The notes under the pieces: generated by a model
Told to the model about the DNA's origin: nothing
The model's input: only the letters and a program-made list of their open reading frames with translations
Databases searched by the model: none
Program-made: the position numbers and the translations under genes
Shown: positions 1 through 60,822 of the stretch, piece by piece
Layout of the letters: every line of letters begins with the position of its first letter
How positions within the stretch are numbered: the stretch's first letter is position 1
Assembly (NCBI GenBank): GCA_048213135.1
Contig: PS015019.1
Span: 7,629 to 68,450 of the forward strand
Length of the DNA: 60,822 nt
Source: Reclinomonas americana ATCC 50394
Taxonomy: Eukaryota
Direction: 5' to 3'

Positions 1-2029
1 GGTCGAGAACCACCTGCGGTGCCTCCATGTCGTCGAACGAGTCTGGAATCACAATCACCGGCGCCTGCACACCGGGTACAAGTTGGCATTAAATGCCTCA
101 TCGCTTGGGGTTGCGAACAAGCACAGAACACGAATATGAACCCACCTCCAGATGCACATCGAGACTGGTGGAGCCCTGCACGGCAGCCGAGATGCGCGAC
201 AAGTACGAATCGCCGTCGGCCGCCAGTGACTCGGCCAGGCGACTGCTGCTGAGCGAGGCCACGTTTCGCAGCACGCGCAGGTCCACAGCCTCCGGCAACA
301 TAAAGAACGCCACTGCACGGGAGAAACACGTATAGTGATTACGAGTTGCGCTTGAGATGCCATGAGACAGCCAGACTCACCAATGCTCTGCACGAATGGC
401 ACACTGAGAGTGACTTGCAGTGGTTGAAATCGGAAGCCCACATGGTGGCCCTGGGTACAATAGCAACACAAGCGACTCTGCGTGAGTGCGAGAGAGAACG
501 AGCAACAGGCCGGTGATCTGCTCTACACACCGCATCATGCTGCAACGGCTCGTAGCGGAATGAGAGCAGCGGGGGGGCGGCACTGGGGGCGTCACTGCCG
601 ATGGCCATGGGTGCCACACGATGACACACGTGAGCGTACCTCGTGTTGGGCGACGTGTCAAACACATCCAAGTTCTCGATAACCACCGACACCTGCAATG
701 GAGAGCACCATGAGCAACGCACCGAGGGATTGTAAGATGGAAGACACGCCCACCCGCTCTGAGCCAAACACATCGACCGACAAGTTGGTGAACTCCAGCA
801 TTGCTAGGCCGACGTGCACGCCACGCATCAGCTCAATCGATCCACGAGACAGCGACACAGACACGTGAAAGCGGAATGATGACTGTGGGGCGAGGGGTAT
901 GTTTTGCGGTGTGGGTACAGCACATGCACATCGTAATCAGGCACAATGATGCTTACCAATGCCTGACTAGAGAAGAACGGCAGCGATGAGGTACTGCCGG
1001 CGCTCGATGATGATGATGATGCCTCCTCCACCATCTCGTGAGACTCGGTGGCCGCCGCCAAGGCACTGCGCTGCTCCTCCATCCAGCGACGCATCTCACG
1101 ACGAATCTCTTCACGCTCCGCCTCTGTGATGCTCACATCGTACACGGGTTCGGGCTCCTCCACCGCCTGCGGAATGCAATCAGCAGCGAGAGAGAAATCA
1201 CCAACAATGGGAATCCCAGACGCACCGGAGCCGCTGGTCTCGTGCCAAAGAAGCGCGCCAGAAAGCCTGGATTGCGAGCGGCCTCACGCTGCTGCTTTTT
1301 CGTCTCATACTGCGTGTGCTTGCGCAGTTCGATCGCCATTTCGCGCCGTGCCAGTGCGCGAAACAGGTACAGGGCCTGTATGTCGAACTCGTCCTCAAGT
1401 CGTTGCAACTCGGCACGACTCGCCTCGTCGAGCGGGGGGAGCTGTGTGCGAGTGTGGCAGTGAGGACGACAGGATGACTAAATATGAGCGGCGGCGGCGC
1501 GCAGACCCAGGGCACAGTGCGCGATCGCTTGTACAACTCGCTGTAGCGTCGTCGACTCCGCGACCAGTGCATGATGTGAGACCACGAAGCACGCTGACGT
1601 CGTTCACGTACAATGTCGAGCACCACCGAGTAGGCATAGCGCCACCATGCGGCAACCGCAGAGGCACCATCTAATGGGCGGCGAGCGGGTCGCAACGAGC
1701 GGTACTGCTCATCGAGACGGAGGGAAAGAGAGAAGGAGAATCAGCAAATCAATTGCGTTGAAGTAGAAGAAGAAGAGGGAAGAGCTGCAGGCGACAGACA
1801 GCCCCTTTTTTTGCCCCCCTCTCTTATTGCACCTCACCTTGTCCACGTGATGCAAGTTGAGGTACCGGTCGCACATGCGCAGAATGGTGCGATACTGCAC
1901 ATCTTGCAACGAGAGCGGAATCGGCTCCAACTCCACCCGCAGCTCCACCGCCCCTGCAACAGAAGCAGCGGGACCACTTGCCGACGCAGAGGAGGACACG
2001 CCGTCAGTGACGACAACAGCGGCCGGGGT
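1..2029 (-). CDS. VPS13: VPS13 N-terminal region, partial multi-exon (copy/allele 1, flipped contig)
   Basis: Spliced minus-strand exons give LQDVQYRTIL...WWRYAYSVVLDIVRERRQRASWSHIMHWSRSRRRYSELYK...LQRLEDEFDIQALYLFRALARRE...GFLARFFG...APVIVIPD...VVLD, typical of the VPS13 N-terminal half. Introns are GT-AG. Confidence 0.8.
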
Positions 2030-2234
2030 NNNNNNNNNNNNNNNNNNNNNNNNNNNNNNNNNNNNNNNNNNNNNNNNNNNNNNNNNNNNNNNNNNNNNNN
2101 NNNNNNNNNNNNNNNNNNNNNNNNNNNNNNNNNNNNNNNNNNNNNNNNNNNNNNNNNNNNNNNNNNNNNNNNNNNNNNNNNNNNNNNNNNNNNNNNNNNN
2201 NNNNNNNNNNNNNNNNNNNNNNNNNNNNNNNNNN

Positions 2235-4269
2235 GATCGAGAACCACCTGTGGTGCCTCCATGTCGTCGAACGAGTCTGGAATCACAATCACCGGTGCCT
2301 GTACACAGGGTACAAGTTGACATTAAATGCCCCATCGCTTGGGGACGCGAACAAGCACAGAACAAGAATATAAACCCACCTCCAGATGCACATCGAGACT
2401 GGTGGAGCCCTGCACGGCAGCCGAGATGCGCGACAAGTACGAATCGCCGTCGGCCGCCAGTGACTCGGCCAGGCGACTGCTGCTGAGCGAGGCCACGTTT
2501 CGCAGCACGCGCAGGTCCACAGCCTCCGGCAGCATAAAGAACGCCACTGCACGGGGGAAACACGTATGGTGATTACGAGTTGTGCTTGAGATGCCACAAG
2601 ACAGCCAGACCCACCAATGCTCTGCACGAATGGCACACTGAGAGTGACTTGCAGTGGTTGAAATCGGAAGCCCACATGGTGGCCCTGGGTATAATAGCAA
2701 CGCAAGCGACTCTTCGTGAGTGCGACAGAGAGCGAGCAACAGGCCAGGTGATCTGCTCTACACACCGCATCATGCTGCAACGGTTCGTAGCGGAATGAGA
2801 GCAGCGGGGGAGCGGCACCGGGGGCGTCACTGCCGACGGCCATGGGTGCCACACGATGACACACGTGAGCGTACCTCGTGTTGGGCGACGTGTCAAACAT
2901 ATCCAAGTTCTCGATAACCACCGACACCTGCAATGGAGAGCACCATGAGCAACGCACCGAGGGATTGTAAGATGGAAGACACGCCCACCCGCTCTGAGCC
3001 AAACACATTGACCGACAAGTTGGTGAACTCCAGCATTGCTAGACCAACGTGCACGCCACGCATCAGCTCAATCGATCCACGAGACAGCGACACAGACACG
3101 TGAAAGCGGAATGATGACTGTGGGGCAAGGGGTATGTTTTGCGGTGTGGGTACAGTACATGCACATCGCAATCAAGGACGATGATGCTTACCAATGCCTG
3201 ACTGGAGAAGAACGGCAGCGATGAGGTACTGCCGGCGCTCGATGATGATGATGATGCCTCCTCCACCATCTCGTGAGACTCGGTGGCCGACGCCAAGGCA
3301 CTTCGCTGCTCCTCCATCCAGCGACGCATCTCACGACGAATCTCTTCACGCTCCGCCTCTGTGATGCTTACATCGTACACGGGTTCGGGTTCCTCCACCG
3401 CCTGCGGAATGCAATCAGTAGCGAGAAAGAAATCACCAACAATGGGAATCCCAGACGCACCGGAGCCGCTGGTCTCGTGCCAAAGAAGCGCGCCAGAAAG
3501 CCTGGATTGCGAGCGGCCTCACGCTGCTGCTTTTTCGTCTCATACTGCGTGTGCTTGCGCAGTTCGATCGCCATTTCGCGCCGTGCCAGTGCGCGAAACA
3601 GGTACAGGGCCTGTATGTCGAACTCGTCCTCAAGTCGTTGCAACTCGGCACGACTCGCCTCGTCGAGCGGTGGGAGCTGTGTGCGAGTGTGGCAGTGAGG
3701 ACGACAGGATGACTGAATACAATGAGCGGCGGCGGCGGCGCGCAGACCCAGGGCACAGTGCGCGATCGCTTGTACAACTCGCTGTAGCGTCGTCGACTCC
3801 GCGACCAGTGCATGATGTGAGACCACGAAGCACGCTGACGTCGTTCACGTACAATGTCGAGTACCACCGAGTAGGCATAGCGCCACCACGCGCCAGCCGC
3901 AGAGGCACCATCCAATGGGCGGCGAGCGGGTCGCAACGAGCGGTACTGCTCATCGAGACGGAGGGAAAGAGAGAAGGAGAATCAGCAAATCAATTGCGTT
4001 GAAGTAGAAGAAGAAGAGGGAAGAGCTGCAGGCGACAGACAACCCCTTTGTAGCCCCCCTCTCTCATTGCACCTCACCTTGTCCACGTGATGCAAGTTGA
4101 GGTACCGGTCGCACATGCGCAGAATGGTGCGATACTGCACATCTTGCAACGAGAGCGGAATCGGCTCCAACTCCACACGCAGCTCCACCGCCCCTGCAAC
4201 AGAAGCAGCGGGACCACTTGCCGACGCAGAGGAGGACACGTCGTCAGTGACGACAACAGCGGCCGGGGC
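2235..4269 (-). CDS. VPS13: VPS13 N-terminal region, partial multi-exon (copy/allele 2, flipped contig)
   Basis: Near-identical to 1-2029 with the same end points. In the first 150 nt compared, differences fall in an intron or at synonymous positions. Confidence 0.8.
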
Positions 4270-4549
4270 NNNNNNNNNNNNNNNNNNNNNNNNNNNNNNN
4301 NNNNNNNNNNNNNNNNNNNNNNNNNNNNNNNNNNNNNNNNNNNNNNNNNNNNNNNNNNNNNNNNNNNNNNNNNNNNNNNNNNNNNNNNNNNNNNNNNNNN
4401 NNNNNNNNNNNNNNNNNNNNNNNNNNNNNNNNNNNNNNNNNNNNNNNNNNNNNNNNNNNNNNNNNNNNNNNNNNNNNNNNNNNNNNNNNNNNNNNNNNNN
4501 NNNNNNNNNNNNNNNNNNNNNNNNNNNNNNNNNNNNNNNNNNNNNNNNC

Positions 4550-4955
4550 AACGCACCAACGGGACTGTCGATGAGTGCCCACACATGCGACACGGCGGCC
4601 GCGAGGGACGGCGCCTGTGCAGTGCCGACTGTGACACCCATGCGAGGAATGGCCATGCAAAAGAACACTCGAGGCAACGCCGCCGGTGCCGTCGGCAAGT
4701 CCGACATTAACAACTCCGCAAAGGCCACGCATGGCTCGAGAATTTCACCCCCCTCTTCGGCCTCGGTGTTTCCGCGTCGTCCAACCACGCGTATGCTTGT
4801 TCGATCCAAGCGGAACACGTAGCACCGATTGTAATGAAGACGGTCACGAGCTGAGAGACCGCTGTCACCCAGACCACGACGCACGTCAGCGATGGTGGCC
4901 TCTCGTCGAACATCGGTGGCTGATCGATTGTCGGTGAGCAGTGTCAGGCAGCCGA
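4550..4955 (-). CDS. VPS13: VPS13 internal exon (flipped contig)
   Basis: The reverse complement continues the previous contig in frame (GAT C|TC GGC TGC = VVLDLGCLTL) and ends in a GTGCGTTG donor that overlaps the start of the + strand contig at 5070 (CGTTG). Confidence 0.75.
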
Positions 4956-5128
4956 NNNNNNNNNNNNNNNNNNNNNNNNNNNNNNNNNNNNNNNNNNNNN
5001 NNNNNNNNNNNNNNNNNNNNNNNNNNNNNNNNNNNNNNNNNNNNNNNNNNNNNNNNNNNNNNNNNNNNNCGTTGTCTGTCGCGACAGTTGGTAGAAGTCA
5101 CAGCAGTTTACATGAGGAGTGTGCGCAG

Positions 5129-8100
5129 GTGATTTATCGACTTTCGACGAGGTAGCGCACGCCGGGGTGGTGGACGTGTATCAGCCCTTGCTGCAAATAT
5201 GGCATCGCCGCTACTGTGCACTGCGACGTAATGTGCTGTCCATTTACACCGGACCGTTGCGCAACGGCAGTGCTCCTTGTCATTCTTCTCTCCTCTCCTC
5301 TCATCACGCTTTGATTCATTACGCACAGTCACGCCCGCAATGCTGAGGAGTGCTTCACATTGGATCCGTCGGTGCAATGCGTTGCTGAGGAGTCCTCCGG
5401 CGACGATTGGATTCTGTGCATCACCTGGCCATCGTCGGCACTCGGTGTTGAGTCGCGCGCGTTGCGACTTTGCTCTGCCAACGCTGATGAGCGACAGCGT
5501 TGGCTGTCTGCGCTGTCATGCGCTGCGGCTCCACTGGAGTTGTGGTCGCAACTCGGGCGCTCACCCTCTGCTGTCGACGACACCGAGACCAGCATCGAGT
5601 TGCGCATGATGAACGCGCGCGCGTGTGCGTATGTTGGATTGTCTCTCACTCGTTGTCCACCTGCACAGTTTTCTGATGGCCACGGAGACCCGCACATCGT
5701 CGGCGGCTGCTGCCGTGGATGCGTCTGGTGGGGCGACGCCTTCTTCTTCTTCGTCACTGTCGACTTCATCACGATCACTCGTTGAGCAGGTAGCGTGCAC
5801 CAGCCATGTGAGCATGCTCCGTCTGCTGCTGACAGTGTGTGTGTATGTCTCTCTCGCTCAGGTCCGCTATCAGACCAAGTTCTCCTGCGGAACCATTGTC
5901 GTGCTCGTTCAAGGTGATCTTTCGTGCGAGGATACTACTGATGTTGTGTGGTTCTCACGAGCACCTGGTGTAGAATCGGAGACACGACAGCTGGTTGTGG
6001 GATCGGCAGACAACTTGTCCCTTGATGTGAGCGGAACCAGCCGCACGTTTTCCGCTCGGCTCGACGTGCAATCCGCCCACGTCTTTGACCTCTTGCACCG
6101 CGCGCGATGTGCCGACGGTTTGTTCTGACACTTCGGTCACTAATAGGTGTCGCGTTGTCGTTGCTCACTCACCTTGACACAGAGAAAATGTCGCACAGCG
6201 TAGAGGCTGTGGCACATGGCGACGACCATCATGTACTTCGTGTGCAATACGTGACACATACGTCGGTGCGTATCGCCTGCATCTTTCTCTTCTTCTTTCT
6301 TTCGTCGCTCAATGTCACGCCAGGGTCCTGTGGCAAGCACCTTGCACGTACGAGTGTCGGGCGTGACCACACGCTTGCATCCACCAACCAATCTGGAAAT
6401 CACGCGCCGTCTGCTGTACTGTGCGCGACACGGGATGCTGTACCAGCGGCATGTGGCCGCTGCCGATGCAGCAGCATCTAAACGAGGTGTGTGGTACGGC
6501 ACGCTGTCGAGTCACTCCGTGCGTCGGCTACTGATGCTGTTGCGCGTGTGTGTGATCAGCAGAGCCGTCGCTGCACTTGTCGAAGAAACAGGCGGCGGCG
6601 GCGTCTGTTCTAATACCCGCGGTACATTCTGTTCGATTGGAGCTGTCACAGTTCACAGTGCACTGTGTGGAGGAGGATGTGCAGCTAGCCGTGTGTACAT
6701 TGTCATCAATGGCTGCCGAGGCCACGCTTCAGCATGGTTCCCTTCGTCAGCTTGAGTTGCGTTCACATGTTCTACAGTACACTCGTCGTCGAGATCGCTC
6801 ACTTTATATGCACGTGGCGTGGTGCACAGAGCATCTCTCGGCAGTGTGGTTGTGCAATCGGTGGTGGCAGTCGGCGACAATCGCCTGCGCACGCTTCTCA
6901 GTGTGGAGGACGTGTCGGGGGAGGATTCCGATCGTGCGCAGCCGTTTATTGTCTTGCATTTCGACACCGACAACGACCGTCTGCCAGCTCCACTTGCTGG
7001 TGTGCCGGCTGCACAAGGCAATCTGGTGGCACGCATTCGCTCCCTTCGCGTGCTGCTGGTCGCCAGCGTATTGGAGCGCTTGCATTCGTACTGTGGAGCA
7101 GCGTGGACTCACACCATGCGAGTGCTGATGGATGCACGCTCGTTGGCGGAGCAGCCGCCGCTGTCGCGCAGTCGTGCAGTTCCTAGCGTGATGGTCGACA
7201 CCACAGCGGCCGAATCGCCTGCAGTGCTTTCCTCTCTCAGCGGCAGCTCGCGACCCTACTGGCTCATGCGTNNNNNNNNNNNNNNNNNNNNATCACCATG
7301 GCCGCGCCAGTGATCGGAGTGCCGTGCGAGGCCGGAACCGACAGCATTCATGTGCGCCTCGGCGACTTTTCTGCCGAAAACACCATTGCATTATCGGTGA
7401 GCTCACGACAGTTGATGTGTTCTTGATGTGCTCCATGCTCACACACCGCACCGTCTGGCTGATGCTGAAGGCTGTCGGAGATGGCACGATGGTGGAGATG
7501 TGGCGACTGCGTCTCAACAATGTGCATGTTGACGCTGCGATGGCGGCACTGTCGGAGCGCGCGGCCGTGGTGATGAATGTGCACCTGACAATGGACGTGT
7601 CGCGGTGAGGCTTTCGTCGCTGCACTTGTGATGAAAGATGTTGGTGTTGCTCATTATACTATCGTCGATCAGGTCATTGCTGCTTTCGCAAGCGCAACAC
7701 CTGGACGTGCATGCCTCACTGTCGCCGTTTGCGTTGCACTTGGAGAGGCGAATCGTGGACCTGCTGCTCGCCTCAGTGCTTCACCAGCTGCTTGCTGTGA
7801 GCGCAGCGCTGTCTCCTCGACCTGCTAGCCTGCATGCACATACTGCCGCCACGTCAGTGATGGAATTTGTCGATGCTCAAGCGCTGCATTACCGTGCGTC
7901 TGCTGCTGCGTCGGCGGAGGCGGACGACTCTGTCGACCTGTTCAGCACGCCAATACTACGTTCGCGACCACCGCCGAAGCGAGCCACAGCCAATGCAAGT
8001 GGTTCAGAGCGCACACCCATGCCGCCATCGAGCATGTCACCGTGGTCACTGTCACTGACGAGTGTGTTGGAGGAGGTGTCGCTGACAGTGGCCGGTATGC

Positions 8101-10139
8101 ACGTCAATTAGAAGCTTGTCATTGCCACTTACTTGATGCAGCTGTTGTTTGGCTGAGCCGCTTCTCTGTGTGTTGCCTCTGTGTAGCTCCGTCTGCCAAC
8201 CGCTCATGCACAGTGTTTGTGCGCGGCATTCATTCCCACATCAACTATGGCTGTCTCGACGGCGTGCGACTGCCGGCGGCTCGCCGCTGCCGCTTACGTG
8301 CCGACGAATTTGGCGTGCACTACGACGATGTGGACGTGGATGCCGAATTCGCCAGTGTGGTTGCTCGTAAGCGCGCCGTCGGTGTGGACAGTGATGGTGG
8401 ACCGCAGTTCGAGTTCATGTGGCGCATCGTGGACAGTGAGGAGGTGTCAGTTGCTGTCAGCGACGTGCGTATCACGGTGTTGCCTGCGTGCATCGAGCTG
8501 TTCTCGGTTTGTTTCGTTCCTGCGGGGGGCGCAGATGCCGCGCGAGAAATATGTTCATCGCTGCTGGTTGTACAGGATGTCATGACGTCTGTGCTTGCTG
8601 CACCGGAGAGTGCGTCGTCATCGGCATCGATCAGCAGCAAGGAAAGGGAGCATGCGAGAGCCGAAGAGTCGCTGCCATGCATGCATGATGCACGCAACCT
8701 GGCTGTCGACGAGTCGTCCGACGATGTTCTCCTCCTGGTGGGCGACTTGCGACTGCAGGAGGTTCGCGTGTATGAACGAGGCAGCACGGTCGGCATTGCG
8801 ACAATCGCTTCTCACACAAACGTGTCCATGTGCGCAGACACTGCGACTGTCGCCCGTGCGGCGACTTCGTGTGTTGCCATCAGCCGAGCGACCGCACGGC
8901 CGACCAGTGATTCTCGATGGCGACGGTCACGATCTGATTCTCGACGACATGGGCACGAGTTGGCCTCTGCTCTTGCTGGGTCCAGGAGTGGTGAGTGTTG
9001 CTGCAAGTGGAAGAGAAAACTTCTCCAAATATGGTAGTCATGGTCGCGTGTTGTGCAGCATCTGGTTCTACGCAATGTGCGCTTGCTGTACAACCAGAAC
9101 CTTCCATTGGCGGCCATGGTAGCGTTCGACGATGATGCCGGTTCGCTGCGCGCTTCTCTCGCCGACGGCGTCGATCACGGACCTCTCGTGTCGCTGTTGC
9201 CATCTGTACCACACGCACAACAACCGCCACCACCACCGCCACCACCACCACCGATGCCATCGCGCTTGTCATCAACACCTGACGAACCAAACGAACGCCG
9301 TGCACTGCTAGTCGCTCCACCAGGTGAAGGTGTGCCGCCACCGCCACCACCACCGTCTACGGTGTCTGCCATCAGCCGCACTGTCAACATCACAGTGGCT
9401 TCGACAACCTTCCGCGTGCCGCTGACTCCGTCGGACCGCGCATCGCTCGCGCTCACCGCCACCGGCGACGCCACGGTCTCCGTGTCATTTGCACCACCTT
9501 GCCCGCTGCCGTCATCAACCGACGGTGGCAGGGTGCCACTGGACATGGACCTGCATGCCACCTTTGGCAGCATGTCTCTGGCCGTGGAGAGCACAGCATT
9601 GGCATCGAAACAGACCATGGCTGGACCGCTGTCTGTGTCACTCTCAATCTCCAACAGTTTCGTCGGTGTGGTGCTCGTCAGCGTTGCGTGTGCTCAACCG
9701 TAAGCCACATGGGGGTTTTACGCAGAACTCATCGAAGAGTGCCGAGTGATGCACACGGATGTCGAGGCGGAGAAATTTGAGGCACACATGTCGCATCATG
9801 TTGAGTCTCGCACACACACACACGCAGGGAAGTGCTTGTCTCACGCCGCGCGTGTGCACAGGATGTGACGGTTCTGGCCCGTGTCATCGCCATTGTTGCT
9901 CGCACGGCACTCGCGTTGCAAGTGGTGTCGGAAGGTCGGCCCGACAGCTCTGCTGCCGCCGCTCTCAACCCAGCTGAGCCAGTAGCACCCGCTGCCAGTA
10001 CCGTTCAGCATCTCACTGCGGTGCGCTTTTCGTGCCCGCTTGTGCGCGTGGACGTTTCCGACACTATTCTGCCACTGGTCGAGGCCCAGCTCACCAACGT
10101 GCTGTGGGAGCACACTTCCACGTCTGATACGGTGAGCGC

Positions 10140-10191
<52 letters not shown>

Positions 10192-13100
10192 TACGTACCG
10201 TACCNNNNNNNNNNNNNNNNNNNNNNNNNNNNNNNNNNNNNNNNNNNNNNNNNNNNNNNNNNNNNNNNNNNNNNNNNNNNNNNNNNNNNNNNNNNNNNNN
10301 NNNNNNNNNNNNNNNNNNNNNNNNNNNNNNNNNNNNNNNNNNNNNNNNNNNNNNNNNNNNNNNNNNNNNNNNNNNNNNNNNNNNNNNNNNNNNNNNNNNN
10401 NNNNNNNNNNNNNNNNNNNNNNNNNNNNNNNNNNNNNNNNNNNNNNNNNNNNNNNNNNNNNNNNNNNNNNNNNNNNNNNNNNNNNNNNNNNNNNNNNNNN
10501 NNNNNNNNNNNNNNNNNNNNNNNNNNNNNNNNNNNNNNNNNNNNNNNNNNNNNNNNNNNNNNNNNNNNNNNNNNNNNNNNNNNNNNNNNNNNNNNNNNNN
10601 NNNNNNNNNNNNNNNNNNNNNNNNNNNNNNNNNNNNNNNNNNNNNNNNNNNNNNNNNNNNNNNNNNNNNNNNNNNNNNNNNNNNNNNNNNNNNNNNNNNN
10701 NNNNNNNNNNNNNNNNNNNNNNNNNNNNNNNNNNNNNNNNNNNNNNNNNNNNNNNNNNNNNNNNNNNNNNNNNNNNNNNNNNNNNNNNNNNNNNNNNNNN
10801 NNNNNNNNNNNNNNNNNNNNNNNNNNNNNNNNNNNNNNNNNNNNNNNNNNNNNNNNNNNNNNNNNNNNNNNNNNNNNNNNNNNNNNNNNNNNNNNNNNNN
10901 NNNNNNNNNNNNNNNNNNNNNNNNNNNNNNNNNNNNNNNNNNNNNNNNNNNNNNNNNNNNNNNNNNNNNNNNNNNNNNNGAGAGAGAGAGAGAGTTGTAC
11001 CGTCACTCCCCAGTAAGGTGGCTGACGAGAGCCTTGTGTGTGAGAGCAGTCTTCGTCGGCGCTGCACACGCAAGTCGATGTGTACACATTCAATACTCGC
11101 GTCGAGGCCTGGGAACCGTTTATCGAGACGTGGACTCCCACCCTGACGGTTGGGCAACCAACAATGCAACCGCTTCCCACCTCACCAGTACCTCTCATTA
11201 TATTACGGTCTGTCCCTTCCGCAGATCGCCCGTGGTTCTGTGCTTTCACTCAAGCCCGTGGATGCCATTCTTGCCGACATGTTGGCATCGGAGCAAGTTG
11301 GTGTTGTACCAGACCCGTACCGCACACTGGGTGCTGGAGGTCCCATGTCGACCTCTGGTGCCGGAGGGAGTGGCTTGATTCGTGGTCGCGCGCAGCGCAC
11401 TGTCACACTGCTGGCGTCTTCCGACTCACTCGACATCAACATCACTGTGGGCTTGTTGTCGACCCTGGATCGCTTGCAGCGTGCACTGCTCGCATCGAGT
11501 GCGTATGCAGCAGCTCTTTGCGCAGTTTACGTATTGGACTGTCACTCACTTCTTTCTGTATACAAAGGTCCCTCGGAGCTGACAGCGGCCATGTACGTGC
11601 ACCCGNNNNNNNNNNNNNNNNNNNNNNNNNNNNNNNNNNNNNNNNNNNNNNNNNNNNNNNNNNNNNNNNNNNNNNNNNNNNNNNNNNNNNNNNNNNNNNN
11701 NNNNNNNNNNNNNNNNNNNNNNNNNNNNNNNNNNNNNNNNNNNNNNNNNNNNNNNNNNNNNNNNNNNNNNNNNNNNNNNNNNNNNNNNNNNNNNNNNNNN
11801 NNNNNNNNNNNNNNNNNNNNNNNNNNNNNNNNNNNNNNNNNNNNNNNNNNNNNNNNNNNNNNNNNNNNNNNNNNNNNNNNNNNNNNNNNNNNNNNNNNNN
11901 NNNNNNNNNNNNNNNNNNNNNNNNNNNNNNNNNNNNNNNNNNNNNNNNNNNNNNNNNNNNNNNNNNNNNNNNNNNNNNNNNNNNNNNNNNNNNNNNNNNN
12001 NNNNNNNNNNNNNNNNNNNNNNNNNNNNNNNNNNNNNNNNNNNNNNNNNNNNNNNNNNNNNNNNNNNNNNNNNNNNNNNNNNNNNNNNNNNNNNNNNNNN
12101 NNNNNNNNNNNNNNNNNNNNNNNNNNNNNNNNNNNNNNNNNNNNNNNNNNNNNNNNNNNNNNNNNNNNNNNNNNNNNNNNNNNNNNNNNNNNNNNNNNNN
12201 NNNNNNNNNNNNNNNNNNNNNNNNNNNNNNNNNNNNNNNNNNNNNNNNNNNNNNNNNNNNNNNNNNNNNNNNNNNNNNNNNNNNNNNNNNNNNNNNNNNN
12301 NNNNNNNNNNNNNNNNNNNNNNNNNNNNNNNNNNNNNNNNNNNNNNNNNNNNNNNNNNNNNNNNNNNNNNNNNNNNNNNNNNNNNNNNNNNNNNNNNNNN
12401 NNNNNNNNNNNNNNNNNNNNNNNNNNNNNNNNNNNNNNNNCCGACGTGCCACTCATTCACGCTGTTGAACTTGACTGGCGCACCGCTGGTGGTGTCGCGA
12501 GTCGGTCGCGGCGAGGATCGTGAATACGTTGTGGTCGACCCGGACGACAGGAAGCAGATGGCGGTGGATTTGCGTGCGACAGGGCTCGACGTTGAGTACC
12601 CAAGATAACGATGAGAAGAAGTGTGCGAGAAAGAGAGAGAGAGACTGATATTTTGTGCGCGTTTTTTCTTGCAGGCGGAGACGCAGTTCGAGCTCACTGT
12701 GCACGCCGCCTTCCCGGACACGGAGCCGGCAGTGATTGGACCCATGTCCATTCGCAAGAATGGTGTCGTCCACAAGCACATTCTTGGGACCAATGGCCGT
12801 GCACTGATTGTCGAAGTTGCGTCGCCGTGGGTGAAGCCGACTGATCTTGTGTGATCTGAGAGTTTCCGTGTGGTATCTATCAGTCGACGACCAGCAGCAA
12901 GGGCGAGCGTATTGTGGAACTGAAGTCACCAATCGAGGTCTACAATGCGACCTCGCACCCGCTGCGCGTCTGCTTGCGTGCGCGCGGTCGTCCTGATCGC
13001 TTCACTCCGGAAGCAATTCGTTTCGTGTGCTCGCATGTGTTACGTGGTCGCTGTGTTACTCATGCACGGCGTGCAAAACTACGTAGCGCCGGGTGGTAGA

Positions 13101-16100
13101 CTGTGTGTGCCGGTAGAGCGCTGCGCCGACGACTTTTCTCTGTGCAAGGAGGGTGCGCTTGAGTTCTCGGAGATGTGCGCTCTGCGACAGGCGATCAAAC
13201 GCAAACGCCCAGTCACGTCGCGCCAGAAGAGTGACTGTCACTTGTCGCTCACCCCCTTTTTCTGTCTCGCAGTTCTCGGCCGTGTACCAGCAGCGGTGGG
13301 GCGAGCAGTCGCACCTCACGGTGCGCAGTGTGGTGAGACAGCACTCGTCCACCGATCTTCTCGATTCGATCTTGGAGTTCAAGTTGCACACCCGTCCCCT
13401 CCCAGTGTGGCCTCCCGTAGCTACTTCTCACGTGATCCTTTGTCGCAGTACCTATCGTCTGGTGGTATCGCCGCTGATGGTGCTGGTCAATGCCATGCCG
13501 TCGTGGATGGACGTGACGGTGATGGCGGGTTCACCGGCTGCTCAGCATGCAGTGTACGAGAGTGCCATCGACGGCGGAGCACGTGCCGAACTGTACAGTG
13601 CCGCTGAGCAGCCACTGTTCCTTCTGGCCACACCAACCACTGGCCGCTGGCACGTGACACATCACGGCGCATGCGTATTTGATCCGCAGGGCAACAGTCT
13701 CGATTCGCGCTACACCATTGTCGACCGAGCCGGGCGCCGACTGGACGTGCTGCTGGCATACGAAGATTCCTCCACGTCACTTGTGCCACTGTGCACGCTC
13801 TATGTGAGCCATTGGATTGTGACACGATGTGACCTGCCGCTCATTGTTACGCGTGGTGGTGGTGACTTGGCGGCCGGTCAAAACGACCCGATGCATGCCA
13901 CACCAGCGGGCTGCACTGAACCGACTGCGGTGATTCCCTTTTCGTTCCACGACGCGGCACTCGGACACACGATTGCCGTCAGTATCGATGGTGGCGACTC
14001 GTTTTCGTCGCCGTTCTCCATTGATGCCATCGGGTGCGTGCGAACGAGTGGCGGAGGCACGTGGGACTGGTGATTGACATGTTTTCCCTTGCGCACAGAA
14101 CCTCTGGAATGTTGGAGTGTGAGACACATGCGGCCAAGGTGCGAGTGTCGTGCTCGGTGACCATGGCCACTGGGCTGGTGAGTGGACGGAGGGAAGAGGG
14201 AAGGGGATGAGTGAGATGGTGTGTACTCATTGATTTGGCAGTTTACACGAACGCGCTTGGTGACGCTGCGCTCTGCACACGTACTTGTGAATCAATCGAG
14301 CGGCGTTGTGCAAGTGCGACAGCAGTTTGCCGAGGAGGTGACTTTTTCGACTCGCCGACTCCTGCTTGTGTTCCAGCTCTCATGTTCCATGCTTGCACGC
14401 AGCTGGTGGTCCTCGACGGCTCCTCCCCGCAGTGCGATTTGCAGTGGATGACAGATGAGCCCACGCACCAGCTGCTGCAGTGTCGGCTGGTGGTCGACGG
14501 AGCACCACCGTTTGACTGGTTCGCCAGCAGTGTGTGAGCATACCCCTGTCACACTATGAAGTCATTCATCATGTGTGCATCGCACAGGAGCACGCCGTTT
14601 GCTGTCGACCGCTCGTCGTCCGACTTTGTGCTCAAGTTCCGCTCGCTGGCCGGTGGCGGCTACGCCATGATGCGCGTGGTGATTTATGAGTCGGCCTCCA
14701 CCACATTCATCAGCTTTGTGGATTACGACGTCAACGAACTGCGGCCGGATCTCTTGATCGAGAATGACACGAGTTCGCGTCTCTTTATTGCCGAGGAGGT
14801 ACGTGTTCTTACATGCGACAAAGTGAGTGATGACGCTCACTCGCCGCCGCCGCAACTGGTAGGGTCCGGACGCGGTGTGGTCACTGCCGCCGCACTGTCG
14901 CTTGCCTTTCTGCTTCGACCCTTCGTCGCCATCGCACAAGCTCGGTGTGTCGCTGACCGACGATCGAGCAGAGGTGGATACAGACCAGGTGCCGCAATGT
15001 GTGCGCATTACTGGCAGTGACGGAGACCCGCAACCAGCTCAGGGCGCCGCCTATGCCATCATGCTGAACCGTGGCGGGCATCGTGTGCTGGTTGTCGAGA
15101 GACACCGACGAGCACCGGTGAGTCAGTCAGTCTGCTGAGCATTCATCCTCCCCTGTGTGCTGTCACTCATGTACTCTGTGCACGAGCAGTCGCTTGACGC
15201 CTTGGCCAATCGTGCTGCCGAGGAGGAGGTGGACTCGGATGTGTATGTGTCGAGTGTGGAGTTTGCCTGCTGCCTGCCGGTTCTGCGCGTGTCACTCGTG
15301 AACCAAGTACCTCAAGTTGCATTTGCTTGCATTGCTGTTCACGACACGTCACGTATGTATACTCACATCCGCACGACTGTCGCAGGAGGTGTTACTGCTG
15401 TCGGTCAAGTCGCCGGTGTTCCAGTGGTCGTCGTCACTGCGGGCGCAGAGTGCCGAGTTCTTTGTGGCCGACATTCAGATCGACAACATGCTGTACGACT
15501 GCATCCACCCGGTGGCGCTGCGACCGTGCGCGCACTCGCTTAACCCCAATCGGCCCGTAGTGCACGCTGCCCTTGTCCGCAACATGAAAGGTGCGCGTTG
15601 GGCGGCCAGTGACCGCAGCGTGTGCGTGGGTGATGTGCATCTCAAGTGTGCGTCGCAGAATCGACGAGCAACTCGCTGGCGTTGGATTACGTCGGCTGCT
15701 CGGTACAAGAGCTCGAAGTGCGCCTGGACGAGCGCCTGCTGAATGTGGCTCTGGAGACCATTGATGCGGTGGCCAAGTCGACAGGCGATGGTGGTGTCGA
15801 TGCGCGCCTCGCAGCCGCTGATGTCGCACACGGCATCGGCGATGTTGATCTGGCCAAGTTGCGCACATGCTTTGCTCGCTGAGCCATGGAGCGCAACACT
15901 GACTTTGGTGCGCTGCTTTGTGTGAACAGCACGTTGCTCCTCACACAGCGGTGCGGGCCACTCCCTCAGCGCCCACAACGATTGTTCATTCGCGAGATGG
16001 ACATTCAGCCGCTGGCGCTGTACTTGTCGTTTGCTGGCGACATTAGTCTCTCCAGTGCCTCGAATCCACTCATCTCGCTGGCGGGCAGTTTCTTCAAAAA

Positions 16101-17418
16101 CCTGCAGCGCTGTCACTTCAAGTTCACCGGCTGGCAGGCAACCGACATTCACGACACGGCACAGGGATTCTGGCAGCGCGTGCTGGCCAAGTACAAGGNN
16201 NNNNNNNNNNNNNNNNNNCATTGCACGGCGTCTGGACTATCAGCGAGCGCGGCCACGGCACATTGGTGAAGGACTGGCACAGGGTGGCATGAGTTTCGGC
16301 AGTGGACTGGTTCGTGAAGTGATGGGGGTGAGGAGGGGATTATTCGTCAAGGATTCGTCGACTCATTTCACCATTACTACGCAGGTTCACGGCATCAGCG
16401 GTGTGGTGGTGCGTTGTGCGATTGAAATGAGAAGAGAGGGGACGGGAAGGGGCTGTAGGAGACAGAAAGGGGTTCATGTTCATGCACTGCCTGCCTTTTC
16501 CTTGACTGTTCGCCTCAACGACACAGGTGGATCCGATTCGTGGAGCGCGGCGAGATGGTCCGCTCGGATTGCTGCGTGGAATTGGCACCGGATTGCTGGG
16601 CGGTTTGTTTACGCAGTTTTTCGTGTGAGTCGTGTGCTTCGGCTGACGTGCCATTCATATTTGCAGTGGTCGTCAAGCCAGTGGCGGGTGCCATTGACTT
16701 TGTGTCGAAGACCACCGAGGGCTTCGGCAATACCTTCACCATGGGTTCCCGGCGCGGCGACGAGGTGCGCCGCGAGCGCTATCCGCGCGGCTTTGATAAA
16801 TCGGGCGTGCTGCTGGTTGGTGGCTGCTGTGGATGACGCTTCTGGCGTAATTGTGCCGTGTTGCTGACCTCTGTTGTGTGTTTGGCAGCCGTACTCGGAC
16901 ATGATGGCCGAGGGGCGACTGATTCTGCAGTTTACGAGAGACGGCAAGTTCCGCGACGATGAGGTGAGACAGACTCACTGATATTTTGTCGCCTCCTTCC
17001 TGTCTCTCTCTCTCTCATGCCGCCATGTGCAGTATCTGTTCCACTGCGACTTTGCCAACTCCAATTCGTGGTTTGTGGTGACGGATCGTCGTCTGTTGCG
17101 TGTGCGCAAGGAAGACAACCACATGGAGGACGAGGATGAATTCAGCAGTTGCGGCTACTGCGCTTGTTTGTGGTCACTGATGTCTGTCGACTCACAGCCA
17201 CGGTCGCAGATGTGTCCAACATTAGTGTGCTCGGTGATACGCTGACGCTGGCCTTGCGCAACCCGTACACCACCGGCCCGCTGCAGTATCCGCACTTTGA
17301 GCGTCGCATCTTGCTGCATGCGTCGTCGGAGGCCGACGAGGAGGGCATGTTGCTGTTTGTGGAGACCCTGCTGCGTGCCTTTGGTCATTTCGTGCGCATG
17401 ACACGCGGTGGTCGGTGA
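5129..17418 (+). CDS. VPS13: VPS13 lipid-transfer protein, central to C-terminal region, multi-exon with gaps
   Basis: PH-like segment (IWHRRYCAL...ERQRWLSAL); FNTRVEAWEPFIETW; VAB/SHR-BD-like repeats (IVELKSPIEVYNAT, LYVSHWIVTRCDLPL, FSSPFSIDAIG, LLIENDT); IQIDNML; ATG2-C-like region (GEGLAQGG...DPIRGARRDGPLGLLRGIGTGLLG, KPVAGAIDFVSKTTEG); stop at 17416-17418. Confidence 0.92.
10142..10188. repeat. (GA)n microsatellite in a VPS13 intron
   Basis: Direct inspection. Confidence 0.95.
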
Positions 17419-17485
17419 GGTTCTTATTTGTTTAATGCGCTGTAAATGATTGTGTGTATATTTGCCACACCCCACTGCTGCACTG

Positions 17486-20400
17486 TCACTCGGCCTCCTC
17501 GCCCTCCACGATACTCTGCTCCTGTGTGGGCTTCTCGGCCGGCGCAGCCATCTTCACCTCTTGCTGCTCGCCCTTGCCAGTGGCCTCGTCGTAGTGCCAA
17601 GTGACAATCCGATCACGGTAGTCGTCAAAGTTGTCGGGAGTGAGGATGACCAGCTCGCGCTTGGTCACCCGACGCTGCGAGTAGGGGCATGTATTCTTCG
17701 GCTCCGAGTGCATCAGCACGCTCAACCACGTGTCGTAACTGCGTGACAAATGAGCACGCGCGGAGAAGGAAGAAAAAAGATATGAGACACCAGCGGCAAC
17801 GCAACCCCATAACAAAGCCCTGCGGGGAGAGCGCCGGCTTCACCACCGGGTCGAGTGTGATGGGGTCCAGGAATCCTTCGCAGAATGCACGCCACGCTGC
17901 ACTGCCCAATGTGGTCATATACGAGTCGATAACCGGCATCTGTCCAGGGGCCGACAACATCGACCCAGAGACACGCTTGTGAGGTCGGTACGCGGCATCC
18001 GAGTCGGAGCTGCCATGCCAGAAGGGGGCGGGATGAGACCAACAACGGGAGTAGAAAGGAGTGGTGGGACACAACGCACCCGTCCGAGTTCTCCGAGGAC
18101 ACATCGTCTGCNNNNNNNNNNNNNNNNNNNNNNNNNNNNNNNNNNNNNNNNNNNNNNNNNNNNNNNNNNNNNNNNNNNNNNNNNNNNNNNNNNNNNNNNN
18201 NNNNNNNNNNNNNNNNNNNNNNNNNNNNNNNNNNNNNNNNNNNNNNNNNNNNNNNNNNNNNNNNNNNNNNNNNNNNNNNNNNNNNNNNNNNNNNNNNNNN
18301 NNNNNNNNNNNNNNNNNNNNNNNNNNNNNNNNNNNNNNNNNNNNNNNNNNNNNNNNNNNNNNNNNNNNNNNNNNNNNNNNNNNNNNNNNNNNNNNNNNNN
18401 NNNNNNNNNNNNNNNNNNNNNNNNNNNNNNNNNNNNNNNNNNNNNNNNNNNNNNNNNNNNNNNNNNNNNNNNNNNNNNNNNNNNNNNNNNNNNNNNNNNN
18501 NNNNNNNNNNNNNNNNNNNNNNNNNNNNNNNNNNNNNNNNNNNNNNNNNNNNNNNNNNNNNNNNNNNNNNNNNNNNNNNNNNNNNNNNNNNNNNNNNNNN
18601 NNNNNNNNNNNNNNNNNNNNNNNNNNNNNNNNNNNNNNNNNNNNNNNNNNNNNNNNNNNNNNNNNNNNNNNNNNNNNNNNNNNNNNNNNNNNNNNNNNNN
18701 NNNNNNNNNNNNNNNNNNNNNNNNNNNNNNNNNNNNNNNNNNNNNNNNNNNNNNNNNNNNNNNNNNNNNNNNNNNNNNNNNNNNNNNNNNNNNNNNNNNN
18801 NNNNNNNNNNNNNNNNNNNNNNNNNNNNNNNNNNNNNNNNNNNNNNNNNNNNNNNNNNNNNNNNNNNNNNNNNNNNNNNNNNNNNNNNNNNNNNNNNNNN
18901 NNNNNNNNNNNNNNNNNNNNNNNNNNNNNNNNNNNNNNNNNNNNNNNNNNNNNNNNNNNNNNNNNNNNNNNNNNNNNNNNNNNNNNNNNNNNNNNNNNNN
19001 NNNNNNNNNNNNNATAAATGGTGTCCTCGTCGTCGGCTGCGCGACGGCGGCGGCGACGCTTCGTCTTTGGCTGTCCGCTCTCTGTGCACCAGACAGAATG
19101 TGTGAGCGTGTGTGACAGACATTACGTTCGCGGGTGACAGCTCCGCAACTGGGAGTGCGAGTCGCCGCGGCTTTGCGACGGCGTTTGGCACCCTTTTCTC
19201 CATCGCCTGCGCTGGCCGGCGAGCTGCTGACCATGCTCGACGGCGTCTGCAGGAACGACTGCGACGTAAATGTACCCATGGGCGGTGNNNNNNNNNNNNN
19301 NNNNNNNNNNNNNNNNNNNNNNNNNNNNNNNNNNNNNNNNNNNNNNNNNNNNNNNNNNNNNNNNNNNNNNNNNNNNNNNNNNNNNNNNNNNNNNNNNNNN
19401 NNNNNNNNNNNNNNNNNNNNNNNNNNNNNNNNNNNNNNNNNNNNNNNNNNNNNNNNNNNNNNNNNNNNNNNNNNNNNNNNNNNNNNNNNNNNNNNNNNNN
19501 NNNNNNNNNNNNNNNNNNNNNNNNNNNNNNNNNNNNNNNNNNNNNNNNNNNNNNNNNNNNNNNNNNNNNNNNNNNNNNNNNNNNNNNNNNNNNNNNNNNN
19601 NNNNNNNNNNNNNNNNNNNNNNNNNNNNNNNNNNNNNNNNNNNNNNNNNNNNNNNNNNNNNNNNNNNNNNNNNNNNNNNNNNNNNNNNNNNNNNNNNNNN
19701 NNNNNNNNNNNNNNNNNNNNNNNNNNNNNNNNNNNNNNNNNNNNNNNNNNNNNNNNNNNNNNNNNNNNNNNNNNNNNNNNNNNNNNNNNNNNNNNNNNNN
19801 NNNNNNNNNNNNNNNNNNNNNNNNNNNNNNNNNNNNNNNNNNNNNNNNNNNNNNNNNNNNCTGCTGCCGACAGCGGTGTGCCCGGCACCCCCACAGAGCC
19901 CGGCGTCAGCGGCGTCAGTGGCATGATCGACGAAGCGCCGCCTGTCGGCAGCGCCGGCAGCGACGACACCGACATGGTCGCATTCATGGGCGAACCGAAT
20001 CCTCCAGCCGCAGCCGCCGCCGACAGCGACGCCATCATGCTAGCAGGCGGAATGGACGTCACACCAGTGTGGAGTGGCGCCGACACGTAACGCGGCGGGC
20101 TGCCCGGCTGGTTGCGGGGCGTCGGCGGCTCAGATCCGCCACCACCACCGCCACCACCCCCGCCGCGTTCGTCGTCATCCAACTCACCCGAGGCACGCTT
20201 GCGTCCGCGACGAACGGCCGGTGTGACCGCCTTGGTGGGCGGCGGTCGCATCAGTGTGGCCACATGCGCATCCGAGTGGCTCTTGCGGCGGAACACCAGT
20301 TTGCCGCGGTGGTCGAAGAAGTAGTTGTCGTCCTTGATGTGACCTGAACGCACGAGAGAGCTGCGAGCAAAGTGAGTGAGCGAGGTCGATGACAAGTGGT

Positions 20401-21635
20401 GGTGCTCGACGCACCGATAAAAGTTGGAGCACTGGTAACCGACGCGAGTGGGAATGCCGAGCGAGAAAATGCCCCACTTTTCGTTGACGGGGTACTCTTG
20501 CATGCGCTTGAAGAACGCCGCTTGCTCCTCCTGTGAGAGAAATTTTAGCAACACACCCGATCACTCGCGANNNNNNNNNNNNNNNNNNNNNNNNNNNNNN
20601 NNNNNNNNNNNNNNNNNNNNNNNNNNNNNNNNNNNNNNNNNNNNNNNNNNNNNNNNNNNNNNNNNNNNNNNNNNNNNNNNNNNNNNNNNNNNNNNNNNNN
20701 NNNNNNNNNNNNNNNNNNNNNNNNNNNNNNNNNNNNNNNNNNNNNNNNNNNNNNNNNNNNNNNNNNNNNNNNNNNNNNNNNNNNNNNGGGAGAGTGAGAA
20801 GGGAGAGGGGAGGGAGAGGGAGAGGGCTTCGATACTCTCTCAAGAAGGGGAAGAAAACGATGCAGCGATTGGCTTTCTCTCAGCATGTGAAGGGAGAAAG
20901 AGAGATTGCTCAGCGGGACGATTCAGCGACGGTGTGAGCGTCTACCTCTCACACACAGGGATGGAACAGGAAGAGGCAGAGAAGCAATCCTGCGGCAAGT
21001 GTCATTCTCTCAAAAGCCCTTCATATCTCTCTTCTCTTACATGACGGAAGAGGAAGAATGGGAGGATAGCAGGAGGTACATACATCCTGCAGTGAGTGCA
21101 CCTATCAAACAAGACCTCTTCTTCTCGTCTCCGTTCTCTCCTTATTGTTTTCTTGTTGCTCTTTTTCTACTTCCCCATCTCTCTCCCTTCTCTTGCAGAG
21201 ATGCAAGTGGAAGAAGGAGAACGAGACAGAAAGCACGGAAGACTCTGCAGCGAGTGTCATTCTCTCTCCTGTTCTTCTTCTTCTCGGTCATCTCTCCTTT
21301 CGCATACGAAACAGCGCATTCTCCAACTCATCCGGGAACCAGCAGCTGCCTCGTCGCGGAACCAGCGGCTGCTCACTGCCCATTCCGTTGATCGCAACAG
21401 CAGCGGCCGCGGATGCCAAAGCCGCCGATGAAGACGAAGAGTCGCCGACATAAAGCTGAAATCAATGCAACAAATCAGTGAGAGAGTGAGAGTGTGAGAG
21501 AGTGAGAGAGTGAGTGTGAGAAAGAGAGAGAGAGTGTGTGTGTGAGGGTGAGTGTGAGTGAGTGAGAGAGTGTGAATGTGGCATGAGACACAGAACTGCG
21601 CTCAGCAGTGCAGTATGCAACACAGGTGTGAGAGT

Positions 21636-21686
<51 letters not shown>

Positions 21687-21751
21687 CGATAGTGTAGTAG
21701 AGAGAGNNNNNNNNNNNNNNNNNNNNNNNNNNNNNNNNNNNNNGTGAGAGT

Positions 21752-21801
<50 letters not shown>

Positions 21802-21917
21802 GTGCATGAGTGTGAGAGAGCAAGTGCATGCGACCATATCTCTCTTCACACTCATTTCGCATGCACTCTTCGCTGCTCACTTACCGAGGGCATCACACTG
21901 GGATACGACACCGCCAT
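17486..21917 (-). CDS. Myb/SANT-like domain protein with C-terminal U-box-like domain, multi-exon with gaps
   Basis: Exon 21885-21917 (MAVSYPSVMPS|GTAAGT) splices in phase to exon 21308-21455 (...CWFPDELENALF). Later exons: EEQAAFFKRMQEYPVNEKWGIFSLGIPTRVGYQCSNFYR|SLVRSGHIKDDNY (Myb-like), then GFLDPITLDPVVKPALSPQGFVMG|YDTW...KNTCPYSQRRVTKRELVILT (U-box-like). Confidence 0.75.
21478..21800. repeat. GA/GT mixed and (CA)n microsatellites in intron 1 of the Myb-like gene
   Basis: Direct inspection. Confidence 0.9.
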
Positions 21918-22258
21918 TGCGTTGCAGACGAGCTGGCGATCTCGAGTGTAAGGAGTGAGTTTGCATTTCACAGGACACGCTGATAATGTTCCGATTTGTG
22001 CCTGCCACTGCAGCTGCAACAGTAGCAGCTTGTGTGTAGACGCTCATGTATGCAGTAGTGTGCATTCAACTCGGCGAAGACGGTTCAACTTCGCGCTCGT
22101 TGAACGTCGACATCAATCAATGGCACTTCACTGGGCTTGCAAAGCTGCTGGAGCTGTGTAGTCGTGCTTGCACGACACATGCCATGCGATAGAAACACGC
22201 CTATACCTGGCCTGAGACATACACTTGAGAGGACACCGGATCCTCGATCGACTCAACG

Positions 22259-23547
22259 ATGCACGACGAGGAGGAGGAAGACCACGCGCACCATGAGGTA
22301 CCCGCGATGCACCAGCTGTTGCCTTTACCACCACAGCAACAGCAGCAGCAACAGCAACAGCAACAGCAGTCGTCGACAATGTGGACTCCTCGCGTGCTCA
22401 GTCTGATCGCCTGGACAGCTCCTGCCGGCGTGCTCACGCGCATGCTGCTGACGTCGTCGGTGCTGCAGCTGCACGGGAGCAGTGGTGACAGAGACATGTT
22501 TCACGTGACGCTGCTGCCCAACATGGGTTCGTGTCATCATTGCTGCTGCTGATCGCCACCAGCAGCTATTCTTCCGACCATCGCTCGCTTGCAGTCGGCT
22601 GTCTGTTCATGGGCGTGCTGTTTGCGCTGCGTGAGTCGCTTCTCTTGCAATCGCCGCATTTGCTGGTGGCGCTCAGCAGTGGGTTTTGTGGCTCACTGAC
22701 GACGTTTTCGGGGTGGATGGAGCTGGTGGCACGCGATCTCGATGCTGACGTGTATGCGGCTGCGTGGAAGCTGGCGAGTGGGATGGCGCTGGCCTACGGG
22801 TGCTTTGTGGTGGGCGAGCAGTGCGTACGGGCGTCGCCGGCGGCGAGTGCCTTTATCGGTCGCTCCCTGCAGCGGGTGACCTCGGTGGCGGCGCCGTTCA
22901 GGGAATCGCCGAGTTTCGTGTGCCACAGTCGCTGCCGACCCGTGTGCTGCTCACTTTGCAGGCAGGAGTGGTGCAGTGGATTGTCGTGGTGGTGGCCGGC
23001 TTGGTGCCTCTGTGTCTCTTTGCCATGCTCGCCGCATTCGAGATGCGCTTTCGCGTGGAGGTGCGTACTGCAAGTAGGAGTATCACTCTGCGCTACGGTT
23101 GCCAACCAGCTCTCCCCCGCAGTGGTGGTCTTCTCTCATCGCACCCACTGGCGCCTCTCTTCGCTTCTTCCTGGCCACGTACAACTCTCGGTATCCGCGC
23201 TTTCCGCTCTTCACGTGGACTGCCAACACCGTGGCGTGTCTGTGCACCGGCGCCGTACGCGTGGCTCTCACACACCTGCCCGCCTCCTCCCCCGCGCCGT
23301 TGCGTGCTCCGACCATGCATCGGCACGCTGGCGTGTCTCCCTTGCTCATCGCAGGCGCTGCAGGTGTCCGCTCTCCACCGCCGTGGTGACAGCGCTGCTG
23401 GTGGGCTTTTGCGGCTCACTGTCGACAGTGTCGACACTAATTGCCGAGCTGCACACACTGCCGTTTTGGCTGGCACTGTGGTACGCCACGGCGTCGGTGG
23501 TAATCGGCGTCGGCCTCATTGCATCCCTCGAAGCGCCGCTGACGTGA
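22259..23547 (+). CDS. FEX: FEX-type fluoride exporter (two fused Fluc/CrcB domains), 5 exons
   Basis: Two Fluc motif sets: GVLTR...PNMVGCLFMG...GFCGSLTTFSGW and GASLRF...FPLFTWTANTVAC...GFCGSLSTVST. Start codon is tentative; polyQ N-terminus. Confidence 0.9.
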
Positions 23548-23639
23548 ACAAAAACCCGAGTGGAGGGCTGGCGCTGATCTGCTCGAATCACACGATGCTG
23601 GTATGTGTGTATGGCAGGGCCGCGCTCAGTCTTACGCAG

Positions 23640-24370
23640 TTGAAGGCGCTGTGGATCGATGGATGGGCAGGAGAAGAAGTTGCAGACACCGATACGGATA
23701 GCAGCATTCACAACACAGTGGACGATGATCTCCTCGAGTTTCTGCGGCGTACCTGGACTGCACGATGGGCTGGAGGAGTGGACGACGCAGTGGGTCGATC
23801 GACAGGAAGACGTTGCAGGTTCTGGATGGCAGGGCTGTGCCCGGTCTCCTCGAGTTCGAACGAGGCGGTGGACGGCTTGCGAGTCGATGGGCAGGAGGAG
23901 AAGCTGCAGATGTCGGGCTGTGCCAGAGGCAGTGGACGAAGATGTCAAGCGACTGACGACGGAGAATTGCAGACTTAACGCTTCGTGGAAGGCAGGGCTG
24001 TGCCTGATCTCCTCGAGTTTCAACGGCGTACTGGACTGCATTGTGCGTCGATGGTCGACGGCGAAGATGCAGGTGTCGGCGCAGGGCAGACCTATGCCCG
24101 AGACAGTGGACGACGCAGTGGGTCGATGTGCAGAAGAAGTGCAGGTTCTGGATGGCAGGGCTGTGCCTGATCTCCTCGAGTTCGAACGAGGTTGTGGACG
24201 GCTTGCGAGTCGATGGGCAGGAGGAGAAGCTGCAGATGTCGGGCTATGTCCGATCGCGAGGCTGCGGACGAAGTTGTCAAGCGACTGACGACAGAGAATT
24301 GCAGACTTAACGCTTCGTGGAAGGCAGGGCTGTGCCTGATATCCTCGAGTTTCAACGGCGTGCTGGACGA
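23640..24370 (-). pseudogene. Degenerate repeat region (about 330-bp unit x2 plus partial copies), possibly a decayed leucine-rich-repeat coding relic
   Basis: About 23775-24035 and 24105-24368 are diverged copies. The sub-motif (c/a)tcctcgagtt recurs five times. Minus-strand fragments LEEI, RLT...IARH and FSSCPS/IDSQAVHNLV occur in shifting frames. Confidence 0.4.
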
Positions 24371-24595
24371 CACTGTGGGCCGATCAACGGGTGGGATACT
24401 GATGGTCGAAGGTCGAAGGCAATCTCTGTCGAGGTCGGAACTGTTTCAAGGGCTCCTCCTGCGACCAATGAACGACTCTTTCCCGACCAATCAACGAAAG
24501 GCGAGCTTGCAATTAGCAAAAAACGCTTCCACGCGACTCATCAGCGCAAACAAGTACGACTTCACGCCAACAGGACACACTTTTCACACTTTATC

Positions 24596-24824
24596 ATGTC
24601 ACTGACGGGCATTCCTCTCTCCTCCACGGTCACTTCGCACTTTGCGGCCGCGCGCTCTGGCAACGGCGCCCTGCTCGTGCAGTTGCAGATCACTGAGCAG
24701 CCTTCGGGGGCGGATGATGACCAGCAGGGAGTGGCTGTGCGTGTGGTGCGCGCTCTCAATGGAGAAGGCGAGCTGGCAGAGGCGTGTACCACTGCGCGAG
24801 GAGTCGTGGCGGAGGCACCGGGTG

Positions 24825-24862
<38 letters not shown>

Positions 24863-24895
24863 CTGACACACACACTGACACACACACACACACAC

Positions 24896-24938
<43 letters not shown>

Positions 24939-26914
24939 CACACACACATGCACACATGCAAAGTGTGCTTTTTGCGGTTGCACTCTCTTGCTGTCATGCT
25001 CACACGCGCGACATGCATTTTATCACTCATGAGTGATCGATCATCATCAGACATGCATTTTGTTTGTTTGAGCTGACTGTGATCGGAACAATTTTTCGTG
25101 TTTTTCTTCTTGTTCTTCTTTAGGTGCGTCGAGCTACTTTTTGTTGCGTGCCAGTGCCTCTGGAGAGCGATGGGTGCTCGTGACGTACATTCCCGATTCG
25201 GCGCATGTGCGGCAGAAGATGGTTTGTCTCTCTCTCTCTCTTTGTCTTCAACCGTGCGATCGTGCGATCGTCTCCTCGTTCTTCTCTTCTGCTTCTTCTT
25301 CACTGCTCCGTCCCCCGTGCGCGTTGCTTCTCCATTGCTCTCCTTTCGTGCTTCCTTTTCACCTTCTTCGCGACTCTCTCTTCTTTCTCTCACACGCACT
25401 CGCTTCACCGCTCTCTTCCCTTCTCCCTCCTTCTCCCCTCCTTCTCCTCCTCCTCCTCTCCTCTCCTCTCTTCTCCTCTCCTCTCCTCTCCTCTCCTCTC
25501 TTCTCCTCTCCTCTCCTCTCCTCTTCTTTTCTCTGTTATCTCTCCTTCCTCTCCCTCTCCTCTCTCCTCCCTCTCCTCTCCTCTCCTCTCCTCTTCTTTT
25601 CTCTGTTATCTCTCCTTCCTCTCCCTCTCCTCTCTCCTCCCTCTCCTTTCCTCTCCACTCCTCTCCTCTCCTCTCCTCTCCTCTCCCTCTCCTCTCCCTC
25701 TCCTCCCTCTCCTCTCCTTCACTCTCCTCTCTTCTCCTCTCCTCTTCTCTCCTTTCCTCCCTCTCCTCCCTCTCCCTCTCCTCTCCTTCAACTCTCCTCT
25801 CTTCCCTCTCCTCACCTATCTCTCACTTCTCACCCTCCACACACAGATCTACTCCTCGTCCGTGGAGCCGGTGAAGCGCGTTCTCGGACCGGCGCTGTGG
25901 CACTGGATCACCGTCAACGATGTGCAGTCGTTGGCGCCGGAGGATGTATCGCCGGTGACGGCCGAGCATCGCAATGCGTTGATGTCGGAGGAGGAGCGCT
26001 CGATTCGTGCCGAGGTGAGAGAGAGAGACAGAGGCGACGGAAATGCTCACGCGGCTCACTCGTTTCGGCTTGCAGAACGCCATGCTCTCAGGCGCCAGCT
26101 CGTCGGGTCCCGTGGCCACCTCGGCTGGCTCCGGACTCGCCTTCCCGCTCTCCAGCGAGGCCGTGGCGGCCGTGGAGAGCGTGGCGTCGGATCCATCCTC
26201 GGGCAACCTGGTCAAGCTGGTGCGCTCCTCTTTCTTGTTGCGACCCACCTTCGCCTATGGTACCCACTGTCGTTGCAGGTGTTCGACAACGAAGTCATCA
26301 ACATTGACGGACGCCGTGCAGCGGTGGGACCGGAGGAGCTGCCGAACCACATGCCTGCTGGCCGGCCGTCATTCTTTGTCGTGCGCTACACGCACCAGTT
26401 TGAGGGCAGCAACGAGTCGCCACTGGGTGAGTGCGCTACCTGGCCCTCTCTCTTTTCCCGCTCTCTCACACCTTTCTTCGTCCGCAGTGGTGATTTACGT
26501 CTGCCCGGACGACGTGCCAGTGCGCCAGAAGATGCTGGCGAGCTCTGCCAAGGCCGGCCTCGTGGCCGAGATCGAACGCATCGCCTCCACACCGGTGGCA
26601 CTCAATGTTGCGCACACACGCGCTAAACTTGCTTGCTTCCCATCGACTGACACAGTGTTTGTGTGCTGTGCGCAGATGGAAGCCACCGACGCCGACGGCT
26701 TGTCACCCGACAACATTCTCGATCGCCTGCACCCACAGAGCCGCAACTCGAACGTCCACGCCGCCGCTCAAGCCGCCATGCAGCAGCGTCCAAAGAAGCC
26801 CGGTCGCGGTTCGTCCACTGTGTGGCACGAGTTCTCGTGAGAGGATCGCTCACTGCTCTTGTCGTTGCTGCAGGTCCCGCTCGTCTGCCCAAGCCTGTGC
26901 CGCCGCCCTCGTGA
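24596..26914 (+). CDS. TWF: Twinfilin (two ADF-H domains plus basic tail), 8 exons
   Basis: MSLTGIPLS...; [68 protein letters not shown]-terminal tail [12 protein letters not shown]. Confidence 0.9.
24827..24955. repeat. (CA)n microsatellite in twinfilin intron 1
   Basis: Direct inspection. Confidence 0.95.
25400..25815. repeat. CT-rich low-complexity tract (CTCTC-type) in twinfilin intron 2
   Basis: Direct inspection; includes a duplicated ctcttcttttctctgttatctctcc module. Confidence 0.9.
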
Positions 26915-27033
26915 ACAGAGAGTGTGTGTGTGTGCAGTGAGAGAGACTGCTTGTGAGAGCAGCAAGGGAAGGAGAAATGAGAGGAGTGAATCGTGAGCGG
27001 ACTGTCCCGTCACATTAGCATCAACAAGAACGA

Positions 27034-27939
27034 ATGTTTGGGAGCACGCGTGTAGTGCAGCGCCTCTTCTCGGCCTCAGCTGCAGCTGGTGAGACAACGC
27101 TTCTGTCTTTGTGTGTGTATGTGTGTGTGCATGAAACACAATGATGCAACCATGAGTCTCTCTCTGTCTCCTCTCTCTCACGCACACGCGGGTGCATTGC
27201 TGTGACTGAGAGAGAGAAAGACAGAGAGTGCATGTGTGTGTGACTACACTCTCTTGATTCTCCGATGCGATGCATGACAAGTCGAATGATCGTCTGACTC
27301 TCTTTCCCTACCTCTCACTCTTCTCCTCTCACTCTCTCTGTCCTTCTCTCAGAGCCCATGGTGCTGAACCAGATCCGCGGTCGCGTGGGCCTCCTGACTC
27401 TCAATCGCCCGAAAGCCCTCAACGCCCTCTGTGCGCCACTGCTGACGCAACTGCTTGAGCAGCTGCGTGCCATGGACGCCAACCCCGCAGTGGGAGCCAT
27501 TGTCATCACCGGATCCCTCAAGGCATTCGCCGGTGAGTGAATATGAAAGGGAAAGAAAGAGACAAGCTCTTCTTCCTCTTCCTTCTTCCTCTTCTTCTTC
27601 TTGTTCTTGTTCTTCTTCTCCTTCTTCTTCTCTCCTCCTTCTTCTTCTTCTTCTTCTTCTTGTTCTTCTTGTTCTTCTTGTTCTTCCTGTTCTTCTTCTT
27701 CTTCTTCTTCTTGTTCTTCTTCTTGTTCTTCTTCTTCTTCTTCTTCTTGTGCTTCTCCTTCTTCTTCTCCCTCTCTTTCTTCTTCTCCTCCTCCTCCTCC
27801 TTCTTCTTCTCCATTTTCTTGTCTTGTCTTGTTCTTCTTCTTCTCCTTCTTCTTCTATTTCTTCTTTCTTCTTTTTTCTTCTTCTTCTTCTTCTTCTTCT
27901 TCTTCTTCTTCTTCTTCTTCTTCTTCTTCTTCTTCTTCT

Positions 27940-27984
<45 letters not shown>

Positions 27985-28058
27985 ACGCCTACGACGACGA
28001 CNNNNNNNNNNNNNNNNNNNNTCTCGTACGTACGTACGTCTCGTCTCTCTCTCTCTAC

Positions 28059-28101
<43 letters not shown>

Positions 28102-28106
28102 CTCTC

Positions 28107-28194
<88 letters not shown>

Positions 28195-29447
28195 CTCCTC
28201 CTCCTCCTCCTCCTCCTCCTCCTCCTCCTCCTCCTCCTCCTCCTCCTCCTCCTCCTCCTCCTCCTCCTCCTCCTCCTCCTCCCTCCCCCCCTTCCTCCTC
28301 CCCCTCCTGTCCCCCAGCGCTTCAAGCCGCCGTGCAGCGCTCTCCGAGACCCCCTCGCTGCACGTCATTTGCGCTGGCAGAACATACCATGCTCTGTTTT
28401 TCTCTGTCGGTCCTCGCTTTCTCTTTGCCTGCTCGTTCTCCTCTGGCCTTTCATGCGCATGAGTGCTTGTGCGCGCTTCACCGGCGCGCCCGCTCGGGCA
28501 TGAGGGGTCGGAGGAGAAACAGCAGGAGAGACTGGGAGGCCTGCGAGAGGGCGGCAGAGCGAGAGATTACAGAATGACCGCCCATGTCGCAGACACCGCA
28601 TGCGAGGCGGACAGATACGAGTCTCACATTCGTTGCCTTTTTTGCGCGCGCAGCCGGTGCCGACATCAAGGAGATGCAGCCAAAGTCGTTTGCCGACGTG
28701 TACTCGCAGCGCATGTTTGACGAGTTCGATTACGGCATTCGCGGGATTCACAAGCCAGTGCTGGCTGCCGTGAACGGCTTTGCGCTCGGCGGTGGCTGTG
28801 AGCTGGCCATGAGCTGCGACGTGATCTATGCAGGCGACAAGGTGCGCTGCGGGGGCGCTAACTTAAACCGCGTGACTTTTCTTGAATGCTCACCGATCCG
28901 TGCAGGCACAATTCGGGCAGCCCGAGATCAAGCTCGGCACCATCCCCGGCATGGGAGGCTCACAGCGCCTGACGCGTGCCATTGGCAAGTTCCGCTCGAT
29001 GCACATGAATTTGACGGGCGATTTTATCTCGGCAAAGGAGGCGGCGGAGTGGGGTTTGGCGGCCAAGGTGCGAGGCGGTGGCGGAGAAGCAGACATGGTC
29101 TGAACGTCGTACGCGCCTCACCCTTGTTATCACGCGCACAGATTTTCCCGGCCGAGGAGCTCGTCGACAAGGTCGTGGAGATTGGCGAAAAGATTGCCGG
29201 CTACTCGCAGATTGCTGGTGCGCCGTCCATGGTCATGTGCATCTTCTCTTGTCCCCGACACTCATCTATTTCCCCGTAAACAGTGGCCATTGCCAAGGAT
29301 GCGGTCAATGCTGCAGAGGAACTGTCGCTGAACGAGGGTCTCAAGTACGAGCGCCGCCTGTTCTGGTCGACTTTTGGCACTGTGGATCAAAAGGAGGGCA
29401 TGGCCGCGTTTACGGAGAAGCGCCCTGCCGCCTTCAAGAACAAGTAA
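27034..29447 (+). CDS. ECHS1: Mitochondrial short-chain enoyl-CoA hydratase (crotonase), 6 exons
   Basis: Transit-like exon [18 protein letters not shown] in phase with [12 protein letters not shown]...[12 protein letters not shown]...[23 protein letters not shown]...[26 protein letters not shown]...[13 protein letters not shown]. Confidence 0.96.
27567..28300. repeat. (CTT)n/(CT)n/(CCT)n compound microsatellite in enoyl-CoA hydratase intron 2
   Basis: Direct inspection. Confidence 0.95.
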
Positions 29448-29633
29448 GCCTGCGCATCGCCGGCACGTGATATGATACTGTGAGAAGAAGAGTTCACCGA
29501 GTGGCCCCACAGTAAAACGATCAACGAACGCTCCTCTTGCCTGTTGCCGGTCGATTTTTTCTCACTCATTTCTTCACTATCTCTCTTCTCTTCCCCCCCA
29601 CATCCACTCCATTCGCCGCCCACCATTTCTACC

Positions 29634-32600
29634 TCACGTGCCTGAGGGCCATGCCGGCGACATGAAGCCTGGCGACTCGAGGTCGTCTCGCACAAACGGT
29701 GGCGCCGGCGACGCCAGTGGCAGTCGATTGGTCGCGCTCTGTTGACTGCGAATGTCGCGCAGCAGTGCCTTGGCCTCCTCCTTTTCCTGCAGATGGTCGA
29801 CGACATTGAGAGTATGACTCAGGTGGCGCATCGCATTGCAGCACGCAACTGGCGCTCCAGTGTCCAGCAGCTGCATGCAGTAGCTGATCGCCTCGTCGTT
29901 CTCACCGCACATGTGGTAGTACTGGGCCAGGAACATGAGAATCGGTGGCTCGACCGCGGCGTCACCCTGCAGTCGTCTCTGCACGAACACCAGCTTTGTG
30001 TACCAGTGCGCAGCCGTGTTCAAGTCATTCAGCTGCCGATACAACGCCGCTTGCTTGGCCAGCGCCACGGGATCGTACATGCGCAGCCAATTGTCGGGTT
30101 TCGAGTCGTCCAGCCCGTCCTCTTCGCGCGCTGCCCCCGTTGCTCCCCCAGCGGCTGCGCTGGCAGCGCCCGCAGTCGGCGACTCCTTGCCTCCTGCGTC
30201 CTCATTGGCCGACGAATCCACTCCCACAGCTGGCGTTGTGCGCGACGTGGACGAGGCCGACGGCGCGGCCGCCGCAGACGGTTGCGACGGTAGCGCCATC
30301 ACCACGTGCGATACCGGATGGGCGCGCCGATAGCATTCCAACGCCTCGCCGAATCGACGCAATTCCTCGTAGCAGCCGCCGAGCGCACACCACATGCGCG
30401 AGTCGTCTGGTCTCAACGTGGTAGCCTTGCGGTAGTAGTACAGGGCATACAGCGGCATGTGCAGCAGCTCGTACGTCTGACCCAGGCCGTACCAGGCGCG
30501 GTAGTCCCGCACGTTGATGTCTGTGGGAGAGTGCACAGAGTGAGCAAGGGAGACACGAGCTGGCCTTGATGCACACACACACATACCAACAGCCTTGCGA
30601 TACACGTAGATGGCGGCACCAATGTTCTTCAGCTCAATGTACTCGTGGCCCATCAGTGTCCACGCCGACACGTAGCTGCAGAAAATCTGTGAGACTCAAC
30701 CAACCCATTGCGTCACCAAACAAAAAGGAGAGACGCAACGTGGGATCCATTTGCAGCGCGCGGCGCAAGTACACCAGTGCCTTCTGGTGTTGTCTCCGCA
30801 GCGAGTAGTAGTTGCCGACCACACAGCACGTCTCCGGGCGGTACTTGTTCGCGGCGTGACACGCGTGCGCCAGTCGCGCTAGGGCACTGCGTTCCTCGCG
30901 CACGTAAAGAATGTTCGAATACATGTCCATGAGCTCCACGGCGAACGGATCGCGAATCACCAACTCCTCAAAGCACTCGTTGCTGGCCTCAAAATCTGCG
31001 GCACAGCAGCATGAGTCACGGGAAACGGAAGCATTGGCGTGATGCGCACTCACCTCGCAAAATCGAGTGCGCCGTCGCCCGTGGCCTCAACAACGTCAGC
31101 GCCGATGTCGCCAACAACTGCGTCTCCGCCGACGGTGGACCTTCCTCCGGCGCCATGAGCTGTTGCACGGCCAGCAACGCATCGCGCGGCTGCTGCAGCT
31201 CGACGCTCAGGTGCGCGATAAAATACTGAAATGCCCAGTGCTGGCGCACGGCACCGAAATCCAGTGTGGCGAACTGTGCGACGCGCGACAATGAGAGGTG
31301 GGAAACAGAGCTGGCGCACGGGAGAGCAACGCACATGCACGCGCTGTTGCGACACGAGTGTCGACAGCTCGACAAACGCCGACCACAAACAAGGATACAT
31401 TTGCAGCGCCGTGCACAGGCAGCGCGCGGCTCGTTCGTACTCGGCCAGGCGCGATAGTACAACGCCGTACAGGTACGAGTTGAAAGCGTCCAAGTCGCCG
31501 GCTGCGAGATGCGCGTGAGTGCTGCCCATCTCTCAGTCCATTCTCTCTCACACACACTCTCCAAAACCTTTCGCATCCGAGTCCAAATCATTGGCCAGCT
31601 CCTGCAACTCTCGATTCGGCTCGTGCACGCCAGCGAGGACGCCTGAGTGACGCTCTGTTTGCTCCTGTCGAGCACGCTCCTCGCCAGCCAAGTAGCGCGA
31701 GTAGCGGCGCAGGAAGCGAGCCTGGAAGGAGGAGAAGTGATTGGCAAGGAAGAGAGAAAGAGCAAGAGAAGAAGAAGGAGAAGAAGAAGGAGAAGGTGAA
31801 GAAAGAAGAGAAGAAGAAGAAGAATGAGGAGGAGAAGAAGGAGAAGAATACGAGGAGAGAGGAGAGTAGACAAGAGAAGAGAGGAAAGAGAGGGAGACAG
31901 GTGAGAAGAGCCGTGAGTGACAAACAAGAGAGAGGGAGAGAGGAGGATGAGGAGGAGGAGGAGGAGAAGAAGAAGAAGAAGAAGAAGAAGAAGAAGAAGA
32001 AGAAGAAGAAGAAGAAGAAGACGAAGAGCTGTGAGTGACAAACAAGAGAGAGGGAGAGAGAGGAAGAAGAAGAGACAAGAGAGTAAGTGAGATGCGGAAA
32101 GAAGAGAAGAAAGAAGAGGATACGGAGAGAAGAGAAGAGAGGGAGACAGGTGAGAGGAGCCGTGAGTGACAAACAAGAGAGGGAGAGACAAGAGAAAGAG
32201 AGAAAGAGAGAGAGAGTGAGGAAAGAGTAGAGACAAGAGAGAAATAAGAGTCACAGATCCCTCCCTTCAGTACGCACTCACCTTCTGTGAACGACACTGG
32301 CGGAGACTATATGAACAGCGACGCAGTTCTGCGCCCTCAAAGTACGACAAGGCCAGCGCGTATGTGTCATAATCCGCCCAGAAATCACTCGCCTGTTGCA
32401 CCAGTGAGCATTCTCTCTCTCTCTCACACACACACTGTGTCTCGCAACTTCCTCTTGCGCGACAGGTGCAGCAGCAGATGGTCGACATGAGGGAAACTGT
32501 GTGCTCACATCGTGCAGCACTTGCACCGCCCTGTGTGTGTTTGAGTGTGTGGTTGTTCAAACTCTCACTGTTTTGTCTCTCTCTCTCTTTCACGCACCAA

Positions 32601-32686
32601 CGCGCAGCATTGCGCAGACCGCGTGTGCCACAGTCGTGCGCAGCGTGACGCAGTTGTGTGGACCACTCCTGCGCGCGCTCTTCCAT
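29634..32686 (-). CDS. CDC23: Anaphase-promoting complex subunit 8 / CDC23 (TPR protein), multi-exon
   Basis: [102 protein letters not shown]. Confidence 0.96.
31745..32245. repeat. GA-rich tract with three gtgagtgacaaacaagagag modules in a CDC23 intron
   Basis: Modules at about 31913, 32031 and 32162, embedded in (GAA)n/(GGA)n. Confidence 0.9.
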
Positions 32687-33376
32687 CACTGAGTGAGGTT
32701 TTGTGGACGTTTTGTGAATGCGCGGGAAATGTGTGGGACAACTCACATACAACAGCAGGTTGCGTGGACGCCTACGGAAGCAGTAGTTGAGGGAGACGAA
32801 GTGGAGTAGGTGTTGGCGACGAGCTGAGTTGCGCGCAGAGAGAGAGAGGAGTCCAACCAACAACGTCGCACAATGCGACGTCGCGAAGATCCCGATATTC
32901 GCAGTCATGTCGAGGTGCAGCCGGTCAGCAACGGTGCGAGCCAGTGCACGTGCTGATCGTCCGTGCTCAGCCAAGCAGCGCTCCGCGTATATACATGTGG
33001 TTATTTCGATCGCGAAGTTGCAATTGGGCCGCGCTCGCCAGCTGCTCAACCGCAACAAACAATCGAAGCCCAACCACGAACCCAATTCACATACACAGCC
33101 TCTGCATCCATCCCTCTCCTCCGTATCACACAGGCCCACACGCACAGAGACCATCCAGCTGATCATGATCATGAGCGTTCGGATTCTCAAAAAACTCCAA
33201 TAACAACGCCTGCAGCCGCCCTTCTCGTGCACAGAGCTTCTCCAGGACACACTTTTACACCATACCCACCGGTCCGCGTACACAGCAGCAACATACACCA
33301 GCGCATCCACGCAAAAACGTCACAGGACAACCGTACTCTGTCTCTCTCCACCCACGCACCTTTTGCGACAGGAGAG

Positions 33377-36300
33377 ATGCAGGCCTCCGCCCATCGTCGC
33401 TCCACCAGCGACCTGGAGGCCGCTGCATCAGCTGCCACCTCATCACCAACACCAGTGTCAACAGCAGCAACACCAACAGCAGCAAAGAACAATAATCACA
33501 CTCACCACCACAGTCATCACGGCCACCATCACAGTCACAATCATCGTGCGCACAGTGGTGGCGGTGGCAGTGGGCCACGAGGTGACTCGCGAGTGGCATT
33601 CTCCTGTGCAAATGGTCGGTGTTTGGTCGAGTGTTTCTCGTGTCGCGAGTGCTGCTTTGTGTCGTATGGAAAGGGAATGGAGGCGTGTTGGTTCCCTGTG
33701 GGTGAGTGGAAGAGGGCGAGGGGCGAGGGAGAGTGAGAAGCGGGGAGATAAGTGAAGGGTTTCGCGAAGTGAGGTTTGACTGACTGAACACTCACGCGCG
33801 CACTCTCTCATTCTCATGCGCGCGCGCGCTCTCTCTCTCTCTCTCTCTCTGTGTCTGCGATGCATCTCACATGCGCACTCATGCATGCGCGCGTGTGCAC
33901 TCACACTGGCTTCCCATCTCATTCATAGAAAGTGTGCTTGTCTGTTTTCTTCTCACACACACATTCTCTCTGGTCTCCCTCTCTCTCCCACGCACACACT
34001 CTGCTCCTCCTCTGCTTCCCCCCTTCTCTCTCTGCCTCTCTCCATTTTTTCGCTGCATGTTCTCACTCGTTAGCGGTATATTCTCACCCTCCCTAATCAA
34101 TAACGACAGTACATTCCTCTCACATTTCGAGAATTTCTCGCGCGCGCGCAGGCCTCTACTTCTGGTCCCTCCTGACGGTGTTTGTGTGCGTCGGCAACTT
34201 TGTCACCGATGTGTGGGTGACGGCGACGTTCTTTGAGGATCCCGACAAGGCGCCGTTTGGCGTGGCGCTCTCGTTCATTGGCTTTGCGTACCTCGGGCCG
34301 CTCATTGTCACCGTGGCGTACGTGCGCAATCTGCGCTGTTCCGACTGGTTGCTCTTCTTTTGTTGCGTACGCGGGGGATGCAGACAGCAGGGGAGGAAGG
34401 GGTACTTGGGGAGAAGAGTGGCAATCAACTTTTTCTACCATAGTCGTATGGTGCGGTTCTTTGACTTGCATCCTGGAGATGCTGGGTGTCCTTTGCTTGT
34501 CCTCTGTTCCCTGTCTTGTTTGTCGAGGCTCCCCTCGCTTGCACAATTGTGGGGCACCGTGCTCTGTGGCTTGCCCTCTCAGAGGAGAGTTGCAATCTCC
34601 CATTCTCCTGCCTTGATTTGCATCGTTGTTGGATAGTTGGGCGTGTGGATTGTAACGTGTTCTATGGCTTGCCCTCTTGAAGAGGAGAGTTGCAGTCTCC
34701 CCCTCTTCTGACATACTCATTCACCTTTTGTGTGGATTGCAACGCTTGCCCTCTTGAAGAGAAGAGTCGCAATATCCCCTCTTCTGCCTTGGTTCTGCAT
34801 CGTTGTTGGATAGTGGGGTGTGGGAATTCAGCGTGTTGTTTCATTTGCCTTCTTGAAGAGAAGAGTTGTGCAATCTCGGGGCGTGGGAATGCCACGTGCA
34901 CTTTGACCTGACCTCTTGAATTAAAGAGTCGCACTCTTCCTCCTATGCGTACACACCTTCTCCTTCTCTGAACCATCCACCCTTTTGTCCTCCTCTGACG
35001 CAGTGGCCCTCGGCGGTGTGATTCCACTCTACCGCACGGTGCTGGACATTCGCGACTTTCACCGACGCGGACCGCGCAAAGCTCTCATGTCGTCCGAGAA
35101 GAGCAGCGAGGGTCTGATGGACCCGCGCGGCATCGGCTCCGAGCTATACGAGTTTCAGCGCGATGCCGAGATCACCACCCCGTCGGCGTGGGTCATGGTG
35201 ACCACCATTTGTGGTGAGCGCCTACCCATCTGTCTGCTGTTCCTTGTCATTTCCATTCTCATTTCCTCCCCGCAGCCGTGCAAGCGATGTTGTGCCTGCA
35301 AATGTACATGATTTTCCGCCGCGAAACGGTGACGCCGCTCTTTGTCATCTCGGTCATCTTCTCGATCTTGCACATTGGCATCATGATGTCGTCGAGCTTG
35401 AACTGGCTCGTGCGCCATGTGGTGGTGCGTGGACGTTTGCTGTCTCCACCGTCCGTCTCGTTTGTGCTCCCTCACACTCACCTGCGCGCTGCAGCTGACG
35501 GGGACGGGTCTGTGTGGTGCCAGCGGCTTCAGCAACTGGGAGATTGGCATGCACGCCGTGTTTAGCATTGCGCTGACCTCTGTGCATCTGTCGATTGGCT
35601 TCTACGTGTTTCCACTGGCTGTTGCGTTTTGTCACTGCCGTACTAGCCCCACCCTCCTCTTCCTTCTCACTCTTCTCCGCTGGCTGCAGATCAACGTGGT
35701 CATTGGCTCGCTCCAGCTCTCCATCTTCTTCACGTCGGCCCTCCTGAATTCCTCCGGGTCGCAGTCGGATGGCAACAATCAGGAGTTCGCGGCCGGCTCC
35801 AGTTCGCCTGGCGACTGGGACAAGTGGGTGGCGGAGCACCCGGAGCGCCGCGATTCCGACTCGGACTCGGAATCCTACACCGAGTCTGAGTCCGACGATG
35901 TGGAGCAGAGCGGCGCCGGCATTGGTGCCTCGTCGAGCGCTCCAATCGCTGCTGCCGCCGCTGCTCCAGCCAACGCCGCACTCGCCGAGCCCGGCATGCG
36001 TCGCGTCTCATCGCGCGACGATGTGCCGGCAGTGGGCGGCCCGCTGGTGGCACAGCACCACTCGGCAGTGGTCTCCTCATCTGGACGGCCGCCCGATCAG
36101 TCCATGGCGGTGCGCGCTGTGCTGCTGGTGTGGTACTTGCTGGTCGACGTCATGTTCCCGTTCGAGGCGGGACGACTCCGCGCTCAGCGCAACAGTCCGA
36201 CCGGAACGCGCATCAGGTGAGGGTGTTGGAAGACAGTAGGCCTCTTGCTCGTTTCTCACTGCATTCCGCAGCTGTGGCCACGCCATTGGTGAATTCCTTA

Positions 36301-36843
36301 TTTTGTGCCTCCGCGGCACGGTGTGCGTGGTGGGCCTGCTGGTGTACTCTGGCCGCGGCAATTACCCTTTCGCCCTCGGTTTCACCATTGCTGTGATTGT
36401 CGGCTGTGCCATCATGTTCTTGCTGCGCCTCGGCAAGCGACCGATGCGTGTCGGCGAGCACCCCGCGTGTGCGCGCTCTCATCAGACCGCGGGATCGACA
36501 GAGCACCGCCGCGTCCATCACCACCGGTGTGTGTATGCCGCGGCGTCTGTGTGTGCTTCACAACCCCCCCCCCCTCACCTTCCTTCCCCATTTCAGTCGC
36601 TCAAGCTCTGGCGAAGGTGGCGCCGGCCGCGATAGTCTTCTTGCCGCCAGCGGCGGCAGCAACAGCAGCAACACAGGAGCGGGATCGCGCGCACATAGCC
36701 GCAGTAGCAGCCGCGAAGCGCTCGCTGTCAACACGCCGGCAGTCAAAGTCACCGGGGGCGGCTCGTCGCTCGACGAGTCGACCACCGGCACCTCCACGAA
36801 TAGCAGTACGGGTGACATGCGAGCAGCGGGCGAGCGCAGGTGA
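33377..36843 (+). CDS. Multi-pass membrane protein, weakly XK-related (scramblase)-like, multi-exon
   Basis: His-rich N-terminus, then NFVTDVWVTATFF...FGVALSFIGFAYL and AVQAMLCLQMYMIF...LFVISVIFSIL, loosely resembling the XK D..TD and PQ..LQ.Y...S..S segments. Many further hydrophobic exons; junctions checked keep phase. Confidence 0.6.
34410..34938 (-). repeat. Six diverged copies of a motif inside a 642-bp intron; possible ankyrin-repeat relic
   Basis: Core gag(a/g)agagt(t/c/g)gca at about 34410, 34582, 34682, 34759, 34858 and 34924, most preceded by ttgccctcttgaa-like sequence. Minus strand reads (E/D)IATLLFKRAS. Confidence 0.55.
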
Positions 36844-37065
36844 CAGTGAGACCCTCGTGCAGCAACGAGGGAACTGGAGTTCGACTTTCAATATTTTCAA
36901 GTGCATGCCACGAAGACACAGTACGTGTGCGATGAAAAAAATACATACGAAACAACAATTCTTTCAATTCGGCATCACTCCGTTTTCTCCGTTGCATGAC
37001 GTCGTGGTGGCCACGTAGGGCGTCTTTTTTTCTTGCGACTAACAGCACACTACTATATTTCCTAG

Positions 37066-38423
37066 TTATTCGCGCATCTTCAGCAGCGCCCAGAAGCCCT
37101 TTTCGAACTCGGGCTGCTGAACCGAGCCAGCGTGTCGTGTATCGAGCATCTGACCACAAGACACCACACAATGAGTCCTCTCTCAACAGCATGCAGCAAG
37201 ATCACCACAACTGCATCTCACCGGGAACAGCTGGGCGACGATTGACGAGGCATGCGGTCGCATCGACTGCCACTCCTCTTTGCTGGCCGCCGGCACCCAA
37301 TCGACATGCAGTGACGAGTCGCGCATGTCGACATACAATCGCTCAAAGCCAGATTGGTTGAGTGTGCCGTCGGGCGAGGCGTACTGTGTGCGAACGTGCA
37401 ATGAGAAATAAGGAAAAGGAAGCACCATCGAGTCAGCACTCGCTCTCACCTTGTGCCACAACGCGGTCCACTCCTGCGCCGTCGGCTTCTCTGCCTTGAT
37501 GGCCAACGCCAACAATCCAAACTTCATGAACGCCGCCGCAATGGGGTCCGGCGGTGAGTCCACGTCGGGCACCTTTGACGCAAACACACGAGGAACGCTC
37601 GTCTCGAAATCGGCTCGAGACACATGCCCCCGTCGCGCGGGATCCATGTCGGCAAACAACAGCGCCGCATGATCATCCAAGTTCTCCTTGGTCGCCGACT
37701 GCCACGTGTGCTTGATGCGCTGCGGCACCCAGTCGACCTTCATGGCACTCTCCATCAGATCCGCAATAAACGACTTGAGTCCCGTCAGCTCCATGTACGA
37801 CCCCGACGAGTACTAAGGGGAAGGGAGTGTGAGACGCAGCCTCCACACTTCCCGCACACACACACACACACCACACGCACACACATACCTTGCTCCACAC
37901 CTCCGAGAACTCCTCCGTGGTCGGCACCTCCTCCGACACAAAGAGCGCCAGCTTGCCGAGCTTCTCAAACGCACGCGCCAACAGTGGCGACTCCACCACC
38001 TGCGCCTGCACCAGTCGCGTGTAGTACGAGTCTCTTCGCTGCAGGAGCGCCTCGGGTGGGATCTCATCGGCGGCCGACGCCGACATCATAATCAGCTCGT
38101 CCGCCTGCTGCATGGCCGTCGCCGACACGGGTGAGTCACCAGTCGGCGGCTTCTCATACTGCTGCTGACGAGGTGCATCGTGCTGCTGCTGCTGCTGCTG
38201 CTGCTCGCCTAGCAACGGTGGGAGTGGCTTGTGCACAGAGAGGCGACGTTGCTGCTGTGTGTTGGGTGACACGGGTGGCAGTTCACGAGCGGATGTGGGG
38301 GGCTGGGGAGAGGGGAGGGTGGGGAGGGGTGGAGAGGGTGGGAAGGGAGTGAGTGAGAGAGTGATGATCGTGAGTGACTGCAGTGCTTTGTGAGTGAGAG
38401 AGTGAGTGACTGCAGTGATGAGT

Positions 38424-38475
<52 letters not shown>

Positions 38476-38710
38476 AGAGAGGAGTCGTCCGACGAGAGAN
38501 NNNNNNNNNNNNNNNNNNNNNNNNNNNNNNNNNNNNNNNNNNNNNNNNNNNNNNNNNNNNNNNNNNNNNNNNNNNNNNNNNNNNNNNNNNNNNNNNNTGT
38601 TGCTGCTGCTCTTGTTGGGGTTTCTGTTGCGCAGTGGAGGGGGCGTTGGTGGGCTTGTTGGCGGTGCTGGGTGGCGCTTGTTGCACGGGAACACTGCCAC
38701 CACAGCCCAT
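37066..38710 (-). CDS. N-acylated (MGCGGS) EF-hand-like protein with a duplicated ~110-aa domain, multi-exon with gap
   Basis: Starts MGCGGS (myristoylation/palmitoylation pattern). Two repeats end in EF-hand-like LFADMDPARRGHVSRADFE and LFPMLDTRHAGSVQQPEFE. Stop at 37066-37068. Confidence 0.75.
38426..38472. repeat. (GT)n microsatellite in an intron of the EF-hand gene
   Basis: Direct inspection. Confidence 0.95.
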
Positions 38711-39245
38711 TTTGTTGCGTTTCGTCTCTCACTCACGACGATGGAATGAAAATCAATCCGTTTGTCATGTGCCGCAATCGGACGTTATTGGATTGTCGGC
38801 GGAACGTGCAGCTATCCATCGTTGAAGAACGGCATTGTGTTGTTGCTAGGCTTCAATGCTCACAGAATATAATTCACGGTGGACGCTGCGTTTGCAGAAT
38901 TAATTGCGCACGACGTCGACGTTGTATTCGGAGAACGAGGCTCTGTTTGCTTCGGCTGTGCTTGGAAGGCGTACATACCTGTCAAGTACAGATGGCCGGC
39001 AGCACGGTAGGCTTCCTATGTGCGATCCTCGCCTCTCCGATCGCCAAGTCCATCTCGACGTCGACGTCGACGTTTTCCAATTGCAAATGCTTCCCACGAG
39101 GTTTGCAGCTGCCGTATTTCCATGATCTCTGGTAAAACTCGTGCCTCTCTTTCCTCCTCTCCTGCTCCAGGCTGTGCAGTTGAGGAGAAGGCGCGTTAAT
39201 CGTCCTCAAGATCTTTTCGGACAGAGTGCCTTTGTGGCACGAGGG

Positions 39246-41772
39246 ATGGCGCCGTTCCTGTACTTCTGCAGCCAGTGGACGTCCATTGATGCCATGGTGG
39301 ATGTGTTCTCGGGCACCTCGTGCAACTGGGTGTGTGCAGTCGCGCACAACGGTGATTGCAACGCAGCGATCATTGCAACTCACACTTGCCACGCAGTCGT
39401 TGCAGCAGGCGTTCATCTACAACGAAAAGACTGTGCAGTTCACGGTGGATGCGGTGTTTAGGGGTGTGGCGCTGGGGTTCTGTGTTTTAGGACTGCTGGT
39501 GAGTGGACACTCACATCTTCACACGCACCCTCTCTCACACACGCGCACTCACTGCTGCTGTTCAGCTGGTCTTCCGGTTCAGAAAGCGCGATGCTGTGAG
39601 GAACAGATCGCCAAGGCTGCTTATTCTGCTGGTGCATTCATCGCTCTGCATGCATGTTCGGATTTTGGGTTCCACGCTCATTATCATTCGTTCCCTCCGA
39701 TCCCTCCCCACCGCGCATATTACCCCTTGCGTATGGCAGTATATTGTCGGCATCATCGTGATGTCTCTTCGCCTGGCTTCTGATTTCGCACGCGACGAGG
39801 TCAGCACCCGCCCCTTTTCACGAAGTTCCGAGACCGCTTTGTCTCAATCGCCGCCCCCTGCGCGCACAGTTTCTCTGGATCGACTATGTGGACTCGTACA
39901 TTTCGCTCCCCGCCGTGCTTCTCGTGCCACTGGTGAGCGTCGTCCTTGCGCATGCTGCATAGTTCTGGATCCGCCCTCACTCGTCTCCACCACCGCGCAG
40001 CTGCGCGCGATTCGGGTGTTTCTTGCCGCACGGGCGTCGAGGTCGACCGCCGCTGCTGCTCGGAACGCCAATAGCGAGCGAGAGGAGGCGCGCGCTGTGG
40101 AAAAGATGATGAAACGAACGCGGCTGAGCAAGCGTCTGAGGTGTGTCTCGCTCCTCTTCGCGTGTTCTTCATGCCTGCCGCTCACCACTGCAGCTTGGCA
40201 GGGAGAATGTGATGTTGGCCTTCTGGTATCCCACGGCCATGACGCCCTTTATGGTTGGTGTGTCTCACAGGGACTGCGTGCGTGCGCCTCGCTCACTCGT
40301 GTGGCAGATCGCGTTCCTGAGTTCGTATTTTACAAGACCAAGTGTGCCGGCTGTCGAGCTCGAGTACTTTTGCTCGCATCTGGACGAAGTGTACTGCCCC
40401 TTCTTCAACGCCCAGCATGCGGTGGTGATCTTTGCTTGTGCGCTGGTGCGTGTTGAGTGACTCTTTGTCGACGCGCACGCTCACCCTCTGACAATTGTAT
40501 GTGCAGACCCTTGCCTTTGGTGTGGCGTACACGGTCATTGCCCTGGTCCTCCTGCGGCGTGTCAACGACGCGTTTTCAGTGGCCTCCGAGTTGCGTGCTT
40601 GCTGGATGTGGAAAGAGAGAGAGAGAGGAACGCTCATTGCTCACCCTGTCGTGCAGGTTGAAAGTTCTCTCGTGCATTATCGCGTTGACCGCGCTGCCTT
40701 TTGCCATTACGCGACTGGCCGGTCCTCCGTCGGAGAAAATGTGGTTGGCGCCCTTTGAGCAGGCACTGTCTGGCGTGTTCTACTTGGTGGGTCCTGCTTG
40801 TCGTCGTCATCATCTCGACCCTTCTAAATTCTGATTGCGCACATGCATCGCAGGCGGTGACAATCACGCCGCTGGCCGCCATTCTTCGCCACTGGCGACG
40901 CGAAGTGTTGAGAGAGCACTCGTCGCGACAGCGGAGTGCCACGTGGGGATCGCAGACACTCTCGCAGCGCATGATCGAGCGACCGGAGCCGTCGTTCCTG
41001 GACATCCTGCAATCCATCGACGGGCGCCAGGCGTTTCGGGAGTACCTGGGTGAGTGACCGACGCACTCGAACTGCCTTGTCGTCGTTACACTCATCACCG
41101 TCATGCAAAAACAGCCACCGAGTTTGCTGTGGAAAACCTCCAGTTCTACGAGCGTGTGCAGGAGTACAAGGAGAAGGGAGTGCGTGCGCGTGCTGATGAT
41201 TCTGTGTGTGCTGTTCAGTTGTCTCTGACGCACTCCTGACAGCAAGCCTACGAGGAGCTGGCGACCAAGTCGGCGGAGCAGAGTGCCGAGCTGCGTCGCT
41301 TTGGGCAGTCGATTGTCGACGACTTTCTCACCGACAATGCACCGTTCGAGCTGAACCTGCCGAGCAAGTCGCGGAGGGCGGTGATGAGCGCAATCGAAGT
41401 GGGCGGGCCGGATGTGTTTGTGCGGCGGCATGAGTGGCCGTCGGAATCGCAGACCTCACTCAAGGGCACAAGTAGGGAGAGTGACGAGTGGCCGTGTGGT
41501 GAGTGGGAAGAAGGGGAGATGAAAGAAGCTGCGTGGCCTTGACACAACGCGTGTGCTTTGTGTGATGCAGTCTTCGATCCGGCTCTGCTGTCGGTGCTCA
41601 GATTAATGCGCAGCGACAGCTTCTCGGTGAGTGAGACGAGTTGTGCCATCTGCAAGTGCAGTCGACTCACTTGCGTCGCGGATGTGCGCAGCGATTCCTG
41701 CGGTCGCCGATTTACGCACGATTGATATCGGAATCAACAGAGATGATAGAGATGAAGGCGAACCTGTTATAA
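39246..41772 (+). CDS. 7TM-RGS: multi-pass membrane domain fused to an RGS domain, multi-exon
   Basis: TM exons with RKRDAVRNRSPRLL, LLVPL|LRAIRVF and DAFSVASE|LK, then RGS: FLDILQSIDGRQAFREYL|ATEFAVENLQFY...IVDDFLTDNAPFELNLPSKSR...FDPALLSVLRLMRSDSFS|RFLRSPIY. Confidence 0.88.
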
Positions 41773-42163
41773 TGTACCACATAGGCGATAGATATACGAG
41801 GCGGGAGGTGGGAACAAGTCGCTGCGACGTCGATTTCTTCCGCGGCCGAGCCGCGACGTTACGATATCGAAATCGAAGTGTGAGCGCAATATTTATTCTG
41901 ACACCTCCATCACCACCACCACCACCGCTGCGGCTATCTCGGCCTACTCCCCACCAGCCAGGAAGCCTTCCATCTCGTCATTTTGCATCACATTCAAACG
42001 AATTTGAGGAGGGAAAACCGAACAAACAACCTCACCGCAATGCACCCTCGCGTCGCGAAGACCACCGGCGTCTTCGTTGATTTGAGCATGCAGCGCAGCC
42101 CGTAAACTTTCTCACACTCTGGCGAGCCAAGACCAACACCTCTTCCTCTCCTCTCTTCTCAAC

Positions 42164-45100
42164 ATGATGCGCTCGCATTCTGTGACATCGGTGGTGGTGC
42201 TCCTCGTGCTTCTCAGTGTGGTGGCACTGGCGGCACCGCGCACACCCGCTGTGCAAATCTACAATGGATCCACCCTCTTGTGTGGTGAGTGCGAATGTGT
42301 GTGAGTGTGCGTGCTCACCCTTGAGCTCTCTCTCATCACTCTCTCTCTTTCTTGCGCGCAGCGGGTGTGATGGTGTCGTCGACGGAGGTGTTGACGGCGG
42401 CCTCGTGTGTTGGCACACTGAGTGTGTCGTCGCTGTCGGTGCAGGTGGACGGGCAGACTGTGGCAGTGCAGGTGTGTGTGTGTGTGTCTCGTGAAAGGAC
42501 AAGTCTGTGCGCGAGGGCTGACTTGTCGGTGCGCAGTCGATTTTGAACGCGCAGGCTGGCGGCGAGCAAGGCGGTCAACAGGGTGGCCAGCAGGGCGGCC
42601 AGGAGGGTGGCCAGCAGGGCGGTCAGCAGGGCGGTCAGCAGGGTGGCCAGCAGGGTGGCCAGCAGGGTGGCCAACAGGGCGGTCAGCAGCAGGGTGGCCA
42701 ACAAGGCGGCCAGCAGGGTGGCCAACAGGGTGGCCAACAGGGTGGTCAGCAAGGTGGCCAGCAGGGTGGCCAGCAAGGTGGCCAGCAGGGTGGCCAACAG
42801 GGTGGCCAGCAGGGTGGCCAGCAGGGTGGCCAGCAGCCTCCGCAGCAAGGTGGTGAGCAGGGCCAGCAAGGCGGCCAGCAGCAGCCCCCTCAGCAGGGTG
42901 GCCAGCAGCAGGGCGGCCAGCAGCAGGGTGGCCAACAGCAGGGTGGCCAACAGCAGGGTGGCCAGCAGCAGGGTGGCCAGCAGCAAGGTGGCCAACAGCA
43001 GGGTGGCCAGCAGCAGGGTGGCCAGCAGCAGGGTGGCCAGCAGCAGGGCGGCCAACAGCAGGGCGGCCAACAGCAGGGTGGCCAACAGCAGGGCGGTCAG
43101 CAGCAGGGTGGCCAGCAGCAGGGCGGCCAGCAGCAGGGTGGCCAGCAGCAGGGCGGCCAGCAGCAGGGCGGCCAGCAGCAGGGTGGCCAGCAGCAGGGCG
43201 GTCAGCAGCAGGGTGGCCAGCAGCAGGGCGGCCAGCAGCAGGGCGGCCAGCNNNNNNNNNNNNNNNNNNNNNNNNNNNNNNNNNNNNNNNNNNNNNNNNN
43301 NNNNNNNNNNNNNNNNNNNNNNNNNNNNNNNNNNNNNNNNNNNNNNNNNNNNNNNNNNNNNNNNNNNNNNNNNNNNNNNNNNNNNNNNNNNNNNNNNNNN
43401 NNNNNNNNNNNNNNNNNNNNNNNNNNNNNNNNNNNNNNNNNNNNNNNNNNNNNNNNNNNNNNNNNNNNNNNNNNNNNNNNNNNNNNNNNNNNNNNNNNNN
43501 NNNNNNNNNNNNNNNNNNNNNNNNNNNNNNNNNNNNNNNNNNNNNNNNNNNNNNNNNNNNNNNNNNNNNNNNNNNNNNNNNNNNNNNNNNNNNNNNNNNN
43601 NNNNNNNNNNNNNNNNNNNNNNNNNNNNNNNNNNNNNNNNNNNNNNNNNNNNNNNNNNNNNNNNNNNNNNNNNNNNNNNNNNNNNNNNNNNNNNNNNNNN
43701 NNNNNNNNNNNNNNNNNNNNNNNNNNNNNNNNNNNNNNNNNNNNNNNNNNNNNNNNNNNNNNNNNNNNNNNNNNNNNNNNNNNNNNNNNNNNNNNNNNNN
43801 NNNNNNNNNNNNNNNNNNNNNNNNNNNNNNNNNNNNNNNNNNNNNNNNNNNNNNNNNNNNNNNNNNNNNNNNNNNNNNNNNNNNNNNNNNNNNNNNNNNN
43901 NNNNNNNNNNNNNNNNNNNNNNNNNNNNAGCAGGGTGCGCCGCTCGTCGTCCTCCGCCTAGCCTCGGCGGTGACGCTCTCCTCGTCCCCGCCGTCGATCA
44001 GCACCTCGGACACGCACAGCTTGTCGGGAATGCCGGTGGTGGTCCTGGTGCCCAATGGCGCCCCGGTGTACACCTCGGTGTCGTCGGCCAGCACCACCAC
44101 TACTACCACTGTGCGCGCGGCCGATCCGAACTGCCGCCCGACCAACGGGTCGGTGTGCCTCAACGATTGCGTCGAAGGTGCCTCCGGTGCGCCGATCCTG
44201 TCGGCCTCCACCGGCGAGCTGGTGGCCGTCGGCAGCGGCGCTGCGGCCGGTGCGTCGTGCTCGGGCAGTGCGGTGGCGGTGGCACCCGCCGCCACCTGGG
44301 TGCACGAGGTGGCTCCGCAGAGCACTCTGGCACAGTCGACCACCTCTGGCGGCAGCGCCTCGTCTTCATCGTCGAAGCGCACACTGATCATCGGCCTGTC
44401 CGCGGGACTCGGTGGCGGTGCGCTGGTGGCCGTCGGNNNNNNNNNNNNNNNNNNNNNNNNNNNNNNNNNNNNNNNNNNNNNNNNNNNNNNNNNNNNNNNN
44501 NNNNNNNNNNNNNNNNNNNNNNNNNNNNNNNNNNNNNNNNNNNNNNNNNNNNNNNNNNNNNNNNNNNNNNNNNNNNNNNNNNNNNNNNNNNNNNNNNNNN
44601 NNNNNNNNNNNNNNNNNNNNNNNNNNNNNNNNNNNNNNNNNNNNNNNNNNNNNNNNNNNNNNNNNNNNNNNNNNNNNNNNNNNNNNNNNNNNNNNNNNNN
44701 NNNNNNNNNNNNNNNNNNNNNNNNNNNNNNNNNNNNNNNNNNNNNNNNNNNNNNNNNNNNNNNNNNNNNNNNNNNNNNNNNNNNNNNNNNNNNNNNNNNN
44801 NNNNNNNNNNNNNNNNNNNNNNNNNNNNNNNNNNNNNNNNNNNNNNNNNNNNNNNNNNNNNNNNNNNNNNNNNNNNNNNNNNNNNNNNNNNNNNNNNNNN
44901 NNNNNNNNNCGTGGTCTTGGCCATTGTGCTGATGCGCCGTCGTCGTCGCCACTCGCTGCAGCAGCATCAGATGAAGAAGCTCGGCTCCACTGCCTCGTCG
45001 GTGGTCATTGACATGAAGACGGGTGCAGCGGCGGCCACGGACGACCTGCACACGAGTGGCTCGACAACTCCCGACGAGTGCGGCCTCAGCGATATTGACC

Positions 45101-45483
45101 TGGAGAGTGCCCGCAGCACTACACGCCTCGCTGGCGGCGATTGCACACGCGATCCCGACGCCAACAGCAACTGGTCACGGTCGTCGTCGCACGCTTGGCT
45201 GCCGACCGTGCCGTGCACCAACATTGCGTTCGACGAAAATGCTTCGTCGTCGGCCGGATTGCCGTCACCGCCAGCCAGCGCACATGCGGCGCATCGCCAC
45301 TCGCCGCCGCCACCACCGTTGCCGGCGCTTTCGCGGTCCGCATCGGCCATGGTGGCCGTGCGACCAGCCTTGGGTGGCGAGGCCAGCGCAGATGCAGTGT
45401 ACCTGCCGAACTACTCGCCACCACAGTCGCCGGTGCTGTCGTCCACTCGCGACTCGTCTCGGGCGCCAGTTGTCGCGCCTTGA
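42164..45483 (+). CDS. Type I membrane protein with a catalytically degenerate trypsin-like (S1) fold interrupted by a Gly/Gln repeat
   Basis: Signal peptide MMRSHSVTSVVVLLVLLSVVALA; LC|AGVMVSSTEVLTAASCV; GGQ repeat; APLVVLRLASAV; DCVEGASGAPIL; ELVAVGS...C...ATWVHEV; TM LIIGLSAGLGGGALVAVGVVLAIVLM followed by RRRRR; Ser/Pro-rich tail. Confidence 0.8.
42558..43933 (+). repeat. Coding tandem repeat (GGQQ)n followed by (GGQQQ)n, partly in an N gap
   Basis: 12-nt period to about 42835, two PPQ breaks, then 15-nt period to 43251. Synonymous variation (GGT/GGC, CAG/CAA). Resumes as AG CAG GGT after the gap. Confidence 0.95.
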
Positions 45484-45662
45484 AAGATGAAGAAAAAGCA
45501 CTTATTATTAATGAATGAATGTGTACTTTGTTGTGTTTATCAAGATCTCGAGAGAAGAAGGAGAAGAGCTACTGCAACAATGTCGAAGTCAAAGCCCATG
45601 ACGCAGAGAGGTCCTGCTGTCATCTTTGATCTAGACTCGATATCGGCGAGGTGGGAGTGAGG

Positions 45663-48529
45663 ATGGACGATCGGCCATTCTCGCTGGCGTCCTCATCGCC
45701 AGCGCTCTCCATGAGCACCTCCTCCTCCGCATCACCCACCGAATCATCGTCGTCTTCGTCATCATCGCCCGTGCGTGGCGATCGAACCAACAGTGCGACT
45801 CTCATCCATTCACCTTTTCTCCATTGGTGATGTGTGTAACCTCTTTGTGCGTGTGTCTGTGTGTGCACAGGCGCTGCACCGCCGCATCGCCGTCGTCGAG
45901 ATTGGCGACGTCGCGGTCATCATCCACAATGTTGCGTATGGATGCAGTCGCTCGTTCCCTCTCTCTCTCTCACACACACACACGTTGACACTGACACACT
46001 TGTGCAGCATCGCCTCCGAGGGCGACACTGCGATCTGCGGTCGCGCAAGTCGCCGCCGACTTTGATTTCTCCTCGGCGGCACCCGCGGTTTGTGTTCCCT
46101 TTCCCTTCCCCTTTCATGCGCTCTGCGACTGACTGCATGCATGCATGCATCGTCAACGCGTAGGCCGGCGACTCGCGGTTCGTGAATGCACACTCTTGCA
46201 CGATCAAGGACGTGCATGCCTGACTGTATGTGCTTGCAGTCGACAACAGGAGCAGAGTTCTACCCTTCGCCAGCAGGTGTTCTCCTTGTCGGAGCGAGTG
46301 GGTCAGCTGCAAGACAAGGTGCCGTGTGAGTGACACTCTTCGCATGCTTTATAATCACTAATATCGTTAGCTGCACAAAAAGCTGGAGAAGGCGGACTCG
46401 TTGGTGGTGTATCATCGGCGGGAGGTGACTTCGCTGCGTGACGCACTGGAGGAGGCATTGGAGACGACGCGCAAGCTGGCATATGAGAACAAGTACGTAG
46501 TGTTGCTTGACATCTGTCATTTCTCTCTCTCTCTCTTGCTGAACTCCATTGCGCAGTCATCTGAACAAGGCACTGACGACGGCCGACGAGAAGCGGCACA
46601 CCATGGAGAGGAAGACTCGCGGCACTCTGGAAAAGACGCGGCAGTGTTTGCTTCGAGTTGCGCCCGTCAGTAAGCGCACACAAATGCTCGTTTGTCTCAC
46701 ATCGTCAGCGTCGCAGATGGAAAAGGACACCACACAACGCGATCAGGGCATCCGGCGCCTCACCAGTGTCATTTTGAATGCGGTGAAGACACTGGAGAGT
46801 GAGATTCACACGGGGCACGACAGACGCGCCGGTGGCGGTACTGCTGCCGCTGTTGTCATCGGCGACCCGCATCGACACTTGCTGACTGTTCGTCGAGCCG
46901 TCAAGTCGCTACAACAGCTGCTCACTGGCAGTGATGCTGGCGGCGGCGGTGGTGGTGCAGAGCAAGAGGTGCGCTGCTGAGCACTCCACTGCACGTGTAC
47001 ATTTTTTCACTGAACACAGAAGCGTATCACAGCTGCACACCGACTCGGCTGGCGTGTTGTCTCTCGAATTGCAACAGATGCAGCAGGAGCGTGCACAGCT
47101 GCGTGCCGCGCTTTGTAGGCGAGAGAGTGTGTGTGTGTGCTGTCTCCGTTGCTCATCGAACTCTACACAGACTGCGTCAGTCGCTGCGAGAGCGCGACAC
47201 GCTGCTTGCACAACTCTCGCGACAGAACGAGGAGTTTGCCACGCAAAACAACCTGCTGAAGGCGCAACTCGTGGAGGCGTCATCCTTGCAGCAGCGACTG
47301 CAGAGTGTGGTGCACGAGGCGGAGGAGCAGCTGACCAGCGAGCGACAGGCCTCCATGCAAGCTGCGACGTCGTGTGACCAGGTGGAGTGCTGCGATTTTT
47401 GCACGTGTTTGTCACATGCGCACTCACGCATTTGCGGTCACAGCTGCAAGCGGCTCTCAATGTGGAGCGCCAACGCACTGCGCACCTTGAGCAGCGTCTT
47501 GGACAGGCAGCGGAGCACTCGCGCATGGCTCGACTGATTCCGCGCTATCGAGACGCCGTCACAAAAGGTGCGCGCACACGTTCTTCCGTCATGCACGCCC
47601 CTCGAGTCTGCTCACTTTCTCACTCTCTCCCACCACCATTCTTCCTCGCAGTGCACCGACTCTGGCAGCAGGCGTTGCGACAAGGCCAAGCTTGTGCACA
47701 CGAATGCGACACGTTGCGCGGCGAGGTCACTGCTCTGCAACAGGCGTGCGAGCATGCACTGGCCGAGAAGGATGCGCTATCGCAGTCGATGCATACCGCC
47801 TCGTTGCTCGAGGCCGATGTGGCGCAGCTGCGCGAGACAGTGCGGTCGTTAGACATGGCGCTGGAGGATGCTCGCCGCGACCTGCAGCACGCACTGCAGC
47901 GAGAACAACGCGCACAGGCCACTGTGCACCTGCATGAGACCACCATTCGAGAGCTGCGCCAGATGTTGGCAAACGAGCGGCACCGGCGTGATGCAGCCGC
48001 CTTTGCGTCTCCATCGCCACCTCTTGCTGTGCAGCATGTGGCGCTGGGTCGTCCACGAGCGGAACCGCACCCACGATCGGCTGTCTCCCCCCAGCGACGA
48101 GGCAGCCAGGGGACACGAGAAGCTCCTGTAGGCAGTGTTGCTGACGATGTTGTTTTCGTCGGTGGTGATGAGGATGGAAACGACGGCGACGATCTGCTGG
48201 CACTGCCACCGGTATCGGAGTTGGAGGAGGAGCTGCGAGTGTTGCTCCAGCGGACTCCGCCACAGGCGCCACCACCGCCACCACCACCACCACCGTCGGC
48301 ATCGATGTATCGACCGACTGCTGCCAGTAACGTCATGGGTGGCATGCCGCCACCATCGCCACATTCGGGCGGCGTCTTACGACAGGAGATTCAGCACCTC
48401 GACGACGAAATAGCCCATTTGCAACAGTCGCTCCTCGAATGCGCCACGCCCAGCTCAACCGACATTGACGATGAGGCAGCGCTCCGGCGTGAGAGTGGTG
48501 GCAGTGGTTGGCGCAATGCACCTCAATAA
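45663..48529 (+). CDS. Long coiled-coil protein of unknown function, multi-exon
   Basis: Ser-rich N-terminus, many heptad-rich exons (REVTSLRDALEEALETTRKL, LRQSLRERDTLLAQLSRQNEE, LEADVAQLRETVRSL) and a C-terminal LRQEIQHLDDEIAHLQQSL. Confidence 0.7.
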
Positions 48530-48590
48530 TACATCAATACTAAACAAACAAATGTCACCATTTTTTTACTACACATGCGGCATTGAGCAT

Positions 48591-51500
48591 TCACTTCCTT
48601 CGCCAGTGTGGCGTGCAGAACGCGTTACTGCAGTGAGTGATCATGAACCCCGTGGTGCCACTGCGGTAGCCCATGACTGGCATCTGATCCAGTCCAACGG
48701 CAATGGCCACACGATCGCCCTGCAGTGCGCCGACGAGTGAGGCGGAGTGTGAAGTGCTAATCGGCAACAAGAGACAACTGACCAAGTCCGTAGACATGTC
48801 GACAAGGCCGCTGTCGACCACAATAGCTGTCATGGTAGTGCACGACACCGACGAGCAGTGTGCCTGGAGAGCGCGGTGGTAAGCGATTATTGACTTTTCG
48901 ACAACAGCATTATAACCGTCATACTCACCGTCTTCACGACTTTGTTGCCGCTCAGGAGGTGCTGGAACGCCATAATTACGTAGCCGTCGAGACCAAGCGT
49001 GGCCGACACACTGCCGATGGCCTCAAACCCAACTGCACACAGGAAATATGTCATTAAAAGGACAAAAAGAGACGGGAAAGATGTAATGCAGCGAGAAACG
49101 AGAATGGATATCTCTCTCTCTCTCTCCCTCTTACCTCCGCCAGTGGTCACATCTGCTGTTGAGCAATCCTGTGCCTTGCAGTGCACCACCATCAACAACC
49201 CCGGCGACGTGTCGTCGTTCCGACACGCCATGAACGGGAACCCGTCGACACCAACGACCAAATTCACCGCCGCACTACGCGGTAAATGTCAACACGCCAC
49301 ACACACACGGACTACGAACAGGAGTGACACCTGCAGACGCACCCGTAGGATGTAGCCGACGATGTCACCTTTTGCGTTGTCGGCGCGGTCGACATGTCAA
49401 TAGCGCTGAAAGTGCCGAAATACAGCGCATTGTCACTGCCCTGGTAGGCGAAAATAATAAAGCCTGTCACTCCTTGCGTCATGGAAAATACACCTGCGAC
49501 GAGGACGGCAATCGCGACAGTGAGATAAAACGAATACTGGCGGTGCCGCGCCAACGGGGCACTCACCTGGCGAGACATTGTTAATTGTGTACGTGTAGTC
49601 GGGCGCCAACGTGCACAGAGTTTCTTTGCAATGCCTGATAATCAATGAGCCGCTCTGTAACAATGCAGCCACCACGGGTAAGCCGTCGGCGCCCATGGTA
49701 ATTTGCGTGTACTGTCGCCACACAGCGTAGCGTGGTTAGTCAAACAGTTGGCCGTTCACGCAAGAGACACAAGGCGCCGTACGCACTACAACTGTTCCAC
49801 CGAGGCTGAAGTGCGCGGGTGGTGTATCGATACCCTGACAGAGCACATTGCGACAATGGCCAATGGCTAGTTCGCCACCACGCGAGTATGCCACGAGGCC
49901 AAACGTGTCTGGTCCAACTGTCATACTCGTGGCAAAGCCGTAGTCTGACAGGCACGGTCAGGCTACAGAGCATACAAGCAGAATGAGCAAAGGAAGAACG
50001 CAACTAGAGGCGCCGCCACTGGCCTGATCGAGAAGCCAGGCGCGTGTGATACTGCAACCCGTGTCGAAGCAGTGCACAAGGATCAAGGCGTCCAGGGACG
50101 CGGAGCGCATCGGGAACAACGGCTTGCCGTCTGTGGCAGTAATACCATACATTTCGGCACCAAGATCCGTTGTTGTCAGTGTCGGGGGATCCTTGGCGAC
50201 CTGCGCACATTGGGAAGTAGAGGATGATGAGCATGTGACGAGGGTGAAGAATGACAGCAATCACAACGCAACTCCTGTTGAATCGAGTTCGTTGATGGTG
50301 ACTGGCGTCAGCGCCGGATACACGGGCAAGCGAGTCTGTCGGAAGCCAGGGTTGCCGGATACGGAAGCGAAAATGATACCGCCCACTGACATGTCGCGGT
50401 CGACAAACAGAGATCCTGCGGCACACACGGGGACAGCGTAGTCAGCGGTGTGAAAGATGGACTTGGGTGGGCACACAGAGTACACGCACCTTGAATGTTG
50501 AAATGTTGATCGGTCTGGATGTTGGAGGCGTCGAGGGCCTTCAGTTGTACCTGGTTGACGCCGGGTGTGCCAAACTTGATGCCCTCCAGACTCTCAATCA
50601 CGAGATTTTCTGCACACATACTTCAGTCAGCGCCCTCCCCCGCCACCGTGGTGTTCTGTGCCTCAAGACGCAACCTTCCAGCACGGTGGTGCCCTGCACG
50701 CGCAGGTTACCGTTGAGTCGCAAGTCGTTGACGGTGAAGCCACTGTCAATGGTGATTGTCTTGGGCGCGGAACGCCAGAGGGCGGGTGCATTTTGATCCA
50801 GTTGATCGCCGCCGATGTAGACCTTACCGGCGGAACCATTGGCATTGACCAAGCTCACCGTACCTGTGCAATCAGCGTGTCAGCAGAAGAACAAGCTCTC
50901 CCTGGGTGGGTGCAATCGCGCGTGCCACACTACCAGATAATGTCGTGTCACCATTGACCGTCAAGTCTTTGCCGATAAAGAGACTACCGTCAATGCGCTG
51001 TGATGCTGATATATCTAACACGCCGTCGGAACCCATGCCAATACGTAGTTGCAAATCGGCACCGAGGTACATGCTTGAGTTGACCAGCGTAACGTCGCCT
51101 GCATGCGATAACGCGATAAGTGACGTGATATGACTGGAGAGAGAGGCAAAACAGGAATAACAATGGCGACACGGTATCGCACCCGCGCAGCACGATGAAG
51201 AGAGGCACTCTCCTTGTTCCCAGCAACGCACCTTGGAAGTATGCTACTTGCGAAACGTGCAGTCCAGAGTTGAACGTGACGGTTCCCGTCGTGATATCCA
51301 TGTTGCCTGTGCTTGGCTTGATGTTGATGGTGTGTGTGGTGGAAGAGGAACCGGTGCCAGCGACGACCCACACCAAATCTCCATCCTGTCGCAGACATCG
51401 TCAATACAAATACCACCACTGCCATGCACGTTGTTGTTGCTTTCAACCGTACCTTGTTGACTGTCATCTTGAACTGGCCAGAGGGATTGGCCATGGAGAA

Positions 51501-54500
51501 CTCGGCCGTGGACTGCGCGCCTGTCGATCGGACAGAGAGAGTAGAATTGCCACCATCTGCAGTGAAACGAAAAAAGTGACGCGTGAGTGCGCACGCAACA
51601 AAGGGAACGAGTCTGCGAGTCCACTCGTTGCGCAACTGGGACTGAGCGGATTGGCCAACACGCGGAACTCGGCATTTCCAGAGCCCAACGGTTGCAGCTG
51701 CACAGCACCACGTAAGCGCATGCTACAAACAGTGGCAAGTAGACGTGATCGCACAACAAGCAAACCGTCCACTGCCGAGAAAAGAATGTGGCCGCCAACG
51801 GATCCCACTGCATGAGCGTCGTTGTCGTTGTAGATCCACCCACTGGCGTGGTCTCGCGAATCATTTTGAAAGTCGACCCGAGGCCTTGCAGGTAGTGCTT
51901 GCTATTCGCACTGGCCATCACCAACGAGGCCGGGAACGTGCCAGACGCCGCCGACTGCACCAGAACATTCGCCGCCTGCGTCCGTGACTGAATGGTAATG
52001 TCCATATTCGCACCAACGACGTTTGTTATCTGTGCGAAAAAGGGATGAGCAAGGAGGAGTAGATGAATTTGCGTGCTTCTCTCCCCCCTCACTGACAAGA
52101 GAGCGACAAAGAATGAGGCTCCACCCTCTTCCTTTTCTCCACCCATTTCTCTCTCTCCTTTCGCTGATACAGAATCGTACCGAGAAATCAGTGGCCGTCA
52201 CCACCACGGATCGTTGTGGGTCGCCTGTTGAGCTGACCGATTCGGTCACATCAAAGAAGCTCTGTAAAAACTGCGACTCTTTGTTGTAGTAGCGCATGGA
52301 GAACGTGCTGCCTTTTGCCGTCAGCTCAAAGGCATTGTTGCCGGAGGCCAAGCGGAGACCGGCACTAATGGCACAGAAGGCCGCAGTGAGTGGCACGGGG
52401 GGAGAGAGAGTGGGGAATCGTGCAAGCAACTCACCGCGCGGTGGGATTCTCTGCTTGCACAAAAATGCTGGAGGCACCCGTACGACTGGCTATCGTGGCC
52501 GTCAGCGGCTCGTCACGTGCGGTTGCAATCTGGAAACTACGACTGCGCATAACCACGTCGCCAGTCTCGCGAATCTCCATCACCTTGCCGGTGATACCGA
52601 GCCCGCTGGTGGAGTTGCGGGAGATGGAAAATCCACCAGTGTTCGACACACCCATGGCGTACGATACGTTGGCGCTCTCCAGGCGCAGCGAGCTGGTATG
52701 ATCCGGTGCACTGATAATCTGCAGCCGACGAATCGACAATCAGCACGATGACACCATAATGTTGCGCCTTACACACACGTGTACGCAACTCTCATTTCTG
52801 CATCGCCATTTACCGACACCAGCGCCGACGTCTGCGTGTCCTCTGACGAGATCAACAGACGCTGCGCGGTGAAGAGACCCTCTGTGCGCAGACCACGCGC
52901 CGAGAAATCGCCACCAGTGGAGAACGAGCCGTCGCGTCGAATTTGCAGGAGAAGAAAGTTGTCGCGCGACACAATAAAGGATCCGCTCCGGTTCTCTAGC
53001 ACAAGCGAGTCGCCGTCTGCAGACAGAGAAACGGTTGGATAATTGTGACCACAAGAAGAGATGAACAGGATGAGAACACACAGAGACACTTATGCTTCTT
53101 ACACCCACCGTACTCGAGACTGCCATCCTCTCGCACTGTACGATTGGCGTTCTCTTGCCGCAGGTACAGCTTGCCATCCAAAGAGCCCTCGCCAAAAATG
53201 TTGACATCGTTGTCCACAAGCACCATGCCTCCCTCAATGGTCAAACGCGTATTCGGCAGCGGAGTGAGGTCCTCCTCGCCCGTGTCGTCGGTCGGATGAG
53301 TTGTGTTGGTGCTGTTGGTGCCGGTGGCCGCTCGCAAATCGTACGCATCCAACTCAGCATCGTACGGTGCTGCATGCGGTGAGTAGGCCACAGCGGCGCG
53401 CTCATACTCGAAGCGGTTGCCCTGCGCCTCCATGAGTGAGTGGAATAGAAAGTCGACTAGAAAGCGTCAACCAACAAGCAATGTGTACCCGATGGTGGAA
53501 TTGATGCTTGGCAGGCGCCGTGCGCATTCGCAACGCGTTCGCGGCAGTGTCCACGGGAGCAGGCACTGCTGTAGTGCCAGTGCTGCCTGAGGAGAGCAAG
53601 GACCGACGACCGGCTCGTCCACCGGTCGGGAACAGTGGAACAGAGCGGCTTGTCGTTGTCGTAGTATCTGTGCGGCAGCAGAAAATACAAGTCAAAAACA
53701 TGAGGAGCAGAAACACTCTGGGGGTAAAACAACAACAACATATTCGCAACTCTTTGTCGCAAAGCTGCCTGTGAATTCGTGTCGTATTCTCATGCCGGGT
53801 GTGAACTCGCCGGTGGTGGAGTAGAGACCAAACTGTATATTCTGCGTGGTTCGATTCGCCTGCCGTATGTCGTTGACCATCGTGGTGATGCGCATGCTGG
53901 CGCCGTTCTTTGTGCGGTCCACAATCTGCGCGCGAGTTGAAGACGGGAGGCGGGACGAATCAGTGATGAGGAGGGCATCACTCACTGCACAGACACACGA
54001 CGTGCTCACCTCCAGCGTGTGCCGGGGAGTGTGTGCATTGATACCGACAAGGCCGTCGCGGGTGACAGTCAACACGGAACCAAAGGTCATCGAGCCGGCA
54101 AATGAAAACACCTCGCCGCCGACCATTGCAAAACCAATCCACGTCAGCATCGGAATGAGCAGCAACAGCGTCAAGATCATGAACGACAGCATGTAAATCT
54201 GCACAGGCACATAGATGCGTTGTGAGTGCGCACGAGCTAAGATGCGCGGATAAATGAAAAGAGAGAGAGAGCGCACCATGAACTGCTTCCACGACTCGGG
54301 GACACGCATGACGCGGCCCTTGGTGGTGCGTCCCTGCGTGAGGCGCTCATCCGTGCCCTTGAGGCGCACAAATGTCTTGCGCTCATCCTCTTCCGGAATC
54401 TCCACTCCGACAACGTCGTAGGCGGAGTAAGGGCGGCCCTGCAGGTACGAATGAATTCCACGGTGAGGATAGAGAGAAAATCACCGAGCCTGGTCGTGTG

Positions 54501-56535
54501 GACGACACAGAATACCGACGCAACTCCCGACGGTGAGCCAGGCGTGCCATTAATGGGTGGTCTACGCGCACCCGAAGCACGAGGATCAGTGGACGAGTTG
54601 CGCAGGTCAATGGTGGTCACTGCGTGGCGCGACACAGATGAGCGAGAGACACAGAGACCATGGCATGCGCGCGAGAGACGCAACGAGGGGCGGCATCCTG
54701 CAGCTGTCGCTCCACGGTGTTGAGGCGATCAAAGGTACCGGCATCTGTCGCACTGAAGCGGAACGTTGGCCGGTCCTCAACAGCCGGTGGCGGACGACTG
54801 CTCTCTGGTGGCAAATTCGGGGGCGGCCGAGGGAGTTCGCGACCTGTTGTTCCACACATTAGTAAACGCTCACTTCCCCTCTCTCCCTCTCCCTCTCCCT
54901 CTCTCTCGCTCACCAGGCAGGGTGGTCATGGCGCTCAGTGGTGATCGTTGAGAGGCCGGCGGTGGATTGCGTGAGGGGAACACACCGGCGGGGGAGCGCA
55001 AACCATCGCTGCCGAGCTCCATGGTACCGAGGTCGTCCAGCTCAATCGTGCTCTGCGCATCCCACACGATAAGCAACCCGATGAACGAGCACGTCGACAA
55101 TCAAAGAGCACACAACATCGTCAGGTCGACCACCAGCACGTGCAAAAATGTCCGACAGCGTGCGAGATTGCGTGGCAGGCGACGCAAAGCTGTCCATGAT
55201 GGAGTTTATGCGCTGTGGCGAATCAATGTTGACCGGCATCACAGCTCCACGCGATGCCTTCTTCTCGGCCATGTAGCGGCTGGCGTAGCCTGCGGGTGTG
55301 GCCGGTGGAATGCTGCCATGCGACGACGGCGACGACGCCGCAGCGGATCCAAGAGACATTGCCGATGCCGCAGCCGCGGCGGACGCAGACGCGGGTGGCG
55401 AAGCGGCGGTACTGGGCGCCATGGAAGCTGCGCCCGGCGAGATCAGCACACTATACAGCCAACGAGAACCACGCAACAGCGGCTCACCAAGATACGAGGC
55501 ACCGCGCGACACAAACAGGCCTTGACCCTCGCGACGCTGCTGCATGCTCTTTTCGAACGCCTCCATGGCTGTCGCACACACAGTGAGCACACACACGTTG
55601 TGGTATGCAGTGATGAAGACGCAACGTGTATCGTGTCGTTTGGCGCGCTGACCGCTGGCCGTCAGCTCCTGGCCTGCACACACACACATACACATCAGCA
55701 AATCGTGTCCGACCCGACCACGGCGCCAAATACACCCGGCGCAATAGAGATGCCACCAGTGTGTGCGTGGGTGTGGGTGTGTGCACACAAGTGGTACACA
55801 CACACTCAGAGAGCGACAGAGGAGAGGAGAGGGCGAAAGGCAAGGAGAGCGAGTGTGTCAACTGATATCTCACGCAGTGATCATCATCATCATCATCATC
55901 AAATGCCCGCGAGTACACACACACACACGCACGCACACACCCCACCACGTGTACAGACTGACTAACCATTGTGCGTGCACAGAAGAGCAACTCACTCTCT
56001 CTCTCTCTCTCTCTCTCTGCTCTCATCCTTTCCACTCTCTCTCACGCCACTCTCTCTCTCTCTCCGNNNNNNNNNNNNNNNNNNNNGGCGTGTTTGTGCA
56101 AGCGGAGAACCCGCGCGCTGCGCTCTCCACAGCCTCGCCACTCCTCATGACAGGAGGAGGAGGAGGCAGTGGAATGAACGCACCGGGTGCGCGTGGTGGT
56201 GGAGTCTCTCCGACTCCTCCCACGCAGCACAGAACCATGTCATCGTCGGCGTCGTCGTCGTCGCCAGGCGCGTCGCCCGGAAGAGGCTTTGATGCGGCCT
56301 CGGCTATCTATGGTGAGTGAGTGAGAGAGNNNNNNNNNNNNNNNNNNNNNNNNNNNNNNNNNNNNNNNNNNNNNNNNNNNNNNNNNNNNNNNNNNNNNNN
56401 NNNNNNNNNNNNNNNNNNNNNNNNTACGCGCTCAATCACGGGTTGGCGGATGAGATCACGACTGCCACTGCCTCCGCCTCCTCCTCCGCCTCCATTGGCG
56501 GCAGTGGCACGACCGCCGCCCTTGGGAGTGCTCAT
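48591..56535 (-). CDS. Large type II membrane protein: low-complexity cytoplasmic N-terminus, single TM, beta-rich fibre-like stalk, seven C-terminal G.DG...HC....C repeats; more than 20 exons
   Basis: TM IYMLSFMILTLLLLIPMLTWIGFAM (about 54125-54197), then DGLVGINAHTPRHTLE, G/S/T/V-rich strands (IDGSLFIGKDLTVNGDTTLSG, LRLNGNLRVQGTT), seven repeats, ending HCSNAFCTPHWRRK*. The model 5' of about 55670 is tentative because it includes a flipped contig at 56087-56329. Confidence 0.8.
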
Positions 56536-57047
56536 TTGGCGCGTGAGTGTGTGTGTGTGAGATTGAGATGATGAGTCATTGCATTGGACGCGCGCGACGT
56601 CGAGCTGGTGAGCAGTTTCGTGACGGACTTTAATTATGCACCGCTCCTGTGCATGTCGCCACTACTCACCCTTGTGTGCTGCAGCAAAATGGCTTGTGCA
56701 CGCAGTTTTTGTTTCGATATCTTTGTCGACGTCGACTCTAGATCTGCACGTGGGCCTGATCTCGCAGCTGTGAACAGGCGATCTATTGTATTCACCGGTG
56801 CTCCACTGGCTACTCAAAGTGGATCTGGCGTTGGTCTTGGTGGGGGATACAGCGGAAAAGCAATGCAATGTCCCTGCAGGATCCATTCCTGGCGAGCCGG
56901 CGATCAGCGCAGACCATAGCGTTGCGTCCTATCTCGACGCATCTGTACCCACAGCCTGAAGAGCTGCTCCTCGCCTCACGCCGTCGACTCGAACAAACAG
57001 AGTGAACTTCGCGACTTGTCCTGCGCGTCGGAAGATTGATTCTCACG

Positions 57048-57831
57048 ATGGACGAGGGCGAGAAGCGAAGGAAGAGCGGCGGTGGAGGAGGCGGCAGCAC
57101 AAGTGGGAGCACGCCAAGGAAGGGCGCGGCGACTGCCGGTGGAGACAGGTCAATTACAAGAGAAAACCACACCGAGAGATGAGAGGGAGAGAAAGAGAGA
57201 GAGTGGTTGCAGGCAGACAAACGCCAGCTGTGCCTGCGTACTCGAGCCGATCGTGCTGAGAAAAGAGAGAAGAGGAGGTGGCGAGGGGAGGGCGTGTGGT
57301 TGTCTGCGCAAATGGCGCCCATTTGTCGCACATTTCTGACACGCACACACTCTTCTCCCCCCTTTTTCGCGTTCTATTTTGCCTCCATGTTTCTCCGCTG
57401 CACATATGATGTGCTCTCTGTCTCTCATCTCTCACCTCCCTGGTTGAGCTGAAACGCACTTCTTTGTGTGTGTTGCTTTTTTTCTTGCAACAAAATGACT
57501 CACGTTGTTGAGGGTGATTGCATGCGCGTTTTGCACAGATATGCACGCGGAACGTGGTTGGGCGAGGCGTACTTTGAACTGATGGAGAGCAAGGAGGTGA
57601 GTGGGCGTCAATTTTGGTGACGGACAAGTGAGAGAGGAGAGGCGGAGAGCAGAACGAGGAGCAGGGAGGGAGATAGAGAGAGCATGGGAGAGGGTGCAAG
57701 GGAGTGTGTTTGAGTGAGTGACGAGTGATGATGTGTGGTTTCTTCGGATCAATCGTCGGCAATCACTCTGTTTTCTCGCGGATCAATGTCTGAGATCTCT
57801 CTCTTCTCGTTCCCTCGTATGTATGTATGTA

Positions 57832-57921
<90 letters not shown>

Positions 57922-60676
57922 NNNNNNNNNNNNNNNNNNNNNNNNNNNNNNNNNNNNNNNNNNNNNNNNNNNNNNNNNNNNNNNNNNNNNNNNNNNNNNN
58001 NNNNNNNNNNNNNNNNNNNNNNNNNNNNNNNNNNNNNNNNNNNNNNNNNNNNNNNNNNNNNNNNNNNNNNNNNNNNNNNNNNNNNNNNNNNNNNNNNNNN
58101 NNNNNNNNNNNNNNNNNNNNNNNNNNNNNNNNNNNNNNNNNNNNNNNNNNNNNNNNNNNNNNNNNNNNNNNNNNNNNNNNNNNNNNNNNNNNNNNNNNNN
58201 NNNNNNNNNNNNNNNNNNNNNNNNNNNNNNNNNNNNNNNNNNNNNNNNNNNNNNNNNNNNNNNNNNNNNNNNNNNNNNNNNNNNNNNNNNNNNNNNNNNN
58301 NNNNNNNNNNNNNNNNNNNNNNNNNNNNNNNNNNNNNNNNNNNNNNNNNNNNNNNNNNNNNNNNNNNNNNNNNNNNNNNNNNNNNNNNNNNNNNNNNNNN
58401 NNNNNNNNNNNNNNNNNNNNNNNNNNNNNNNNNNNNNNNNNNNNNNNNNNNNNNNNNNNNNNNNNNNNNNNNNNNNNNNNNNNNNNNNNNNNNNNNNNNN
58501 NNNNNNNNNNNNNNNNNNNNNNNNNNNNNNNNNNNNNNNNNNNNNNNNNNNNNNNNNNNNNNNNNNNNNNNNNNNNNNNNNNNNNNNNNNNNNNNNNNNN
58601 NNNNNNNNNNNNNNNNNNNNNNNNNNNNNNNNNNNNNNNNNNNNNNNNNNNNNNNNNNNNNNNNNNNNNNNNNNNNNNNNNNNNNNNNNNNNNNNNNNNN
58701 NNNNNNNNNNNNNNNNNNNNNNNNNNNNNNNNNNNNNNNNNNNNNNNNNNNNNNNNNNNNNNNNNNNNNNNNNNNNNNNNNNNNNNNNNNNNGTGTGTGC
58801 CCAGCCCACGTTGTCGCGCTATTGCATATTCGGGCAGGGGTCCACTGAATCTCTCGAGGCTTTCCGTCTCGTCTCGTTATTCTGCAGCTTTCGCTCACTC
58901 GATCCATTCCACGTGCACAGCCGCTGAGCGTCTCCAAAATCCTGTCACGAATCATTGACCGAGGCGAATTCACATTCAGCGGAGGTGATGCCGCTCGCCT
59001 TTTTTTTTTCCCCCCTCTCTCGCTCACATTGCTGACTTCTTCTCCCGATAGCCACGCCCTCCAACACCCTGTCCAGTCGCATCTCCACCGATGCAAAGCG
59101 AGCCGACTCCAAGCTGGCCCGCGTCGGTGTGCAATACACCTTGAAATGCCTGCTGCCCGCAGGTGCCGTGGCGGCAACCGAGGCAGCTGTGGCGGCAGCA
59201 TCTGCAGCGGCCGCAGCGGGTTCCTCGTCAACGACCACGAGTGCGAGCGGGTCGCGGAGGGCAAAGGTGTGTGGTTTGGTGTTTTGAGGCTTGTGTGACG
59301 AGACACCGTCTCAGTGTCGAATGTGCCCGCAGGATGACGGTGCTGGGTCGAAGCGAGCAGCGGCCACTGCCGCCGCGAACGGTGCCCCACCGGTGAAGAA
59401 GCAGCGCAAGTCCAGTTGCGCCTCACCGAATGTCCAATCATCAAAAGACGTTGTCTCTCATTATTCCATTCGTCTCGCAGGGACGGCTGTTGGGTCGCAA
59501 TCTCACCCAGTAGCTGCGGTGCGTTGGCGCGAGACATGTTTCCACGCGCGAGGGAGGGAGCGCAGCGTCTCACTGACTACTCTGTGGCGTGCGTAGAAGG
59601 ACGAAGATACGGGGGCTGTGGAAACGGACGATGGTGGCAGTGAGGCAGACGGTGACGATCAGGTACGCCTATGTGATGTCATTGATCCATGCATGGCAGT
59701 AGTGTCACGACTCCGTATCGTGCAGTTGCCATTGCCGTACCGCGTAGCAGCCGGTTCTGCGGGTCTTAGTGTGTTTGTGACGTCGCTTGGTCGGGCATAC
59801 CGTGGCCAACTGAGGCATCTGTGGCAGTACCCAGGGTCATCAGAGGTGAAACGAGTGCGCAGAAAGAGGAAGGCTGACTCTCTATCCTCATCGATGATGA
59901 TTCTTCCGCAGTTGACCTTGACAATCGGTTACCAAGCAGTGTGGGTTCCCAAAAAGAACAGTGCCTATCGTGGTTGCACGTGGCACATGACGGTGGAGGA
60001 GCATGTGAACGGAGGGCCGGTGTTTGTAGTTGCGTCTGGGTCTGGCACTCTCTCTTGTTCACAAATCTGTGGTCTCACGTGTGCTGGGTGCNNNNNNNNN
60101 NNNNNNNNNNNNNNNNNNNNNNNNNNNNNNNNNNNNNNNNNNNNNNNNNNNNNNNNNNNNNNNNNNNNNNNNNNNNNNNNNNNNNNNNNNNNNNNNNNNN
60201 NNNNNNNNNNNNNNNNNNNNNNNNNNNNNNNNNNNNNNNNNNNNNNNNNNNNNNNNNNNNNNNNNNNNNNNNNNNNNNNNNNNNNNNNNNNNNNNNNNNN
60301 NNNNNNNNNNNNNNNNNNNNNNNNNNNNNNNNNNNNNNNNNNNNNNNNNNNNNNNNNNNNNNNNNNNNNNNNNNNNNNNNNNNNNNNNNNNNNNNNNNNN
60401 NNNNNNNNNNNNNNNNNNNNNGACGCGCAGATGTGGTGTCCTGAACTGGAGCTGGGGTTCTCTGGATCGACACCAGACGCACCATGGAAATCCTTGTTTG
60501 ATTCTCTGGGGTCACGGACGGCAATTGAATCACCGGGGGTACGCTGTCCCACTCACTCGATGTTGAGTCCTTTCCCATGCGTGCTCTGTTTCTCACATTG
60601 GTTCCCGTTGCAGCTCTGGGGCTATCTGGATCCTGCGGTGCGTCACGCAATAGCCTTACTGAGTCACAAAGAATAG
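57048..60676 (+). CDS. Chromatin-type protein with HARE-HTH and FYRN/FYRC domains, multi-exon with gaps
   Basis: In-phase exons give TWLGEAYFELMESKE|PLSVSKILSRIIDRGEFTFSG|ATPSNTLSSRISTDAKRADSKLARVG (HARE-HTH pattern), NLS-like PVKKQRK, then LPLPYRV...VTSLG...IGYQAVW...GPVFV and FSGSTPDAPW...LWGYLDPAVRHAI (FYRN/FYRC). Confidence 0.75.
57817..57920. repeat. (GTAT)n(GT)n microsatellite in an intron of the HARE-HTH/FYR gene
   Basis: Direct inspection. Confidence 0.95.
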
Positions 60677-60822
60677 TCGTGTGGAGGACGAGGAGCTTGC
60701 CATGTCGTGTGAGAAGGACAAGAAAATATCGCGTCTCCGTTCTCCTCTCGCGGGTGAATAAAAAAAGCTACGCTGTACTGAATGACAAGACAAATACATG
60801 ATGAGGGACGACAGACAGCACA

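What the first reader, a model, noticed from the sequence alone, without database searches (positions are those of the whole stretch)
42164..45483. Membrane pseudo-protease with a long Gly/Gln repeat inserted inside the trypsin fold
Seen: S1-protease landmarks occur in the correct order but degenerate. LCAGVMVSSTEVLTAASCV matches CGG.L....VLTAAHC with catalytic His replaced by Ser. GAPLVVLRLASAV matches DIALL.L with the catalytic Asp missing. DCVEGASGAPIL matches C.GDSGGPL with Ser kept. LVAVGS..C..ATWV closes the fold. Between the His and Asp segments lie at least ~230 codons of (GGQQ)n then (GGQQQ)n, which probably continue through the gap up to QG|APLVVL. Signal peptide, TM, stop-transfer RRRRR and a Ser/Pro/Tyr tail complete a type I receptor layout. 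Inference: a non-catalytic surface protein presenting a glutenin- or prion-like Q/G loop, which could serve as elastomer, adhesive, transglutaminase substrate or length-variable antigen. I do not recognise this architecture.
Basis: partly seen in the sequence, partly recalled or inferred. Interest (0 to 1): 0.72.

Follow-up and report, generated by a model that had tools for sequence, protein, structure and literature searches.

The report
Dead protease carrying giant glutamine-glycine loop
A gene of an unidentified single-celled eukaryote encodes a cell-surface protein whose inactive trypsin-like domain has a stretch of over 230 glycines and glutamines looped out of its middle, probably a sticky, self-clinging coat element; inactive trypsins are common, but I found no other with such an insert.

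Summary
A two-intron gene encodes a signal peptide, a degenerate S1A (trypsin-fold) domain, a stalk, one TM helix, RRRRR and a 182-aa Ser/Ala/Pro tail. At least 231 Gly/Gln codons sit in the 99-loop, just before the Asp102 strand. A second haplotype (G000:C121) repeats the layout. The repeat is under selection as protein: 104 of 148 unit mismatches fall at codon position 3, and all 111 units stay in frame. N-gaps here are often inflated (835 N = 0 bp), and joining both gaps at zero gives a clean 675-aa ORF, so the repeat may end near 233 aa. The repeat-less domain aligns end to end with S1A (HHalign 92%, E 8.5e-8; global z 11); the C-half alone is weak. Catalysis is lost: His57→Ser, Asp102→Pro, Asp194→Ala, no IVGG terminus. 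All six ectodomain cysteines fit the three core disulfides. No orthologue was found, no RNA run was listed, and function is untested. Most likely it is a membrane-anchored pseudoprotease scaffold displaying a cohesive, disordered loop.

The parts
42164..42284 (+). Exon 1: ATG, signal peptide (~aa 1-23), then S1 strands from about residue 28 to Cys42; no IVGG activation terminus
   Evidence: hydropathy peak at aa 6-24 (no signal-peptide predictor run); identical in haplotype C121
42285..42361 (+). Intron 1 (77 nt, GT-AG, phase 1)
   Evidence: indels between haplotypes fall inside it
42362..42471 (+). Exon 2: S1 N-barrel; His57 position is Ser (TCG at 42403-42405), followed by Cys58
42472..42536 (+). 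Intron 2 (65 nt, GT-AG, phase 0, CTGAC branch-like motif); an alternative in-frame AG lies at 42554
42537..42557 (+). Start of exon 3: seven residues matching the S1 strand that runs into the 90s loop
42558..42836 (+). Repeat block 1, mainly (GGQQ)n: 93 codons here, 116 in haplotype C121
42837..42896 (+). 20-codon linker with two Pro-Pro pairs; same protein sequence in both haplotypes
42897..43251 (+). Repeat block 2, (GGQQQ)n: 118 visible codons (128 in C121), cut by the gap
43252..43928 (.). Assembly gap 1 (677 N); true size unknown, flanks join in frame and in 15-bp unit phase, so 0 or a multiple of 15 fits best
43934..44317 (+). S1 C-half: Asp102 position is Pro; GWG motif lost; Cys168, Cys182, Cys190/191, Cys220; Gly193, Asp194→Ala (44180-44182), Ser195 kept (44183-44185); Trp237 helix
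44318..44383 (+). Ser/Thr/Ala-rich stalk (~21 aa), holding the only ectodomain Lys
44384..44934 (+). Single TM helix, split by gap 2 (44437-44909, 473 N), which is most likely 0 bp
   Evidence: the join makes a Gly codon whose third base is a SNP between haplotypes, as at the calibrated zero-length gap 11606-12440; hydropathy
44935..45483 (+). RRRRR stop-transfer and a 182-aa low-complexity cytoplasmic tail with a PPPPPLP motif; TGA at 45481-45483
   Evidence: 7 synonymous, 0 replacement differences and one in-frame codon indel between haplotypes

Best explanation
This is a functional gene for a type I membrane S1A pseudoprotease. Shown or strongly supported: secretion signal, one TM helix, loss of the triad and of the Ile16-Asp194 switch, and a translated Gly/Gln array of at least 231 residues in place of the 99-loop. 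Inferred: the two halves still fold into one disulfide-stapled chymotrypsin double barrel that pins both ends of the array beside the former substrate cleft. [quoted passage not shown] The protein would then build a cohesive surface coat or adhesive patch, with the Pro-rich tail linking it to the cell interior. Odds: anatomy about 0.85; cohesive coat or adhesion role about 0.5 given the anatomy.
For: S1 fit: HMM from 25 unrelated S1A proteins gives N-half 21.6 bits and joined domain 20.7 bits, 0 of 1000 shuffles; a second HMM from 70 bacterial S1A gives 23.8 and 20.5, 0 of 1000; HHalign 92%, E 8.5e-8 against that one profile, 181 columns of 189 residues. The ESM Atlas, with no alignment from me, puts the C-half nearest Peptidase_S6 and Trypsin clusters at 0.95. 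Six ectodomain Cys map to 42-58, 168-182, 191-220. Repeat coding: 104 of 148 mismatches at codon position 3, 87 synonymous vs 25 replacement codons against about 141 vs 531 sites, no frame-breaking indel in 111 units. The repeat has no CTRAY branch-like motif and no pyrimidine tract. Gene under constraint: 252 N-terminal coding nt identical and 7 synonymous / 0 replacement changes in the tail, while flanks are 90-93% identical with indels. The 99-loop takes insertions of up to 11 residues after residue 95 in kallikreins (PMC4256358, passages). Ala194 with loss of Ile16 marks the inactive PRSS23, and haptoglobin's dead S1 domain presents a protruding loop (PMC13194640, passages). Gly- and Gln-rich chains collapse in water (PMC11672150 and PMC8713295, passages).
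Against: No Pfam or PDB sequence hit to S1 for any single exon, and the Pfam Trypsin scan of the genome missed this locus (23 matches, none here). C-half HMM scores are weak (6.8, 0.7, 3.1 bits). The Atlas hits share only 136 of 256 features, below the 170 typical of same-family hits. Single-sequence AlphaFold of the C-half gave pLDDT 35; the pLDDT 70.5 model and its S1 Foldseek hits (best E 1.5e-3) rest on an S1 alignment that I supplied, so they are largely circular. The GWG and SWG motifs are gone and the fifth Cys aligns one residue early. The two haplotypes and the repeat units are not independent samples. No orthologue exists to show that the insert is old. Nothing tested bears on function.
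Confidence: 0.45

Rival explanations
1. The working part is the S1 pseudo-domain, a ligand-binding receptor or protease decoy. The array is a slippage expansion in a tolerant loop; selection only keeps it polar, uncharged and in frame, and it acts at most as a shield or spacer.
For: Dead S1 domains commonly act as ligands, cofactors or scaffolds (PMC13194640). Low-complexity inserts in surface loops of globular domains are frequent in Plasmodium (PMC2705789, passages). Allele lengths differ. The genome holds another dead type I membrane S1 gene with no such repeat in its modelled domain (C894/C86). No relative shares the insert.
Against: The array is a third of the protein, has two ordered blocks and a conserved linker, and shows strong purging of replacement changes. 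The S1 C-half is far more eroded than a binding domain would suggest.
Confidence: 0.27
2. The loop is a glutamine donor for a transglutaminase that cross-links it to a Lys-rich partner in a wall, cyst or coat.
For: 54% Gln, extracellular. Transglut_core matches exist in the assembly: 10 matches, some on contigs of the size range that carries the eukaryotic genes.
Against: Only one ectodomain Lys, so no self-crosslinking. I did not examine the matches; several lie on bacterial-type contigs, and that Pfam fold also covers non-crosslinking enzymes (recalled).
Confidence: 0.12
3. The repeat is removed from the main mRNA by splicing from the intron 2 donor to the AG just before the Asp102 strand, which is in frame, giving an ordinary compact pseudoprotease.
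For: The skip is in frame and an AG is available. No RNA data were available.
Against: Codon-position bias and perfect frame conservation mean the array is translated at least in part. There is no branch or pyrimidine signal. The skip would also delete the strand encoded at 42537-42557.
Confidence: 0.07
4. The S1 domain is a relic that no longer folds as one unit, or the loop is cut so that the halves part; the protein is in effect a mucin-like Q/G surface polymer with a small capped end.
For: Weak C-half scores, a Ser/Thr-rich C-half, loss of GWG and of the first ~12 residues of the fold, pLDDT 35 without an alignment.
Against: Colinear end-to-end alignment, all six Cys kept with none extra, Trp237 kept, Atlas recognition of the C-half.
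Confidence: 0.09

Closest known systems
S1A serine protease homologues (pseudoproteases): PRSS23/PRSS35, haptoglobin, HGF/MSP beta chain, protein Z, scabies mite inactivated paralogues (PMC13194640, passages); oomycete glucanase inhibitor proteins (PMC3091767, passages)
   Same: Chymotrypsin-type domain without a working triad or activation switch; PRSS23 also has Ala194 and no Ile16; haptoglobin shows a dead S1 domain presenting a loop.
   Different: The passages I read describe none with a type I anchor plus an insert longer than the domain itself. No sequence relationship beyond general S1A likeness was found.
Classical kallikreins KLK1-3 with the extended 99-(kallikrein) loop (PMC4256358, passages)
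   Same: Insertion at the same loop, just before Asp102; flexible and partly disordered.
   Different: 11 residues there, at least 231 here; the kallikreins are active soluble enzymes.
S1A family of the same assembly: C369/C273, C5353/C8128 (TM), C5177/C5382 intact; C894/C86 dead with TM; C61/C3812 Ser195→Thr
   Same: Intron-split secreted or membrane-anchored S1A genes; C894 shares type I layout, loss of catalysis and short motifs around the Asp102 strand and last helix.
   Different: Neither repeat pattern occurs at these loci; all those whose N-terminus I read keep an IVGG-like start. C894 scores 104 by local alignment, no better than the best bacterial S1A (115; median 69 of 70), so close paralogy is not shown. 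Their intron near Cys42 lies one codon away from this gene's (seen in C5177, C894).
Gln/Gly-rich structural or prion-like polymers (wheat glutenin, MaSp1-type silks; PMC5424786, passages)
   Same: High Gly and Gln content, tandem units, predicted disorder; glutenin and MaSp1 are placed in the zone compatible with both elastic and amyloid behaviour.
   Different: Here almost no Pro (1.7%), no Tyr, no aromatic residues, and the polymer is a closed loop on a membrane protein. I did not place it on the published Pro/Gly plot.
Plasmodium low-complexity insertions in globular domains (PMC2705789, passages)
   Same: Polar repeat extruded from a surface loop of an enzyme fold in a protist.
   Different: Mostly Asn runs driven by genome composition; here a single-locus, codon-constrained two-block G/Q array in a dead extracellular domain.

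Membership tests
Clan PA / S1A chymotrypsin-fold domain | Colinear homology over both barrels | tested here: met
   HHalign 92%, E 8.5e-8, 181 columns; global z 11.0, 0 of 300 shuffles, scored against 25 of 70 sequences; N-half HMM 0 of 1000
Clan PA / S1A chymotrypsin-fold domain | Reaches the Pfam PF00089 gathering score | tested here: not met
   No hit for single exons; locus absent from 23 genome matches. The spliced protein could not be scanned against Pfam.
Clan PA / S1A chymotrypsin-fold domain | Core disulfides 42-58, 168-182, 191-220 (numbering recalled) | tested here: met
   Exactly six ectodomain Cys at these positions, one displaced by one residue; the pairing itself is inferred
Clan PA / S1A chymotrypsin-fold domain | Folds as a double beta-barrel | tested here: inconclusive
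   pLDDT 35 without alignment; 70.5 with an imposed S1 alignment, C-half only; the joined domain could not be folded
Active S1A protease | His57-Asp102-Ser195 triad | tested here: not met
   Ser, Pro, Ser; His57→Ser in both haplotypes
Active S1A protease | Ile16-Asp194 activation switch | tested here: not met
   No IVGG-like segment after the signal peptide; Ala at 194
S1 pseudoprotease (serine protease homologue) | S1 homology with catalytic machinery lost | tested here: met
   rows above
S1 pseudoprotease (serine protease homologue) | No measurable proteolysis; a binding or scaffold role | not testable with these tools
   needs protein
Type I membrane protein | Signal peptide, one TM helix, basic stop-transfer | tested here: met
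   Two hydropathy peaks only (aa 6 and 475 windows), RRRRR at 494 in the zero-gap model; no dedicated predictor was available
Glutenin-like elastomer | Pro- and Gly-rich repeat with cross-linkable residues | tested here: not met
   Pro 1.7%, no Tyr, Cys or Lys in the repeat; criterion from PMC5424786 passages
Prion-like / amyloid Q-rich domain | Self-templating cross-beta assembly | not testable with these tools
   Only composition is known: Q 54.5%, G 42.5%
Transglutaminase substrate | Reactive Gln plus Lys acceptor and a secreted enzyme | tested here: inconclusive
   One ectodomain Lys; 10 Transglut_core matches in the assembly not characterised

The most novel reading that the evidence does not exclude
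The dead trypsin fold has been co-opted as a disulfide clamp that holds a Gly/Gln polymer as a closed loop on the cell surface. The loops assemble into a membrane-anchored hydrogel or functional amyloid, and allele-specific block lengths tune cell-to-cell cohesion or kin recognition, with the Pro-rich tail passing the state inward.
Probability: 0.12. Interest if true: 0.8.

Novelty: new variant of a known kind. Interest (0 to 1): 0.46.

Why it matters
It shows an S1 domain keeping its cysteine frame around an insert longer than the domain itself, about twenty times the kallikrein loop at the same site. If the loop is cohesive, it is a compact natural model of a prion-like polymer tethered at both ends on the outside of a cell, and a candidate coat or adhesion molecule of a little-studied protist. 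As it stands it is one unexpressed-as-far-as-known gene with no relatives, built from known ingredients.

Tried and rejected
Wrong frame: (protein 1), 8 and 9 read the post-gap segment from 43933 instead of 43934; those results are void. Searches repeated the question in the right frame; the word-index search was not repeated. One search's figure of 82 of 85 third-position variants is biased, because units were chosen by a protein pattern; one search replaced it with DNA-level tiling, where many of the 25 'replacement' codons come from forcing units over the Pro linker. Sequencing runs: none was listed, so no reads were laid; this is no evidence on expression. The complex prediction for the two halves was not available, so there is no verdict. 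Alignment A1 misplaced the start of the C-half on the His57 region and was dropped for A4. Own-genome protein searches found only the locus itself, its sister haplotype and four chance matches with E 0.2-0.8. A first scan of bacterial genomes with the intact C369 trypsin found nothing. My first splice model of C894 was out of frame and was corrected. Gap calibration: of 37 gaps examined, 8 had both flanks anchored and an N-free counterpart; one was mis-anchored and dropped; of the four with at least 300 N, three measured 0 or less and one measured 190. Hidden microexons restoring IVGG or His57 were considered and rejected by inspection only: the introns are 77 and 65 nt. Of 32 G/Q-rich proteins of 418-2000 aa (best 8000 candidates scored), none has a Trypsin annotation and none scores against my S1 HMM (best E 0.19). 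An Atlas search of unnamed clusters gave only leads at 0.85 or lower. Literature searches for this architecture showed no match in their listings; I saw titles and abstract starts only, and the library lacks most subscription papers. The organism's lineage was not tested. No supplementary files were read.

Full report
Gene structure. The window is G000:C11:7629-68450, in a 108 Mb, 16,441-contig assembly that holds an intron-rich eukaryote, paired haplotype contigs and large bacterial-type contigs. Reading the sequence gives exon 1 at 42164-42284, a 77-nt GT-AG intron, exon 2 at 42362-42471, a 65-nt GT-AG intron, and a last exon from 42537 through the repeat, two N-gaps and the tail to TGA at 45483. 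A second copy on C121 is collinear with the window over tens of kilobases at 93-96% identity, so I read it as the other haplotype. It has the same exons, the same repeat and one gap that covers the middle segment. That middle segment (43929-44436) occurs once in the assembly, as expected if identical haplotype sequence was collapsed.

The gaps. I compared gaps in each haplotype with the other. Of 37 gaps, 8 had both flanks anchored and an N-free counterpart, and one of these was mis-anchored and dropped. Of the four with 300 N or more, three measured zero or less (775, 835, 1019 N) and one measured 190 (319 N). The 835-N gap breaks exactly at a SNP between haplotypes. Gap 2 of this gene has the same signature: the left side ends two bases into a Gly codon, and the right side begins with C in one haplotype and T in the other. 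It is therefore most likely zero-length, and the TM helix is continuous. At gap 1 both haplotypes stop at the same phase of the 15-bp unit, and the middle segment resumes in that phase, so the missing DNA is best read as 0 or a multiple of 15 bp. With both gaps at zero the model is a clean ORF of 675 aa.

The repeat is protein-coding. It has 231 visible codons here and 264 in C121. Block 1, bounded by unique sequence on both sides, is 93 vs 116 codons; the 20-codon linker is unchanged in protein; block 2 shows 118 vs 128 codons before the gap. Tiling the DNA with the two units and no protein filter placed 111 units, all in codon phase, with 104 of 148 mismatches at the third position and 87 synonymous against 25 replacement codons, where sites run about 141 to 531. 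Units and haplotypes share history, so the nominal P value overstates the case, but an intron or neutral satellite would not show this pattern. The array has no CTRAY motif and its end is pyrimidine-poor. An in-frame skip to the AG before the Asp102 strand cannot be excluded without RNA. Both repeat patterns occur only at these two loci in the assembly. The rest of the gene is also constrained: 252 N-terminal coding bases are identical, and the tail has 7 synonymous and no replacement differences, while the flanks are 90% and 93% identical with indels.

The fold. Single exons hit neither Pfam nor the PDB as S1, and the Pfam Trypsin scan of the genome missed the locus. I therefore built profiles from unrelated S1A proteins: 25, and 70 of the 79 bacterial loci. 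The N-half scores 21.6 and 23.8 bits and the repeat-less domain 20.7 and 20.5, with 0 of 1000 shuffles reaching them. The C-half alone scores 6.8, 0.7 and 3.1 bits (1, 73 and 25 of 1000 shuffles), but global alignment to 25 S1A C-halves gives z 5.3 (0 of 300), and the Atlas ranks clan PA clusters first at 0.95 with no input from me. HHalign covers 181 columns of the 189-residue domain at 92% probability. AlphaFold without an alignment was uninformative. With an S1 alignment it gave pLDDT 70.5 and S1 neighbours in Foldseek, none at E 0.001 or better; that test is largely circular. Mapped on an S1A reference, His57 is Ser, Asp102 is Pro, Asp194 is Ala, Ser195 and Gly193 are kept, GWG and SWG are lost, and Trp237 is kept. 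The mature chain starts near residue 28, with no IVGG. The ectodomain has exactly six Cys, at the 42-58, 168-182 and 191-220 positions, one displaced by a residue (numbering recalled). The array replaces roughly residues 94-99, the 99-loop.

How it most likely works. It cannot be a protease: two triad residues and both halves of the activation switch are gone. PRSS23 has the same Ala194 and no Ile16 and shows no activity (PMC13194640, passages). The retained cysteines and colinearity suggest a folded clamp that holds both ends of the array. The array is uncharged apart from three Glu and has no aromatic residues; its contour length would be about 83 nm. [quoted passage not shown] That last step is inference only. 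The main rival is that the S1 surface does the binding and the loop is a tolerated expansion; Plasmodium offers many such loop inserts (PMC2705789, passages). Cross-linking by transglutaminase needs a Lys-rich partner, as the ectodomain has one Lys. A glutenin-type elastomer fits poorly with 1.7% Pro (PMC5424786, passages).

Relatives and novelty. HMMER over 1.84 billion cluster representatives found nothing at E 0.001 for the C-half. Among 32 G/Q-rich proteins of suitable length none carries an S1 domain. The assembly has its own small intron-split S1A family, including an intact TM form and a second dead type I form on C894/C86, but that one is no closer by alignment score than the best bacterial S1A. 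Dead S1 domains are well known, and the 99-loop is a known insertion site, up to 11 residues in kallikreins (PMC4256358, passages). The listings of five literature searches (titles and abstract starts only) showed no S1 domain with a long G/Q insert, and the scan's own notes held none. It works like an S1 pseudoprotease scaffold and meets the sequence criteria for one; it is not an active S1A protease. I rate it a new variant of a known kind: real and odd, but a singleton with no expression data and no tested function. The lineage is unresolved; earlier notes on this assembly disagree and I did not test them.

Noticed in passing
window 3-2028 and 2237-4268: Two 96.9% identical tandem copies split by an N gap, both with VPS13_N matches; probably two haplotypes scaffolded in tandem rather than a true duplication.
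   Followed up: partly
window 10205-10979 and 11606-12440; G000:C121:230159-231177: Gaps of 775-1019 N correspond to zero bases in the other haplotype; N counts in this assembly should not be read as lengths.
   Followed up: yes
window ~38600-41770 (+): Upstream many-intron gene with hydrophobic segments and a C-terminal RGS domain (weak Pfam match, E 0.0026); looks like a membrane receptor-RGS fusion.
   Followed up: no
G000:C894 (L072:2100-3660) and its pair C86: A second dead type I membrane S1A gene: His57→Glu, Asp102→Asn, Ser195→Leu, IVGG kept.
   Followed up: partly
G000:C61 (L071:1500-2940) and its pair C3812: S1A gene with Thr at the Ser195 position and a Thr-rich, hydrophobic C-terminus suggestive of a GPI signal; His57 not resolved.
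   Followed up: no
window 13117-14070, 22489-23544, 26019-26837, 28578-29276, 29637-33319: Ordinary neighbours by Pfam: VPS13 VAB domain, CrcB fluoride exporter, cofilin/ADF, enoyl-CoA hydratase, APC8/CDC23 with TPRs.
   Followed up: no
G000:C1, C2: Megabase contigs with intronless HtrA-type protease genes at 49-50% GC: bacteria co-assembled with the eukaryote.
   Followed up: no
G000:C2110, C331, C291, C338: Transglut_core matches outside the large bacterial contigs; identity unexamined.
   Followed up: no

Follow-up and report, generated by a model that had tools for sequence, protein, structure and literature searches.

The window analysed here, a 60,822-nucleotide stretch of contig PS015019.1 from Reclinomonas americana ATCC 50394, holds on its minus strand a gene split into many short exons. 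From 54438 to 48591, 23 exons join into one open frame of 3849 nt (1282 amino acids) whose sole stop is the terminal codon at 48591-48593, and all the introns between them are of the GT...AG type, so that the intron-rich eukaryotic gene proposed in the first-pass annotation stands. All the peptides quoted there lie in minus-strand frames of 48591-54480 and all reappear in the 1282-residue product. Its limits, 48591-54200, are right at the stop codon but not at the other end, where 54200 merely marks the acceptor site of the transmembrane (TM) exon. The gene reaches further 5', since an ATG at 54929 gives 26 exons and 1372 residues, and its start possibly lies upstream of that, at about 55022 or at 55566, the latter giving 27 exons and 1563 residues. 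The 5' end being predicted, the full gene would thus comprise 26-27 exons and 1372-1563 residues; in the longest chain 26 of 26 introns are GT-AG, with a median length of 72.5 nt.

A protist homologue, of the kind for which the first-pass annotation had suggested looking, was found in the jakobid Andalucia godoyi. This 1396-residue 'hypothetical protein' (ANDGO_00394; EukProt EP00762 P006096; hereafter P0007) is the sole relative found in another eukaryote. The spliced product matches it by blastp with E values of 7e-28, 2e-23 and 1e-12, and 318 identities were counted over 1134 aligned columns (28% identity). The two proteins have the same order of parts, from a VP.SWK.FM motif through the TM helix to a tail HCSN.FCTP..RR, and have in common a G..GINA..P...EI motif, a Q.IQFG.Y..G.F element and a neck, SLFV..DMSV.GII.A.V..NPG, followed by seven Cys-pair repeats; the central stalk, in contrast, can hardly be aligned, and the window protein has ~45 additional residues following its third ectodomain exon. 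They also differ in gene structure, with 25-26 introns in this gene and mostly intron-less genes in A. godoyi, according to the main text of PMC7050145, in which the identifier ANDGO_00394 and the terms 'propeller' and 'surface protein' have no occurrence. When exons were scored individually against P0007, 10 of the 23 beat all 200 shuffles and four more were reached by one or two of them; the other nine, mainly in the central stalk, had no individual homology support in this comparison. In a BLASTP alignment of the unspliced reading 53752-54438 with P0007, a gap falls at the first predicted intron, and the second appears as unmatched residues and gaps. The C-terminal 350 residues of the spliced product, for their part, can be aligned over their whole extent with bacterial proteins. 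Judged from these alignments, the predicted exon chain is not a product of chance, because it is collinear with an independent protein. Since this collinearity begins at the juxtamembrane motif and continues to the very C-terminus, anchor, stalk and tip are parts of a single protein, in agreement with the initial placing of TM part and stalk in a single gene.

The encoded polypeptide is, on its sequence features, a type II single-pass membrane protein made of four parts: a cytoplasmic N-terminus, a TM helix, a stalk and a C-terminal domain. Kyte-Doolittle windows exceed 1.6 only at residues 331-348 of the long model, the N-terminus is not hydrophobic and the ectodomain carries 11 N-x-S/T sequons, all as had been read at first: one TM helix, no signal peptide, several glycosylation sites. 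The cytoplasmic part is of low complexity and ends with the conserved VP.SWK.FM motif. Its possible first coding exon (55117..55566), S/A/P-rich and uncertain, is an open frame that begins with the ATG at 55566, shows no homology and is joined to the next exon by a frame-keeping 64-nt GT...AG intron. Exon 54914..55052 (donor GTGAGC) offers in-frame ATGs, one at about 55022 and one, the minimal start, at 54929; a proline-rich exon (54685..54843) and a further cytoplasmic one (54525..54619), both with donor GTTGCG, continue the frame-keeping GT-AG chain. The juxtamembrane exon (54277..54438) ends in RVPESWKQFM, matching KVPMSWKEFM of P0007, and basic residues precede the TM helix. This helix lies in exon 54010..54198 together with a fibre-like motif (...SFAGSMTFGSVLTVTRDGLVGINAHTPRHTLE), supported by motif matches and by a Smith-Waterman z of 18.7 against P0007. 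The ...HTLE|I... junction that follows is an 84-nt intron (54009-53926).

The stalk measures about 830 residues, is free of cysteine, rich in G/S/T/N/V/A and contains 3.1% proline. Its first ~30 residues bear the fibre-like motif of the TM exon; next comes exon 53751..53925 (IVDRTKNG...QNIQFGLYSTTGEF...), which BLASTP aligns with P0007 and whose score none of 200 shuffles reached. A predicted 294-nt intron (53750-53457), within which an additional exon may begin at 53667, leads to exon 53109..53456, placed by the frame chain and by comparison with P0007; its acceptor is uncertain because its first ~45 residues have no counterpart there. Exon 52814..53016 (LQIRRDGSFSTGGDF) scores z=8.6 against P0007. 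One whole internal repeat fills exon 52435..52718 (SSLRLES...MEIRETGDVVMR), which recurs in the next two exons and has no individual support from P0007 in the shuffle test; a second repeat starts in 52181..52364 (AGLRLASGNNAFEL), placed by the frame chain and the repeat itself, and ends in 51766..52029, where a third begins (1 of 200 shuffles against P0007). A short exon with donor GTTGCG (51637..51697) and exons 51453..51556, 51232..51385 and, in the distal stalk, 50490..50609 are placed by frame-keeping only. Among the other distal exons, 50934..51098 (IDGSLFIGKDLTVNGDTTLSG) was reached by 0 of 200 shuffles, its best match in P0007 being to a neighbouring repeat, and 50675..50863 (LRLNGNLRVQGTTVLE), placed by the frame chain, by 14 of 200. 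The neck exon, 50273..50415 (SLFVDRDMSVGGIIFASVSGNPGF), is the best conserved piece of the stalk, with 16 of 24 residues identical to P0007 990-1013 (E 4e-8).

Fibre likeness is limited to about 23-30 residues just outside the membrane, of the G-N-V-G-I-G-T repeat type. A phmmer search with 53752-54438 against 1.84 billion representatives (E<=1e-3) returned 10 matches (E 1.7e-7 to 9.1e-4), one of which is P0007. In seven of them G.[VIL]G[IV][GN] occurs 3-36 times, and two of these (P0009, P0012) carry a Peptidase_S74 chaperone; the three scanned against PHROGs (P0011, P0009, P0005) all match tail-fibre PHROGs 18345 and 9942 (E 1e-45 to 1e-24). A profile of 68 such repeats matches the gene model with 21.8 bits, whereas 200 shuffles gave no more than 5.7; hhalign of fibre repeats with the motif gives a probability of 82.6 (0.2 for the reversed control) and BLASTP against P0011 an E of 8e-6. 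A weak match (E 0.06-0.2) was obtained to Bd2133 (8ond_A), a MAT (mosaic adhesive trimer) fibre of Bdellovibrio whose structure is described in PMC10769870; it falls in the beta-helix part. By sequence, then, the G.VGI....P...LE(V/I) element noticed at first does occur in fibre proteins of bacteria and phages too. In the distal stalk, the G.L.V.G patterns, which had been read in the same way, gave no match. For the remaining ~800 residues of the stalk no match was obtained in Pfam, PHROGs or NCBIfam, whether window exons or P0007 served as query, nor in the PDB, and neither window exons nor P0007 match a tail-fibre PHROG or a phage genome (best E 0.2 in one phage search). With MAT and phage tail fibres, including those with S74 chaperones, the window protein shares the ~30-residue motif ...F.AGS.....L.[IV]T..G.VGI.....P, which there sits in a trimeric beta-helix (PMC10769870), and the overall logic of a long stalk with an exchangeable C-terminal tip. 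It differs in having one detectable motif copy, in fitting no fibre profile, in the absence of S74, in its eukaryotic type II anchor and other tip, and in that its trimer is putative.

The membrane-proximal segment had also been taken to echo sarcoglycans, and the protein might be a distant sarcoglycan-like type II protein whose trimeric beta-helix would predate animals. We regard this as very improbable. Short words such as LRLES, presumably present in both proteins, were counted in its favour, together with the type II single-pass topology of both, but the echo finds no sequence support: sarcoglycan families are absent from the Pfam matches, taken up to E 1 for the exons and up to E 0.1 for P0007, and PDB searches at E up to 10 with P0007, the repeat exon or the part next to the TM helix retrieved no sarcoglycan chain. 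No animal protein was identified among the 10 phmmer matches; of the five that carry a source name, one is from a jakobid, one from a green alga and one from a bacterial MAG, and two are hypothetical proteins. Furthermore, the window protein is about five times larger and its C-terminal domain is unrelated. The extracellular trimeric beta-helix formed by beta-, gamma- and delta-sarcoglycan, as presented in PMC12404760, would be a further likeness to the proposed stalk of the window protein, which would have to form it as a homotrimer.

The globular tip anticipated in the first-pass annotation corresponds to a distinct C-terminal domain of about 350 residues, built of seven ~50-residue repeats (G.DG.P...Y....L.V.HC....C). 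Repeats 1 (50005..50200, …LVHCFDTGC…, also scored against P0007), 2 (49787..49944, …IGHCRNVLC…), 3 (49567..49711, …IRHCKETLC…) and 5 (49135..49274, …VVHCKAQDC…) are placed by the repeat profile and by bacterial alignment; repeat 4, which has no Cys pair (49343..49493), and the first half of repeat 6 (48929..49032) by repeat comparison. The Cys pair of repeat 6 (AHCSSVSC) and the start of repeat 7 follow in the frame chain (48783..48863), and repeat spacing points to a 63-nt in-frame intron after them. The last exon (48591..48719) completes repeat 7 and carries the stop codon after the conserved tail ...THCSNAFCTPHWRRK; 17 of 42 residues are identical in the C-terminal end of a Gaiellaceae protein (E 2e-9). 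A profile of the seven repeats finds the bacterial proteins P0001 (E 2e-26) and P0002 (E 5e-20), with both of which residues 935-1282 align (E 1e-18), and hhalign against 29 bacterial domains gives a probability of 96.5 (E 8e-10). The domain was recovered at 42 bacterial loci, within 20 residues of the ORF end in 24 of them, and its conserved tail is common to P0007 and 10 of the 42. These comparisons show that the tip is homologous, end to end, with a C-terminal domain of secreted bacterial proteins. In collagen-like relatives (P0001, L013, L018), from Actinomycetota, Chloroflexota, Acidobacteriota, Nitrospirota, Pseudomonadota and Myxococcota, the whole domain, its C-terminal position, the Cys pair in each repeat and the basic tail are alike, whereas the N-terminal parts are collagen or other and apparent signal peptides are present (P0001, P0002; judged by eye). 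No ORF of the 42 loci resembles the stalk, and no relative was found in IMG/VR or phage records. The initial idea of a prokaryotic or phage module consequently holds for the tip, with cellular bacteria rather than phages as its apparent source, but not demonstrably for the stalk. In a tree, the domains of the two eukaryotes group together (SH-aLRT 95), long-branched and outside the 28 bacterial rows, and therefore no donor can be named.

A collagen triple-helix repeat precedes the bacterial domain in 5 of 10 Pfam-scanned proteins and also in P0001; among 25 ORFs whose upstream part measures 100 residues or more, a collagen run does so in 8 and is absent in 17. This frequent N-terminal triple helix is a hint of trimerization. 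A hint of lectin function comes from the CV39L family, matched weakly by 4 of 29 bacterial domains, and from 'beta propeller lectin', matched by one, all far below curated cut-offs; lectin families are not matched by P0007 or the window exons, and PDB profile searches with the tip found no relative. A table in PMC11186620 places CV39L and BP39L in a class named PropLec7C.

The bacterial type of the tip, on a draft scaffold with 19 runs of N, could suggest an artefact, in which at least two genes were wrongly chained, or contamination or a recent insert of bacterial or viral origin was read as host sequence. Such an origin is scarcely credible: eight GT-AG introns lie inside the bacterial-type domain itself, ANDGO_00394 keeps the same order of parts within one protein of another eukaryote, 48591-55566 is free of N runs, the adjoining genes are the ordinary eukaryotic VPS13 and Cdc23, and viral records yielded no relative. 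The gene is genuine and nuclear, and its host an intron-rich protist.

A more serious competitor, though an unlikely one, is a monomeric stalk, in which a glycosylated spacer that is rich in beta structure or partly disordered (a beta-solenoid or a mucin-like rod) would bear one bacterial-type binding domain and the fibre motif would be a relic or a convergent beta-hairpin. The shortness of the fibre match would fit this, as would the S/T-rich stretches and sequons, the poor conservation of the central stalk with respect to P0007 and the weakness of the internal repeats (~70-105 residues each), for which the best score of 300 shuffles was surpassed by 3 of 210 pairs in the window protein and by 5 of 171 in P0007. 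On the other hand, the motif stands exactly where a fibre would be expected to start, is kept in P0007 and occurs in proteins known as trimeric fibres; the bacterial relatives of the tip are often mounted on obligate trimers, and a stalk free of cysteine and low in proline is unlike mucins.

Taken together, the best explanation overall is a fibre at the cell surface that exposes a tip for ligand binding, and we hold it to be probable, if by no means certain. A precedent for a phage-fibre module inside a eukaryotic membrane protein is MYRF, a membrane-bound factor of animals that combines a beta-helical stalk of phage type with an S74/ICA domain; MYRF holds a self-cleaving S74 domain and a DNA-binding domain, both absent here by Pfam (window exons, P0007). 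The family is undescribed and chimeric, and has so far turned up in two protists. Three chains would assemble into a fibre directed outward from the membrane, whose stalk would hold the tip domains tens of nanometres off the cell. These tips, probably seven-bladed, disulfide-braced, lectin-like propellers, may bind a ligand on prey bacteria, on the substrate or on other cells.

The minus-strand gene encodes a protein built from a type II membrane anchor, a long cysteine-free stalk opening with a fibre-type motif, and a cysteine-rich terminal domain of bacterial type. All the peptides quoted for it in the first-pass annotation occur within 48591-54480, in frames of the minus strand. Twenty-three exons, assembled from coordinates alone, can be chained from 54438 to 48591 on the minus strand with GT...AG borders at 22 of 22 introns, 1282 open codons and a stop codon at 48591-48593. 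Three further upstream exons lead to an ATG at 54929 (26 exons, 1372 aa); the frame is likewise open up to an ATG near 55022, and an S/A/P-rich exon at 55566-55117 can be joined through a 64-nt intron as a possible 5' extension (27 exons, 1563 aa). The gene first placed at 48591-54200 is thus present and extends past 54200, a position that is merely the acceptor of the exon with the transmembrane segment. The long model has 26 introns with a median length of 72.5 nt (one is predicted at 294 nt), which end in CAG (23) or TAG (3). A possible extra exon at 53667 was left out, since it keeps the frame only with the weak donors 53623, 53611 or 53608, and the frame is lost with the strong-looking donor 53489, after which just 32 nt of intron would remain. 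Among the donor hexamers of 48591-55566 (minus strand), the unusual GTTGCG occurs in 7 of the 26 introns and GTGCGT in 4, which may be a splice signal typical of the lineage; the introns are barely poorer in G+C than the exons (0.538 vs 0.578). The type II single-pass topology proposed earlier agrees with a single hydrophobic segment that has basic residues on its N-side, there being no hydrophobic N-terminus or N-terminal signal. The stalk is devoid of cysteine, and the C-terminal domain has 13.

The surroundings of the gene are those of a eukaryotic draft scaffold with a G+C content near 57%. The 19 runs of N in the window, 6561 bases in total (among them 10205-10979, 11606-12440, 18112-19013, 43252-43928 and 57922-58792), explain the apparent low-GC islands (17-35% G+C), which were discarded as sequence features, as well as the six-frame 'ORFs' read there, and mark the window as a gapped scaffold. 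Long CA, CTCTC, TCT and TC microsatellite arrays of up to 126 copies lie in 24827-28308 and explain why GC and AT skew are strongly negative at 24-30 kb. Ordinary nuclear eukaryotic genes lie in the neighbourhood: a fragment of a gene with a VPS13 adaptor-binding domain at 13117-14073 (plus strand, E 3.9e-5) and a fragment encoding a TPR protein with an ANAPC8/Cdc23 N-terminal domain at 29634-33319 (minus strand, E 1.4e-6; TPR_1 1.9e-19). An open frame of 383 codons (47378-48529, plus strand; no Pfam match), with a stretch of prolines and text resembling a coiled coil, converges with the gene described here and ends about 60 bases from that gene's stop codon. Scanning with Rfam and for tRNAs revealed no RNA gene in the window, and no paralogue was found elsewhere in it.

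The gene model is backed by comparison with a jakobid protein. When the unspliced reading 53752-54438 was compared by phmmer with 1.84 billion representatives, 10 proteins were obtained at E<=1e-3, among them P0007, a 1396-aa 'hypothetical protein' of Andalucia godoyi (EukProt ANDGO_00394). The search for protist homologues suggested in the first-pass annotation therefore had a positive outcome, and P0007 is the only eukaryotic relative of the window protein found. It matches the spliced model in collinear order all the way from the juxtamembrane motif to the C-terminal residues (318 identities over 1134 aligned columns; blastp E 7e-28, 2e-23 and 1e-12), and the neck preceding the C-terminal domain is identical at 16 of 24 positions. 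In BLASTP of the unspliced reading against P0007, the first predicted intron falls at a gap and the second appears as unmatched residues with gaps. Compared exon by exon, 10 of the 23 exons score above all of 200 shuffles and 4 more are equalled by just 1-2 of 200; the scores of the other nine (exons 5, 6, 8, 9, 10, 12, 13, 18 and 20) are reached by 14-150 of 200, and for some exons the best match in P0007 is a neighbouring repeat, not the collinear one. This collinearity and the exon support indicate that anchor, stalk and tip belong to one protein, in which the central stalk exons are placed solely by frame-keeping and splice signals. The window gene is intron-rich, by contrast with the mostly intron-less genes of A. 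godoyi, as stated in the available text of its genome paper (PMC7050145), where the main text, supplements aside, does not mention P0007.

The C-terminus of the protein has relatives in bacteria. A distinct tip, as anticipated from the sequence, is formed by the last ~350 aa, which comprise seven repeats of ~50 aa (G.DG.P...Y....L.V.HC....C) with a cysteine pair in six of the seven. A seven-repeat profile of this tip matched P0001 (E 2e-26) and P0002 (E 5e-20), bacterial or metagenomic proteins among 8000 candidates scored, and the spliced tip (aa 935-1282) aligns with both as far as their C-termini (E 1e-18); P0014, a 677-aa protein of the same cluster as P0002, is named from Thiolapillus sp. 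With P0007 as query and each prokaryotic species represented by one genome, 42 loci (E 3e-26 to 6e-5) were found in Actinomycetota, Chloroflexota, Acidobacteriota, Nitrospirota, Pseudomonadota and Myxococcota. Many of these domains finish HC.N.FC.PY.RRR, resembling HCSNAFCTPHWRRK of the window protein, and the tail pattern HC.N.FC.P..RR is present in 10 of the 42. The bacterial consensus displays the same seven repeats (...IG.DGLP.ISY.D.....LKVAHC.D.AC...), and the window repeats, compared by hhalign with 29 bacterial domains, reach a probability of 96.5 (E 8e-10). The domain is usually terminal in bacteria as well (24 of 42 within <=20 aa of the ORF end), and a collagen triple-helix repeat precedes it in 5 of 10 proteins scanned with Pfam and in P0001, a collagen run being present in 8 of the 25 ORFs with >=100 aa upstream. 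The earlier proposal of a prokaryotic module holds for this part of the protein, since the tip is homologous to a bacterial C-terminal domain and aligned with it end to end. No tip relatives were found in the viral database IMG/VR, and the other viral scans gave no relative either.

In a quick tree of 30 rows, the two eukaryotic tips pair (SH-aLRT 95, both on long branches) outside 28 bacterial rows, so that no donor lineage can be named; this tree excludes P0002, P0014 and 15 loci that contained stops or matched only in part (L010, L012, L019, L022, L025, L029, L033-L038 and L040-L042). The tip region (48591-50200, minus strand) contains eight introns of mixed phases, with about one repeat per exon. 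If the domain is bacterial in origin, all eight introns were gained afterwards. Neither a Pfam model for the domain nor a PDB chain matching the tip profile was found. Among the 29 bacterial domains, CV39L_fam_lectin gave a weak match in 4 (best E 1.4e-5) and 'beta_propeller_lectin' in 1, all far below cut-off, and the NCBIfam lectin models did not match the window exons or P0007. CV39L and BP39L are tabulated under the class PropLec7C in the available text of PMC11186620. 'Propeller' and 'lectin-like' are accordingly properties that we infer. In bacteria, this seven-repeat domain is widespread and often placed behind collagen repeats, is missing from Pfam and shows sub-threshold matches to NCBIfam lectin models.

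At the opposite end of the ectodomain, a stretch of ~30 residues just outside the membrane (…SFAGSMTFGSVLTVTRDGLVGINAHTPRHTLE) is the sole part of the stalk with relatives beyond P0007. Its phmmer matches range from E 1.7e-7 to 9.1e-4, and the domain matches to the nine proteins other than P0007 all fall within model aa 70-186. A regular expression for the G-N-V-G-I-G-T motif was run on eight of these nine, P0004 being left out as, by eye, a different tandem-repeat protein; seven hold 3-36 copies and P0006 none, versus a single copy in the model and one in P0007. Within this set, P0009 and P0012 carry the Peptidase_S74 chaperone; P0011, P0009 and P0005 match the tail-fibre PHROGs 18345 and 9942 (E 1e-45 to 1e-24), and BLASTP against P0011 gives E 8e-6. 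A profile of 68 fibre repeats finds aa 91-120 of the model at 21.8 bits (best of 200 shuffles, 5.7) and positions 265-289 of P0007 at 9.7 bits, with no significant match elsewhere. Comparison of the two-protein stalk alignment with this profile by hhalign returns one match of 23 columns (probability 82.6; reversed control 0.2). A weak PDB match (E 0.06-0.2) involves chain positions 114-147 of Bdellovibrio Bd2133, which, computed from the construct 662-1031, correspond to the first beta-helix of a trimeric mosaic adhesive trimer (MAT) fibre (PMC10769870, available text). Recurrence of the motif along the stalk was sought with a repeat HMM, with phmmer and with hhalign (12 alternatives), none of which found it beyond model aa 70-186. 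The G.VGI motif recognised in the first-pass annotation is consequently real and shared with fibre proteins, as one copy of ~30 residues. Four copies of the fibre repeat occur in P0010 (GAX83306.1, Chlamydomonas eustigma, partial), a protein from a green-alga assembly, so these repeats are found in other eukaryote records too.

The stalk as a whole measures ~830 aa, of which 51% are G/S/T/N/V/A and 3.1% Pro. Its internal repeats (clearest at aa 361-454, 455-545 and 549 onward in the 23-exon model) are weak, with 3 of 210 pairs in the window protein and 5 of 171 in P0007 exceeding the best of 300 shuffles, and their alignment was too unreliable to serve as a profile. Pfam, PHROGs and NCBIfam scans of the exons and of P0007 gave no stalk match; tail families were absent from PHROGs searches of 10 exons at E up to 1, and P0007 matched no tail-fibre PHROGs. 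PDB sequences did not match the stalk apart from the fibre-motif stretch. Against 50,697 phage records, tblastn returned nothing for P0007 or the transmembrane-proximal part, and one exon reached E 0.2. Word-based protein searches with one stalk exon and one two-repeat ORF gave no match, metagenome scans by neck and transmembrane patterns found no relative, an Atlas search with one exon produced a lead of 0.76 that was not used, and the stalk matched nothing below E 0.4 among all ORFs of the 42 bacterial tip loci. The G.L.V.G patterns of the distal stalk, once read as a fibre signature, are therefore without detectable relative.

These data bear on how the protein would be organised. Three chains would probably assemble into one fibre, a trimer being suggested because the juxtamembrane motif occurs in trimeric beta-helices and because the bacterial relatives of the tip are often mounted on collagen trimers. 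The chief alternative, possible if doubtful, is a glycosylated monomer that acts as a spacer and carries one binding domain; the ectodomain contains 11 N-x-S/T sequons, several such sites having been pointed out from the sequence, and the fibre motif is present in a single copy. In the preferred reading, the tip domains would be disulfide-braced propellers binding a ligand, perhaps a glycan, and the protein would act at the cell surface in adhesion or in recognising prey.

A second alternative, kinship with the sarcoglycans, was raised on the basis of the transmembrane-proximal segment. Sarcoglycans share the type II single-pass topology, and their ectodomain of ~250 aa ends in a small cysteine cluster, whereas that of the window protein measures ~1200 aa, with the seven-repeat domain of 350 aa at its end. 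Pfam scans yielded no sarcoglycan family, and the PDB searches, taken to E 10, yielded no such chain; the link is, from sequence, highly improbable. The background given for it was right: the beta, gamma and delta sarcoglycans do build a trimeric beta-helix (PMC12404760, available text). Unlike tail-fibre and MAT proteins, the window protein has one significant repeat motif that does not recur, and it gave no match to tail-fibre PHROGs and no significant match to phage genomes. It is best classed as a variant of the modular fibre adhesins, outside the tail-fibre and sarcoglycan families. No description of such a family was found in the available parts of the full-text literature, and with an unnamed A. 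godoyi protein as its only eukaryotic relative found, the family is new by the literature searched.

Little is understood, at the molecular level, of how heterotrophic flagellates recognise their bacterial prey and keep hold of it; the jakobids are a lineage of key importance for the early evolution of eukaryotes. It can be speculated, as a reading unlikely in its entirety, that the gene encodes a 'tail fibre' of a bacterivorous flagellate, a membrane-anchored beta-helical homotrimer with a base descended from bacterial or phage fibre repeats and a lectin-like propeller tip captured from bacterial collagen-like adhesins, used both to recognise and to hold prey bacteria. Such a fibre would parallel the MAT fibres of Bdellovibrio on the eukaryotic side, and would be old enough for 25-26 intron gains and for sharing with Andalucia. 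The gene defines a family named by no library, joining a eukaryotic membrane anchor and a fibre-type stalk start to a bacterial tip, and it provides a concrete candidate surface receptor, while drawing attention to a widespread bacterial domain on collagen-like stalks that has no Pfam model. Should the trimeric fibre and sugar binding prove false, it would be a surface protein of a restricted lineage and of moderate interest; should both prove true, predators in two domains of life would have reached the same device, partly with shared parts.

Follow-up and report, generated by a model that had tools for sequence, protein, structure and literature searches.

The window, the whole 60,822-nt stretch of DNA that was analyzed, carries on its minus strand a gene that we model, approximately, as having about 20 exons and encoding roughly 1250 to 1340 amino acids (aa), predicted to comprise a hydrophobic signal or anchor at the N terminus, a long stalk, and a C-terminal head of 367 aa. 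The stalk exons were assigned by a coordinate-only dynamic-programming exon finder, which traced a continuous open path of about 1300 aa across about 20 exons; this finder under-calls in-frame introns, and the stalk boundaries are therefore provisional. The model starts at an ATG at 54192, and some 22 hydrophobic residues (a signal peptide or signal anchor) come immediately after it. Alternative in-frame ATGs upstream of 54192 are possible, for example, at 54309. APC8/Cdc23 and VPS13 are also present in the window, and short GT..AG introns are visible in the sequence of a neighboring plus-strand gene. There are 19 runs of N in the window and none between 44910 and 56066, so that the gene shares one gap-free stretch with an intron-bearing coiled-coil gene. 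The GC3 values of the head (0.66) and the stalk (0.68) fall within the range of the neighboring genes (0.61 to 0.75). The head lies at 50200 to 48591 and consists of eight exons and seven GT..AG introns of 60 to 102 nt, defined by intron enumeration, with two junctions read directly. The features of the gene, in the direction of transcription, are as follows.

54192-50273, minus strand: stalk, about 13 exons and about 900 aa, rich in Gly, Ser, Thr, Asn, and Val (approximate model)
50272-50201, minus strand: intron before head exon 1, 72 nt
50200-50005, minus strand: head exon 1, putative N-terminal closing ("Velcro") strand plus blade 1, H-C-x4-C present; family HMM 16.0 bits, 4.1e-4
50004-49945, minus strand: intron, 60 nt, GTTGCG..CAG, phase 1; junction read from the sequence
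49944-49787, minus strand: head exon 2, blade 2; family HMM 33.8 bits; also picked by the coordinate-only exon finder
49786-49712, minus strand: intron, 75 nt, GTGCGT..CAG, phase 0
49711-49567, minus strand: head exon 3, blade 3; family HMM 35.9 bits; exon finder agrees
49566-49494, minus strand: intron, 73 nt, GTGAGT..CAG, phase 1
49493-49343, minus strand: head exon 4, degenerate blade 4, lacking H-C-x4-C and the Asp; family HMM 4.0 bits, not significant
49342-49275, minus strand: intron, 68 nt, GTGCGT..TAG, phase 2
49274-49135, minus strand: head exon 5, blade 5; family HMM 36.5 bits; exon finder agrees
49134-49033, minus strand: intron, 102 nt, GTAAGA..CAG, phase 1
49032-48929, minus strand: head exon 6, first half of blade 6; junction based on homology
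48928-48864, minus strand: intron, 65 nt, GTGAGT..CAG, phase 0; the sole head intron within a blade
48863-48783, minus strand: head exon 7, second half of blade 6, from A-H-C on; family HMM 19.5 bits
48782-48720, minus strand: intron, 63 nt, GTCAGT..CAG, phase 0; junction read from the sequence
48719-48591, minus strand: head exon 8, blade 7, family terminal motif, and stop codon

The joined coding sequence of the head (1104 nt) is in frame, with a sole stop codon at its end (48593-48591), and its 367 aa form seven repeats of about 50 aa. The first-pass annotation had described seven repeats here, the fourth of them degenerate, with introns falling mostly between repeats, and this description holds: all seven were recovered on the minus strand in the open reading frame (ORF) translations, starting from an exon boundary at 50200 (the annotation had given 50190, a difference of 10 nt), and six of the seven intron junctions are no more than 6 aa away from a blade boundary, a fit equaled by 424 of 1,000,000 random placements. 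Three of the head introns are in frame (49134-49033, 48928-48864, and 48782-48720); the coordinate-only exon finder read through the first of these, and the junction of exon 6 therefore rests on homology. The assignment of a closing strand to exon 1 is made by analogy with strand E8-12 in the model of a family member.

A repeat HMM built from 600 repeats, all of them from proteins of other organisms, was run on all 1258 six-frame ORFs of the window, and this independent profile matched six of the seven blades. The E values were 1.6e-10 for blade 5, 2.5e-10 for blade 3, 1.1e-9 for blade 2, 4.7e-9 for blade 7, 3.3e-5 for the second half of blade 6, and 4.1e-4 for blade 1; nothing else among these ORFs scored below 0.03, and no second copy of the head is present within the window. 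With the blade-specific HMMs, blade 4 reached 5.6 bits at most, consistent with its earlier description as degenerate. On its own, the first half of blade 6 was marginal (5.2 bits), and the two halves spliced together reached 33 to 37 bits, which supports the intron within this blade. The spliced head gave seven envelopes, starting at residues 15, 69, 118, 167, 218, 270, and 327. In the alignment, H-C-x4-C is retained in six blades and lost from blade 4; the Asp of G-x-D-G is likewise retained in six of seven, with the full G-x-D-G in three (blades 3, 5, and 6). Only blade 7 is position specific, scoring 45.8 bits with its own HMM versus 24 to 30 bits with those of the other six blades; positional orthology of blades 1 to 6 is not demonstrable because the blades of the family are too alike. 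The blades of the window head average 22.9% identity to one another, against a family median of 60.7% and a minimum of 34.9%.

The family in question is prokaryotic. The first-pass annotation had pointed to bacterial secreted proteins with S(I/L)AIG.DG.P.ISY...LKVAHC....C repeats, and such proteins proved to be numerous: a repeat profile matched 3407 representative proteins at E values of ≤1e-3 (622 of them at ≤1e-30), with the consensus SI.IG.DG.P.ISY..LKVAHC....C and the ending HCSN..C.PY.RRR. Among the best 150 of these 3407 matches, most have 7, 14, or 21 repeat stretches, seven being the number in the majority. The ending given in the annotation, HCSN.FC.PY.RRR, was borne out as well: a Thermoanaerobaculia locus ends in HCSNAFCTPYVRRR, and the window head ends in HCSNAFCTPHWRRK followed directly by the stop codon, with the family ending C-x-P-(Y/F/H)-x-R-R-R. 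Of 152 proteins, 64 carry a strict form of the end motif, as do 49 of 79 locus heads; in 115 of the 152, the repeats stop no more than 10 aa short of the C terminus. The Cys columns of H-C-x4-C are invariant in the family alignments. A scan of a genome collection with a 6-row alignment as the query gave 457 pattern matches, of which 408 were confirmed and 80 loci kept; these represent five bacterial and two archaeal named phyla (Nitrospirota, 37; Chloroflexota, 20; Acidobacteriota, 10; Actinomycetota, 5; Pseudomonadota, 1; bacteria of unnamed phylum, 3; Thermoplasmatota, 2; Methanobacteriota, 2). Loci hold up to 14 repeats, with seven in 44 of 79, and occurrence within a phylum is patchy, as illustrated by matches in 6 of 101 Nitrospirota genomes. 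A family member placed in the atlas returned only bacterial and archaeal clusters, and the cluster records of 20 family proteins are metagenomic, with uninformative names; a piece of the window gave no usable match there, and a metagenome scan with window blade 2 gave 387 pattern matches, none of which was confirmed. Signal peptides and stalks of the collagen or fiber type characterize the prokaryotic members, the propeller forming the C-terminal tip of secreted or anchored proteins, and Pfam Collagen was matched by 10 of 77 N-extended members.

The analysis exposes a family of thousands of bacterial and archaeal proteins that has no Pfam or NCBIfam model and no solved structure and of which searches of the literature found no description. 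Family members matched no propeller family in Pfam, and the window exons matched no relevant Pfam family at E values of ≤1 and none in NCBIfam. The only curated model that touches the family is Pfam DUF1936 (PF09151), a model of 34 positions matched by 12 of 77 members at E values of ≤1e-5; two family proteins exceed its 25-bit cutoff, no single stretch passes it alone, and the match is confined to the hairpin just before H-C, about 14 residues of the blade. The window exons have no match to it.

Residues 1 to 366 of the spliced head align with residues 21 to 390 of a 390-aa family protein (the best match; E value, 2.75e-39), and alignments to family proteins run from end to end at 28 to 32% identity. 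On this evidence, the window head is, by its aligned sequence, a diverged member of the large, uncurated prokaryotic propeller family. Like the prokaryotic H-C-x4-C heads (for example, P0042, P0095, and L015), it has seven tandem blades of about 50 aa, with H-C-x4-C in six of them and the full G-x-D-G of the family's G-x-D-G-x-P loop in three, lies at the extreme C terminus, and ends in C-x-P-(Y/H)-x-R-R-(R/K), and the proteins on both sides place a hydrophobic leader and a long stalk before the head. It differs in having one degenerate blade, seven spliceosomal introns, and a eukaryotic host. The phylogeny yields no donor clade. It is an unrooted tree, built by a quick method from 61 rows selected among the 152 proteins and 79 locus heads, and its longest end branch is that of the window head (7.34 versus a median of 0.64). 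With a single eukaryotic sequence in an unrooted tree, nesting among the prokaryotes cannot be shown, and identification of a donor by this route was rejected.

The head domain is otherwise that of a bacterial and archaeal surface-fiber family, and it was probably acquired from a prokaryote long ago. We consider transfer from a prokaryote into the protist nuclear genome, followed by intron gain, to be the best reading of the data and a likely one; distribution is the sole guide to the direction of transfer, which would be from prokaryote to protist. At some distant time, a prokaryotic gene encoding the head, or the 3' part of such a gene, would have become part of the nuclear genome in this lineage; its composition would then have drifted to that of the host and its blades diverged, and at least seven spliceosomal introns would have been inserted into it, six in inter-blade linkers. 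The host-like GC3 and the strongly diverged blades speak in favor of long residence. The head introns occupy nonhomologous positions, in phases 1, 0, 1, 2, 1, 0, and 0, and are dissimilar to one another, which fits independent gains. An introner-like origin of these introns was considered and rejected: their pairwise similarity (mean, 7.84; maximum, 14) is that of shuffled sequences (mean, 7.24; standard deviation, 1.64; maximum, 14). More tentatively, and as a possibility that we would put at somewhat below even, the full set of propositions may hold together: that this is the first recognized eukaryotic member of the family, that it was laterally captured and grafted onto a stalk of the host's own making, and that the near "one blade, one exon" layout is secondary, having arisen by independent intron gains in the linkers of an intronless seven-blade gene.

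The alternative that survives best, although we judge it unlikely, is that the propeller family is old in eukaryotes and simply unsampled here, having come down by vertical inheritance or been given by eukaryotes to prokaryotes, with no transfer into the window lineage. It would account for the nearly equal distance of the window head from all prokaryotic members and for its long branch, as expected of a separate deep clade. Relatives of the window organism are missing from the protein collections: the closest match of the window APC8 among named eukaryotes has 76% identity over 19% of the query, and the others have 32 to 61% identity, so this lineage is poorly sampled and close relatives carrying the gene would have been missed. 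Word-indexed protein searches with the repeat alignment (NCBI, UniRef, EukProt, and MMETSP included) gave no match, and those with a 91-aa stalk exon found no eukaryotic relative; the former missed the bacterial members too, and these blanks are therefore weak evidence against an old eukaryotic family. Also against it are the abundance of the propeller in seven named prokaryotic phyla, where it is architecturally at home, the exclusively bacterial or archaeal neighbors in the atlas, and the differences in intron position and phase among the blades, which are those expected of late gains in an intronless seven-blade ancestor.

Transfer of the complete fiber gene, stalk and head together, possibly via a giant virus or phage-like vector, appears quite improbable. 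Prokaryotic members do share the arrangement in which a signal or anchor precedes a fibrous stalk and the head comes last, and a short motif resembling G-x-V-G-I-x4-P-x3-L-x-V at the start of the window stalk was also seen, by eye, in the stalk of a bacterial member (L057). Similarly folded propellers are found in proteins of giant viruses and phages, among them a mimivirus protein with collagen repeats, but these matches are to generic propellers at 10 to 16% identity. Compared with 81 loci and with the N-terminal regions of 152 family proteins, the stalk itself showed no significant similarity; it belongs to no Pfam or PHROG family, and no viral locus was found, a viral scan with a stalk exon having given 10 pattern matches and no confirmed one; a single IMG/VR viral contig carries the family, and there the copy is N terminal in a bacterial-looking context. 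The stalk thus lacks a detectable prokaryotic counterpart, and a prokaryotic type can be demonstrated for the head at most. Another known system close to the window gene is that of the collagen-like proteins of prokaryotes that end in a globular domain. Many family members consist of a signal peptide, G-X-Y repeats, and the propeller; the window gene follows the same stalk-plus-head logic, but its stalk is without collagen repeats (no stalk exon matches Pfam Collagen) and resembles none of the stalks of family members. It is predicted to be long and beta rich, with no known relatives.

That the gene is a decaying relic, transferred once and since deprived of expression or function, is very unlikely. 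The loss of all family motifs from blade 4 and the extreme divergence of the head might be read in this way, but the eight head exons keep one reading frame, with canonical splice sites and no stop before the terminal one, the open path extends for about 1300 aa through about 20 exons, and six of the seven blades keep H-C-x4-C, and the C terminus its exact motif, despite a change of about 70% of the sequence, a pattern that points to purifying selection. Bacterial contamination or an assembly chimera, to which the gapped scaffold with its 19 N runs might lend color, can be dismissed with near certainty, as the first-pass annotation had done on account of the introns: if the DNA is read as bacterial, stops and frame changes interrupt the domain, which opens only after removal of seven canonical GT..AG introns; one blade becomes whole only when its two exons are joined; identity to the nearest prokaryotic sequence is only 31%; and the gap-free stretch shared with the coiled-coil gene, the composition matching that of the neighbors, and the presence of VPS13 and APC8/Cdc23 add further weight.

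Bacterium-to-protist transfer and subsequent intron gain are each well documented in general, and no major paradigm is altered by the window head. It does provide a clean, contamination-proof example of a prokaryotic domain that resides in a nuclear gene of a protist, its eight exons spanning 1.6 kb. The prokaryotic relatives are already seven bladed and intronless, so that introns at blade boundaries bear on the choice between exon shuffling and biased intron gain; if our reading is correct, the head would be a natural example of correspondence between exons and modules reached by intron gain and not by exon shuffling or duplication of exon units. The separation of the blades by introns may, on the same condition, have ended the blade-to-blade homogenization seen in prokaryotes.

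The structure of the head can be approached through its relatives. An AlphaFold2 model of the family member P0042 (pLDDT, 93.8; pTM, 0.92) has 28 strands, that is, seven blades of four, and from its alignment to proteins of the family the window head is predicted to be a closed seven-bladed propeller; the first-pass annotation had proposed seven blades, and the agreement comes from the model of P0042, not of the window protein, and from its best PDB matches, which are seven-bladed lectins. In a Foldseek comparison of this model, the PLL/PHL lectins occupied ranks 1 to 22 (TM, 0.73 to 0.80; probability, 1.00; E value, about 1e-14), those of Photorhabdus (PDB 8q83, 6rg2, 5c9o, and 5mxg) being the closest solved fold, with about 340 of 369 residues aligned at 12 to 14% identity. 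At this level of identity, the sugar-binding residues of PLL cannot be mapped onto the family, and the family sequence profile matched no PLL/PHL chain at E values of ≤1 when compared with all PDB sequences; the analogy with lectins would thus be one of predicted fold only. The PLL/PHL proteins are free, soluble lectins without a stalk, unlike the family and the window protein, and the disulfide described for them links subunits (PMC5584973), whereas the family has instead a C-x4-C pair in each blade, which may form a disulfide.

We suggest that the family, a propeller carried on collagen-like or fibrous stalks, is probably a prokaryotic counterpart of collectin-like recognition fibers. The window head would most likely serve as the outward-facing, multivalent tip of a surface or secreted fiber engaged in adhesion or recognition, with a lectin-like function. 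Such a tip would probably bind carbohydrate, with ligand sites between the blades as in the PLL/PHL lectins, in which conserved Trp and polar residues mark the fucose or galactose sites. The published account of PHL describes the binding of fucose and galactose in inter-blade sites (PMC5584973), and these sites offer a model for how a multivalent head of this kind might work.

The results confirm the seven-repeat head and support reading the minus-strand gene as a eukaryotic variant, diverged and split by introns, of an uncharacterized prokaryotic family of propeller heads. Its C-terminal head, composed of seven repeats (blades) of about 50 residues, was modeled by listing the GT..AG introns compatible with open reading frames, with two junctions read directly from the sequence:

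50200-50005, minus strand, head exon 1 (blade 1); then a 60-nt intron, 50004-49945, donor GTTGCG, phase 1
49944-49787, minus strand, head exon 2 (blade 2); then a 75-nt intron, donor GTGCGT, phase 0
49711-49567, minus strand, head exon 3 (blade 3); then a 73-nt intron, donor GTGAGT, phase 1
49493-49343, minus strand, head exon 4 (blade 4); then a 68-nt intron, donor GTGCGT, phase 2
49274-49135, minus strand, head exon 5 (blade 5); then a 102-nt intron, donor GTAAGA, phase 1
49032-48929, minus strand, head exon 6 (blade 6, first half); then a 65-nt intron, donor GTGAGT, phase 0
48863-48783, minus strand, head exon 7 (blade 6, second half); then a 63-nt intron, donor GTCAGT, phase 0
48719-48591, minus strand, head exon 8 (blade 7), ending with the stop

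All seven acceptors are CAG or TAG, and the spliced coding sequence (1104 nt, 367 aa) stays in frame up to a single terminal stop. The repeat peptides quoted in the first-pass annotation are all present in the minus-strand stop-to-stop translations, and the aligned exon pieces yield the consensus x-S/T-h-T-h-G-x-D-G-x-P-h-h-x-Y...L-h-h-x-H-C-x4-C (h, hydrophobic), the H-C-x4-C element being kept in six of the seven blades. The head's first residue coincides with an exon boundary, an intron (50272-50201, minus strand) lying just upstream; the unusual donor GTTGCGT is common to this intron and two others around the head start (50674-50610 and 50004-49945).

When a profile made from the repeats in the window was searched against 1.84 billion representative proteins, it matched 3407 at an E value of ≤1e-3, 2192 at ≤1e-10, and 622 at ≤1e-30; among the best 150 of the 3407, most contained exactly 7 matched stretches and the others 14 or about 21. 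The bacterial repeat family described in the first-pass annotation is thus real, and its sequences carry both the motif and the ending given there, HCSN..C.P(Y/F).RRR; a Thermoanaerobaculia protein terminates in HCSNAFCTPYVRRR and the window protein in HCSNAFCTPHWRRK. As a guard against circularity, a second repeat HMM was built from 600 repeats of foreign proteins only and run on all 1258 six-frame window ORFs. Scores were 32 to 37 bits for blades 5, 3, 2, and 7 (E values, 1.6e-10 to 4.7e-9), 19.5 bits for the second half of blade 6, and 16.0 bits for blade 1; nothing else in the window reached an E value below 0.03. Blade 4, already described as degenerate, lacks H-C-x4-C and did not score significantly, and the intron-split blade 6 reached a full-blade score (33 to 37 bits) only once spliced. 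The spliced head aligned over its full length with members of the family at 28 to 32% identity (best E value, 2.75e-39), and blade 7 scored 45.8 bits against the family blade-7 model versus 24 to 30 bits against the other six blade models, so that the window domain possesses the special terminal blade of the family as well as its repeat.

Scanning prokaryotes with two peptide patterns, at one genome per species, gave 457 matches; 408 of these were confirmed, and 80 loci were kept: Nitrospirota (37), Chloroflexota (20), Acidobacteriota (10), Actinomycetota (5), Pseudomonadota (1), and bacteria of no named phylum (3), together with the archaeal Thermoplasmatota (2) and Methanobacteriota (2). The family is patchy, since only 6 of 101 sampled Nitrospirota genomes contained a match. 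Full ORFs run from a signal peptide or N-terminal anchor through a stalk of collagen G-X-Y repeats or of another fibrous type to the head (Pfam Collagen in 10 of 77 N-extended members); the repeat block lies within 10 residues of the C terminus in 115 of 152 family proteins, and the strict end motif occurs in 64 of the 152 and in 49 of 79 locus heads. The repeat lacks a Pfam or NCBIfam model of its own; the sole curated contact is DUF1936, a 34-position Pfam model that touches one hairpin of the repeat in 12 of 77 members, and literature searches returned no description of the propeller-head family. Nitrospira loci (L003, L004, L011, and L035-L081) have 14 blades, or two tandem propellers (14 repeats in 21 of 79 loci), and some metagenomic members have about 21 or more in chains of 3500 to 7200 aa. 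The archaeal loci L016, L022, L025, and L066 (Thermoplasmata and Methanobacteriota) encode long collagen-like stalks, with Gly replacing the second Cys of a last blade that ends ...HCSNVFGIPYVRYR; one archaeon carries at least three paralogues on a single contig. IMG/VR contained a single contig with the family (L001; 1-1566, plus strand), in a bacterial-looking setting; there the propeller is N-terminal, behind a signal peptide and followed by a further domain, with an amidase-like ORF nearby, and the region resembles bacterial or prophage flank rather than a virion fiber.

Sequence searches with the family matched no solved structure. An AlphaFold2 model of the family member P0042 (29-row alignment; pLDDT, 93.8; pTM, 0.92) has 28 strands, predicted to make up seven blades of four strands each, the last of them closed by the first strand. 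Its PDB matches at ranks 1 to 22 were the Photorhabdus seven-bladed lectins PLL, PLL2 to PLL5, and PHL (TM, 0.73 to 0.80; E value, about 1e-14; 12 to 14% identity), followed by seven-bladed glycoside hydrolases and putative sialidases; the viral structures matched were generic propellers. The seven-bladed propeller proposed in the first-pass annotation therefore holds for this family member; from the collinear seven-blade alignment, the kept N-terminal closing strand, and the terminal motif, we infer that the window head adopts the same fold. The analysis establishes the domain family, the fold of one member, the placement of the head at the end of secreted, fibrous proteins, and a hydrophobic leader in the window protein. 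We further infer that the head would act as the outermost, multivalent part with which a surface or secreted fiber binds its ligand. PHL binds fucose and galactose in pockets between its blades (PMC5584973), and the window head may likewise bind carbohydrate between its own blades. Outside the cell, each blade would have its cysteine pair joined in a short disulfide, and the basic tail conserved at the C terminus would be structural.

Bacterial contamination, as had been argued, is excluded by the spliceosomal introns. All but one of the seven head introns are located no more than 6 aa from a blade boundary, in line with the first-pass annotation, which put most introns between repeats; 424 of 1,000,000 random placements did as well. 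The intron phases (1, 0, 1, 2, 1, 0, and 0) and exact positions differ from blade to blade and the intron sequences are mutually unrelated, which fits separate gains in an ancestor that was already seven-bladed; descent of all seven from a single ancestral intron is excluded. Transfer is favored by these intron differences, by how widespread and abundant the family is in prokaryotes, by the stalk-plus-head design being native there, and by the lack of a eukaryotic relative in the searches run, and we consider it quite probable that the head was acquired from a prokaryote. The suggested transfer with later intron gain is supported as far as it is testable; the family occurs in five named bacterial and two archaeal phyla. 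The tree of heads names no donor and, being unrooted with a single eukaryotic sequence, cannot display nesting; this limit, and a eukaryotic distribution outside the data, keep our confidence from rising higher. The highest identity of the window head to the family is 31%, its end branch is 7.34 (median, 0.64), and its blades average 22.9% identity, so that either the transfer is old or evolution has been fast. Within single prokaryotic proteins, blade-to-blade identity reaches 81.8% (median, 60.7%), which suggests ongoing homogenization or recent reamplification, unlike in the window copy. If transfer is true, the nearly "one blade, one exon" layout reflects biased intron gain or retention in linkers rather than exon duplication. 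Transfer followed by intron gain is a known process; the propeller-head family is unstudied, and the intron pattern here is instructive. The whole explanation of the gene (transfer, intron gain, and a fiber-tip head) we regard as likely.

The head is a manual, homology-supported model; the coordinate-only exon finder, which reads through in-frame introns and leaves stalk boundaries provisional, extended it upstream by about 13 exons as far as an ATG at 54192, immediately after which comes a hydrophobic stretch of about 22 residues; the whole protein would be about 1250 to 1340 aa long. The stalk matched no Pfam or PHROG family, neither the N-terminal parts of the 152 family proteins nor the 81 loci, and nothing in a word-indexed protein search. 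Other genes in the window are as follows:

46300-48530, plus strand, coiled-coil gene, convergent with the propeller gene, encoding a poly-proline tract and containing short GT..AG introns
29600-33320, minus strand, APC8/Cdc23 gene with TPR repeats, several exons
13117-14073, plus strand, ORF matching the VPS13 adaptor-binding domain (E value, 3.9e-5, just above the Pfam cutoff)

The coiled-coil gene, which matched no Pfam family, shares the gap-free stretch 44910-56066 and a similar short-intron structure with the propeller gene, their stops lying about 60 nt apart. The VPS13-matching ORF probably represents a single exon of a large VPS13 gene that is broken up by N gaps. The best-scoring APC8 matches include amoebozoans, oomycetes, and green algae; identity to named eukaryotes (nearest, Balamuthia, Cavenderia, Closterium, and oomycetes) is 32 to 61%, mostly in the TPR core, except for a single protein from Nannochloropsis (76%, across 19% of the query), and these distant relatives indicate a poorly sampled protist without a close annotated relative in protein collections. 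GC3 is 0.66 in the head and 0.68 in the stalk, with neighboring genes at 0.61 and 0.75.
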